From positions 1 to 46,606 of the forward strand of contig JAKLKB010000003.1 in the NCBI GenBank assembly GCA_023150835.1: DNA of 46,606 bases. Reading direction: 5' to 3'. How positions within the stretch are numbered: position 1 is the first letter of the stretch; each line of letters starts with the position of its first letter. The translations under genes were made by a program, and so were the position numbers. Of the stretch, positions 1 through 46,606 are shown in pieces. The notes under the pieces are model-generated. The model saw only the letters and a program-made list of their open reading frames with translations. It had not been told where the DNA came from and made no database searches. The stretch is from Myxococcota bacterium. Its GTDB lineage: Bacteria > Myxococcota_C > UBA6777.

Positions 1-38
1 ATCTTGATCGTGATCTCCAACTTTCCTTCGACTGCCAT
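1..38 (-). CDS. 5' end of a gene running off the window (MAVEGKLEITIK...), resembling the N-terminus of 'fertility inhibition FinO-like' hypothetical proteins
   Basis: ATG at 38-36 preceded by AAGGAG RBS; only 12 complete codons visible; GKLE(L/I)TIK resemblance is from memory. Confidence 0.35.
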   Translation of the reverse strand, partial: MAVEGKLEITIK

Positions 39-183
39 CGTTGACTCCTTCGTTTGAAAAGATCTCGGTGAATCCGAGAACACAGGGACTCTCCAAGCCC
101 CTTTGAGAAATGCGCCGACTTTGACACGGATCTCTCGGCCTTTACGCGCCGACCACGCACTTTGCTGCATGAATCAAACGGTG

Positions 184-906
184 CTAGAGCTTCCATAGTC
201 CGAAGCGTTGCAAAACATCCCGTATGAGTTCGGCGGGTGGGGTCTGGGTACGACGCATCAAGCGAGGGATGTTCTTTCTCTCGGTCGCATGGGCGCTTTT
301 GTCGCGAGCGCGTAACGGTTCCAGCCATTCCCGCACCGTCTTGGTTTCTCCGCCCACAGAGACCCGATAATCGAGACATTCCGCATCACTCCACGCGGAA
401 AAGCCCGTCCCGCCTTTAGGGTGCGTTACGGGTGCGCTCGTTGCGGCATTCTTCGATGGCGGTGACGATGAAGGCTGCGCGACGTTAGCCTCTTGGGAGG
501 TCGGGAATCCGCTCGATGGTTCCGCGTGTTGCGGCTCGGCAGGGGATGCCTGTTCTTCTGGTGGCGAGGACACAGGATCGCTTGTTCTTGGAGGTACAAA
601 AGACACGGATACACCCGACTGAATCGCTTGCTCAAATCTGGCCACAGCCTCCTCAAATCTCCCCATGCCTTCGATCCATGCAGACACCACAGATGGCAAA
701 GGTTCGGTGTGTTCATTGGGGTGCTTTTGCGGTGCAAACGCCGTGCAAAGGCACCACGCCACCACATCCGCTCTCGATACGCCCCATGCGTCCGCGTGAG
801 CTTTCAAAAGAGCCGAAGCTTGTGGGGGTAAGCGCAATGTGTGACTCTCTCGTTTGCCTTCCAAAGCGAGGTGCAGATCCGAGGGCTTGTTTTGTGTCGG
901 GTGCAT
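184..906 (-). CDS. Hypothetical protein with N-terminal ribbon-helix-helix (CopG-like) DNA-binding motif and Pro/Ser-rich linker
   Basis: ORF 184..948; ATG at 906 with AAAGGAG upstream; SHTLRLPPQASALLKAHADAWGVSRADVVAWCL fits a beta-helix-helix RHH pattern. Confidence 0.55.
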   Translation of the reverse strand: MHPTQNKPSDLHLALEGKRESHTLRLPPQASALLKAHADAWGVSRADVVAWCLCTAFAPQKHPNEHTEPLPSVVSAWIEGMGRFEEAVARFEQAIQSGVSVSFVPPRTSDPVSSPPEEQASPAEPQHAEPSSGFPTSQEANVAQPSSSPPSKNAATSAPVTHPKGGTGFSAWSDAECLDYRVSVGGETKTVREWLEPLRARDKSAHATERKNIPRLMRRTQTPPAELIRDVLQRFGLWKL

Positions 907-1008
907 AGCGGGTGCGCTCCTTTGTCCGTCGTTTCGCCAAAGCATCACGCATGCACCCTAACGCGGGTGCGCTTCTTTGGCAAGCCCCCATCGTCCCCCA
1001 AACCCCGC

Positions 1009-1368
1009 TCACACACGGAAGACAAAAACAGAAAGGCCCGATGCTTGGGCCATCTGGATCGTGTGCTGTGTACCCCGCGACCGACCATCCCACACCGCGA
1101 TCAACTGGCCCGCCTCTCCTGCATAGGCGACCATCTGTTGGTTGCGGCGTGGCCCTGCACTCCGTCCAAAACGCGACCAGTCGGGCAAAAAGCGACGCAC
1201 AGGTATCCAATGCAAGCGGGCGTACCGCTCTGCCAAACGATCCACCCCATACGCTCCACCCGATACCACCTCCGCGACGGAAAAGCCCGATGCTTCGATG
1301 GCGCGGCACACCACACCAAAGTCTCGGATGCTCCGCGAACCTGCGATGATCGTACGCTGCCCTACCAC
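1009..1368 (-). CDS. SLOG superfamily protein (DUF2493/YspA-like)
   Basis: IIAGSR, VVSGGAYGVDRLAERYA, AGPRRNQQM, AVWDGRSRGT motifs; GTG start at 1368 with GGAGG RBS. Confidence 0.85.
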   Translation of the reverse strand: MVGQRTIIAGSRSIRDFGVVCRAIEASGFSVAEVVSGGAYGVDRLAERYARLHWIPVRRFLPDWSRFGRSAGPRRNQQMVAYAGEAGQLIAVWDGRSRGTQHTIQMAQASGLSVFVFRV

Positions 1369-1465
1369 GACCCAACCTCCCAAGCAAACGCACGCTGACC
1401 ACGCACCCACCGCAGGATGCGAAGGCTACACGCGCAAAAGCCCCGCTACACACACAGGGCGCACT

Positions 1466-1610
1466 GCCTGAGGGCAAAAAAAGAACTCTTCGGGCCACGA
1501 GCCGCAGTCTAGGGTTTGCCCGACCCTTGGGAGGGACACGCTTTTTTGCCTCAAAAAAGCTGCCCTAGACGGCCAGGCGAGGGGGCCGGTATACTTTTGA
1601 ACCCTCAGGC
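1466..1610. promoter_or_regulatory. Nested inverted-repeat structure with sigma70-like boxes in the 3' arm; candidate Frpo-type ssDNA promoter
   Basis: gcctgaggg(1466-74)/ccctcaggc(1602-10); gtctaggg(1507-14)/ccctagac(1563-70); gcttttttg-cct-caaaaaagc(1540-60); TAGACG(1566-71)-N18-TATACT(1590-95). Confidence 0.45.
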
Positions 1611-1797
1611 GAAGCCTTCTTTGTTCCGAGGGGTGGGCGGGCGGGTCATGGGCCGACGAATCGGGGAGGGGCTGGCCCGTCGCCGCCTGAGTGCAGGGCC
1701 AGCGCCGATGCGGTACCCCGACCCGTGAGGAGGCCCTACCACCAAAAAGAGGCGAGCGCATGCGAAGCCACCCTATAGAGATCCCATACGAAGCCCC

Positions 1798-2725
1798 AGC
1801 GGGCCGAAGGCGCGGCGAAAACGAAGCCCAAAGGGCTGAGTCGCCGACCTTCGGCCCGCAACGGCGGAGAGTTGGGGAGATCGTGTATGAAGAGATCGAA
1901 GGTGTAGAGAACGGGTTCTTGTGCATCGCACGTGATCGTAAGCATCACAAAAACACGATGGCTGCGAAAGAATCAGAGAGGCTCACCGTAGCAGATCGGA
2001 GCGAACAAAAACACAAGCTACACAACGCACGAAAACATCGGATGATTCGACAGTCTCGCAATGTTCAACGCCGACACACGCCACAGCGATCAACGTGAAC
2101 ACCCACAACGCCGAAGGGATGGGGCGTCCCTCGCATCCGTACGTATCACAAACCGCGATGAGAGCGGGTTAATCGCCCTGTTTCATCCAAACAGAGAGAG
2201 AGCTTCCAGCGGGCCTTCTGCGCGGCGAAAACGAAGCCCAAAGGGCTGAGTCGCCGACCAAGGCCCGCAACATCCGACTTACGGGGAGATCGAAAAGAAG
2301 GTGTAGAAATCAGGGTCTTGTGCGTCGTACGTGATCCAAAACCACGATGGTTGCGAAAGAATCAGACAGGCTCGCCGTAGCAAATCGGAACAAACAGAAG
2401 CACAAGCAGCGCAAGCTACGCAAGGAAACGCTTGTTGCGATATCAACACCGAAACAAGCGCAACGTTTCTTTCCAAACCACCACAACAACACACTCAAGG
2501 CGGGCCTTCTGCGCGGCGAAAACGAAGCCCGCAAGGGCTGAGTCGCCGACCGAGGCCCGCAACATCCGACTTACGGGGAGATCATATCTGGAAAGGTCGA
2601 AGGTGTAGAGAACGGGGCCTTGTGCATCGCACGTGATCGCGAGCAACACAAAGGTACGATGGATACGGAAGAATCAGAAAGGATCACCGTAGCAGATAGA
2701 AACAAACGGAAGCGAAAGCAGCGCA
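1798..2725. repeat. Three diverged copies of a ~230-bp repeat (about 1798-2030, 2208-2430, 2499-2725), each starting with a ~60-nt hairpin
   Basis: Shared gcgggcc...cgcggcgaaaacgaagccc(aaa/gcaa)gggctgagtcgccgacc...ggcccgcaac...ggggagatc...aaggtgtaga...ttgtgc..cg.acgtgatc...gaatcaga...ccgtagca; short fourth start at ~3409-3424. Confidence 0.85.
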
Positions 2726-2735
2726 ACCCCCCGTA

Positions 2736-3056
2736 TTACGGTTCTGTACGCTCTTCTTTCTTCAGCGAAGCAAAGGCTTCTCCCACCAACTGTCCCAATT
2801 CGGCGCGCAAAAGCTCTGTCACTCCTTGCTTGATCAACCATTCCCGCAAGGCTCGGTTGATCAGGCTTTGGTATCCTCTTTCCCCTGCCCTCTTTTTGAA
2901 TTCCTCGATCAGTTCGCCATCCAAACGAATTGTGATCTTTGTTTTCCCGCTTTCTGCACGTCTTGCTTCTCGCTCTCGCAATCCCGTTTGTTTTTCCCGC
3001 CTTGGCGCAGTTTCCCGCATCCATGCCTCGTAATCAACTTCTTTGTTCGTACTCAT
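2736..3056 (-). CDS. brnA: BrnA family antitoxin (type II TA)
   Basis: KTKITIRLDGELIEEFKKRAGERGYQSLINRALREW; overlaps the end of the upstream BrnT gene. Confidence 0.9.
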   Translation of the reverse strand: MSTNKEVDYEAWMRETAPRREKQTGLREREARRAESGKTKITIRLDGELIEEFKKRAGERGYQSLINRALREWLIKQGVTELLRAELGQLVGEAFASLKKEERTEP

Positions 3057-3315
3057 CTACCCACCTTCCCGTCGCTTCAAACGCAGTGATGATTCGGCAC
3101 AACGGCAACTCTTCGTCGCTGTACACCACAACCAAGAGCCGCCCTGTTTCCGTCTGGCCCAGCCATATCCAACGCTCTTCTTCCCATTGCGCTTCATCGG
3201 CTTGTTCAAAACCATTCGAATCTTCGAGCGCGTTGACAACTTCGTAGAACATCACATCGTGCTTTTTCTGCACTTTTCGGTACTTCTCTTCATCCCACAC
3301 ATACCCCACGTCCAT
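3034..3315 (-). CDS. brnT: BrnT family ribonuclease toxin
   Basis: YVWDEEKYRKVQKKHDVMFYE...EERWIWLG...LLVVVY...RIITAFEA; ATG 3315 with AAGGAGG RBS. Confidence 0.88.
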   Translation of the reverse strand: MDVGYVWDEEKYRKVQKKHDVMFYEVVNALEDSNGFEQADEAQWEEERWIWLGQTETGRLLVVVYSDEELPLCRIITAFEATGRWVDEYEQRS

Positions 3316-3342
3316 TCTTTCTGAACCTCCTTTGCGATGGAC

Positions 3343-3384
3343 AAATGTACATACAACATATGCACCACCAAAGCAAAACGTCAA
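3343..3384 (-). promoter_or_regulatory. Putative sigma70 promoter and operator of brnTA
   Basis: Minus strand TTGACG(3384-79)-N18-TATGTT(3360-55), followed by the palindrome ATGTACAT. Confidence 0.5.
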
Positions 3385-3484
3385 CGACGCTTGTCGAAAA
3401 GAACCCAAAGCGGGCCGAAGGCGCTTGCTTGTCGACGCAAGAGATGACAAAGATTAGCCGTTTTTGTTATCAAAAGAGATCTCT

Positions 3485-3565
3485 ATGAACGTATCACTCG
3501 CCCCCGATCTGGAAAAGTTCATTGAAAAAAAACTCGAAACGGGCCTGTATAGCTCGGCCTCTGAT
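3485..3565 (+). pseudogene. Truncated ParD-like (RHH) antitoxin fragment
   Basis: MNVSLAPDLEKFIEKKLETGLYSSASD matches the ParD N-terminus, then similarity is lost and a MITE follows; no parE seen. Confidence 0.7.
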
Positions 3566-3606
3566 CGGGGCGCAGGGTGTGAGACCCTCTGTTGTTCGTC
3601 TCTGTG

Positions 3607-3722
3607 TAGGAGTTACGCAGTTGAAAAGGAAACCCCTGAGATGTCAGCACATTGTAGGGGCGGTTCGCGAACCGCCCGCGCCCGAACATGGGCCTTTTTC
3701 GTATCCAACCGCGTAAGTCCTC
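3607..3722. mobile_element. MITE family A, 116-bp form carrying a GTAG REP
   Basis: Ends taggagttacgc/gcgtaagtcctc; exact 6-bp flanking duplication TCTGTG (3601-06, 3723-28); near-identical copies at 14879 and 30544. Confidence 0.85.
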
Positions 3723-3730
3723 TCTGTGTA

Positions 3731-3880
3731 TAGAAGTGACGCCGTTGCAAAAAAAAGCCGTGCTCGCGGACGCCCAAGCGACAGAGTCATTCGCCTTGAA
3801 AAACCTGCGATCTCTTCGCCGATACAGGGTCCATAGAGCCGCGCTCCCTTGTGGGGCGTGGGGTGACACCCCACCAAACA
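3731..3880. mobile_element. MITE family A, degenerate ~170-bp form
   Basis: aaaaaagccgtgctcgcg...caagcgacagagtc...gggtccatagagccgcgctcccttgtggggcgtggggtgacacccca, shared with copies at 13341, 15001, 26794, 34858, 36800. Confidence 0.7.
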
Positions 3881-3915
3881 AAAAGCAAAAGAAAAAACAA
3901 ACAAAGAACACCGAT

Positions 3916-5175
3916 TCACCGCAAAAACACGCGCTCACCCCAAGGACAAGCGAAGTCACCCGCGCAGGTGAGAACCCACAACACAGGCAAAACGGGCGGA
4001 GATTCGGGGAAAGGGCCGAATCCATCGGTAAAATAGACGACACCTTCGGGACGATGCTGGCGGAGGAAGTCGCCTTGAAAGGGAGGGCGAAGGTCGGTGC
4101 CACCGCGCCCCATGACGGAGCGCAAAGGCCCGCCTTTGTAGGTGGAGACGCGATGGATGATCGCATCGCATTCAACGAGCAAGATCGTGGAGAGCGAGAC
4201 GAGGTGTTGGAGTTGTGTGCTGATGGCGAGGAGTTCTTGGGTCGAGATGCTTGCGGAGGTATCGATGACCACGAGCAGACGGGGTTTTTCGCCTTGAGAG
4301 ATCAAGCGCCGTCGGCCCGGGATCAAGCCGACGTGTTGGGGAAAGCGTCGGTTGGGGGTATCGTAGCGATGGATCGGCTTGCGCAGGCGACTGGCAAAGA
4401 TCTGCAACGCGGCCTTCCAATCCATCGAGCCTTTGGGAAATTGGGAAGGATGGACTTGAGCGAGCATCTCTTGGAGGTAGGCGGGTTCGCGGCCTGCGAG
4501 GCGATGGTGAGAGGGCTGTTGTTTGGCTTCTTCAGCGACAGCTTCAAGGATCTTTTCGACGGCACGCTCACGAAGGAGCATCGAGGGCAAGTGTCGGCCA
4601 AGAGCAGAAGAATTCTCTCCGACGGCATCAGCCTCACCTTCGGCATCGCAGACGATCAGCCACAGATGGCTATCCATCAGGGCTTTGAGTTTGGATTCCG
4701 GGTCTTTGCCTTCGGCGAGAGCCTTCACCAAGCAGTCATAACGGGTCATGGTGCTTTGATGGGGTCGGATGCCGTATTCATAAAAGCCATCAATGGTCAT
4801 CGGATGACCCGGCAAAGGCTCTTTGATGTATTCGTTGGCGGATATCTCCATCGCGACGGTCATCAGGGGCGCAAAGGCGACATCGAAGAACTTGGTGTGG
4901 CTGGTGTGTCCCAAGACGACGTGATGGATCTCGTGCAACAAAACGCCTGAAAGATACGGAAGACGCGCAGGGTTAGAGAAGTACGAAAGCGAGACGTGCA
5001 GATACAAACGACCTTGGCTTTCGGAAACGCCCATCACTTCGACGCTTTCATCGGCAAGAATGGTCATCCTTGCCAACACCGCTACATACAACGGATAGCG
5101 TTGTAAAAACCCCATCGGGCGGAGCGTTTGAAAGAACCAATCTTGCGGTACGGCTTGCGGTGTGGTTTGTGACAT
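3916..5175 (-). CDS. Putative metallopeptidase + vWA-like domain protein (DUF2201_N/DUF2201 type)
   Basis: LLHEIHHVVLGH zincin motif; VVIDTSASI (DxSxS MIDAS), GRGGTDLRPPF, VVYFTDGFG; downstream of a MoxR-type ATPase. Confidence 0.88.
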   Translation of the reverse strand: MSQTTPQAVPQDWFFQTLRPMGFLQRYPLYVAVLARMTILADESVEVMGVSESQGRLYLHVSLSYFSNPARLPYLSGVLLHEIHHVVLGHTSHTKFFDVAFAPLMTVAMEISANEYIKEPLPGHPMTIDGFYEYGIRPHQSTMTRYDCLVKALAEGKDPESKLKALMDSHLWLIVCDAEGEADAVGENSSALGRHLPSMLLRERAVEKILEAVAEEAKQQPSHHRLAGREPAYLQEMLAQVHPSQFPKGSMDWKAALQIFASRLRKPIHRYDTPNRRFPQHVGLIPGRRRLISQGEKPRLLVVIDTSASISTQELLAISTQLQHLVSLSTILLVECDAIIHRVSTYKGGPLRSVMGRGGTDLRPPFQGDFLRQHRPEGVVYFTDGFGPFPESPPVLPVLWVLTCAGDFACPWGERVFLR

Positions 5176-5203
5176 AGCGACTATCCAAACGATTGAGGCG
5201 TCA

Positions 5204-5590
5204 CGCGAAATCCGCCTATGGTGTGATCGACATCTGTAGGGGCAGCCCCCTGTGGCTGCCCGACCACAGGGCGTTTACAACTTGTGACCGCTATCATAAA
5301 GTCTTTGCTTGCCAAAGTGTGGCTGCCCGACCACAGGGCGTTTACAACGGATCGCATCGACCCTTTGTGTACACTTCTCTCGGAACTCGTATGGCGCAGT
5401 ACTCCGAGTCTCATAAGTAAGTATCACTAAGTTTCTTCAGCTTTCGCGCCCGAAGAACGGGTTCGTTCAAAACAGATGGCGATGAAGAGGTCACCGACGC
5501 AACAGATCGAGGGCAGGCACGGGGGCCTGCCCCTACGAAACACCGTGTGATTTCCAACACGTAGGGGCAACCATGTGTGGTTGCCCTTGC
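5204..5590. repeat. Cluster of a degenerate MITE family B copy and GTAG-type REP hairpins
   Basis: cgaaatccgcc...cggaactcgtat (5204-5391); gtaggggcagccccctgtggctgccc; duplicated tgtggctgcccgaccacagggcgtttacaa; gggcaggcacgggggcctgcccctac; gtaggggcaaccatgtgtggttgccc. Confidence 0.75.
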
Positions 5591-5724
5591 TGAAATGTGT
5601 TGCCTCTTGATGCCTCTCTCATGGCGTTGGTTTGAACGGACCCCGAAGAACCTTGCTGCTCAAGCACCAAAGTTACAAAAATCAAGCGATACTGACTTAC
5701 CAACCAACACCGAACAAGAGGTGC

Positions 5725-7035
5725 CTATCCAAGCAGTCCGAGGTCTTTGAGGTCTTTTGCAAAGCTGTGCAACATGCGCTCGGGAAGGGCTTTGCAGATC
5801 TCCAAGAGGTCGCGAAGGGCTAGGCGGACGGAGTTGTTTTTGCGAAGCATCTGGAGCTTTTCGTGATGGCGAAAGAAGGCGATGGTTGCGCGGAAAAACA
5901 AGCCCAACCAATGATCGTGGCGTTCTTTAACCCATGCGCGGAGGGTCTTGGCGGCGGAGGACGTCTTGAAGTTGCCTTCAAGCAGCGCATCGGGCGGATA
6001 CAAGGACGGCAACAAAGCGAAGGCCGAAGGATTTTTGAAGAGAGCTTCTTGCAACGATTCACGGGAATCCCCGGGCAGCGCCTGCAAAAGGGAATGGATC
6101 GAAGAAGAAGAGAGGCGCTTTTGATCGAGGCGCAAAGTGATCTCAGCGGGTGCTTGCAGCAAAGGGCGCAAGCGTTGGCATAGCTCATCGACTTGATCGG
6201 TCTTTCCGACGTCGATCCAGCCCGCCAAACGCGCCAAGACAGCAGGATCTTTGTCTGCCGAAGCCAGCCAGAGATCGGGATCAAAGAGATCTTCTTCGCT
6301 GCCGATATGCTGCATCTCAGGCCGTGCAAGCAAGACATCGACCCAAGAAGGCGGAAGATATCCACCCAAAAGCTCCGCCAGAAAAGAGCGATCAGCACGA
6401 TCCATCGGCGAAAGCCCCGCCAAAAGGCGCGAAGCATACGTCCATGTACGCGGTGGTACGGTCTCAAAGAAGCGATCGTGATCACGCGCCATCCCCAAGA
6501 TCGCCCGATGAATCCCCGCATCGACGGCCCACGCAAGCCAATGCGTGCGATCTGCATAAACACGAACTTGCAGAAATCGCGCACGCAGCGCAGGATCGAG
6601 CGGTGTGACATGATAATCTTCTCCTTCGGGGTTGATCGCAGCACAAGTCGACCAGCCTTCTGGGAGAGCGTAGCTATGGAGCTTTCGAGCGGTGAGTAGC
6701 TGGAGTGCGGGTTGCTGCATATAACGCTCGGCGCGATTGAGCTCTTCAAGCATCAACACACCTGCCCCATCTTGCGGCAAGATCGCAGGAGCCGCATACA
6801 CGGTGCGCCCATCTTGGATCTGCGGAAGACCCACCAGATCAGGTGGCTCCAACAAGCTCAGATCCAACACGCAACAACCGATCCCCAACTGGCGCGCTGT
6901 CTCCTGCAAGATCTCGCTCTTTCCTATCCCCGTAGCGCCTTCCAACAACACAGGCAAACGCGCTTGATACGCCGCCTTTAACAAACGAACCAGTCTCGCC
7001 CCAACCGGCAACGATACCATCCACTTCGTCTCCAT
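5725..7035 (-). CDS. MoxR-like AAA+ ATPase with C-terminal helical extension
   Basis: Walker A GATGIGKS, LDLSLLEPPDLVGLP, Walker B LMLEELNRA, AAINP, LDPALRARF, PPRTW. Confidence 0.9.
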   Translation of the reverse strand: METKWMVSLPVGARLVRLLKAAYQARLPVLLEGATGIGKSEILQETARQLGIGCCVLDLSLLEPPDLVGLPQIQDGRTVYAAPAILPQDGAGVLMLEELNRAERYMQQPALQLLTARKLHSYALPEGWSTCAAINPEGEDYHVTPLDPALRARFLQVRVYADRTHWLAWAVDAGIHRAILGMARDHDRFFETVPPRTWTYASRLLAGLSPMDRADRSFLAELLGGYLPPSWVDVLLARPEMQHIGSEEDLFDPDLWLASADKDPAVLARLAGWIDVGKTDQVDELCQRLRPLLQAPAEITLRLDQKRLSSSSIHSLLQALPGDSRESLQEALFKNPSAFALLPSLYPPDALLEGNFKTSSAAKTLRAWVKERHDHWLGLFFRATIAFFRHHEKLQMLRKNNSVRLALRDLLEICKALPERMLHSFAKDLKDLGLLG

Positions 7036-7089
7036 CCACTTCTATCCTTCCTCTTCTTGATAAGCGTCCGTCTTGTTGTGTTGGGTTTA

Positions 7090-7320
7090 TTTTATGGGGC
7101 GAGGTACCAAACCCCGCAAGGGACTATCGCCCCTTGACCCCATATTGGCGGAAGAACAAAAGCGTTTCAAACCCACAGCGCTGCCGCTTGGGGTGGCGCG
7201 AACACGGGTTTTTTGGCCACTACACCACTTCGGTGCGGATCCTTGACAGACCAAATCAAGACAACGACTCTGTCGCTTGGCCATTCACAAACACGGCTTT
7301 TTTCAACCGTGCAAGTCCGA
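7090..7320. mobile_element. MITE family A ~170-bp form plus a second partial copy
   Basis: ggggcgaggtaccaaaccccgcaagggactatcgccccttgacccc...gaacacgggttttttgg; second ...ctgtcgcttgg...aacacggctttttt...gcaagtccga. Confidence 0.7.
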
Positions 7321-7358
7321 AGAAGATCGAAAAAAACGAAAAAACGGAAAGTCCACCG

Positions 7359-9353
7359 ATGAGCGCATACTACGCATCTCTCAGCAAAGCACCGTGGACG
7401 CTCGTCTACCGCGCACAACTGCCTGAGGACTTCAACGAATTCCTTGTTGCTCTCCCCAACGGCGGCCCCGAATCCAAAGACCCGATCGACTGGCGATTTC
7501 TCGAAGAAGGCGAAGATCGCTCACTCCCGCAAGGCTATCTTCCCTTCCATACACTCCACAACACAGCGATCCAACCCATCGAAGCAGCCCAACCCATCGA
7601 AGCAGCCCAACCCATCGAAGCAGCCCAACCCATCGAAGCAGCACAACCCATCGAAGCAGCACAACCCATCGAGGCAAAACGCGGCTTTGTTCCGCAAGAT
7701 CGACCACGTGGCCTTCGACATTGGGCCAACGTGCTGCTCCGAAAAGAAACCTACCGTGTTGTAGAGTTCTACCTTCACAAAAACGAAACACGCTTGATCG
7801 CGGGAAAAGCCCTCTCTGTTTTTGTTTTGGAGCCAATGCTTCCAAAGAGCCTCTTTCCCTCCGATGATACAGAGCGATACGAGGGGCTTTCGGTGGGTTC
7901 GTGTCTTTCGTTTGAAGATGATCGGCTTTGGTACATCTGCGCGTTTGAAACGGCGTCTTTGAACGAGCCGCTACGCGTACACTGCCGTTTGTTGCAACTT
8001 GGGCTAAACCTCGTCCAGATCGGGAACTATCGGGGATTTCCATCTCTGTCCGTCTGCTTTTCTTTTCCCTGCACCGTGATCGTTGCTCCCAACGGCGCAG
8101 GAAAAACCGCCTTCTTAGACGCCACCGCCAGCCTACTGCGCACGTTGTTAGATGACATCGAAGGCAAGGAAAAACGGCCGATCCTTCAACCATTCGACAC
8201 ACGCCGCACACAAAGCCCACAACACGCGATGGAGCCTGTCTTTCCAACAACGTTGCTGGCCCTTTACGCTTGGCCGAACGAATGGAGCCGATGGGGGCTT
8301 GAAAAAACTTCCGAAGACACGGATCACGCCATTCCTCGGCGAAGAACTTGGGATGCGAACGTGCTCGCTACAGCCCATCACCTGCGGCATGCCGTTCAGA
8401 ACGATCTTTTGGACGCAAGCCGCACTCCCACAACGCTTCCTGTGTTCGCTTATTACGGGACGCAACGCTTGTGGGACACGCGGCAGATCGCCCCAAGAAA
8501 AAACAAAGATCCGACTCCAAATGCCCGACTGCGCGGCTATCAAGACTGTTTGCATTCCTCTGCACGATATGCGTCGTTTGTGGACTGGTTTCGGCGCTAC
8601 GCATCAGAAGCGCAGTTTCGCCCCAATTCTCCGCATCAACCGAAAGAACGATTGGAATGCGTACGCAACGCGATTCGGCACGTTCTTGCTCCTCAAGGCA
8701 TCGAAGATATCGCATGGGACTTTGTTGAAGAAACAGTCGTTGTGCAACATCGCACTCAGGGGACTCTTCCTGCGGATGCGATGAGCGACGGTATCCGCAC
8801 AATGCTTGGGCTTGTGGGCGATCTAGCGCATCGCGCAGTGCGACTGAATCCGCACCTCGGTAAAGAGGCGGCCAAACAATCCGACGGACTGGTCTTGATC
8901 GATGAAGTCGATCTACACCTCCACCCCGACTGGCAACAACATATCCTCGCGCTGTTGTTCGCGGCGTTCCCCCGCCTCCAATTTGTGGTGACCACACACA
9001 GCCCACAGGTGCTTTCGACCATCCATGCCGACGCCATCCGCGTCCTTTCTGTAGACGAAGAAGGAGCCGTACACGTCCTCACGCCGACCCAACAAACACG
9101 CGGAGTTGAAAGCCCCGACGTGATGGCCTCGGTGATGAGGATCGATCCGCTGCCTCCAGTACCCGAGGCATACTGGATACAAGAATACCGCGAATTAGCC
9201 GAACAAGGCTCCGCCGATACACCAGAAGCCCAAAGAAAAAGAGAACGGATCGAAAAGCACTTTGGCTCCCAACATCCGCTGTTGCTAGGGATCGATCGCC
9301 TGCGACGATTCCAACAATTCAAACAGCGCCGCGCATCCAACACCGAACAATAA
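7359..9353 (+). CDS. ptuA: PtuA-like ABC/SMC-type ATPase (Septu / retron type I-A effector) with ~220-aa N-terminal extension
   Basis: IGNYRGF...VIVAPNGAGKT (Walker A), FAYYGTQRLW, MSDGIRTMLGLVGDLAHR, LIDEVDLHLHPDWQQ, TTHSPQVL; start uncertain, ATG 7359 is the first outside the MITE. Confidence 0.82.
   Translation: MSAYYASLSKAPWTLVYRAQLPEDFNEFLVALPNGGPESKDPIDWRFLEEGEDRSLPQGYLPFHTLHNTAIQPIEAAQPIEAAQPIEAAQPIEAAQPIEAAQPIEAKRGFVPQDRPRGLRHWANVLLRKETYRVVEFYLHKNETRLIAGKALSVFVLEPMLPKSLFPSDDTERYEGLSVGSCLSFEDDRLWYICAFETASLNEPLRVHCRLLQLGLNLVQIGNYRGFPSLSVCFSFPCTVIVAPNGAGKTAFLDATASLLRTLLDDIEGKEKRPILQPFDTRRTQSPQHAMEPVFPTTLLALYAWPNEWSRWGLEKTSEDTDHAIPRRRTWDANVLATAHHLRHAVQNDLLDASRTPTTLPVFAYYGTQRLWDTRQIAPRKNKDPTPNARLRGYQDCLHSSARYASFVDWFRRYASEAQFRPNSPHQPKERLECVRNAIRHVLAPQGIEDIAWDFVEETVVVQHRTQGTLPADAMSDGIRTMLGLVGDLAHRAVRLNPHLGKEAAKQSDGLVLIDEVDLHLHPDWQQHILALLFAAFPRLQFVVTTHSPQVLSTIHADAIRVLSVDEEGAVHVLTPTQQTRGVESPDVMASVMRIDPLPPVPEAYWIQEYRELAEQGSADTPEAQRKRERIEKHFGSQHPLLLGIDRLRRFQQFKQRRASNTEQ
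7572..7676 (+). repeat. 18-bp tandem repeat (5 copies plus a partial) encoding QPIEAA
   Basis: caacccatcgaagcagc(c/a) units read directly. Confidence 0.95.
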
Positions 9354-9364
9354 AGAGACCGCAG

Positions 9365-10024
9365 ATGCACAAACTCGACCGCGAGAGCATTCCTGTTCCG
9401 ATGTGCCTCGCACACTACAAACACGGAGCAGATCACTGGAAAGACGTCTCTTCTGCCGACAAACAGACGATTCGCGAGGGCCTCCAACAGATGCAGGCAG
9501 GTTTGTGCGCCTATTGCGAAAGTGCTCTCAGCCAACTTTACCAACACATCGAACATTTCCGCCAACAAGCGCACTTTCCTCAATTCGCCTTCCGATGGAA
9601 CAACCTCTTTTTGTCCTGCGACCAACAGGACTCCTGCGGAAGATACAAAGACAAACAACCTTTCCATTCCTACAAGCACGAAAACTTACTGGATCCTTGC
9701 GTGGACGATCCTGACGCTTTCCTGTCTTTTACTTCGGACGGAGCCATCCACCCAAGAAAAAACCTCGGAGCAAAACAAAGACAACGAGCCGAAGAAACGC
9801 TGCGCATCTTTGGATTAGACGCAAATTGGGGCAGGCTTCGGAGGATGCGCCAACAAACCCTCAAAGGCTATCAACTTCAGAAGGGGTTCACAGACATGAT
9901 CGAGGATCTCGAAGCGTTGACAGAAGAAGAAAGATCCGAATATCTCTCCGAAGAGATTGCCGCGATCCGCAACCATCCATTCTGTACAACGATCCGTCAT
10001 TTTCTCGAAGGCTGTCTCGAATAG
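9365..10024 (+). CDS. ptuB: PtuB-like HNH endonuclease (TIGR02646 / 'retron system putative HNH endonuclease' type)
   Basis: MHKLDR...LQQMQAGLCAYCE...HIEHFR...FRWNNLFLSC...SCGRYKD...DPCVDDP; 11 bp after ptuA. Confidence 0.88.
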   Translation: MHKLDRESIPVPMCLAHYKHGADHWKDVSSADKQTIREGLQQMQAGLCAYCESALSQLYQHIEHFRQQAHFPQFAFRWNNLFLSCDQQDSCGRYKDKQPFHSYKHENLLDPCVDDPDAFLSFTSDGAIHPRKNLGAKQRQRAEETLRIFGLDANWGRLRRMRQQTLKGYQLQKGFTDMIEDLEALTEEERSEYLSEEIAAIRNHPFCTTIRHFLEGCLE

Positions 10025-10109
10025 AACCGCACCTCCCCAAAAAGACCGTGAACAGGGGGAGAGAGCAGATGCCAAACGCGCCGAATCCGCAACATCGAAG
10101 GAGACGTTG

Positions 10110-13100
10110 ATGACGAAAGACTCTAGCCCGCGCAACATCGCCCCTCAAGACTTTTTCGCAACAGGCGGGGTCTGGCGTAGCCTTGATCTGCGTTGGGAAG
10201 TCGGGCAAGTCCTCAAGGATCGCTACCGCCTACTTGAGCAGATCAATCGCGGTGGGATGGCGGATATCTGGAAAGCCTTTGATCAAGAAGCCGAACGCAT
10301 CGTCGCGATCAAGCGCCTCGGCGAAGAACTCTTGCGTGAAGAAGCCGCCCAACAGCGCTTTTTGCGCGAGATCCAAACACTCAGCCAACTGGATCATCCC
10401 GATATCGTCCGTCTCTACGACCTTTCGCCCGAAGGGATGTTCTTTGTCATGGAATACCTCGAAGGCAAGGATCTACGGCATCTATTGAACGAGCAGCGCA
10501 GCTTGCCTCTGCACGATGCGCTAGAGATCTTCGCGAAGATGGCGGATGTTCTCGTCTTTACACACCAAAAAGGATTGATCCACCGCGATCTTAAACCCGA
10601 AAATGTGTTTTTGCATCCGCCCTATCCTTGGGGCGTAAAGCTGCTTGACTTTGGCATCGTCTACACGATGGAAGGCACACGCTACACCGCAACGCTTTCG
10701 CGCCTTGGGACGGCCTATTACATGGCTCCCGAACAACTCCATCCCGGCCCTTCGATCACCGAAAAAGCCGATGTGTATAGCTGCGGTCAGATGCTTTATG
10801 AAGCTCTGAGCGGTCGCGTCGTCCAAGCCAAAGCACCGCAACTCGACAAAGTATTCCGCCAACGCATCGAACAAGGCCAGCTTCCGCCGAGGGTGCTTCC
10901 CGAGGCGCTTCGGCCTGTTGCGATGGAGATATTGACCGAGCTTCAAACGTGGATCGATCGGGCCTTGGAATACGAACCCGAAGAGCGCTGCGCCATGAGC
11001 GAACTTGCTGACGCGCTCAAGGCATTCCATCAACGCTACACCGAGGCTCGGCAAAACCAAGCAGGGACGCACAAAGCCGCGATCTTGCGAACGCTTGCAA
11101 GCAACGAAAAAGCGGCCCCGCTGCGCGAACATCTCGAAGAAGTCTGCACGATGTATCCCGAATCGACATTGCTACGGGATCTTTCGATGCAGCTTCAAGA
11201 AGGCATCCAAGCAAGCGATGCCCTTGCCGCGCAACTCCAACACGCCGAACCACCGCTCGATCTGGAAGATCGACGCCAACGATGGAAAGATGCTGCCGAA
11301 CAAGCCCACTATCCCGCGATCTTTTCGAACCACACCTACGCCCAAGGCATCAAAGCCGCGTATGCTGCGCTGATGGAAGCTCTCAAAGAAAACAAGCGCC
11401 TGATCGAACAGCGCGGCCCGCTCCATGCCCGCGAGATCTGGCAAACCCACCAGACCCACGCCAAGACATGGCGCGCACATGACGCCTATCTACAAAGTCT
11501 GCTCGCACAGATGCAAAGCGTCCCCACCTTGATCCGAAAACTCGCAGACATCGAGAACACAGAACTGTCCCCTGAGCAACGTGAACAAAGCTACCAGATC
11601 GCGCAAACAGCCTTGCGTGCGCTCGGTCGCTCCGTCTTGCCGACGCTGATCGATGCGCTTTCCACCGAAGATCCAGCCCTTCGCAGCGGCCTGCTCCCCT
11701 GTCTCGCCTCATGGGGCGAGGACAGTCGGCCTCTTTTGCGCGAAGCCCTCCAAAGCCCACAAGCCCCCCTCCGCCAAGGCGCTGCTTCGGCCTTGGGCCA
11801 GCATCCTTCGATCCAAAGCGATGACTTCAAAGCCCTTGGGAAGCTGCTCGGCGATCCAGAAGAGCCGGTACGAATCGCTGCCGCTGAAGCCCTCGCTGCT
11901 CCGCACCAAAAAGCAGGTTTCGACGAACTGCTCGACCGCATCGACCCCAACCAGCCAGAACGCAGCATGGCCGTGTTGCATGGCCTCCGCTGCTACGCGA
12001 TGAACGATCCGCAATCCCTGTCCTCCTACCTCTCCAAGATCGCTTCCTTGCTGGAACCCGACCACCGCACGCTGCGAGAAGCCGCGCTCCAAACTCTCCT
12101 GTCTGCGGGAGAAGCAGGTGCGACCTTTTTGCTTGCCTGTGAAGAAGCGTTCCTCTCGCTGTTTTGGGAACAACGCTACCAAGCCGCTTTAGCCTTTGCG
12201 CGGTATGCCAAGCGGCATTGGACAAAGCTGCTCAAAACTTCTGACACCGACAACTGGTGTACCCAAGAAGCCCGACTGTTCGCACTGATCGAATACTTTG
12301 TCGAACATCCGCCCGCCCCTCACAAGATCTATCCTCTCGATACCAACGAGATCGTTGCCTTTGACAAAGCCGCAAGCATCGCTGCTTTGCTTTCCTTACC
12401 CACACAAAATCGAGATATCGTTGCGGCGCTCGGCAATTTTGATCGAGACGTGATGTTATCGCTCATCCACCGTTTGCAACAAAACTTCCCTATCGAAATA
12501 CGCCGAATGGCCGCCCAAGCCCTCGCCCAGATCGGCCCCCTTGCGTGGGAAGCTGCCGAACCCCTTTCTCAAATCGTCGCAAAACCCGATGATTCGGTGG
12601 AATTGCTCGTGGACACACTCAAAGCCCTTGCCGCCATGCAAACAGCCGCTTTTGATGCGCTCCCTCACGTCCGCACTTTGCTACAACATCCTCACGCCGA
12701 AGTATGCGATGCTGCAGTCAAAGCCATCACCGCCATCCACCATCCCTCTCGCTCGATGGATAGAGCCATCATGTTTTTTGTGGATCCGAAAAAGAAAGCC
12801 CTTTTTTCTTATTTATGGTCTATCGCTAAAGTCAACATCTCACGTGATTTTACAGAAGAAATCTGGCAAAACGTCGGCTTATCCACAAAACAACGAATCA
12901 AGGCACTCTTCAGCCTTTCTAAGAAAAGCAGGACAAAGGAATCTATCTACCCCAGACAGCACTTCTATCTGGGCTGGTTAAATCTAGATAGAAGTGCGAA
13001 TGCTCTGGACGCTGTACTTTTCCACGCAGGTCCACTGCGAACCGAAACGGTCAGCTTCTTGGCGGAACTCAAACCATCGGATGCTTTGTATGCGCCTTTG

Positions 13101-13226
13101 ATGCAGGCTCTTTCGGCGTTGGACGAAGATGCAACGATGCTGTTGCTGGGTAAGATCGAAAAGGCCGGAGATCGGGAGAGGATGAAAGAGATGATACAAA
13201 AAGCACGGAGATGGCGAGGCGAATGA
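10110..13226 (+). CDS. Hanks-type Ser/Thr protein kinase with helical linker and HEAT repeats
   Basis: RGGMADIW, VAIK, IHRDLKPEN, LLDFG, GTAYYMAPE, DVYSCG; HEAT-like LRQGAASALG, VRIAAAEAL, IRRMAAQALAQIG; AAGGAG RBS before ATG 10110. Confidence 0.9.
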   Translation: MTKDSSPRNIAPQDFFATGGVWRSLDLRWEVGQVLKDRYRLLEQINRGGMADIWKAFDQEAERIVAIKRLGEELLREEAAQQRFLREIQTLSQLDHPDIVRLYDLSPEGMFFVMEYLEGKDLRHLLNEQRSLPLHDALEIFAKMADVLVFTHQKGLIHRDLKPENVFLHPPYPWGVKLLDFGIVYTMEGTRYTATLSRLGTAYYMAPEQLHPGPSITEKADVYSCGQMLYEALSGRVVQAKAPQLDKVFRQRIEQGQLPPRVLPEALRPVAMEILTELQTWIDRALEYEPEERCAMSELADALKAFHQRYTEARQNQAGTHKAAILRTLASNEKAAPLREHLEEVCTMYPESTLLRDLSMQLQEGIQASDALAAQLQHAEPPLDLEDRRQRWKDAAEQAHYPAIFSNHTYAQGIKAAYAALMEALKENKRLIEQRGPLHAREIWQTHQTHAKTWRAHDAYLQSLLAQMQSVPTLIRKLADIENTELSPEQREQSYQIAQTALRALGRSVLPTLIDALSTEDPALRSGLLPCLASWGEDSRPLLREALQSPQAPLRQGAASALGQHPSIQSDDFKALGKLLGDPEEPVRIAAAEALAAPHQKAGFDELLDRIDPNQPERSMAVLHGLRCYAMNDPQSLSSYLSKIASLLEPDHRTLREAALQTLLSAGEAGATFLLACEEAFLSLFWEQRYQAALAFARYAKRHWTKLLKTSDTDNWCTQEARLFALIEYFVEHPPAPHKIYPLDTNEIVAFDKAASIAALLSLPTQNRDIVAALGNFDRDVMLSLIHRLQQNFPIEIRRMAAQALAQIGPLAWEAAEPLSQIVAKPDDSVELLVDTLKALAAMQTAAFDALPHVRTLLQHPHAEVCDAAVKAITAIHHPSRSMDRAIMFFVDPKKKALFSYLWSIAKVNISRDFTEEIWQNVGLSTKQRIKALFSLSKKSRTKESIYPRQHFYLGWLNLDRSANALDAVLFHAGPLRTETVSFLAELKPSDALYAPLMQALSALDEDATMLLLGKIEKAGDRERMKEMIQKARRWRGE

Positions 13227-13241
13227 GGATGGGACGAGGTG

Positions 13242-13510
13242 TACCCCTCATCCCCCCGCCCCCCTTCTCCCCGCTGTCGCGGAGGCGAAGGGGGAGAAAG
13301 AGGGCAGATCAGGCGATCGTCTCGATTTCGTGAGCGGATGTAGAAGTGCGGCGCATTGGACAAAAAACCTCGTGCATTGGCCAAAAATCCCCGTGTTATC
13401 GGCACTTCAAGCGACAGAGTCGTTGGTTTGAAAAACCGCTGATCTGTTCGCCAACACGGGGTCAAGGGGCGGCAGTCCCTTGCGGGGTATGGGGCAGCGC
13501 CCCACAAAAT
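13242..13510. repeat. C-rich REP-like palindrome followed by a MITE family A ~170-bp copy
   Basis: ccctcatccccccgcccccttctcccc...ggggagaaagagggc; ccgtgttatcgg...ttcaagcgacagagtcg...ggggtcaaggggcggcagtcccttgcggggtatggggcagcgcccca. Confidence 0.7.
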
Positions 13511-13569
13511 CACCCCCTACCCAACCAATAAACCATCTCCCCTAAAAACTAATCCAACCCCAAAAGACC

Positions 13570-14595
13570 CTATACAACGGAGATATCCCAATGTTCGGGG
13601 AAGCGGGTATTGGGGAAGATAGCGCGGGCTTCGTCGAGCATGGCGAGCCATTCGGTGGGGGCGTAGCGACGGGAGAGATGGAAGAGGACGAGTTCTTGGA
13701 TCTGGGCGGCTTTGGCGAGTTCAGCGGTGAGTTGTGTGGTCATGTGGAAGTAAGCGCGGGCAAGGGAGAGATCAGCGTGGCAGTACTGTGATTCACAAAT
13801 GACGGTGCGGACGCCTTGGAGGGCGTTAACGAGGTGGGAGGAGGCGGCATCGTCGAGCAAGAAGTCGGTCAGGTAGGCGACGGAATCGCCGATGGTTTCG
13901 GTGAGGAGAGCGGCCCGAAGCTCGCCGAGAGTGAAGGTGCGTTCGCCGATGCTGATCTCGGCGGAAGCATCGCCGTCTTGGGGGATGGCTTTGATGCGCT
14001 GCATCCAAGGCCCGGGGCGAAGGCCCATTGCGCTCACGCGATCCATAGCGATGTTGCGTTTGGGTTGTTCACGGACGATATAAGCGAGGGTGGTGGTGCG
14101 GTGATCCATCGTTAGAGCGTCGATGGTGTAGGTTGAAGTATCGATGATACGGGTATTTGTGAGCGATAGAGGTTCTTCGGAGTGGGCGATGGCGAAGGCT
14201 TCGGCGAGTTGGTAGCGGGTGCGCAAGATGGCGGAGGGATGGACTTCGTGGACCCGCCAAGCGACATCTTCCATCTCGCAGTGGAGGTTCCACAAAAAGC
14301 CTTGGAAGCGGTGCTGGAGGATACGGGCCGTTTCAGGAGGCCCCCAGATCACGTTGGGACGGTTGTTTCGGCTGTAGAGGCATCGGAAAAAAGCATCAAA
14401 GCCAGCGATATGATCCATGTGCTGATGAGAAAACAGCAGGGCATCGACTTCGAGCAGCGAACCGAAGGGTACGGTCGCCAAGCATCCTTCGCCGCAATCA
14501 AACAACAACCGTGTGATCCCTTGTCCGCTATCGATCTCCATCCACAAAGCGTTGTCGGATTCGGGCTGCCCGAGGACTTGAATACGGATACTCAT
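13570..14595 (-). CDS. Ribonuclease Z-like MBL-fold hydrolase
   Basis: LLFDCGEG, SHQHMDHIAG (HxHxDH), MDH, GLRPGPW exosite-like arm, YLTD, ESQY, HMT, LFHLSRRY. Confidence 0.85.
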   Translation of the reverse strand: MSIRIQVLGQPESDNALWMEIDSGQGITRLLFDCGEGCLATVPFGSLLEVDALLFSHQHMDHIAGFDAFFRCLYSRNNRPNVIWGPPETARILQHRFQGFLWNLHCEMEDVAWRVHEVHPSAILRTRYQLAEAFAIAHSEEPLSLTNTRIIDTSTYTIDALTMDHRTTTLAYIVREQPKRNIAMDRVSAMGLRPGPWMQRIKAIPQDGDASAEISIGERTFTLGELRAALLTETIGDSVAYLTDFLLDDAASSHLVNALQGVRTVICESQYCHADLSLARAYFHMTTQLTAELAKAAQIQELVLFHLSRRYAPTEWLAMLDEARAIFPNTRFPEHWDISVV

Positions 14596-14878
14596 CAAAG
14601 CGCTCCTTTCGTATGGCTCGCCTTCCTCGCAAGGCGGCGATCAGCCGAAGCGCAGAGAAAGCGTAGATTGCAGCGCCTAGACGGTCGAAGCTTTGAAAAG
14701 TGCGCTTGCAGGAAAACCAACGCGATGGTATGTTGCGCCGTTCGGTGTAAGCGCGAACGCATACGCCGTATTGTTGGCGATTTTGCGCAAACAACGCACA
14801 CCGACGCATCGCATCTCACCGATGCAGTGCGACAAGCTCTGCTCGAAAACCAACCGTTGAGTTTTTTTGAACTACGGA

Positions 14879-14994
14879 TAGGACTTACGCAGTTGAAAAG
14901 GGAAGCCCTGAGATATCAGAACGTTGTAGGGGCGGTTCGCGAACCGCCCACGCCCGAACATGGGCCTTTTTCGTATAGAACTGCGTAAGTTCTA
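14879..14994. mobile_element. MITE family A, 116-bp REP-carrying form
   Basis: taggacttacgcagtt...gtaggggcggttcgcgaaccgccc...aactgcgtaagttcta. Confidence 0.85.
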
Positions 14995-15000
14995 TCCGAA

Positions 15001-15170
15001 TAGGAGCGACGCAGTTGGCCCAAAAAACCCGTGTTCGCGGTGTTTCAAGCGACAGAGCCGTTGGTAAAAAAAACGATGATCTCTTCGCCCCTCTCGGAGT
15101 CAAGGGGCGACAGTCTATGGCGGGGCGTGGGGTGAAACCCCACAAACACCCTCCGACTTCGTAAGTCCGA
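15001..15170. mobile_element. MITE family A, 170-bp form, starting 6 bp after the previous copy
   Basis: taggagcgacgcagttg...ggagtcaaggggcgacagtctatggcggggcgtggggtgaaacccca...cgtaagtccga. Confidence 0.78.
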
Positions 15171-15207
15171 CACGGAACAAATCGAGACAGAGGAAAGGGG
15201 AAACATC

Positions 15208-16098
15208 ATGCTCTCTCGGCTCTTTTTACTGTTGTCGTCGTTGCTGGTGGTGGTGATCAACATCATCTATCCGACGGTATGGTACACCTCGCTCAAGTTC
15301 TTTCAGTTTGTGTGGTGGTTGAGAGGAAAAGAGCTGCCGCGCACATACACCGATAAGTTTGCGACAGCGTGGGGGTTATTGCAGATCGGGGCGGCATTTC
15401 CCGTGAATCGAACGAAGATTCGGATGGAAGTCTCGGAGAAAGCGAAGGCATACGAAGGTCCGATGTTGGTGATGATGAACCATCAGTCGACGTTCGATAT
15501 CGCGGCGGCGTATTACACGCTGTGGAAGTTGGGTCGGAATCTGCGGTGGGTTTTGAAGAAAGAGCTGCTGAAAGTGCCGGCCATCGGGACCGCGTGCTAC
15601 GAGACGAAGTGTGCATTTGTGGATCGTACGGATCGAAAGAAGGCGGAAGAAGAGTTGTTGCGCTTTTCCAAGCAGATCGAAGAGGACGGTGTGAGCGCGG
15701 TGATCTTTGTGGAGGGGACGCGTGCGACGCCGAAAAAGATGGAGAAGTCGGATTACAGATATCAGTTGAATCCGAAGCCGATGGGGATATCGATCTTGCA
15801 TGAGCAGCTTCCACATTGGCCGATCTTGAGCGTGACACTCGACTGGGTGGGCAAGACAGGGACGACGATCTTTAACACGTCGATTTGGGGGGCGACCTTG
15901 CGGATCGATTGCCAACTCTTTATGCCAGACGAGATCCCAGCCGATCACGACGGCTTTGTAAAATGGTTGTTTGAGGTCGATTGGCCACGCCGAGAAGCCT
16001 TGATCGAGTCGTGGCGTCTCGAAGCAGGGCTTTTGCCCGCAGCCACCTCCCAAGACAACAAAGCACCCACCGAAGCCTCTGAGATGCACCGTGCTTGA
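15208..16098 (+). CDS. 1-acyl-sn-glycerol-3-phosphate acyltransferase (PlsC/LPLAT family)
   Basis: MNHQSTFD (HX4D), LKKELLKVPAIG, FVDR, IFVEGTR motifs. Confidence 0.88.
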   Translation: MLSRLFLLLSSLLVVVINIIYPTVWYTSLKFFQFVWWLRGKELPRTYTDKFATAWGLLQIGAAFPVNRTKIRMEVSEKAKAYEGPMLVMMNHQSTFDIAAAYYTLWKLGRNLRWVLKKELLKVPAIGTACYETKCAFVDRTDRKKAEEELLRFSKQIEEDGVSAVIFVEGTRATPKKMEKSDYRYQLNPKPMGISILHEQLPHWPILSVTLDWVGKTGTTIFNTSIWGATLRIDCQLFMPDEIPADHDGFVKWLFEVDWPRREALIESWRLEAGLLPAATSQDNKAPTEASEMHRA

Positions 16099-16099
16099 T

Positions 16100-16714
16100 T
16101 TAGCGAGGAAGCGAGGAAGCGCTAGAGGGGCGAGATGACGCAGAGGATCGAGATGATGTGGAGGGTCGTGGTGGGGGCGACATGACGGGGGCTTGGGGGG
16201 GTTGAGCGGTGCGTGCGGATGGACGTTTGGGGGCTACGATGCGTCGAAGATCGTCGTTGCACAAGCCGACCAGTACGGCATTTCCAGCGGAGGTGACTTT
16301 TAATTCGGCGTAGCGTGCGCGGTCGTACCACGTTGCACGCCCTTCTTGAAAGAAGAACGATTCAGCACCGAGTTGGACGCGGTTTTTTCGGAACTTGTAT
16401 TGAAAGAAGATCTCGTTGGCAGCGAGCGTTTCGGAGCCGCTGTCGAGCCGACGAAAAGACCCGACACCTTGCGCATCGACGGAGAGAACCAAGCGACCGC
16501 TGGGTGGGAGCCTTTTGTGCTGACGTTCGGCTTGTTCGCTGATCTGATAGCGCAAGATCATGTAATCGCCTTGCATCAAAGATCGCGGATCGACGGGAGC
16601 CAAGCGCAAATAGACCGACTTCCCTTCGCGCAAAAGCTGCTCTTTTTGAAAGATCAGCCAGTTGGGGACCACCAAAGCGACGGCTGTTGCGACCCAAAAG
16701 ATCGTATTACGCAT
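16100..16714 (-). CDS. GDYXXLXY domain membrane-anchored protein
   Basis: LAPVDPRSLMQGDYMILRY; ESFFFQEG; overlaps the stop of the DUF4401 gene. Confidence 0.92.
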   Translation of the reverse strand: MRNTIFWVATAVALVVPNWLIFQKEQLLREGKSVYLRLAPVDPRSLMQGDYMILRYQISEQAERQHKRLPPSGRLVLSVDAQGVGSFRRLDSGSETLAANEIFFQYKFRKNRVQLGAESFFFQEGRATWYDRARYAELKVTSAGNAVLVGLCNDDLRRIVAPKRPSARTAQPPQAPVMSPPPRPSTSSRSSASSRPSSASSLPR

Positions 16715-17855
16715 GATGTTGCTCCTTGGCTGAGGCGGTGGAGGGGGCTTCAACAAAGCGAAGAAAACGGTACAAGCCCAACAAGATCAGGCCCGGGATC
16801 ATCAGCGCGAACGATTTGACAAGCAAAGTGACGTTCATGTTGTAGTAGTACGCGGAAAGAAAGAACAGCAACGCCACAACACTCAAGCCCATTAAAAAGC
16901 GGTCGCGCTCTGCAAAGCCCAAGGTTCCGAACAATCCAGCGATCAAGACGCCCGGGGTGTTGTAGGAAAAGCCGCAAAACAGAAGCATCCCAAATCCAAC
17001 GACCCAAACTTCGGTGCCAAGGGCCTTTTGCTCACGTTGCAACAAGCGCCACGCCACCCCCAACCACACCACCCCGATGCCCACAGCAGAAGGGATCCAC
17101 GACAAGACCCGAAACTTTCGGCTGACTTCTGGCAAGGCCGAAAAGATCAAGACACACACCAACGACACCGCGATACCGTTCCCAAGCACACTCCAAAGAT
17201 TCTCTTTCGTTCCCAACCAGCCGCGCTCTCCGAACCAAGGAAGAGACTCGTCGCCTTGAGAGTGGCCCGAACGCATCCACCAACAGATCGGAAGCAAGGC
17301 TGCGTACACGATCACCAAGACATGGATCGCGTGAGGTTGTTTCTGATGGATCACTCCAAACAGCGCAGTACTCCCAAATAGGACTGCCAAAAAACGCAGA
17401 ACGAGCGATGTGTTGAACAAAAACATCACGGTCTGCAAAACCACCACGATCAGTAAAAATTGAACGAGAGCATCGGAGCCTGACAACGATTTGGAAAGGC
17501 CAAAAAGCATCAAGATCTGACCGACGAGACTGGCCGCGATCATCAGTTGTTCAATGAAGTCACCGAGCCTTTGGCGCAACAAGTAGGCCGCCACAAGACA
17601 AGCCGCAGCGCCAAAAACAAAAGCTGCGCCGTGGTGTTTGTAGATCTCGGTGACTCCCAAAAAGATCGAGAAAAAGATCGCGGCGAGCCAAGCACCGATC
17701 CCTACCAAAAAGCGAACATACCAAGGAGTCGAATCGACCGCCTGCAACAGACGTTGTGAGAGCTTTTCTTCGGTCGCTGTATCCAAAAGCTGATGCTCGC
17801 GCCATCGCTCCAAAAGCTGCTGCCATCGTTTCTTTTCGTTATTTGGATTGGGCAT
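16707..17855 (-). CDS. DUF4401 multi-pass membrane protein
   Basis: PWYVRFLVGIGAWLAA, many TM segments, FLSAYYYNMNVTLLVKS; typical position between DUF2157 and GDYXXLXY. Confidence 0.85.
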   Translation of the reverse strand: MPNPNNEKKRWQQLLERWREHQLLDTATEEKLSQRLLQAVDSTPWYVRFLVGIGAWLAAIFFSIFLGVTEIYKHHGAAFVFGAAACLVAAYLLRQRLGDFIEQLMIAASLVGQILMLFGLSKSLSGSDALVQFLLIVVVLQTVMFLFNTSLVLRFLAVLFGSTALFGVIHQKQPHAIHVLVIVYAALLPICWWMRSGHSQGDESLPWFGERGWLGTKENLWSVLGNGIAVSLVCVLIFSALPEVSRKFRVLSWIPSAVGIGVVWLGVAWRLLQREQKALGTEVWVVGFGMLLFCGFSYNTPGVLIAGLFGTLGFAERDRFLMGLSVVALLFFLSAYYYNMNVTLLVKSFALMIPGLILLGLYRFLRFVEAPSTASAKEQHHA

Positions 17856-18855
17856 GGTGATGTACCTTTCGCAACAAAAAGGCCGCAAGGGCCACTTCCG
17901 CGATCACAAGCAAGCTCAAAAAGAAAAAGGTCTCTAGCCCGTCTTTCATCCAGCGGCCTACAAACACCGTTGAAACCACCACAAAACTCAGGGCGACCCC
18001 CACCAACGCAAACAGATCTACGCGGCGGAGCGCATACACCCACACCAGCAGCGGCATTCCAAGGACATAACCAAGCACCCAAAAAGGCCGAAAATGCGGG
18101 AGTTCATCGTGCATATAGCGGCTTTCCGTGATGACGAGGACCATCGCCGTAGATAGAGCATACAGGATCACGATCAACAACATACGAGGCACCCATCTCA
18201 CGGGGGTTTGCAACCACGGAAAGCGACGAATAGAGAGGTATTCCCACACGGCCAAGGCCACCGCATTCATCGCCATCATCGCGGATAATGCGGAAAGTCC
18301 ACCCAGACGATCTGGGATGACTTGAGCGCAAAACAACACGACCGTCAAAAGAACCAACACCCACCACACAAACCACGCAGCCGCAAGACGGCTGATCAGC
18401 ACCCACCCAAACACCAACAAGAACCATCCCAAAAACAACGTGAAGGCATCAGCCCCTGTCTGATACGTCTGCCCATACACCGCCAACAGCGGCCCCACCA
18501 ACAAGATCGCCAGCAACAGCGAAGCCTGCCCTCCAAGCTTCTCCAATCCCCGCTGCCAAGCGATCAACGCCGCCCCAAGGATCGCGATCTCCAACAGGCC
18601 GAACTTCACAAAACGCCCCATATTGGCCCAGTTGTAAGCAAAGAAAAAGATCACCCCCGCCACCAACAAACCGATGCCTAAAAACAAAAACACATACGAC
18701 ACAAACGCCCGCCATGTGATCCACGACGCACGTTCTTTCCCGATCCATTCGAGCGCATCCGTATGCGCTTCTTTCGACAAAAGACCTTCTTTTTCAAAGG
18801 CATCCAACTGCTCTGCCTTCACTTCGGTTCGTAACGCCCATGCGATATCAGCCAT
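17839..18855 (-). CDS. DUF2157 membrane protein
   Basis: GVIFFFAYNWANMGRFVKF, LLAVYGQTYQTGADAFTLFLGW. Confidence 0.9.
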   Translation of the reverse strand: MADIAWALRTEVKAEQLDAFEKEGLLSKEAHTDALEWIGKERASWITWRAFVSYVFLFLGIGLLVAGVIFFFAYNWANMGRFVKFGLLEIAILGAALIAWQRGLEKLGGQASLLLAILLVGPLLAVYGQTYQTGADAFTLFLGWFLLVFGWVLISRLAAAWFVWWVLVLLTVVLFCAQVIPDRLGGLSALSAMMAMNAVALAVWEYLSIRRFPWLQTPVRWVPRMLLIVILYALSTAMVLVITESRYMHDELPHFRPFWVLGYVLGMPLLVWVYALRRVDLFALVGVALSFVVVSTVFVGRWMKDGLETFFFLSLLVIAEVALAAFLLRKVHHHAQSK

Positions 18856-18879
18856 CGCGTCTTCCCTCCGTTGTTGTCC

Positions 18880-21321
18880 TCAAGGAACGATCTTCCCAAA
18901 AAAGAGATCAAATCCCAAGGGCTTATCTTTTCCATCAAAACGAGCGCCTTGGTATTCGACAGCCCCATCAAATGACGCAGCATAAAAGAGGCTGTCTTCC
19001 CCATCCACAAAAAAAACAGGCAGGCTTTGCAGAAAAAGACCGAAATTTCCGCCGATCTTTTGAATCGAATCAACCCACGTCGGCTCTCCGCTCATGGAGA
19101 GGCGCGAAAGGAAAATACTTTCTCTTTGTGTGTTGAGTTCTTGTTTTCCAAAAGTCATCTTTTTTGCGAAACGGCCCGTCATGTGGGGATTTTCTTTGGA
19201 GTCCAACAGAATCCCCAACGCTTCACTGCCCGCCTCTCCAACAAATGCTTTGCTCCAAAGCGCTTTACCTTGCGCGTCGAGGCCGACAACAAAAGCGTGT
19301 GCGTCGCTCGTTGGAGCCAAATGTTCAGGCAAGAGATCGACTTGCAGCTTTCCTCGAAAAGAACCCGCCACAAACACCCGTCCATCCGAAGCAACAGCGA
19401 TTCCACCGAATCGATCGTTTTCCTTTCCACCCAACGCACGCAGCCAAACCACCGCGTGTTGCGCGTTTAATTTCATCACAAAGATATCCGTGTCGGTAAG
19501 AGACTTCGAGGTGACGATCTGAGATCCCTCAGCAAAAATGCTTTGGAATGCGCCCGCCAAAAAGAGATCACCATTGCGTGCGAGATGGAAGCGTGGCCGT
19601 TGCATCTCACTTTGAAATCCTCTGATGGACAAAGCTTTTCCTTCAGCATCAAACTTCGCCAAAAAAAACGTTTTTGTCAGACCCGCTGAAGCAGCGCACC
19701 TTGGAGCATTTGCGTCGGCTCCAAGCTTTGTCTCAGACCCCACAAACCCTCCCAAAAGCAACAGCGTCCCATCCTCCGCAAGTTGGAGTTGATAGGCTTC
19801 TTCTTGGCTTGTCGTTCCGTACGATCTCGCCCACAAGATCTGACCATCCCGATCGATCTTCAACAAAAAGAGGTCTGTCCCCCCCGCTGCTTGTAGGCGT
19901 TGGCCGCCCTCCAAAAGATCTGTCTTGTAAGCCCCTGCGATGTAGCAATGCTCCAAAGCATCACAAACCACGCCTGCTGCCTTGGCAAACCCTTGTGAAC
20001 GAAGATGTTTGCTCCATCCCACCGCGCCTTCTTGGTTGAAGCGGACGACAAACACATCACTCGATTCTGTAAGCGTACCCGACTGAAAACTATCTTTTCC
20101 AAGAATTACCTTCCCCGAAAAATCGCCCACAAAGACCAACGATCGAGACGATTTGAGATAGCCAAACCCCCTAGGGACGGCCTCTGGAACGATCGTGTCG
20201 GCGAGGTATTGCGTCTGCATCAAGTTCATCCAACTGCAATGCTTTTGTGGGCAAGAGCAAACCCCCTTCTGGCAAGTCTTTTGAAAAAAGCAGCGGTTCC
20301 CACACGCGCCACAATGCCCACGGTCGGTCTGTAGATTCGCGCACTGGCCGCCGCAATCCGTCGGAGAATCCACACCACAAGTACAACGTCCCCCACTACA
20401 GACCTCGCCTGATTCACAGGTTCGACCACAAGCCCCGCAATTACGGGCATCACTCAACACATTGAAGCAGCGCTCTCCACAACAAGCCTCTCCTTGGAGA
20501 CAATCGGCTTCCTCACGACATGGCTTAATCGGAGAGACACAGACCATCTTCCCTTCGTCCGTTTGTACAGGGATCTTTTGACCGACGCACTCGCTCCATA
20601 CCCCTTCTGCCAAGCAGGTCTGTATGCCCTCTTTACACCCCGACTGTCCGATGGTTTTGGTTGGCCCACCATAACACCGCTGCGTCGACTTCGATTCGCA
20701 GCGACAACCTTCGTCGATCAACCCGTTGCAATTGTTGTCCAAACCATCATTGCAACGTTCGGAGATGGACAAGATCTGATCCAGACAAGGCCCCCACAAA
20801 AAATCATCTGCACAATACTGATAACCTGCTTGGCAAATACCTGTATTTAACAAAGAAAGATTCCCAGAAAAGCAGCTTCTTTTTTCTCCCGGGGTCGCAC
20901 ACTGGCACGATGCGCTCAATTCATCGTTCTGGCCGTTACAATCGTTGTCAAGACGATCACACACTTCTTTTTGAGGCAAGATCTGCCCCAAGCAAGGTGA
21001 CCAGACCCCAGAAGAAAGGCAGATCTTCTTCCCGCCACGACAAAGCCCCACATCCAACGTGCCCGCAGGCCCTTCATAACAAGATTGTTCTTGTCCAGCC
21101 TCGCACACCGAGGACTGGCAACGACCGCTCAAGCAATAGACCAACGGGGCACTGGCAGCGCAATCGCTGTGTTGAGAACAAGGTCTTTCTGCTTTTTCTA
21201 GGCATCCAGAAAAACACATCCCACACAACAACACACCCAACCAACCCCACCGCAAAGCCGGTCCCAACCCTCGCAACAAGCCTCTTCCCAACACGCCCGA
21301 TCCAACATCTTTATTTGCCAT
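18880..21321 (-). CDS. Cys-rich lipoprotein with DNDCNG-type metal-binding repeats, Stigma1-like Cys repeats and a C-terminal SBBP-like beta-propeller
   Basis: Lipobox FSGC; EVCDRLDNDCNG, ERCNDGLDNNCNG; DARNCGACG, DRGHCGACG; repeated D(V/L/I)F(V/L).K/R....G...W units. Confidence 0.8.
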   Translation of the reverse strand: MANKDVGSGVLGRGLLRGLGPALRWGWLGVLLCGMCFSGCLEKAERPCSQHSDCAASAPLVYCLSGRCQSSVCEAGQEQSCYEGPAGTLDVGLCRGGKKICLSSGVWSPCLGQILPQKEVCDRLDNDCNGQNDELSASCQCATPGEKRSCFSGNLSLLNTGICQAGYQYCADDFLWGPCLDQILSISERCNDGLDNNCNGLIDEGCRCESKSTQRCYGGPTKTIGQSGCKEGIQTCLAEGVWSECVGQKIPVQTDEGKMVCVSPIKPCREEADCLQGEACCGERCFNVLSDARNCGACGRTCESGEVCSGGRCTCGVDSPTDCGGQCANLQTDRGHCGACGNRCFFQKTCQKGVCSCPQKHCSWMNLMQTQYLADTIVPEAVPRGFGYLKSSRSLVFVGDFSGKVILGKDSFQSGTLTESSDVFVVRFNQEGAVGWSKHLRSQGFAKAAGVVCDALEHCYIAGAYKTDLLEGGQRLQAAGGTDLFLLKIDRDGQILWARSYGTTSQEEAYQLQLAEDGTLLLLGGFVGSETKLGADANAPRCAASAGLTKTFFLAKFDAEGKALSIRGFQSEMQRPRFHLARNGDLFLAGAFQSIFAEGSQIVTSKSLTDTDIFVMKLNAQHAVVWLRALGGKENDRFGGIAVASDGRVFVAGSFRGKLQVDLLPEHLAPTSDAHAFVVGLDAQGKALWSKAFVGEAGSEALGILLDSKENPHMTGRFAKKMTFGKQELNTQRESIFLSRLSMSGEPTWVDSIQKIGGNFGLFLQSLPVFFVDGEDSLFYAASFDGAVEYQGARFDGKDKPLGFDLFFGKIVP

Positions 21322-21480
21322 GAATTTCCCCGATGGTGGTTGCTCTTCTCAAAAAAAAGACCACTCTATGTTTTCCTGCCCTGCCTAGAAAACAGCAGGG
21401 AAGACGATTTGCTTCTTGGCATGACGGAACATACTCCCACATGCTTATCAAAAAAAGCCCAAAACTGCAAAGGACGATCT

Positions 21481-24453
21481 ATGTCACGAGCGATCACCCC
21501 CGCCGCCACCCACGACGCCGAAACCGCCTTATACGGATTCCGTATCACCCAAGTGACCGTCATCGAGGACATCAAAGTCCGCGCTTATGAGGCCACGCAC
21601 GAAAAAACAGGCGCACAAGTCCTCCACCTCCACTGCAACGACGAAGAGAACTTGTTTTCCGTCGGTTTCCGCACCCCTCCCCCCGATTCAACGGGCGTTG
21701 CGCATATCCTCGAACACAGCGTTCTCGCAGGTTCCGAAACCTACCCAGTCAAAGATGCCTTCAATGAACTCGGCAAGCGCACCCTCAACACCTTTCTCAA
21801 CGCGATGACATGGCCCGATCGCACCGTGTACCCCGTGGCTTCGGCGGTTCGTGCAGACTACTTCAATCTTGCCCGTGTATACGCTGATCTGGTGTTTCAC
21901 CCGCTGCTGCGAAAAGAGACCTTGCTTCAAGAAGGCCACCATCTCGAACTCGCCGATCCAGACGATCCGAACAGCCCGTTGATCATCAGCGGCATCGTCT
22001 ACAACGAGATGAAGGGCGTTTATGCTTCTCCTGAAAGTCTTGCCTATCGCGCCATCCAGCAAGAACTTCTCCCCAACACTCCTTACGGACTCGATTCGGG
22101 CGGAGATCCCGACAAGATCCCCGATCTCACCTACGAGGCCTTTGTCGACTTTCACCGACGATACTACTCCCCCTCAAACGCCCGCTTTTTTCTCTACGGC
22201 GACGTACCGCTCGATCAAAACCTTGCCTTTCTTGCCGAAGTACTGGCTCCTTTTGAGCGCGTACGAGTGGACTCTTCTCTTCCTGCACAACCGCGATTTA
22301 AGGAACCACGCCAAGTCAACGAGTCCTATCCTGTCGGTGATGACGAGCCTTTGGAGAAAAAAACCTTTGTCTCGTTGTGCTGGTTGGTGGGCGAGACCGT
22401 CGATGTTTTGGATAACTTGTTGATGGAGATCGCGATCAACGCCATCTATGGGACTTCTGCGGGTCCGCTGCGCAAGGCTTTGGTGGACTCGAAGCTTGGT
22501 CAAGATCTCTTCCCTTCTTCGGGCTTTGACAACGATATCCGCGAAAGCATTACACACGTCGGACTGCGTGGAACCGATCCCCAAAAGGCCGAAGACATCG
22601 AAGCCTTGATCTTTTCAACGCTGCGCCAGATCGTCAAAGAAGGCATCGATCCTGCGTTGATCGAAGCAACCTTCCATCAGATCGAGCTTTACGGCAAGGA
22701 GATCAACCCACCTTTTCCGATCATGCTGATGATGCGCGCCAATCCACCGTGGTTTTTTGGCGGCGATCCCAAGTCTGGGCTGACCTTTTCGACCTTGATC
22801 GAACAAGCCCGCGCTGCCTACCAAGCCAAGCCGCGCCTGTTTGAAGAGATGTTGCGCGAGCGCCTTATCGAAAATCCCCATCGCATCCGCTTGATCTTGC
22901 AACCCTCCAACACGCTCGCCCAAGAAAAACAAGCCGCCTTCCAAGCCAAGATGGCTGAACGCAAAGCCCAACTCAGCCCCGCTGAGATCGAATCCATCCG
23001 CCAAGAAGCCCTTGCCCTCAAAGAGTCCCAAGAAGCGCCGCCCGATCCCGAAGCCCTCGCCACCCTCCCCCAACTCGACCTCCACGATATCCCTCGTGAT
23101 GTCCGAACCATCCCCACCCAGATCCACTCGCTCGAAGGGGTGGAGATCGTCGAACATCCGCTGTTTACGAATGGTCTTGTGTACGTCGGTCTATCTTTCG
23201 ATATGAGGGATATCGCCGAACAGCACATCCCCTATCTCCCGCTGTTTGGGCGCGCCACCGTAGGACTTGGGGCAGCGGGCTTCACCTACGATCAGATGGC
23301 CGTCCGTATCGCCCAACACACGGGCGGTTTTGGAGCAAGCCCCACCGTTGGCCGCCACCTCCACAACCACGCTCCCTTTCAGCGCGTCCTGCTTGATGGA
23401 AAGTTCCTCCCACGCAACACCGACGAATTCTTTTCTATCCTGACGGATCTGCTCACCGCCTCCAACACCCGTGAATACGAGCGCCTGCGCGATCTGATCC
23501 GCGCTGCTGCCAGTCAAGCGCACAGCCGATTGATCCCGAGCGGCCACAACTTCGCCTATCTACGGGCCGCCGCTGCCTTAGACTTCACCCACTGGCGGCG
23601 CGAACAATGGGAAGGCACCACACAGATCCAATTCCTCCAAGGTCTTGTTCGCCGTCTTGACGAAGAGACCGAAGCGATCGCTCTACACATCGCCGACCTC
23701 CAAGCCCAGATCTTTGTGCGCAACCGCTTGCAGATCCACATCGCCGCTGATCCAGAGATCCTTGACGAGATCCACCCCCGTCTATCGGCCTTCTTGCGCG
23801 ATCTCCCCGCAGGCTCCCACGCGATCCCCACACCACCACCTCATCTCGATCTGCCCCGTCACATCGGTGTAGAGATCCCCGCAGAAGTCAACTACGTCGC
23901 GCAAGTCCTCCAAATGCCCGATATGCTTGATGCACGCGCCCCTGCTTTCGAGATGCTGGCCGAAGTCCTTTCCAACGATCTGCTCTATCAAAAGATCCGC
24001 GTTCAAGGCGGAGCCTACGGCGGTTTCTCGTTCTACTCAGGCGACTCGGGCTTGCTTCCGATGATGTCCTACCGCGATCCCAATCTGATCGAAACCCTCC
24101 AAGTCTTCGCAAACGTCGCTGAATACGCCAACTCCGACGCCATCAACGACGAAGCCATCGACGCTTCCCGCCTCGGTGCGGTCGGTGCGCTCGACCGTGT
24201 GCTTGCCCCCAAACAACAACTGGATGCGGCTCGGCGGCGGATGCTGCTCGGTATCACAGACGAGGATCGCCGTCGCTTCCGTATCGGTCTCCTTGAAGTC
24301 GACGCTCACCAAGTCCGCCAAGCTGCCGCCCTTCTCACACAAGCCACACAACACGCCACCACCGCTGCCCTTGGCGCTCGTGCCCGTCTCGAAGAAGCCA
24401 ACGCCCGCCTGTCTTCTCCCCTCACCCTCGTCTCCATCTCACCCAAATCCTAA
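21481..24453 (+). CDS. Insulinase family M16C metallopeptidase (presequence protease PreP-like)
   Basis: TGVAHILEHSVLAGS (HxxEH), TFLNAMTWPDRTVYP, GIVYNEMKG, SGGDP, IRVQGGAYGG, SYRDP. Confidence 0.93.
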   Translation: MSRAITPAATHDAETALYGFRITQVTVIEDIKVRAYEATHEKTGAQVLHLHCNDEENLFSVGFRTPPPDSTGVAHILEHSVLAGSETYPVKDAFNELGKRTLNTFLNAMTWPDRTVYPVASAVRADYFNLARVYADLVFHPLLRKETLLQEGHHLELADPDDPNSPLIISGIVYNEMKGVYASPESLAYRAIQQELLPNTPYGLDSGGDPDKIPDLTYEAFVDFHRRYYSPSNARFFLYGDVPLDQNLAFLAEVLAPFERVRVDSSLPAQPRFKEPRQVNESYPVGDDEPLEKKTFVSLCWLVGETVDVLDNLLMEIAINAIYGTSAGPLRKALVDSKLGQDLFPSSGFDNDIRESITHVGLRGTDPQKAEDIEALIFSTLRQIVKEGIDPALIEATFHQIELYGKEINPPFPIMLMMRANPPWFFGGDPKSGLTFSTLIEQARAAYQAKPRLFEEMLRERLIENPHRIRLILQPSNTLAQEKQAAFQAKMAERKAQLSPAEIESIRQEALALKESQEAPPDPEALATLPQLDLHDIPRDVRTIPTQIHSLEGVEIVEHPLFTNGLVYVGLSFDMRDIAEQHIPYLPLFGRATVGLGAAGFTYDQMAVRIAQHTGGFGASPTVGRHLHNHAPFQRVLLDGKFLPRNTDEFFSILTDLLTASNTREYERLRDLIRAAASQAHSRLIPSGHNFAYLRAAAALDFTHWRREQWEGTTQIQFLQGLVRRLDEETEAIALHIADLQAQIFVRNRLQIHIAADPEILDEIHPRLSAFLRDLPAGSHAIPTPPPHLDLPRHIGVEIPAEVNYVAQVLQMPDMLDARAPAFEMLAEVLSNDLLYQKIRVQGGAYGGFSFYSGDSGLLPMMSYRDPNLIETLQVFANVAEYANSDAINDEAIDASRLGAVGALDRVLAPKQQLDAARRRMLLGITDEDRRRFRIGLLEVDAHQVRQAAALLTQATQHATTAALGARARLEEANARLSSPLTLVSISPKS

Positions 24454-24474
24454 CACCGCCTAAATCTTCTTCGA

Positions 24475-25152
24475 TCACCCGAGATCTTCTTCCTTGACAT
24501 CATACACAACGGGTTGTGCGCGATAATCTTGAAGTTTTTTCATCCCTTTGAGCGTGCGCGCCAGCACTTTTTGCATCACTTGGTAGTTTGGAAGCTGGTG
24601 GCGGCGAAAGAGTGCGTATCCGCTCCACATCAGCTGTGCGCAGATATCCACGGGAACTTGCCCAGTTTGCGCACCAAGCCCGGGGATGGCCACCGAACGG
24701 ATCGGATCTGCGGGGTGTTTGTCGTTGTGGATGTGGATGGCTTGAAACGCCGCAGCGCAAGCCAACGCAACATTGACGGTTCCGCTGATGTCTTGGGCGG
24801 ATTCGTTCATGGTAGGTGTGGAGATCAGATAGCGCGGGATCTCCGCCCCCGTCTCCACACAAGTCGCACAACCCACCGGCAAAAAGCCATCGAATTGTTC
24901 CGCGATCGCGAATTGTACGCGCTCTTGGATGATATCGCCAAAATGCTCCACCAACACCCGATCCAATCCCCCGTCCATCTCGCCATGCGAGTTGGTGGGC
25001 GTCACCCAAGCATCGACCTCTTGCCGCAAGATCGAACCGTGACGGATCTCCAACTCCAACTCATCCAACGTACCCTCTCGCGCCAAAAATACTTCGCGCC
25101 AAGCCTTCATCATCTCTCGGTTGAGATCGATCAACACCACTTTTGTTTTCAC
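24475..25152 (-). CDS. Macrodomain protein (ADP-ribose binding/hydrolase, Appr-1-p processing type)
   Basis: HGSIL, VDAWVTPTNSHGEMDGGLD (N-x6-GG), YLISTPTM, SVAIPGLGAQTG; GTG start 25152 with AAGGGAGG RBS. Confidence 0.88.
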   Translation of the reverse strand: MKTKVVLIDLNREMMKAWREVFLAREGTLDELELEIRHGSILRQEVDAWVTPTNSHGEMDGGLDRVLVEHFGDIIQERVQFAIAEQFDGFLPVGCATCVETGAEIPRYLISTPTMNESAQDISGTVNVALACAAAFQAIHIHNDKHPADPIRSVAIPGLGAQTGQVPVDICAQLMWSGYALFRRHQLPNYQVMQKVLARTLKGMKKLQDYRAQPVVYDVKEEDLG

Positions 25153-25228
25153 CGCGAACCTCCCTTCGGATCGGCCTTTCACGCCTCATCCATCCATGTC
25201 CGACACAGCCTCCACCGCACCGAACCGC

Positions 25229-26683
25229 TCAGTACCATACGCGACCACCGCGAAACTCCACAAGATACGCCAGTTTCTGCTGTTTCTCGTCGTATACCAC
25301 AAACTCATCGTCTTCGAATTCCGTCCCGCGAACTCCGTGACAACTATGATACCCCTTCGGTGGAGCCTTGATACCGTACGTGATCTCTTCGTATTGCTTG
25401 ACGTGACCCAGCGCAACTTGGGCGATCGCCATGATCGAAGTTCCTTTTTTTCCCGCCGAAGTATAGCCCGAACTCGTACAAGCAGCGTTCCCAAAATACA
25501 TACCGCTCCCCAACCACCCTTCGTCCGTACGACCCACACCAAGCTTCACCACCACCTTCGGCATCAAGAGACCCCGCGACAAGATCCCCACCCAGTTTTG
25601 GATCCGCGAGCCATGAAAAAGCAGTTGATCGTTTCCGATATCGGCCAGATAACGGGCCTCTTCTTCGGGACGCGACACTTTGTAGATCTGCAAGACTTCG
25701 ATATCGTCCGTATCCACTTGGCTTTCCAATACCAAATCCTTGATCTTTTTGTGCTCGCTGCTTTTCGCCTCGATCGCTTCGACAGAACAGCCCAAAGCGG
25801 CATACTCTTCTTCTTCCTTCGCCTCGTGCAACAAGCCGCTCTCACCGTTGACGCGCAACATATCCTTCATCAATTGCAACGTCTCTTGTTTGGTTTGGTA
25901 GTTGTTTAAATCGCGGATAATCGCGGCTTCAGCAGCTTCACGGCTCCGACCAAAACGGTGCGGGATCACGGTGTAAAAAGCACTTGATAAATCGCGCAAG
26001 GTTTCCGCCACTTTCGGCGTCTGCTTTTTCTTTTGGAGCTGTTTGTAGATATCACCAAGGATCGATTCTCCCTGCTCGATCTGTCCGATGGTGAGGACAC
26101 CAAGAGGCGTCTCGATACCATGCGCGGTCACTTTGGCCTGAACACGCGAAGTCAGCGCTCCCACCGCTTCGTCGTACAGATAACGCACCAAACCACGCAC
26201 GGTCTCCTCCAGTCGCGGCAACGAAACTTTCGGCTCAGCGGGCTTTTCAACCTCGTTCACTTCGATCCGCTGCAAGGTCTTTTCGTCGACCTCGCCGCTG
26301 CTGCTTCCTCGTGCTTTTTGTGAGCCGATCTTGCTGCTCGCCAACGCCACTTCGCGGTAGCCTTTGCGCGCCGAAGTCTTTTCTTTGTAGATCTGATCGT
26401 ACACCGCTTCCGCTTCGGGCTTGCTATCGAGATAACGACACTCTTTCTGCCCGCTGTCTGGATTGTTTTCCAAATCATCTGTGCGGCCATAATGCGTAAA
26501 AACCCGAAACGCTTGACCTTTTTTGATGGCTTTCGCGTGATGCAACTCGATGGCGTAATACTTGTTTCGATTGGTCTTGATATCCGTCACTTGCAACACG
26601 GCCTTCTTGAGGATCTCGAACTCTTCTGGATACTTCGGTTGCCCTGCGTCATCCCACTTCCACGTCACCACTCGAACCGCCAT
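25229..26683 (-). CDS. Poly(ADP-ribose) polymerase family protein: WGR + PARP regulatory + catalytic ART domain
   Basis: WGR-like TDIKTNRNKYYAIEL...THYGR; regulatory TPLGVLTIGQIEQG...LSSAFYTVIPHRFG; catalytic LLFHGS, GSGMYFG, VALG, FEDDEFVVY; ATG 26683 with AAAGGAG. Confidence 0.93.
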   Translation of the reverse strand: MAVRVVTWKWDDAGQPKYPEEFEILKKAVLQVTDIKTNRNKYYAIELHHAKAIKKGQAFRVFTHYGRTDDLENNPDSGQKECRYLDSKPEAEAVYDQIYKEKTSARKGYREVALASSKIGSQKARGSSSGEVDEKTLQRIEVNEVEKPAEPKVSLPRLEETVRGLVRYLYDEAVGALTSRVQAKVTAHGIETPLGVLTIGQIEQGESILGDIYKQLQKKKQTPKVAETLRDLSSAFYTVIPHRFGRSREAAEAAIIRDLNNYQTKQETLQLMKDMLRVNGESGLLHEAKEEEEYAALGCSVEAIEAKSSEHKKIKDLVLESQVDTDDIEVLQIYKVSRPEEEARYLADIGNDQLLFHGSRIQNWVGILSRGLLMPKVVVKLGVGRTDEGWLGSGMYFGNAACTSSGYTSAGKKGTSIMAIAQVALGHVKQYEEITYGIKAPPKGYHSCHGVRGTEFEDDEFVVYDEKQQKLAYLVEFRGGRVWY

Positions 26684-26793
26684 CGCCAACTCCTTTCGTT
26701 TCTCAAACACCGACAACGCCCTTCGCTCTGTCGTACGCTTGGCTCTCTTTCTTGACGCATCCTGACACACTCGCGTAAAAAATCAAATCCATA

Positions 26794-26963
26794 GAGGACT
26801 TACGCGGTGGGGTTTGTTTGGTGGGGTTTTACCCCACGCCCCACAAGGGAGCCCGGCTCCCTTGACCCCGCATTGGCGAAGAGATCACAGGTTTTTCAAC
26901 CAGACGACCCTGTCGCTTGAGCTTGTACGAACACGGCTTTTTTGGGCAACTGCGTAAGTCCTA
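26794..26963. mobile_element. MITE family A, intact 170-bp form
   Basis: gaggacttacgc...gcgtaagtccta terminal inverted repeats around ccccacgccccacaagggagcccggctcccttgacccc. Confidence 0.85.
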
Positions 26964-27140
26964 TCCTATATCGAGGATGACGTCAGCCCCACCAAAAGAA
27001 AAGGTCGATGCAGGCATCTTTTGGCGAATTACCCCTTGCGCTGCTCCGCCAATTTACGCAAGATTCAAACCCACCAAACGCCACTCCGAGAGAACCCAAA
27101 AGTCTACGCAATCCCCTCACTCCAAGCAAAGGAACCCACC

Positions 27141-27920
27141 ATGCAGATATCTTGTCCTAGCTGCAAAAATCCCGTGATGTTCGAAGATATCAATCACAAA
27201 AAACGAATCGCCAAATGCGCTTCTTGTCACGAAGTCTTTCGTTTTTCTGAAGATGACCTCACCACCACAAACTCCTCACACAAAGCCAACGAATTAGACA
27301 CTCCAGACGCCCAAGAAACAAAAGAGGAAAGTCACACAAAAGCCCCTCCAAGATCCGCCGATCCCTCTCAAGAACCCGCATTATTCGCCCTTCCTTCAGG
27401 CGTAACGCTCCAACGCGACGAGCAACAACTGCGCATCCACTGGCGTTGGTATACACCCGTGGCCTATCTCATGGTGTTCATCGGCATCGCTTGGAATGTC
27501 TCCCTGCTCTCGATGATCTGGAAAACATTCAGCGGTGATTTCATTGCTGAAGTCGTTCCGTGTTTTTTTCTTGTCTTTGGTTTCGGCCTAATCTACGCTG
27601 GCATCGTATTCCTCGTCAACGAAACCACGATCAGCGTCCAACACAAAACACTCTCCATCCGCCATACTCCTTTGCCTTGGTCGGGAAATCGTACCTTTTC
27701 TGTTGATGATCTCGAACAATTCTTCTGCAAACAACACATCTGCCGTAAAAAACGCGAAACATCGGTGGGCTACGGACTTTATGCCATCTCACGCAACGGA
27801 AAACAAATCGAGATCCTCAATGGCATCGAAGATCCCGAAAAAGTATGGTTCATCGAGCGAATTCTCGAAGAGCACCTTGGCATCGCCGATCAAAGAGTAT
27901 TCGGCGAATACAAGGGCTAA
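27141..27920 (+). CDS. Zn-ribbon / two-TM hypothetical membrane protein, paralogue 1
   Basis: CPSC...CASC, linker, LRIHWRWY, 2 TM, SIRHTPLPWSGNR, LEQFFCK, LEEHLGI.D..V.GE. Confidence 0.8.
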   Translation: MQISCPSCKNPVMFEDINHKKRIAKCASCHEVFRFSEDDLTTTNSSHKANELDTPDAQETKEESHTKAPPRSADPSQEPALFALPSGVTLQRDEQQLRIHWRWYTPVAYLMVFIGIAWNVSLLSMIWKTFSGDFIAEVVPCFFLVFGFGLIYAGIVFLVNETTISVQHKTLSIRHTPLPWSGNRTFSVDDLEQFFCKQHICRKKRETSVGYGLYAISRNGKQIEILNGIEDPEKVWFIERILEEHLGIADQRVFGEYKG

Positions 27921-28034
27921 TACGAGATCCGCCTGTTGAGTGATCGTAAAAACGTAGGGGCAGCCCCCTGTGGCTGCCCAAGGATAGGGCGTCTGGGCGC
28001 TATCCTTCGAGCACAGATCACTCGGATTTCGTAT
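27920..28034. mobile_element. MITE family B (115 bp) carrying a GTAG REP
   Basis: TIR atacgagatccg/cggatttcgtat; reverse-orientation copy at 41789-41903. Confidence 0.8.
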
Positions 28035-28119
28035 CAGAGGGTGTTTGCGAAATAGCGATATCTTTTGGACTGGTACACAGAAACATCGGAGGAATGGACG
28101 TCTTGTGATGTCCCCTCTT

Positions 28120-28259
28120 ATACGAAATCCGCCCGTTGAGTTATCGTAAAAATGTAGGGGCAGACAGGTGTGGCTGCCCAACCATCGGGCGGTTCGCGAA
28201 CCGCCCCTACATCATGCGATCATACATGACGCGGAGATATCGCGTTCAGATCTCGCTAT
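28120..28259. mobile_element. Degenerate MITE family B copy with an inverted pair of REPs
   Basis: atacgaaatccgcccgttgag...gtaggggcagacaggtgtggctgccc...gggcggttcgcgaaccgcccctac...agatctcgctat. Confidence 0.65.
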
Positions 28260-28285
28260 GTTAGACACCCTCTAACCGATATCAC

Positions 28286-28330
28286 GCTCGCATCGCCGAT
28301 CAAAAAGTATTCGGCGAATACAAGCGCCGA
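28286..28330 (+). pseudogene. 3'-end relic of a Zn-ribbon paralogue
   Basis: gcatcgccgatcaaaaagtattcggcgaatacaag nearly identical to the end of paralogue 1 (about 27880-27914). Confidence 0.65.
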
Positions 28331-28397
28331 TCGGCTCGACATCGAAAAAGAAACCCCCAAAGGACGAAGCAACCCACTCCAAGCAAAGGAATCCACC

Positions 28398-29243
28398 ATG
28401 CATCTCTCTTGTCCTAGTTGCAAAAATACCGTGATATCCGAAGATATCAACATCAACAAAATGATCGCCAAATGTGCTTCTTGCCAAGCCGTCTTTCGTT
28501 TTTCCGAAGACGACCTCGCCACCGCAAGCTCCCAACATAACACCAACGACCAAGAAGCCCCCATCAAGGAAGAAAGCACGGGTAGAGAACACAGTACAGA
28601 CTCGAATGACCCATCCCAAAAACGCCCCCAAGAACCCATGGTTGGGTTGTTTTGGTTGTCAGGCTTGATCGACTTATTTCAAAAATACCTCCAAGAGCCC
28701 GCCCAACCCGACGTCCTCGCAGGCGTAACGTTCCAACGTGACGAGCAACACCTGCGCATCCACTGGCGTTGGTTTCGGCCTGCCGCTTACTTCGTGGCGG
28801 GCGTTAGCTTGTTTGTGAACCTTTTCTTGATCTCTTGGATGAGAAACGTTGTGGGGAGTGGTTTGGGGGAAATCCTGTTTTCGTTACCTTTTTGTGTGGC
28901 GGGCGGGGGCCTTATCTTCTTGACCCTCGCTCTCTTCCTCAACGAAACCACCGTGACCGTCCAACACGGAAAACTCTCCATCCGCCACGCCCCGTTGCCT
29001 TGGTGGGGCAATCGCACCCTTCCCATCGAGGATCTCGAACAACTCTTCTGCAAAAAAAATCTCACACACAGCAAAGACGGTAAAACAGGCTTCTACGAAC
29101 TTCACGCCATCTTGCGCAACGGACAACAGATCACTCTACTTCAATACCACGAAGAACCCGAAAAAGTCTTATTCATCGAACAACTTCTCGAAGAACACCT
29201 CGGCATCGTCGATCAACCTGTACTCGGCGAATACAAGGGCTGA
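28398..29243 (+). CDS. Zn-ribbon / two-TM hypothetical membrane protein, paralogue 2
   Basis: CPSC...CASC; same domain order and C-terminal LEEHLGIVDQPVLGEYKG. Confidence 0.8.
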   Translation: MHLSCPSCKNTVISEDININKMIAKCASCQAVFRFSEDDLATASSQHNTNDQEAPIKEESTGREHSTDSNDPSQKRPQEPMVGLFWLSGLIDLFQKYLQEPAQPDVLAGVTFQRDEQHLRIHWRWFRPAAYFVAGVSLFVNLFLISWMRNVVGSGLGEILFSLPFCVAGGGLIFLTLALFLNETTVTVQHGKLSIRHAPLPWWGNRTLPIEDLEQLFCKKNLTHSKDGKTGFYELHAILRNGQQITLLQYHEEPEKVLFIEQLLEEHLGIVDQPVLGEYKG

Positions 29244-29332
29244 TCGGCTCAATGCCCAGCAGAGACAGTCTAGAACAAACAAAACCCTACATCTCCCGCA
29301 ATTTCCCCTCAATCCAAGCAAAGGAGCCCACC

Positions 29333-30139
29333 ATGCAGATCTTCTGCCCCCACTGCAAAAATCCGATCAATTCTGAAGGCATCAACCTTGACAGGCTGAT
29401 CGCTAAATGTACTTCTTGCCGTGCTGTCTTTCGTTTTTCCGAAGACGAACTCGCCACGACAAGCCCCGAACGCGATGACAACAACCCAAAGCCTACCACG
29501 GCTCAAGACACAGAAGAAAACAGCCTCAGAAAAGGCCCTATCAACCGCCCTCAAAGACGTTCTCCTCGTATCCAAGAGCCGATCCCCCTCGATGTTCCCG
29601 AAGGCATGACGCTGCAACACGACGAACATTCTCTGCGTGTCCGTTGGCGCTGGTTTACGTTTGAAGCGAGCGCTGTCGCGCTTGTTTGCGCGCTCTTCGT
29701 CGGCGCGGCTCTGGCCCTCTACAACGAAACCAAGTCGAGTTACGCGTATGACTCTCTCTGGCCCATTCTGTTCTTAATCCTGTGCTTTCTCGGCGTAAGC
29801 ATGGCCCTTTTGTACTACTCTCTCGCACTTCTCATCAACGCCACCACCCTCACCATCCAAAACGGGCTGTTGTCTATCCAGCACGCCCCTTTGCCTTGGT
29901 GGGGCAACCGCACCCTTCCTGCCGAAGAATTCGAGCAGTTCTACTGCAAACAACGTGTCTCCCGCGGGAAATACCGCCTGTTCTTTACCTACGAACTCCA
30001 CGCCATCTTGCGCAAAAAACAACGAATTAAACTTCTCTCGGGAATAAGTGAGATAGAAAAAGTCTTATTTCTCGAACGACTCATCGAAGATCATCTCGGC
30101 ATTGTCGATCGACCTGTACTCGGTGAATTAGAACCTTGA
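29333..30139 (+). CDS. Zn-ribbon / two-TM hypothetical membrane protein, paralogue 3
   Basis: CPHC...CTSC; same leader tccaagcaaaggagcccaccATG; IEDHLGIVDRPVLGE. Confidence 0.8.
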   Translation: MQIFCPHCKNPINSEGINLDRLIAKCTSCRAVFRFSEDELATTSPERDDNNPKPTTAQDTEENSLRKGPINRPQRRSPRIQEPIPLDVPEGMTLQHDEHSLRVRWRWFTFEASAVALVCALFVGAALALYNETKSSYAYDSLWPILFLILCFLGVSMALLYYSLALLINATTLTIQNGLLSIQHAPLPWWGNRTLPAEEFEQFYCKQRVSRGKYRLFFTYELHAILRKKQRIKLLSGISEIEKVLFLERLIEDHLGIVDRPVLGELEP

Positions 30140-30286
30140 GCGGCAAGCCAAGTTCTACACAAGCTAAAGAAAGCACAGCAGGCACAATGCAACACCTTTG
30201 TCCGATCTGCAAAACTCCCATGCGCCCCAAGATATCAACCCAGAGAAACAAACCGCACTTTTCCTAACGGCAACCAGACGGCACTC

Positions 30287-30390
30287 TTGGAAGGGGCGGA
30301 CGATCCTCAAATGATCCATTTCGTGAAATCGGTACTCGACGAACATCTCGATATCACCGATACGCCCGCACCCGACGAACACAAGGGCCG
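30287..30390 (+). pseudogene. C-terminal relic of a further Zn-ribbon paralogue
   Basis: EGADDPQMIHFVKSVLDEHLDITDTPAPDEHKG aligns by eye with GIEDPEKVWFIERILEEHLGIADQRVFGEYKG. Confidence 0.55.
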
Positions 30391-30543
30391 ATCAACCCAA
30401 CGCTCGTTTGAATTGGACGATCGCTCCCGCGCCTCTTGCCAAGTTCACGTTTCGGCCTATGCTCAAACACCAACACGCGAAAGGCCGCGTTGACAAGAAG
30501 ACAACAGCTTCTTGCCAACGTCGCCTTTCCACATAATTACCGA

Positions 30544-30659
30544 TAGGACTTACGCAGTTGAAAAGGGAAACCCTGAGATATCAGAACGTTGTAGGGGCGG
30601 TTTGCGAACCGCCCACGCCCGAACATGGGCCTTTTTCGTATCGAACTGCGTAAGTCCTA
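30544..30659. mobile_element. MITE family A, 116-bp REP-carrying form
   Basis: Perfect TIR taggacttacgcagtt/aactgcgtaagtccta; exact 6-bp duplication TACCGA (30538-43, 30660-65). Confidence 0.9.
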
Positions 30660-30687
30660 TACCGATAAAAATAAAGGAAACGATCGG

Positions 30688-33531
30688 ATGAAACTGACTT
30701 TTTTGGGCGGTGCAGACGAAGTGGGAGCTTCTTGTACGCTGGTGGAGATCGCAGGAAAGCGGATCTTGGTGGATTGCGGCATCCGTATGAATCCACGTGA
30801 TGGCGATAGCCTACCGTGGCTTGCGCCGATCCAAGAGGGCGGTGGATTGGACGCGATCATCCTGACTCATGCGCACATGGATCACCTTGGCGCGATGCCG
30901 ATTATCCACCAAAGCTATCCCAACGTGCCGATTTATATGACTCCTCCGACGGTTGCCCTTTCGCAGATCCTTTTGCTCGACTCGCTCAAGATCATGCAAG
31001 GCAACTACGAGCGCGAAGGCGATATCCCCTTGTATCCGCCAAATGCCGCCGAAGGACTCTTGCAACAAGCGCGTCCCGTACACATGAAACAAGAGCTTCG
31101 GCTTTTTGATGGGAAACTGTCCGTCTTTTTCTTTCCTGCGGGCCATATCCTCGGAGCAGCCTGTGTCTACCTCGTTTCCAAAGAAGGCTCGATCTTGATG
31201 GGCGGCGATATCTCTTGCACCGACCAACTCACCATCCCCGGCCTCGAACTCCCCAAGATCCGCCCCGATGTTGTCGTCATGGAGTCCACTTACGGGGGAC
31301 GTTTGCACGCCAACCGCAAGGCCGAAGAAACACGCATCATCCAGCAAGTCCAAAAAGTCCTCGAACAAAAAGGAGCCATCCTCTTTCCCGCTTTTGCCAT
31401 CGGACGGGCGCAAGAGGTGATCTTGATCTTGTCGCGTGCGATGGAAAAAAAGCAGATCCCCGAAGCACCGATCTTTATCGACGGTATGGTCAAGCAAGTC
31501 TGCGGCATCTACCGCTCTTTCCCCGAATACTTGACCTCGTGGATGAAAAAGCGCACCGAGCGGCTCAGCGATCCCTTCTTCTTTGAAAAAGGTGCGGCGA
31601 TCCCCGTCTATTCGCCCCAAGAGCGCGAAAAAGCCGCCAAGCTCCGTCCTGCGATCTTTGTCTCTAGTTCAGGGATGCTCACAGGCGGTCCAAGCCCCTT
31701 TTACGCAAGCGAACTCGCCGAACACGAAAACTGCTGGATCGGCATCACAGGCTACCAAGACGAAGAAGCCCCGGGCCGTCGTATCCAAGAAGTCTTCAGC
31801 GCAGGAGGCGGCGAACTCGACCTGTACGGAAAGCGCGTCAAACTTCGCTGTGGCGTCGGCACATACGGACTCAGCGCACACGCAGATACCTCGCAGATCG
31901 TTTCTGTGCTCCATGCCCTCGCACCCCGCGAGATCTTCTTGGTTCACGGAGATGAAAAGGCCCGTGAAGCCCTTCAAACGGCCTTGATCCAAGCAGGAAC
32001 CGAAAACGTCCACCTCCCCCACATCGGCGAAGAAAACGAACTCAAGGGGACGGCAGGGGGATATCTTTGGCGAGAACGCCGCCAACATCACCCTGCCTAC
32101 AAAGCTGCCGCCGAAAAAGCCCGTACAGGCCGCGATGCCGAGATCGAGTCAGGACCGCTCACCCACGCCAGTCTACTCCCACTCTCCACCCTCTTGCTCC
32201 AACGCGACGGCGCAAACCGCGCTTACACCGCAACCGAAGCGATGGAAGCATGGGGCTACCCTCCCGCCGCCATCACCAAAGCCGAAGTCGAGCGCATCAA
32301 CGAACTCTTGCGCGCCCCCGACGCTCCCTTCCGCGCTGACCGCAGCAACAAATACCTCTTCCGTGTCCGCGTCTTCCAAAACGACCCGCGCACCGCCATC
32401 GACAAAGCCAACGAAGCCTTCGATCACCTCGAACAAGCCCAAGCCCCCTCAAAAACCACGCTCCCCAAACCTTCACAAAACGCCGATCCATCGGCATCAC
32501 ACGAAACCATCTCCCAACGCCACACCCCTCCAACTGTCCGCCTCCCCCACAACAAGCGCAAAACCACCGCCCCCGCATCCCCCCTAGACATCGACCAATC
32601 CGACGATCTCCCCTCCAAACCTCTCCCCCAAGCCCGCGTGCTTCAAATCGTCGACGAACTCTTCCCGCCCCAAACCACCCTCTACAAACGCAGCATCACA
32701 CCCGGTCTTGATTGCATCACCCTCGCCTTTCACTTCCCACACACCGCCCAGCGCGTCTACCAAACCCAACTCCAACAACTCCGCGATCGCACCCGTTGGG
32801 CTGTCCAACTCCGTCCCCAACCCCACCTCCAAGCCCTCCAAGAAAAAGCCCTCGAACTCCTTGCGGGCCGATGGACTTTCGAGGGATCGATCCCTGTCCA
32901 CCTCGATCGCCTTGCGATCGTCTTGCCGATTACTGTACTCCCCGAACAACACGAAGACTTCGCCGCCATCCAACGCCAATTCACCCAAGAAACGGGCTTT
33001 TCTCTCGAAGCCAAAGACTACGTTGGACTTCTCCCACCTTCTCTTTCACCCACCTCTCTTTCTCACGAAGAACAACTCCACGGACTCCCCCAGTCCTCGG
33101 GCGCGATCCGTCTGGCGGTCGCCCAAAAAATGGAGATCAACGCCGCCTACCAGCACATCCGCGATACCTTTGCCTCCTTGCCACACAAACCCTACAAGAT
33201 CGGTCTAAAAGGAGGAACCTTTATCGAACTCGCCTTTGTTACTCCCAAAGTCGGCGCATTGTACCGAAATAAACTGGATCAAATTCAAGAAGAGATCGGT
33301 CGCATCATCCGTATTTATCCCCAAGCCAATCAGCACGAACTCAAAGGGCTTGCGCGACGCTTGCTTCCTGCTCCTTGGAACACCTTTCTCGCCAAAGAAC
33401 CCCAATACACGCACGGTCAAGACGTGATCCGTGTCGTCATGACTAGCGCCCCGCCTACCGAGATCCAAACCCTTGCCCAAAAACAATTTTACGAACAGAC
33501 GCTTTTTAAGTTAATCTTCTCCCTACGCTAA
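30688..33531 (+). CDS. beta-CASP MBL-fold ribonuclease (CPSF73/YSH1-like) with a long C-terminal extension
   Basis: FLGGADEVGASC, LVDCG, THAHMDH, AGHILG, GD, ESTYG, PAFAIGRAQE, SSGMLTGG, GYQDEE, SAHAD, VHG. Confidence 0.9.
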   Translation: MKLTFLGGADEVGASCTLVEIAGKRILVDCGIRMNPRDGDSLPWLAPIQEGGGLDAIILTHAHMDHLGAMPIIHQSYPNVPIYMTPPTVALSQILLLDSLKIMQGNYEREGDIPLYPPNAAEGLLQQARPVHMKQELRLFDGKLSVFFFPAGHILGAACVYLVSKEGSILMGGDISCTDQLTIPGLELPKIRPDVVVMESTYGGRLHANRKAEETRIIQQVQKVLEQKGAILFPAFAIGRAQEVILILSRAMEKKQIPEAPIFIDGMVKQVCGIYRSFPEYLTSWMKKRTERLSDPFFFEKGAAIPVYSPQEREKAAKLRPAIFVSSSGMLTGGPSPFYASELAEHENCWIGITGYQDEEAPGRRIQEVFSAGGGELDLYGKRVKLRCGVGTYGLSAHADTSQIVSVLHALAPREIFLVHGDEKAREALQTALIQAGTENVHLPHIGEENELKGTAGGYLWRERRQHHPAYKAAAEKARTGRDAEIESGPLTHASLLPLSTLLLQRDGANRAYTATEAMEAWGYPPAAITKAEVERINELLRAPDAPFRADRSNKYLFRVRVFQNDPRTAIDKANEAFDHLEQAQAPSKTTLPKPSQNADPSASHETISQRHTPPTVRLPHNKRKTTAPASPLDIDQSDDLPSKPLPQARVLQIVDELFPPQTTLYKRSITPGLDCITLAFHFPHTAQRVYQTQLQQLRDRTRWAVQLRPQPHLQALQEKALELLAGRWTFEGSIPVHLDRLAIVLPITVLPEQHEDFAAIQRQFTQETGFSLEAKDYVGLLPPSLSPTSLSHEEQLHGLPQSSGAIRLAVAQKMEINAAYQHIRDTFASLPHKPYKIGLKGGTFIELAFVTPKVGALYRNKLDQIQEEIGRIIRIYPQANQHELKGLARRLLPAPWNTFLAKEPQYTHGQDVIRVVMTSAPPTEIQTLAQKQFYEQTLFKLIFSLR

Positions 33532-33643
33532 AAGCAGCCGACACGACAGCAGCGAGTCGCTGACAAAACCCCCGTGTTCGCGAGGCTTCAAGCGGAGCCA
33601 TCCTTTTATCCAACTGCGTCGATTTTGAGAGGGAGAAACCACA

Positions 33644-34843
33644 ATGCGAATTTTGTATGGCGTCGTCGGCGAAGGCATGGGCCACGCCACCCGTAGCAAG
33701 GTGGCTTTGACACACCTACTCTCCAAAGGACACGATATCGAGGTCGTGGTCTCGGGCAAAGCACACAAGTTTCTCCAAGATAGTTTCGCACAACACCCGC
33801 GCATCCGCATCCGTGAGATCCAAGGACTCACACTCGCCTTTCGGGAAAATGAGATGGATCTCGGTGGAACCGTCCTCGAAAACCTACTCAAAGCCCCCAG
33901 TAGCCTGCTGCACAACAGCCTCACCTACCTTGAGATGCAGTTCGACGGCTTCCAACCACAGGCCGTCATCAGCGACTTTGAGTCATGGGCCTACCTCTAC
34001 GCCGCCAACCACATGATCCCTTTTATCGGCATCGACAACCAACAAGTCATCAACCGTTGCGCTCACAACACCTACATCACCAACGACAACAGCCCCGAAT
34101 ACTGGATGACCAAGATCTTTACCAAGGCCAAACTGCCGGGCGCTTACCATTACCTCGCCACCAGCTTTTTCTTCCCACCCGTCAAAAAACCCCGCACCAC
34201 CTTGATCCCGCCGATCTTGCGACCCGAGATCCTCCAAGCCCAACGCGACCCCCACGATCACATCCTTGTCTATCCTTCCGCTGCTCTCCGAGGGCAGATC
34301 GTCCCGATTCTCCGCGATCTTCCCTACAACTTCCGCGTCTACGGTATGCCCGAAGCCAAGCAAGACGGCAACGTCCAACAGCAGCCCTTTTCCCAAACAG
34401 GCTTCATCGAAGACTTTCGCACCGCTCGCGCTGTGATCGCAGGTGGCGGATACTCCATGATGGGCGAAGCTGTCCACCTGCACGTCCCTATGTTTGCCGT
34501 CCCGATCAAAGGCCAGTACGAACAAGAGATCAACGTCCGCTATCTCAAACAGCTCGGTTATGGCGACTGGAGCTTCCAGATCGAACGCGACCGCCTCGCT
34601 CGCTTCCTTGATGATGTCCCTCGCTACACACAAAACCTCCAACGCCGCTACGTCCCCCGCGACAATCAAATGCTCTTTGGCTGCCTCGATGAACTCCTTC
34701 ACGCCATCTCTCTCAACGAACCTCCCCCCGCCACGCTCCAAAGCCCCGCCATGCGCAAATACCAAGGCCCCCTTCTTCCCGAAGAAAAATCAGGCGATAT
34801 CCCTTGGGATGAGATCGCCAACCCCTTGCTCGACACACCCTAA
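33644..34843 (+). CDS. GT-B glycosyltransferase, MJ1255/VC2487 (TIGR00661-like) family
   Basis: MRILYGVVGEGMGHATRS, VISDFES, IDNQ, PPILRPEI, GGGYSMMGEA, GQYEQEIN. Confidence 0.88.
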   Translation: MRILYGVVGEGMGHATRSKVALTHLLSKGHDIEVVVSGKAHKFLQDSFAQHPRIRIREIQGLTLAFRENEMDLGGTVLENLLKAPSSLLHNSLTYLEMQFDGFQPQAVISDFESWAYLYAANHMIPFIGIDNQQVINRCAHNTYITNDNSPEYWMTKIFTKAKLPGAYHYLATSFFFPPVKKPRTTLIPPILRPEILQAQRDPHDHILVYPSAALRGQIVPILRDLPYNFRVYGMPEAKQDGNVQQQPFSQTGFIEDFRTARAVIAGGGYSMMGEAVHLHVPMFAVPIKGQYEQEINVRYLKQLGYGDWSFQIERDRLARFLDDVPRYTQNLQRRYVPRDNQMLFGCLDELLHAISLNEPPPATLQSPAMRKYQGPLLPEEKSGDIPWDEIANPLLDTP

Positions 34844-34857
34844 TTCTTCACTTCACA

Positions 34858-35020
34858 CAGGACTTTTGCTGTCAAACCCATGCGGTGGGGCGTTGCCCCA
34901 CGCCCCACAAGGGAGCGCGGCTCCCTTGACCCCGTATTGGCTGGACAAGCAGACGTTTTTCAAGCCAACGACGCTGCCGCTTGAACCTCCACGAACACGG
35001 CTTTTTTGGCGGCAAGTGAC
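34858..35020. mobile_element. MITE family A, ~170-bp form with degenerate ends
   Basis: caggactttt...ggggcgttgccccacgccccacaagggagcgcggctcccttgacccc...gaacacggcttttttgg. Confidence 0.75.
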
Positions 35021-35044
35021 ACTCCTTCACACAGGACGAACTCC

Positions 35045-36769
35045 ATGTCTCAACCTTCTTCGACAGCACCTACGCTTTTTTCCCGTGGCGACGTCAACGG
35101 ATTTTGGGCGCTTTTTGCCGACAACCTCGCCAACATGGTCATCATCAGCAGTATCTGTCTGGGCGTCTTTCAGATCCCCCACGCGATCGTCTTTGGTCGG
35201 ATCTTGCCGGGCTTAGGCGTTGCTCTCTTGGTGGGCCTTGCCTTTTACGCGTACCTTGCGCGGCGTCTCGCCGCCAAAGAGGGCCGCACAGACGTTACCG
35301 CCCTTCCTTACGGCATCTCCACACCTGTCCTCTTTGTTTACCTCTTCGGCGTGATGATGCCTGCCTATCTTGTGGGCTTAAAGGCAGGACTCCCCGCCAA
35401 AGACGCTGGCACCCAAGCATGGCAGATCGCGATGGCCGCCGCGCTTGTCGGTGGAATCATCGAAGCATCGGGGGCTTTGATCGGACCCTACCTCAAACGC
35501 ATCACTCCTCGCGCTGGAATGCTCGGAACTCTCGCAGGGATCGCGCTTGTTTATATCGCAACCGTCCCGCTCGCCGAGATCATGGAACACCCGCTTATCG
35601 GCTTTCCTGCGCTGATCATCGTCTTGATCGGACTGGTCGCTCATTACCGCCTACCTGCGGGTATTCCTGCCGGCTTGCTCGCTATCCTTGTTGGCGTTGT
35701 GATGGCCGCCGCTACGGGCCAGATCAAACCACCCACCCCAAACCAACCCACCCTCAGCTTACATCTGCCCTTTCCACTCTTTGACGACCTGATCATCGGC
35801 CTGCGCCTGTTGTTTGTGCAATTCCCCGCGCTGCTTTTGGCGATCATCCCGATCGAGATCTACAACTTCATCGAAACCATGAACAACGTCGAAAGTGCCG
35901 AAGCTGCGGGCGATCACTATCCTGTCCGAACCTGCCAATGGATGGACGGCGTCGGAACGATGGCCGGCGCGCTGTTTGGCGGGCCTTTCCCTACCACCGT
36001 ATACATCGGACATCCCGCTTACAAACGCCTCGGCGCTCGCAGCGGTTATGCACTCGCGGTCGGTCTCGTCTTTTTTCTGATCTCGATCTTCGGACTGATG
36101 GATCTTTTTCATCGATGGATTCCCGTCGCAGCCGTCGCTCCGATGCTTGTCTTTGTCGGCATCACCATCGCAGGGCAAGCCTTCCAAGCCGTCCCTGCAC
36201 GCCATGCTGTCGCCGTGGCCTTCGCCTTGATCCCTCACGTCTCCGATATCCTTGTCAAACGCATGGGCGGCGTCTTGCGCGAAACCAGCGGATGGCTCGC
36301 TCATCCCTCTGTCCCTGCGCTCCAAACCAAACTCGATGCCCTTCGCTCCGAAGCCCTTCATCCAGAACTCTTACAGCGCTTCCTCCAAAATGGCTATATC
36401 CACTACGAGGGCCAACTGATGCTCTCCAAAGGAGCTATCCTCGTCGGCCTGTTGTGGGGGAGCATCGTCGCTTTCCTCATCGACCGCAAAACCCACGAAG
36501 CAGCCGCCTTTTGCTTTGCTGCCGCTGCACTCACATTCTTTGGCATCATCCATATCCCCCAAGGCTTCGGCTTTTACCCCACACATCCCCTCGTCTACAG
36601 CTATCTGTTGCTTGCCCTCTGTTCCCTCGGACTGCGCTTCCTCCCCGAAGAACCCGCACCCGACACTCACGCCAACGAACCCCCTCCAAATCCCAAAAAT
36701 CGCCCTCCCAAAAATCGCCCTCCCAAAAATCGCCCTCCCAAAAATCGCCCTCCCAAAAATCGCCCTTGA
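35045..36769 (+). CDS. NCS2/AzgA-like nucleobase permease
   Basis: GDVNGFWALFADNL, DVTALPYGISTP, IETMNNVESAEAAGDHY, FPTTVYIGHPAYKRLGAR; many TM segments. Confidence 0.85.
   Translation: MSQPSSTAPTLFSRGDVNGFWALFADNLANMVIISSICLGVFQIPHAIVFGRILPGLGVALLVGLAFYAYLARRLAAKEGRTDVTALPYGISTPVLFVYLFGVMMPAYLVGLKAGLPAKDAGTQAWQIAMAAALVGGIIEASGALIGPYLKRITPRAGMLGTLAGIALVYIATVPLAEIMEHPLIGFPALIIVLIGLVAHYRLPAGIPAGLLAILVGVVMAAATGQIKPPTPNQPTLSLHLPFPLFDDLIIGLRLLFVQFPALLLAIIPIEIYNFIETMNNVESAEAAGDHYPVRTCQWMDGVGTMAGALFGGPFPTTVYIGHPAYKRLGARSGYALAVGLVFFLISIFGLMDLFHRWIPVAAVAPMLVFVGITIAGQAFQAVPARHAVAVAFALIPHVSDILVKRMGGVLRETSGWLAHPSVPALQTKLDALRSEALHPELLQRFLQNGYIHYEGQLMLSKGAILVGLLWGSIVAFLIDRKTHEAAAFCFAAAALTFFGIIHIPQGFGFYPTHPLVYSYLLLALCSLGLRFLPEEPAPDTHANEPPPNPKNRPPKNRPPKNRPPKNRPPKNRP
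36691..36765 (+). repeat. Perfect 15-bp tandem repeat x5 (PKNRP) ending at the stop codon
   Basis: tcccaaaaatcgccc x5. Confidence 0.95.
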
Positions 36770-36799
36770 TTCGAGGCTTTCAGAGGTTCGGATCGAGTC

Positions 36800-37200
36800 G
36801 ACGCCATCGAAAAAGAAACGACGTGCTCGCACCATACCAAGCGAGAGAGTCGCCTGTGTGAAACACTTGTGTTCATTTCGCCAACACGGGGTCCATAGAG
36901 CCGCGCTCCCTTGCAGGGCGTGGGGCAGCGCCCCATAGGCGTTAGGTGAAGCGGAGGAAAGCCCCCCACCCCGCCCTCCCCCGTGAACAGGGGAGGGAGC
37001 GAAAGTCGGAAGCATCGGGGATTTTGTTTTTTCATGACGCACGCTGTATGCACGACACGCAGACGCTGCCCGTTCCAACTTCCCCCCGTTCACGGGGGGA
37101 TTGAGGGGGGGCGACAAAAGAAACGGCGATCAGGCTAGACTATCCGGTGTTTCCACCTTAACAAGGCGCGTATGGGGCAGCGCCCCACAAAGCAAACCCA
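36800..37200. repeat. Degenerate MITE family A copy plus an inverted pair of C-rich REP-like palindromes
   Basis: ggggtccatagagccgcgctcccttgcagggcgtggggcagcgcccca; ccccaccccgccctcccccgtgaacaggggaggg vs tccccccgttcacggggggattgagggggg. Confidence 0.7.
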
Positions 37201-37331
37201 AAAAGCTACTCCTCTTTGAGACCAGACCTCCGCTCAGCGGGTCGTAGCCTCGGCTCCATCCTGTTGTATCTGCATCCGGATCTCTGAAACGCCTTCCTCT
37301 TCCAACCACAACACACCTTGGGAGCGTCCCC

Positions 37332-38666
37332 ATGCACAAGATCGGATTGTTTTTTGGTCTGCTTCTTTTGTTCTCCATCGCCGCTTGCGAATCGGTCCCA
37401 CCCACCCACGAACAAACCCCTGAAATCGTCCTCGAAGCGGCCCTCGAAGCCACCGCAGAGTCCGCCCCCACCGAAACCCCCTCCACAGAAAAAACCTCCG
37501 AAGCCAACACCGAACCAACTCCCCAAGAAGTCCCCCTCCCCACCGAGACTCCCGCAGATACCGCAAACGAACCCACCGCCGAAGCCACTTCGCCCCCCGA
37601 CGGCAGCATCCCTGAATCTACGCCCGAATCTACGCCCGAATCTACGCCCGAATCTACGCCCGAATCTACGCCCCCGACACTTCCACCCGCAGGAAACCCC
37701 AACGGCAAATGCGCCATACCCACAGAAGCTCAGACGGAAGACACCTCCAAACCCACGACTGTTGTCGGCACAGGAACCCCACAAAGCTGCACTTCCGATG
37801 CCTTTGTTAACGCCGTAGCCAAGGGCGGGATCATCACCTTCAATTGCGGTCCCAACCCCATGACGCTCACACTCACCCGCACCGCCAAGATCTTTAACGA
37901 CAAAGGCCCCAAGATCGTGATCGACGGTGGAAACAAGATCACCCTCAGCGGCGACGGAAAACACCGCATCCTTTACCAAAACACCTGCGACCAACAGCAA
38001 AAATGGACGACTTCTCACTGCCAAAACCAAGATCATCCCCAACTCACCGTACAAAACATCACCTTCATCAAAGGCAACGCCAAAAACCTCGACCCCTACG
38101 GTGGCGGCGCGATCTTTGTGCGCGGGGGCCGCTTCAAGATCATCAACGCCCGTTTCTTCAACAACCTCTGCGATGATACAGGCCCCGATGTCGGCGGGGC
38201 AGCCGTCCGCACCCTCAGCCAGTACAACAACCTCCCCGTCTACGTCGTCAACAGCACCTTTGGCGGTCGCACTGATCTCGGCAACGTCTGCTCAAATGGC
38301 GGTGGACTGAGCAGTATCGGCGTCTCTTACACGGTGATCAACAGCCTGTTCTCTCACAACCGCGCCATCGGCAACGGAGCCAACCCCGCCAAAGCCGGCA
38401 CCCCGGGCGGCGGTAGCGGCGGAGCCATCTACAACGACGGCAACACCTTCACGCTTTCCCTCTGCGGCGTTCACATCCACAACAACACCGCCAACGAAGG
38501 CGGCGGAGCCATCTTCTTCGTCAGCAACGACCGCTCTGGCAAACTGATCATCCAAGACTCTTTGCTCGAAAACAATCCTAGCAAAGGCTTTGAAACCAAA
38601 GGATATCCCGGCATCTTTGTACTCGCGAACGGTCCACCACAGATCACCAACTCCACTCTCAAATAA
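37332..38666 (+). CDS. Lipoprotein with Pro/Glu/Thr-rich linker and a probable right-handed beta-helix domain (GGAI repeats)
   Basis: Lipobox IAAC; GGGAIFV, GGAAV, GGAIYN, GGGAIFF with Asn ladders. Confidence 0.75.
   Translation: MHKIGLFFGLLLLFSIAACESVPPTHEQTPEIVLEAALEATAESAPTETPSTEKTSEANTEPTPQEVPLPTETPADTANEPTAEATSPPDGSIPESTPESTPESTPESTPESTPPTLPPAGNPNGKCAIPTEAQTEDTSKPTTVVGTGTPQSCTSDAFVNAVAKGGIITFNCGPNPMTLTLTRTAKIFNDKGPKIVIDGGNKITLSGDGKHRILYQNTCDQQQKWTTSHCQNQDHPQLTVQNITFIKGNAKNLDPYGGGAIFVRGGRFKIINARFFNNLCDDTGPDVGGAAVRTLSQYNNLPVYVVNSTFGGRTDLGNVCSNGGGLSSIGVSYTVINSLFSHNRAIGNGANPAKAGTPGGGSGGAIYNDGNTFTLSLCGVHIHNNTANEGGGAIFFVSNDRSGKLIIQDSLLENNPSKGFETKGYPGIFVLANGPPQITNSTLK
37614..37673 (+). repeat. 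Perfect 12-bp tandem repeat x5 (ESTP)
   Basis: gaatctacgccc x5. Confidence 0.95.
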
Positions 38667-38817
38667 CACCCACGCCCCACCAACCCACGCCCCACAAACT
38701 CAACCACACCATCGCTGTCCATAAAAAGATTTCAAGATTTTTTGAGACCCGACGTACCCCCCACCGACTATCACGAGCAAGACGGCCCGTTTCCCACCAA
38801 AGGACGATACATCCATC

Positions 38818-39552
38818 ATGTGTCCCTTGACCTTGCCACCCATTGCACGCGAAAGTCACGCCCCTGCATGGCCCCCAAGCCACGCAGAGCAGCCACCGCT
38901 GTCCACTCTATTCACTCCTAGCGAGGGACTTGCAAGCGTGAAACCAGAAAAAACCCCGTCATGGGAAGAAGATGAAGAACTTGCCCGCCGACTCATTACT
39001 CGCGAGCGCCAAGCGTTTGATATCTTTTATCAAAGATACGCTCCTGTGCTTTTACGCCGCCTATATCGGATGACAGGAGATCGCCAGCAGGCTCAAGAAT
39101 TCTTACAAGAAGTCATGATCGAAGTAATCGAATCCTTACAAAACTACAGAGGCACAGGCGCGCTCGGTGCTTGGATCAATCGCATCGCCACCTTCATCAT
39201 GATCGACCACTTCCGACAAAAACAACGCCACGCGGGGTTTTGGGAGCGCTGGTCCAACCAACTCGCGTCGCTCCATGAACGCCCCACTCCTCTCCCGCAG
39301 CAAGCCATGGAAAGCGACGAGATGCGCGAACTTGTCCGCGCTCAGCTCGAATACCTCTCGCCACGCAAACGGATGGCTATCCTTCTGTGCGATATCGAAG
39401 GGCTTTCCCTTGAAGAAGCCAGCGAACAAATGGCTATCCCCGCAGGGACTGTCTCTTCGCGTTTGCATCACGGCAGGCGAGAACTCAAACAACGCATCAA
39501 GAATGAACTCAAACGACGCGGTTTAGCCGTAGAGGACGCCCTCCATGAATAA
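38818..39552 (+). CDS. ECF sigma-70 factor (alternative GTG start at 38938)
   Basis: AFDIFYQRY, AQEFLQEV, AWINRIA, LSPRKRMAILLCDIEGLSLEEAS...GTVSSRLHHGR. Confidence 0.92.
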   Translation: MCPLTLPPIARESHAPAWPPSHAEQPPLSTLFTPSEGLASVKPEKTPSWEEDEELARRLITRERQAFDIFYQRYAPVLLRRLYRMTGDRQQAQEFLQEVMIEVIESLQNYRGTGALGAWINRIATFIMIDHFRQKQRHAGFWERWSNQLASLHERPTPLPQQAMESDEMRELVRAQLEYLSPRKRMAILLCDIEGLSLEEASEQMAIPAGTVSSRLHHGRRELKQRIKNELKRRGLAVEDALHE

Positions 39553-40918
39553 GACACACCACGACAACACAACGCCGCCAACCTCTCCGCCTCGTGGACT
39601 CGAACGCTCCCCGTTATCGGACGCCGAAGAAGCGCAGATCTTACAACACGCTCGCGATCATGTATGGCAGCGCTATAGCCAAAATCTTGCACCACAAGCC
39701 AGAACTGAGCGAACCCGCCCGTACGACAAACCTCACAACGAGCCTCGTTCCGCCTTCGCTCCTTCGCGGCTCTGGCCGCTCGCTCCTGTCGCGGCCCTTG
39801 CTGCGGGGATGCTGCTCTGGTGGAAACCCTCGAAACCACCGACAGAACCGCTCTCCTTCCAAGGCGAAGCACGTATCGGAAACCGACCTTCTTCACAACA
39901 CACAAAAACGTCCTTCACACAACGCTCCCTTGCGCTGATCACCCAACAAAAGTCCGCCACCCTCCAAGCCGCAAAGCGTTGGCATATCACGATCGCCGCT
40001 CAAAGCGCCCTTGCCATCGAGCAGATCCATCCGCAACACCACCGCCTACAGCTTCGCAAAGGTGCGATCACGGTCGACGTCACCCCCCAACAGATCCAAC
40101 TCTTCGAGATCGCGTTGCCGCATCACCACATCCACGTCAAAGGAACCCGCTTTACTGTCGAGCGAACCCCTCGCGGATGGCATGTCGAAATGGAAACAGG
40201 ACGCATCGCCCTTGTCCCCGCAACTCCCCAACTCTCCGCAACTCCCCGCACTCCCGCACCGATCTTTTTACAACATGGCCAAGGGGCGCGTGTCGCCCAA
40301 TCCACCGGCAAGATCGAGACCTATCCACTCCCTCCAACCTCTCACCGCGATCCCTCCAAGCGCGTCGCATGGTGGCTCGCTCAAAACGCCCCACACATCG
40401 CCCTGCGTTGGTTGGCCGATCGCCTTGAACGCTACCCCAACGAAAAAGTCTTTTATGCGCGAAACCTCCAAGAGATCGCCGAATACTACCGCGCCAAAAA
40501 AGATATCCCCCGTGTCCTCTCGATCTTGGTCGATATCCACAAACGCGATATCCCCAATGAAAGCGAACTCGCTCTCCCCGAAGCCTTGGCCCTTTGCCGC
40601 ACCGTCGCAACCCATCCCGCTTGTATGCAAGTCTTCCAACTCTCCCTCCAACAAAAGAACCCCGGCCCCTTCGCCGAACATGCCCTCTTTTGGTTGGCCG
40701 TCGGCCTACACCAACAAGGCGCTTCTTCTCAAAAAGAAAGCAAGAAACTTCTGTGGCGTTATATCCAACAATTCCCCAACGGCGAGCATCTCCCTCGCGT
40801 CCTCGCGCTCTTGCAAAAAACCACCCCCTCCCATCAACTCTGTGCGTCCATCGCCAAACACCTCCCCAAACACAACCAACGGCCCACATGGTGGAATCGT
40901 CTATGCGCCCCGCGTTGA
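39545..40918 (+). CDS. FecR-domain anti-sigma factor with a C-terminal TPR-like region
   Basis: Overlaps the sigma stop; one TM; LQLRKGAITVDV...HVKGTRFTVE...VEMETGRIAL; AEHALFWLA...RYIQQFPNG. Confidence 0.82.
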   Translation: MNKTHHDNTTPPTSPPRGLERSPLSDAEEAQILQHARDHVWQRYSQNLAPQARTERTRPYDKPHNEPRSAFAPSRLWPLAPVAALAAGMLLWWKPSKPPTEPLSFQGEARIGNRPSSQHTKTSFTQRSLALITQQKSATLQAAKRWHITIAAQSALAIEQIHPQHHRLQLRKGAITVDVTPQQIQLFEIALPHHHIHVKGTRFTVERTPRGWHVEMETGRIALVPATPQLSATPRTPAPIFLQHGQGARVAQSTGKIETYPLPPTSHRDPSKRVAWWLAQNAPHIALRWLADRLERYPNEKVFYARNLQEIAEYYRAKKDIPRVLSILVDIHKRDIPNESELALPEALALCRTVATHPACMQVFQLSLQQKNPGPFAEHALFWLAVGLHQQGASSQKESKKLLWRYIQQFPNGEHLPRVLALLQKTTPSHQLCASIAKHLPKHNQRPTWWNRLCAPR

Positions 40919-40920
40919 TC

Positions 40921-41781
40921 GTGGAATCGCCTACGCACCCCACGTTGCTCTCTGCTTATCGGATCTCACAAGACTTTCCTCCATCTCACACTCGTTCGCT
41001 TTTGTCTTTACGAGGTGCGCTTCTTTTTCTCTTCTTCTTTTTTCTCTACTCGTATGGCTGCGGTATGGAATCCATACAGCTTCTCCCAGACGGTTCTGCT
41101 CAAACGGAGACCGACCCAGACGCCTCTCCCAACGACAACCCCACCGACACCGAAGCCAGCCCAACCGAAGATCCACACCCCAAAGAAACCACCCCAGAAA
41201 CAGCCGTCGAACTCCCCCCCCCCGACGCCACTTGCCCCAACGCCCAAGGCGACGAGATCCAGATCTGGCTCTCCCCCAAAAAAGACAGCCTCTTCTTGAT
41301 CGGGAAAGCTGGAACACAAGGCGCTTCCGCTTCTGTACGTTTCGTGATGCCACCCTTTTGGGTGCCGACACCTTCCATCCTTTGGAGCGATGCCCAAGGA
41401 TTATTCGCAGCCAAGATCACACTCGATCTTCAAAACGATCAAGATATCTTCGTTCAAGCAGCGACGTGGTGTCGTAAATTCAATATCTCTTTGCTCGCAG
41501 ATCGTATGCGAGAACGCTACCTCGAATCCATCTCCATCCCGATCCTTCGCGTCGGCCAATCCACCACGCTCCGCTTCCGCTTGCTCGGTATCCCCGCATC
41601 CAATCCCGTCGCCTTCTCTTCTCACCCACAGATCGCACAGATCGAAAACGTCACCTCGCAACGCACCGCCCAAGAAACCCTTCTATCCGTCTCCGTCCGC
41701 GCACGCACCCAAGGCAGCTTTACCTTGCTTGTCTTCGATCCTTCCTCCCTTCCCTTTACCGTTCAACTCAACGTCGAATAG
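40921..41781 (+). CDS. Hypothetical lipoprotein with acidic Pro-rich linker and beta-rich domain (start uncertain)
   Basis: Hydrophobic stretch then SYGC lipobox-like motif; in-frame GTG 2 bp after the fecR-like stop. Confidence 0.6.
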   Translation: MESPTHPTLLSAYRISQDFPPSHTRSLLSLRGALLFLFFFFLYSYGCGMESIQLLPDGSAQTETDPDASPNDNPTDTEASPTEDPHPKETTPETAVELPPPDATCPNAQGDEIQIWLSPKKDSLFLIGKAGTQGASASVRFVMPPFWVPTPSILWSDAQGLFAAKITLDLQNDQDIFVQAATWCRKFNISLLADRMRERYLESISIPILRVGQSTTLRFRLLGIPASNPVAFSSHPQIAQIENVTSQRTAQETLLSVSVRARTQGSFTLLVFDPSSLPFTVQLNVE

Positions 41782-41788
41782 CCTTCTT

Positions 41789-41903
41789 ATACGAAATCCG
41801 AATGATCTGTGATCGAAGGAGAGCGCCCAGACGCCCGATTGTTGGGCAGCCACAGGGGGCTGCCCCTACATTTTTACGCTCACACTACAGGCGGATCTCG
41901 TAT
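41789..41903. mobile_element. MITE family B (115 bp), reverse orientation
   Basis: atacgaaatccg...gggcagccacagggggctgcccctac...cggatctcgtat; its right end plus flank is duplicated at ~41952-41990. Confidence 0.8.
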
Positions 41904-42126
41904 TCTCTGCCGTTCCTTGCGCCGCCCCCCATACACGGCGCGTCACCGAGACTCACACTACAGGCGGATCTCGTATTCTCTGCCGTTCCTGCCCACACGA
42001 AATTGTTTGAAGATGTCGGCGCGTCTCGCGACAAGACTTCTCGCCCGTGTTTGTCTTTTGCATCATCATCCAAAGGGCTTTGTCATCTCCATTCATCGTC
42101 TCATGGGTCATTTGTAAGGAGTTTTC

Positions 42127-45100
42127 ATGTGTACACAACGAACCATTCTTCGCCTTTTTGGCACACGCATCAAAGAAATACTGATGGCGTGTCTGCTGGC
42201 CTTGGTCGTTTTTCTCGGGTGGGGAAAACAAGCAAGCGCTCAAAATTGCAGTGGAAATCAAAAAGCCGATGTTCTCTTGCTGCTTGATCAGTCTGGATCG
42301 ATTAGCAACGACAAAGCGTGGGACGATGCGATCGGAAATCTTTTGGATAAGTTCTCTGCAAACATCCGATTTGGTCTGATGTTTTATCGCGCAACAGGCG
42401 TTCTCGAAGTGGCCATCGCAGACAACAACGTCGCCGCGATCAAAGCCAAACTCGCTGCATCCAAACCTTCGGGACCAGCGCGTTTTCGCCAAGCGATATT
42501 GGACGCCACAGCCTACTGGGTTCAACACATCACCGCCGATCCCACCAGCACCCGCGCTCGCTACACCTTCCTGATGACCGACGGCGGCTCCAACGACGGA
42601 AGCCCTGTCCCCGAGATCACCGCACTGCGCAACCTCAAAGTGGGAGCACAAACCTACGATATCAAAACCTTCGCCGTTGGCTTCGGCAACACCATCGCCC
42701 AAACCGAACTCGACGGCTACGCCATCCCGGGCGGTACCACCAAAGGCTATCTTGCGACCACTGCCGCTGCCCTCGTCCAAGCCCTCGAAGATATCGCCAA
42801 ACAGATCGGAACCGAGGTCTGCGACGGCATCGACAACGATTGCGACGGCCAAATCGATGAAGGTCTGACCCAAGCTTGTTATTCTGGCCCCGCCGGAACA
42901 CAAGGGATCGGAGGTTGTAAGGGAGGCACCCGAAGCTGCACCAACGGGGCTTATGGGGCTTGCGTCGGCGAAGTCGTCCCCACCACCGAAGTTTGCGACA
43001 ACACCGACAACAACTGCGACGGAAAAGTAGACGAAACCTTTACCGACATCGGACAATCCTGCACCGTCGGCGTCGGCGCTTGTTTGCGCACAGGCGTCAA
43101 GATCTGCAACGCTGCAAAGACGGCCACTGCTTGCTCTGTGCAAGCAGGAACTCCCGCAGCATCCGAGACCTGCGGCAACAATATCGACGACAACTGCGAC
43201 GGACGCACCGACGAAGGCTGCGGAACAACCTGTACTGATGGACAAAAACGCGCTTGCTATACCGGCCCTTCGGGAACCGCAGGCAAAGGCATCTGCAAAA
43301 ACGGCGAACAAACCTGTACAGGCGGAAACTGGGGCAACTGTGTTGGACAGGTCTTGCCCGGCGTCGAAACCTGCGATGGGATCGACAACAACTGCAACGG
43401 AACGATCGACGAAAACCTCGCCCAAGCCTGTCGAACGGCCTGTGGCAGCGGTACCGAGACCTGTAGCGGCGGAAAATGGGCCAATTGCACCGCACGCCAA
43501 CCAAGCCCCGAAGTTTGCGGAAACAACGTCGACGACGACTGCAACGGCCAAGTCGACGAAGGATGCTCAGGCTTCTGCAAAGAAGGCGAGACCAAAGCCT
43601 GCTACAGCGGCCCCGCAGGAACGGCAGGAAAAGGCGACTGCAAGACGGGAACACAGACGTGTACCAACGGCGCATGGGGTGCTTGTACAGGCGAAATCCT
43701 CCCAACCACCGAAGTCTGCGATGGCAAAGACAACAACTGCGATGGGAGCATCGACGAAGGCGTCCGTCGCGCTTGCAAGACCGCTTGCGGCGATGGATTC
43801 GAAAACTGCACCAACGGCGCGTGGGGCAAATGCTCCGCCCCTGAACCTTCTCCCGAAGTCTGCGACGGCAAAGACAACGATTGCAACGGCAAGATCGACG
43901 AACACAAAGACTGCAAATGCAACGACCAAAGCAAACGCCCCTGTTATAGCGGCCCCGCAGGCACCGAAGGCGTTGGACCTTGCAAAGCTGGCGAACAAAC
44001 CTGCGCGGACGGTGTATGGAGCGCTTGCGTCGGTGAACGCAAACCCGCCGAAAAAGAGCTTTGCGGCAACAACGCAGACGACGATTGCAACGGCAAGATC
44101 GACGAAAATTGCGGAACACAGTGCAAAGAAGGCGAAGAACGCGCTTGCCAAGCCCTTTGTGACGCCGGAAAACAAAAGTGCGTCAACGGCAACTGGGAGC
44201 TTTGTGTCGGAACTCTCAAACCCACCATCGAGATCTGCGACGGCAAAGACAACGACTGTGACGGCCTGATCGACGAAGACCTGATCCGCTCTTGTTCCAC
44301 CGCTTGCGGAACAGGCGTCCAAAAGTGCGAAGGCGGAAAACTCGGACCCTGCCTTGCTCGCCAACCCGAAGCCGAGATCTGCGATGGACTCGACAACAAC
44401 TGCGACGGAAAAGTTGATGAGGGCGCACAATGCCCCAATGGGGCCACTTGTACCGACGGGCAATGTCCCAATGCTTGCCGAAACAGCGAATGTCCGACAG
44501 GAAAAGTCTGCACCAACGGCTTCTGTGTTTCTAAAACTTCTTGTGCAGATATCACTTGCAAAGACGGACAGTTCTGCCAAGGCGGCGTTTGCGTCGAGAC
44601 ATGCAGCGTCCTCCAATGCCCCGCAGGACTCACTTGTTGGAAAGGCCAATGTGTCGCTCCCGACTGTTACGCACTTGGCTGCCCAAGCAACCAGATCTGC
44701 GTGCGCGGCCAATGTATCACGGACCCTTGCGCAGGAGTCCAATGTCCCGCTGGTGCCGCTTGTTCCAAAGGCCAATGTGTCGCGCCTTGCAGCCCTGCTT
44801 GTGCGACAGGCGAGACTTGCAACAACGGAAAGTGCGAAAAAGACCCCTGTTCGGGGGTTTCCTGTAAAGCAGGCGAGATCTGCTTTGTTGGCCAATGCCT
44901 CGGCGATCCTTGCAAAGACGTCACTTGTCCTGCAGGCCGCGTTTGCGTCAATGGCGGTTGTACCGAAGATCCTTGCGAGCTAGTCCGCTGCCCAAGCGGC
45001 CTTGGCTGCAAAAACGGCCAATGCGAAGACCTCTGTAAAAATGTAAGCTGTGACGCTGGAAAAGCTTGTAAAGACGGAAAATGTGTCGAGAACAATTGCT

Positions 45101-46095
45101 ATAACCTCGGATGCAAAGACGGCGAACGTTGCCGACAAGGCAAGTGCGAAGCCGATCCTTGTAAGTCTGTTTCGTGCGACGCCAACGCCTTTTGCCGTGA
45201 CGGAAAGTGTATCCCTTCCTGTGCCACAGTCCAATGCACCGCTGCACAACGTTGCGTCGATGGGACTTGCGAAGCTGATCCTTGTGTCGCAGCCCAATGC
45301 TCGGGCGGCCAGATCTGCATCGCAGGCCAATGCAAAGACGATCCTTGCAAAAACGTCACTTGTTCCAACGGCCAAGTGTGCAACACAGAAGGCAAATGCG
45401 CCGATGACCCCTGCGCAGATATCCAATGCCCCACAGGTGCGGCTTGCCAAGCAGGACAATGCGTCGACGCCTGCAAAAGTGTGAAATGCCCTGACAACTT
45501 TGTCTGCAAAACAGGCATCTGTGTGGAAAAGAACTGTTATAGCGAAGGTTGCAAAAGCGGCGAGCGTTGCCGACAAGGCAAGTGCGAAGCCGATCCTTGC
45601 CTCAGCAAAACTTGTCCAAACGGCAGTTTCTGCCGAGACGGAGACTGCGTAAAGTCCTGTGCGGGTGTTTCTTGCGACAGCGGCAAACGCTGCAAGGACG
45701 GCGTTTGCGTGGATGACCCCTGCAAAGACGCTGCCTGTGGCCCCCAACAGTTCTGCAACCAAGGCACTTGCCAATCCAACCCTTGCACACAGATCGTCTG
45801 CGGCAAAAACCAAACGTGCGACCCACTCAAAGGCACTTGTACCGACGATCCTTGCGCAGATATCAAATGCCCTGACAAACAGGTCTGCGAAAACGGCCAA
45901 TGCACCGCCAATACCACCGTCGATCCCAAAAACGACGAAAAGACCATCGGTGATGGCGGCCCCAACGACGGAACCAGCGAAGAAGGCGCTGCTCCGGTCG
46001 GTTGCGGATGCTCGACCCAATCCACCGAACCGATGTACTGGCTGTTTGCTTTGTTGCTGCTCGTCGGGCTACGCAGACGCCGTCTGACGGCCTGA
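42127..46095 (+). CDS. Large surface protein: vWA domain + many Cys-rich DNDCDG (MopE-like) repeats + Cys-rich DPC repeats + MYXO-CTERM anchor
   Basis: Signal peptide; LLLDQSGS and MTDG MIDAS motifs; repeated E.CDG.DN.C.G..DE; C-terminal GCGCST...WLFALLLLVGLRRRR; AGGAG RBS. Confidence 0.9.
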   Translation: MCTQRTILRLFGTRIKEILMACLLALVVFLGWGKQASAQNCSGNQKADVLLLLDQSGSISNDKAWDDAIGNLLDKFSANIRFGLMFYRATGVLEVAIADNNVAAIKAKLAASKPSGPARFRQAILDATAYWVQHITADPTSTRARYTFLMTDGGSNDGSPVPEITALRNLKVGAQTYDIKTFAVGFGNTIAQTELDGYAIPGGTTKGYLATTAAALVQALEDIAKQIGTEVCDGIDNDCDGQIDEGLTQACYSGPAGTQGIGGCKGGTRSCTNGAYGACVGEVVPTTEVCDNTDNNCDGKVDETFTDIGQSCTVGVGACLRTGVKICNAAKTATACSVQAGTPAASETCGNNIDDNCDGRTDEGCGTTCTDGQKRACYTGPSGTAGKGICKNGEQTCTGGNWGNCVGQVLPGVETCDGIDNNCNGTIDENLAQACRTACGSGTETCSGGKWANCTARQPSPEVCGNNVDDDCNGQVDEGCSGFCKEGETKACYSGPAGTAGKGDCKTGTQTCTNGAWGACTGEILPTTEVCDGKDNNCDGSIDEGVRRACKTACGDGFENCTNGAWGKCSAPEPSPEVCDGKDNDCNGKIDEHKDCKCNDQSKRPCYSGPAGTEGVGPCKAGEQTCADGVWSACVGERKPAEKELCGNNADDDCNGKIDENCGTQCKEGEERACQALCDAGKQKCVNGNWELCVGTLKPTIEICDGKDNDCDGLIDEDLIRSCSTACGTGVQKCEGGKLGPCLARQPEAEICDGLDNNCDGKVDEGAQCPNGATCTDGQCPNACRNSECPTGKVCTNGFCVSKTSCADITCKDGQFCQGGVCVETCSVLQCPAGLTCWKGQCVAPDCYALGCPSNQICVRGQCITDPCAGVQCPAGAACSKGQCVAPCSPACATGETCNNGKCEKDPCSGVSCKAGEICFVGQCLGDPCKDVTCPAGRVCVNGGCTEDPCELVRCPSGLGCKNGQCEDLCKNVSCDAGKACKDGKCVENNCYNLGCKDGERCRQGKCEADPCKSVSCDANAFCRDGKCIPSCATVQCTAAQRCVDGTCEADPCVAAQCSGGQICIAGQCKDDPCKNVTCSNGQVCNTEGKCADDPCADIQCPTGAACQAGQCVDACKSVKCPDNFVCKTGICVEKNCYSEGCKSGERCRQGKCEADPCLSKTCPNGSFCRDGDCVKSCAGVSCDSGKRCKDGVCVDDPCKDAACGPQQFCNQGTCQSNPCTQIVCGKNQTCDPLKGTCTDDPCADIKCPDKQVCENGQCTANTTVDPKNDEKTIGDGGPNDGTSEEGAAPVGCGCSTQSTEPMYWLFALLLLVGLRRRRLTA

Positions 46096-46161
46096 ACCCG
46101 ACTCGTTCTCTTCACGCATCAGGATGTATGCGAAACAAGCATTGAGGAAAAAAAGAAAAAC

Positions 46162-46542
46162 ATGAAACAATTTGGAAGAATGTTCGTGTTTCTGTGGATG
46201 ATGGCCCTTGGCGTACTGGCCTGCGGCACACCCGCTGACAAAGCAGGTGTGGGTGCATCTTGCAAACAAGACACCGATTGCAAACAAGAAGGCCAAAAAT
46301 GCCTCACCCAATTTAAGCAGGGATACTGCGGCATCGCAAACTGCACCAAAAGCGCCGATTGCCCGCAAGGTTCAGCGTGCATCACCCACACCGACGCAAA
46401 GAACTATTGCTTCCGCATCTGCGCCGACAAACCCGAATGCAACGTCAACCGCCCCACCGACGCCGAGTCCAACTGCTCAGCCAACGTCACTTTTGTAAGC
46501 GGCGAAAAAGGCATCAAAGCCTGCATCCCTCCCGCTGGTTGA
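46162..46542 (+). CDS. Small Cys-rich lipoprotein
   Basis: Lipobox VLAC; GASCKQDTDC, CTKSADCPQGSAC. Confidence 0.8.
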   Translation: MKQFGRMFVFLWMMALGVLACGTPADKAGVGASCKQDTDCKQEGQKCLTQFKQGYCGIANCTKSADCPQGSACITHTDAKNYCFRICADKPECNVNRPTDAESNCSANVTFVSGEKGIKACIPPAG

Positions 46543-46606
46543 TAACGTCTACTCACGATATCACCGATACCACCGCCCGCAAACGCGAAAAACCTCCCGC
46601 CGGTTG

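Follow-up and report, generated by a model that had tools for sequence, protein, structure and literature searches.

A sludge bacterium of the Myxococcota carries a eukaryote-type PARP gene adjoining a macrodomain gene. We analyzed the stretch of 46,606 nucleotides that holds both genes, hereafter called the window, together with 80 related loci, and in 49 of these loci the pair heads a tight operon that also encodes HEAT and SWIM proteins and a reverse transcriptase (RT). The operon linked to the pair is, by PADLOC score, a type XIII retron of the Mx162 class, and the place of the pair at its head suggests a response to foreign or damaged DNA. With moderate confidence, we favor the explanation that the two genes encode an autoinhibited, nucleic acid-triggered ADP-ribosyltransferase and a co-transcribed resetting hydrolase, which are kin to the retron modules and would work here without a retron.

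Domain organization and active site of the PARP

The PARP gene lies on the minus strand, and AAAGGAG precedes the ATG start of its coding sequence. The gene and the parts of its product are located as follows (basis in brackets).

25229..26683, minus strand: PARP-family ADP-ribosyltransferase gene (P0001), 484 aa, WGR / PARP_reg / PARP (ORF, translation, Pfam, PDB sequence matches)
26348..26605, minus strand: WGR domain, aa 27-112 (Pfam 1.1e-8; position from whole-genome scan)
26276..26344, minus strand: conserved linker rich in Ser and Lys, LASSKIGSQKARGxSSGxxDxKTL, aa 114-136 (alignment, AF2 model)
25856..26212, minus strand: PARP regulatory (helical, autoinhibitory) domain, aa 158-276 (Pfam PARP_reg 7.4e-17)
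25250..25762, minus strand: ART catalytic domain, aa 308-478 (Pfam PARP 5.3e-29; PARP4 alignment through residue 478)
25613-25615, minus strand: H357 of the catalytic triad (PARP4 alignment)
25496-25498, minus strand: Y396 of the catalytic triad (PARP4 alignment)
25304-25306, minus strand: E460 of the catalytic triad (PARP4 alignment)

The original prediction, made from the DNA alone, described a protein of ~484 aa with WGR, helical regulatory and catalytic domains in this order. The Pfam scores, all above the curated cut-offs, confirm it: 35.5 bits against 22 for WGR (PF05406), 62.1 against 26.8 for PARP_reg (PF02877), which is positioned before the ART domain, and 101.6 against 26.7 for PARP (PF00644), whose score also exceeded the cut-off in a whole-genome scan. 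The motif that gives the WGR domain its name reads Y65-G66-R67 instead of W-G-R, and it is Y-G-R in 81 of 81 family members. The H-Y-E triad, which had been described as intact in FHGS, GMYFG and DEFVVY, is indeed present in the translation and aligns with that of human PARP4, in which the counterparts read LHGS, GIYF and DEFVVY. All 81 family members keep H357 and Y396, and 80 keep E460, with a gap in the remaining one. By its sequence, the protein belongs to a known family with the layout of the DNA-dependent PARPs.

The AF2 model of the PARP (mean pLDDT of 73.5) has helices at residues 160-297. The linker is predicted to be unstructured, with pLDDT values of 57-63 for the 10-residue blocks within 111-130 and below 50 from residue 127. 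Its conservation nevertheless reaches at least 90% in 81 sequences, and the invariant columns are L114, A115, S116, I119, G120, S121, G126, S128, G130, D133 and T136. This linker may be an automodification or partner-binding segment.

Comparison with known PARPs

In a sequence search of the PDB, the PARP matched PARP4 (8e-47) and PARP1 (5e-25), and with such E-values its identity as a PARP is not a matter of chance. The match to human PARP4 (vault PARP) covers the helical domain (HD) and the ART domain over residues 187-478. Amoebozoan multidomain PARPs align over about 93-99% of the query with 34-48% identity, and animal PARP4 proteins mostly show about 24-36%. By these matches, the nearest relatives of the HD-ART part are human PARP4 and the amoebozoan PARPs rather than PARP1. 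Passages of a published account (PMC10450202) describe a cryptic WGR domain and HD in PARP4. In contrast to PARP4 and the amoebozoan enzymes, the window PARP lacks the BRCT, ankyrin, VIT / vWA and MVP-interaction regions and is a stand-alone protein of 484 aa encoded in a bacterial operon. Because the name of the closest solved relative is 'Protein mono-ADP-ribosyltransferase PARP4', the H-Y-E triad alone is no predictor of polymer synthesis.

Compared by their descriptions, the known bacterial PARPs (HaPARP and CdPARP) resemble the window PARP in layout (WGR / PARP_reg / PARP_cat) and in having the H-Y-E triad, and by 2018 deltaproteobacterial proteins of this layout had been recorded (passages of PMC5966428 and PMC8120803). 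As far as those descriptions go, the known enzymes have a PARG elsewhere in the genome, whereas the window family has an operonic macrodomain gene. The window PARP also differs from them in that its best solved match is PARP4 and most of its relatives stand in a retron operon.

The family is large. We found 857 protein clusters at E<=0.001 among 8000 candidates scored, and the 120 clusters listed have the same three-domain layout, except for one 411-aa entry without a catalytic domain. Relatives are encoded by 113 species-representative genome stretches, and for these phyla the earlier description of full PARPs as rare in bacteria no longer holds. The family spans at least four phyla, and related loci of other genera encode proteins with about 51-62% identity to the window protein. 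Five relatives in Acidobacteriota (P0242-P0246, 48-55% identity) are fused to an ATP-dependent DNA ligase, and eukaryotic relatives include fusions to uracil-DNA glycosylase, DNA 3'-phosphatase or BRCT domains.

The macrodomain protein

Downstream of the PARP gene, the following features were located on the same strand.

25153..25228, minus strand: intergenic spacer of 76 nt with the ribosome-binding site (RBS) of the macrodomain gene, GAAGGGAGG, at 25159-25167 (sequence)
24475..25152, minus strand: macrodomain protein gene, 225 aa from the GTG at 25152 (ORF, Pfam, alignment, AF2, Foldseek)
24961..24993, minus strand: N64-x6-G71-G72-L73-D74 motif, in the numbering of P0002 (alignment)

P0002 is a 235-aa reading of the gene from an upstream GTG. 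The GTG start adopted here was fixed by alignment with 21 homologues that start with MKTKVV or MxxKV, and GAAGGGAGG lies 6 nt upstream of it. A co-oriented macrodomain gene 76 bp on with its own RBS, as originally predicted, was therefore found. The protein scores 9.2e-10 (38.9 bits against a cut-off of 22) for Macro (PF01661); hence all four domains proposed at the outset (WGR, PARP_reg, PARP and Macro) are above their Pfam cut-offs.

The AF2 model of the macrodomain protein (pLDDT of 83) gave 135 PDB matches at E<=0.001 in Foldseek, most of the listed ones being macrodomain proteins or designs derived from them. The best match is yeast Ymx7 (YMR087W, PDB 1njr; 1.2e-10 over 209 columns with 23% identity), followed by the macrodomains of DarG, macroH2A1.1, YmdB and MacroD2. 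Ymx7 is also the top sequence match (E=0.014), and both proteins have the loop P-x-N-S-x-G-x-x-x-G-G-x-D, but the window protein differs in its low identity to Ymx7 and its location in a bacterial operon with a PARP. The loop reads N64 SHGEMD G71 G72 L73 D74, with N64, G71, G72 and D74 unchanged in all 22 sequences aligned. We take N-x6-GG-[VLI]-D to be the loop with which MacroD-type hydrolases bind ADP-ribose and perform catalysis. The protein falls outside the NCBIfam equivalog for ADP-ribose-binding / O-acetyl-ADP-ribose deacetylase proteins (best NF001666, 67.7 bits against 246). By this score, it belongs to a macro subfamily separate from NF001666.

Conservation and co-inheritance of the pair

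The pair is conserved across genomes, as had been proposed: in 69 of the 80 species-level loci, from Myxococcota, Planctomycetota, Acidobacteriota and others, a macrodomain homologue lies directly downstream of the PARP gene on the same strand, with gaps between the HSPs of 192 nt or less in 65 of the 69. The distances of the PARP and macrodomain proteins are correlated (Mantel test, r=0.67, n=69). Ten loci with room for the partner have an intact PARP without a macrodomain gene, and the eraser is dispensable in some lineages on this evidence. In five of these ten loci, a total of 10 neighboring ORFs were checked, and none has a Macro, PARG or ARH domain.

The window lineage of the pair is present in 3 of 6 genomes of its GTDB phylum, and the distribution is patchy, the gene having been found in 3 of 41 relatives searched. 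The window groups with L005 and L006 in a clade of loci that have the pair only (SH-aLRT 99), and the bare pair is kept across the divergence between the window and L006 (62% identity). A second, separate pair-only clade has nine members. The tree is a quick version, in which the branch to the paralog outgroup measures ~10 changes per site, making the root unreliable. In the other genus of the same small phylum (L004), the pair is also present with different flanking genes.

Positions 17023-32530 of the window are colinear, at about 93-94% nucleotide identity, with L005, an independently assembled MAG of the same genus. The sole break in colinearity is an indel at 18874-21458, away from the pair; the contig is not chimeric here, a possibility named at the outset. 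Between the window and L005, dN/dS is 0.08 (0.019/0.252) for the PARP gene and 0.05 (0.0125/0.270) for the macrodomain gene, and both genes are under purifying selection.

The 76-nt gap with its RBS is consistent with one transcription unit. The spacer is also bridged by RNA-library contigs of one sample (X15, 24480-25307; X16, 25100-25283), weak evidence in which DNA carry-over is possible. Stretches 25332-25553 and 26553-26774 of the PARP gene have no cover by RNA contigs, which is no evidence of absence. In the region 24200-27100, there are two promoter-like sites (1.2 expected) and two terminator-like sites (2.8 expected), none usefully placed, and no Rfam family reached its gathering score in 20000-31000. 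The predicted complex of the PARP and the macrodomain protein scored 0.00, which has no bearing either way.

A type XIII retron operon in relatives

Retrons are a class of elements with a role in phage defence. To our knowledge, type XIII is the oldest known retron class, and we know of no mechanism assigned to its accessory proteins. Of the 80 loci, tblastn detected a HEAT gene in 49, a SWIM gene in 42 and an RT gene in 31. Wherever a HEAT locus has room for the SWIM protein, it is present, and SWIM loci that extend for more than a further 1044 nt all contain the RT. The full set of RT_XIII, SWIM_XIII and HEAT protein occurs in 31 loci, and 18 more are cut off by the locus ends. A cultured strain, Tautonia sociabilis GM2012 (L088), carries the complete PARP-macro-HEAT-SWIM-RT operon. 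The genes are closely spaced in the L078 operon. The distances of the PARP correlate with those of the HEAT protein (Mantel test, r=0.82, n=43) and the SWIM protein (r=0.76, n=37).

The downstream partners of the pair score as HEAT-ARM_XIII / WGR_XIII, SWIM_XIII and RT_XIII in PADLOC. The SWIM protein matches SWIM_XIII at 5.7e-176 and the RT matches RT_XIII at 5.5e-160 and 8.9e-167, while the HEAT protein matches WGR_XIII at 6.4e-106 over positions 109-554 of the 973 in the profile only. The Pfam WGR domain is absent from all three HEAT proteins scanned. The WGR domain of the PARP does not match the WGR_XIII profile, and the PARP itself (P0001) matched no known defence system model (no PADLOC family at E<=0.01).

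Type XIII retrons are the class of Mx162, Mx65, Sa163 and Ne144 (Mestre et al. 2020, PMC7736814), and the PARP-linked operons differ from the usual type XIII in that their HEAT protein is without the WGR part. The main text of PMC7736814 has no mention of a PARP or a macrodomain. The operon contexts described here for the pair were not found in the literature searched, and the listed matches for WGR, phage and bacteria contain no link of a PARP to retrons or defence; in PMC12475279, 'WGR' denotes a membrane dye, not the domain. A candidate gene cluster ('C5') was dropped as an artefact of an antisense ORF over the SWIM gene. An ARH-LigA fusion adjoins the operon in L086. Neither this operon in 49 of 80 relatives nor the PARP4-like, rather than PARP1-like, catalytic part had been noticed in the original prediction.

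The window locus and its genome

No RT, SWIM or HEAT gene adjoins the pair in the window, and the locus is not a type XIII retron. The next gene downstream, for an M16 peptidase of the PreP type, is convergent and ends 21 nt after the macrodomain stop codon. Remnants of HEAT, SWIM or RT genes beside the pair were ruled out, as there is no room for them before the peptidase gene. The other neighbors encode a beta-CASP nuclease, a glycosyltransferase and an ECF sigma / FecR pair; these look like housekeeping genes and not like a defence island.

In the genome of the window (G000, 93% complete), SWIM_XIII and homologues of the SWIM and HEAT proteins of L078 were not found. Contig C85 of this genome encodes an unrelated-looking tandem-RT protein, whose best PADLOC match is RT_XIII (7.4e-110). 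A bacterial-type PARG (PF10021, 6.1e-51) is encoded at G000:C70:78702-79163, on the contig of the pair but outside the window, ~52 kb from the PARP gene and not in its operon, and the genome has five ARH matches. The presence of PARG would fit poly-ADP-ribose metabolism and a repair-type role just as well.

Discussion

The presence of PARG and ARH enzymes bears on the alternative of DNA-damage signaling as in eukaryotic PARP1-3, in which the PARP would sense chromosomal breaks and mark itself or repair factors, with no role in phage conflict, and the mark would be recycled by the macrodomain protein together with the PARG and ARH enzymes of the genome. The layout agrees with this alternative, as WGR-HD-ART is the break-sensing core of PARP1-3 according to part of one preprint (bioRxiv 10.64898/2026.10.17.759577), and the activity of the Herpetosiphon PARP needs DNA, as stated in passages of PMC4245714 and PMC8120803. 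The fusions to DNA ligase in Acidobacteriota, those of eukaryotic relatives to repair-type domains and the ARH-LigA fusion next to one retron operon point in the same direction. However, no repair gene adjoins the pair in the window, the distribution among relatives is patchy, and the 49 operons tie the pair physically and evolutionarily to a phage-defence element class. We regard damage signaling as possible but somewhat doubtful.

A toxin-antitoxin or abortive infection system like DarTG, in which the PARP would be a toxin acting by NAD+ depletion or DNA ADP-ribosylation and the macrodomain protein its enzymatic antitoxin, is unlikely. The two systems share the order of an ART gene followed by a macrodomain gene, with tight spacing here, and DarG macrodomains are the second and third fold matches (5m3i, 2.9e-7; 5m3e, 4.9e-7); moreover, PARP1-3 can ADP-ribosylate DNA and RNA, as reported in part of PMC8053099. 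In contrast to DarT, however, the ART is of the PARP type and carries a built-in autoinhibitory domain. The 225-aa macrodomain protein has no DarG-like C-terminal domain, and neither a DarG with a C-terminal DarT-binding domain nor a DarT-type ART was found. The DarG models stay far below threshold (NCBIfam antitoxin_DarG, 12.7 against 250 bits), and the PADLOC DarG match (E=0.0013) covers the macro part only. The ten intact PARP genes without a macrodomain gene, with no alternative ADP-ribosylhydrolase nearby in the five checked, further weaken the toxin-antitoxin role that had been entertained originally.

The macrodomain protein might instead be a metabolite enzyme (an ADP-ribose-1''-phosphate phosphatase or O-acetyl-ADP-ribose deacetylase) that clears by-products of NAD+, so that the pairing would serve detoxification and not signaling. 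Its closest solved structure, Ymx7, is titled ADP-ribose-1''-monophosphatase, homologues are annotated as 'O-acetyl-ADP-ribose deacetylase' or 'Appr-1-p processing protein', and the same macro family occurs in records of Streptomyces, Nonomuraea and Streptosporangium. Against this, the annotations are automatic names and not assays, the linkage downstream of the PARP gene is strict in 69 of 80 loci, and the two proteins diverge in a correlated manner; we consider a purely metabolic role improbable. A last alternative is that the pair has no present function and is a decaying remnant, either of a retron operon that was lost or of a gene acquired from a eukaryote. This would fit its patchy distribution and the fact that the retron partners were not found in G000, but it is very hard to reconcile with two intact ORFs holding all invariant residues, the low dN/dS values and the persistence of the bare pair in two clades.

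The explanation that we favor is an autoinhibited transferase with a resetting hydrolase, for which we infer the enzyme activities, the trigger or ligand, the physiological role and every biochemical step. The two proteins would be the writer and eraser of ADP-ribosylation, produced from one transcription unit, and the writer, a member of the PARP family, would belong to the PARP4 / amoebozoan branch. The helical regulatory domain of the writer would hold the H-Y-E site closed until the N-terminal WGR domain binds nucleic acid; candidate ligands are DNA ends, nicks and structured single strands. The opened PARP would then spend NAD+ on ADP-ribosylating itself and/or other proteins or nucleic acid ends. 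The product is probably single units or short chains because of the closest relatives and the macrodomain, rather than PARG, partner. The putative eraser, a Ymx7 / MacroD-like macrodomain protein with the N-x6-GG-L-D loop, would remove the modification or process ADP-ribose products and thereby reset the system.

In retron-bearing genomes, the WGR domain of the PARP probably reads msDNA because the WGR-HEAT accessory protein is without its WGR part there. The window lineage keeps the pair only; therefore, the pair must work without a retron, and most likely it would be a direct sensor of DNA that is foreign or broken, acting in defence or in a stress response. The defence-type role is indirectly supported by the position of the pair as the first part of the retron operon.

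A bolder proposal, which we put forward tentatively, is that the pair is the effector-and-reset arm of retron-type immunity, freed in the window lineage, and that this PARP lineage is sister to or the source of the eukaryotic PARP4 and amoebozoan PARPs. In the Mx162-class retrons, the WGR-PARP would monitor the state of msDNA. A phage that disturbs msDNA would cause the PARP to fire NAD+-consuming ADP-ribosylation, which the macrodomain protein would restrain and reset, and the freed module of the window lineage would sense foreign DNA ends directly. If true, this proposal would connect a rapidly evolving vertebrate PARP with a module of bacterial defence.

Passages of PMC4245714, PMC5966428 and PMC8120803 treat bacterial PARPs as sporadic imports from eukaryotes without a known function. 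The present family is unlike that picture, being large and well conserved, with a fixed macrodomain partner and usually a place in a retron operon, and it offers a concrete, testable function for a bacterial PARP. ADP-ribosylation becomes a candidate biochemical output for type XIII retrons, and the bare pair in the window, being the minimal form, would be the easiest to reconstitute. The PARP4-like catalytic domain bears on the origin of the vault-PARP branch of the eukaryotic family.

Structure of the pair

The PARP gene and the macrodomain gene (hereafter the pair) are co-oriented, with 76 nt between the PARP stop and the GTG start of the macrodomain gene.

Features of the pair in the window
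25229-26683, minus strand: PARP gene (protein P0001, 484 aa), ATG start, AAAGGAG before the start
P0001 aa 27-112: WGR domain, Pfam 35.5 bits, above the curated cut-off
P0001 aa 158-276: PARP_reg domain, Pfam 62.1 bits, above the curated cut-off
P0001 aa 308-452: PARP catalytic domain, Pfam 101.6 bits, above the curated cut-off
25152 (GTG start) to 24475 (end), minus strand: macrodomain gene, 225 aa, GAAGGGAGG six bases before the GTG

The original prediction of a WGR, helical regulatory and catalytic domain order was reproduced by the Pfam search, and the FHGS, GMYFG and DEFVVY motifs that it had named are present in P0001, where alignment to PARPs of solved structure places them on the H, Y and E motifs. 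Among 81 aligned family members, H357 and Y396 are kept in all and E460 in 80, and the WGR motif is invariably Y-G-R. The linker at aa 114-136 is Ser/Lys-rich, near-invariant and predicted to be unstructured, and may be an automodification or docking segment. The AF2 model of P0001 is of moderate confidence (mean pLDDT 73.5).

The closest solved relatives of P0001 by sequence are human PARP4 chains (8e-47, residues 187-478), followed by PARP1 (about 5e-25), PARP2 and PARP3. According to PMC10450202, a WGR and a helical domain are hidden in the PARP1-like part of PARP4, and therefore a WGR, helical and ART layout is common to PARP4 and the window PARP. In a search of longer proteins, amoebozoan multidomain PARPs (Balamuthia, Pelomyxa, Arcella, dictyostelids and Acanthamoeba) matched the window PARP with 34-48% identity over about 93-99% of the query, and animal PARP4 mostly with about 24-36% identity.

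For the macrodomain gene, a mechanical ORF list gave an earlier GTG (235 aa, P0002), and alignment with 21 homologues placed the start at MKTKVV (225 aa). Its product scores 38.9 bits against the Pfam Macro cut-off of 22. The predicted downstream macrodomain gene with its own RBS is confirmed. The top Foldseek match of its AF2 model (pLDDT 83) is yeast Ymx7 (1njr, 'ADP-ribose-1''-monophosphatase'; 1.2e-10), followed by DarG macrodomains, macroH2A1.1, YmdB, MacroD2 and Af1521. Ymx7 was also the only solved match in the sequence search, a weak one (E=0.014). The loop N64-x6-GG-L-D74, which we take to be a signature of MacroD-type hydrolases, is invariant in the alignment with the 21 homologues. 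The protein is below the NCBIfam equivalog cut-offs (best 67.7 bits vs 246) and fails the DarG models. It belongs to a distinct macro subfamily, which also occurs in Streptomyces, Nonomuraea and Streptosporangium records.

Conservation of the pair

The window PARP belongs to a known family: WGR-PARP_reg-PARP proteins from bacteria, some of them deltaproteobacterial, have been published, and two papers (PMC5966428, PMC4245714) count 28 to 72 bacterial sequences and describe their acquisition by horizontal transfer as sporadic. The family far exceeds these counts: when one genome for each GTDB species was scanned with a profile, 113 stretches were found to encode a PARP relative, and the best 80 were kept. 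Most of these loci come from Myxococcota and Planctomycetota, among them the cultured Tautonia sociabilis GM2012; a few are from Acidobacteriota, and some records carry the label Lysobacterales, Xanthomonas, Alcaligenaceae or Proteobacteria. The gene occurs in three of the six genomes of the window's GTDB phylum and in 3/41 genomes of the 'relatives' sample.

Conservation of the pair had been named as a check, and 69 of these best 80 of 113 loci have a macro homologue downstream of PARP in the same orientation. Of the 69, 65 have no more than 192 nt between the PARP and macro HSPs, and the other four have 308, 345, 706 and 1534 nt. No downstream macro homologue was found in the remaining 11; corrected for available room, ten loci carry PARP alone and one is not classifiable. 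In five PARP-alone loci, none of ten neighbouring ORFs contained a Macro, PARG or ARH domain. The pair stands by itself in 18 of the 80 loci, each of which extends 1.5 kb or more past it, and two further pairs have too little room to judge. PARP and macro distances are correlated (Mantel r=0.67, n=69), which demonstrates co-inheritance and not interaction.

A type XIII retron in related operons

Clustering of neighbouring ORFs revealed three further genes that recur after the macro gene. By tblastn with queries from L078, one of the related loci, a HEAT-repeat protein of ~850 aa was found in 49 of the 80 loci, a SWIM zinc-finger protein of ~560 aa in 42, and the gene after SWIM, a reverse transcriptase (Pfam RVT_1), in 31. 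The SWIM gene is present in every HEAT locus with room beyond HEAT, and the third gene in every locus with >1044 nt left after SWIM. The genes of L078 are tightly spaced (7448-8236, 8273-10816, 10813-12504, then 12532 onward), and PARP distances correlate with those of HEAT (r=0.82, n=43) and SWIM (r=0.76, n=37).

PADLOC matches of the operon proteins
SWIM protein: SWIM_XIII, 5.7e-176
Reverse transcriptase: RT_XIII, 5.5e-160 and 8.9e-167
HEAT protein: WGR_XIII / HEAT-ARM_XIII, 6.4e-106

Judged by these profiles, the three genes are those of a type XIII retron, which Mestre et al. 2020 (PMC7736814) define as the Mx162, Mx65, Sa163 and Ne144 class. The HEAT protein of the PARP-linked operons aligns only to positions 109-554 of the WGR_XIII profile, and a Pfam WGR domain was found in none of three scanned. 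The PARP is then the sole WGR-bearing protein seen in the operon, except in the planctomycete locus L019, where a second, divergent WGR-PARP paralogue without a PARP_reg match (3388-5244, plus strand, 618 aa) lies just upstream of the main PARP.

Besides this second PARP, other ADP-ribose enzymes are encoded close to these operons. An ARH gene lies directly upstream of PARP in four loci (49-100% identity to the ARH query, itself one of the four), with two weak matches more, and on the opposite strand near the operon in L087. In L086 (9029-12205, plus strand), a 1058-aa fusion of ARH to a complete NAD-dependent DNA ligase LigA (TIGR00575, 482 bits) directly follows the retron reverse transcriptase of a PARP-macro-retron operon.

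In T. sociabilis GM2012 (L088, 13402-15936, minus strand) the operon HEAT gene reads as two ORFs of 327 and 504 aa and is either split or frameshifted. A second T. sociabilis locus (L092, 565-9857, plus strand) encodes a 2467-aa HEAT-ARM_XIII protein and then a SWIM_XIII protein; no PARP was found there, and no reverse transcriptase among five ORFs scanned in 16 kb. The HEAT-SWIM module thus exists also apart from PARP.

In the literature searched on bacterial PARPs, macrodomains, WGR and retrons, mostly from non-subscription journals, we found neither an operonic PARP-macro pair nor a PARP in a retron operon; supplementary tables may list such neighbours. PARP and macro have no occurrence in the main text of PMC7736814, nor do PARP and ADP-ribos in PMC13712802.

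The locus in the window

In the window, a convergent PreP-type M16 peptidase gene lies 21 nt after the stop of the pair. Upstream of the PARP gene and divergent from it are paralogues without a Pfam family match; their conservation extends to L005, a same-genus MAG that was assembled independently, and in the related loci L004 and L006 they are not beside the pair.

Zinc-ribbon paralogues in the window
27021-27920, 28398-29243 and 29252-30139, plus strand: three tandem paralogues, each with a CxxC...CxxC zinc ribbon at the N-terminus and with predicted membrane helices
30287-30493: truncated fourth copy, a short similar C-terminal piece

Neither SWIM_XIII nor homologues of the L078 SWIM or HEAT proteins were found in the window's genome (93% complete), which has a single WGR and a single PARP domain. 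Its contig C85 encodes an unusual double reverse transcriptase (L089, 1375-3540, minus strand; 721 aa, two tandem retron-type domains), with RT_XIII as best PADLOC match (7.4e-110), near RT_III-A (9.4e-93). A bacterial-type PARG (PF10021, 6.1e-51; G000:C70:78702-79163, plus strand) lies outside the window, some 52 kb from PARP on the same contig, and there are five ARH (PF03747) matches; the genome is thus fully equipped with ADP-ribose writers and erasers.

In a quick maximum-likelihood tree, the window, L005 and L006, all with the pair only, form a supported clade (SH-aLRT 99). At least six changes are needed for the pair-only states and at least two for the PARP-alone states on this tree, whose unreliable root leaves the order of retron-linked and bare states unreadable. 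The bare pair therefore represents a stable state, one that arose or persisted several times.

Several other elements lie nearby. An intergenic 50-nt element with two hairpins (26823-26872, upstream of PARP) has seven copies in the genome at ≤3 mismatches, vs none in a reversed control, and in one RNA library shows high contig depth (152) and many diverse flanks; it resembles a dispersed, REP-like repeat. An 813-aa Cys-rich, secreted-looking, STIG1-like protein with a MopE-type metal-binding motif (18880-21321, minus strand) lies in a stretch (18874-21458) without a blastn match in L005, where the flanking matches are only about 280 nt apart. An AAA_21 / AAA_15 (AbiEii / OLD-type) ATPase (7134-9353, plus strand) and a Ser/Thr kinase fused to HEAT repeats (9957-13226, plus strand) are 12-19 kb from the pair and have no linkage to it in other genomes.

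Concerning a chimeric contig, GC content is even across the pair region, and 17023-32530 is colinear with L005 at about 93-94% nucleotide identity, save one indel at 18874-21458; the locus is no assembly artefact. The low dN/dS against L005 (PARP 0.019/0.252, macro 0.0125/0.270) indicates purifying selection on both genes. In one activated-sludge sample, two metatranscriptome libraries yielded contigs that cover the macro gene and cross its junction with PARP (X15, 24480-25307; X16, 25100-25283), and libraries of a second study contain short PARP pieces at 95-99% likeness. These contigs, with possible DNA carry-over and a single transcript not demonstrable from them, are a weak hint of expression.

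Possible function

We cautiously favor a locus encoding a putative autoinhibited ADP-ribosyltransferase, which nucleic acid would gate, and a putative macro hydrolase, which would reset the system.

The main rival, a repair-type role, is a possibility that we consider rather unlikely. It draws on the LigA-ARH fusion, the PARG in the genome and ligase fusions of related PARPs: in P0242-P0246 from Acidobacteriota (Thermoanaerobaculia), an ATP-dependent DNA ligase core is fused to a WGR-PARP_reg-PARP of the window family (48-55% identity). WGR-bearing ATP-dependent ligases are known in delta-proteobacteria and Planctomycetia (PMC7470946).

The toxin-antitoxin role also suggested in the original prediction is weak and improbable. 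The ART-macro pairing itself stands, as in DarTG, but the PARP occurs alone in ten loci and carries a brake of its own. For the macro protein, a purely metabolic role is less likely still, and decay of the locus, with both genes under purifying selection, is very improbable.

For the proposed gated transferase and resetting hydrolase, the PARP4-like catalytic domain and the macro (not PARG) partner lean towards mono- or oligo-ADP-ribosylation as the product. Kinship with retron-linked modules leans towards a role of the pair in conflict or stress rather than in routine repair.
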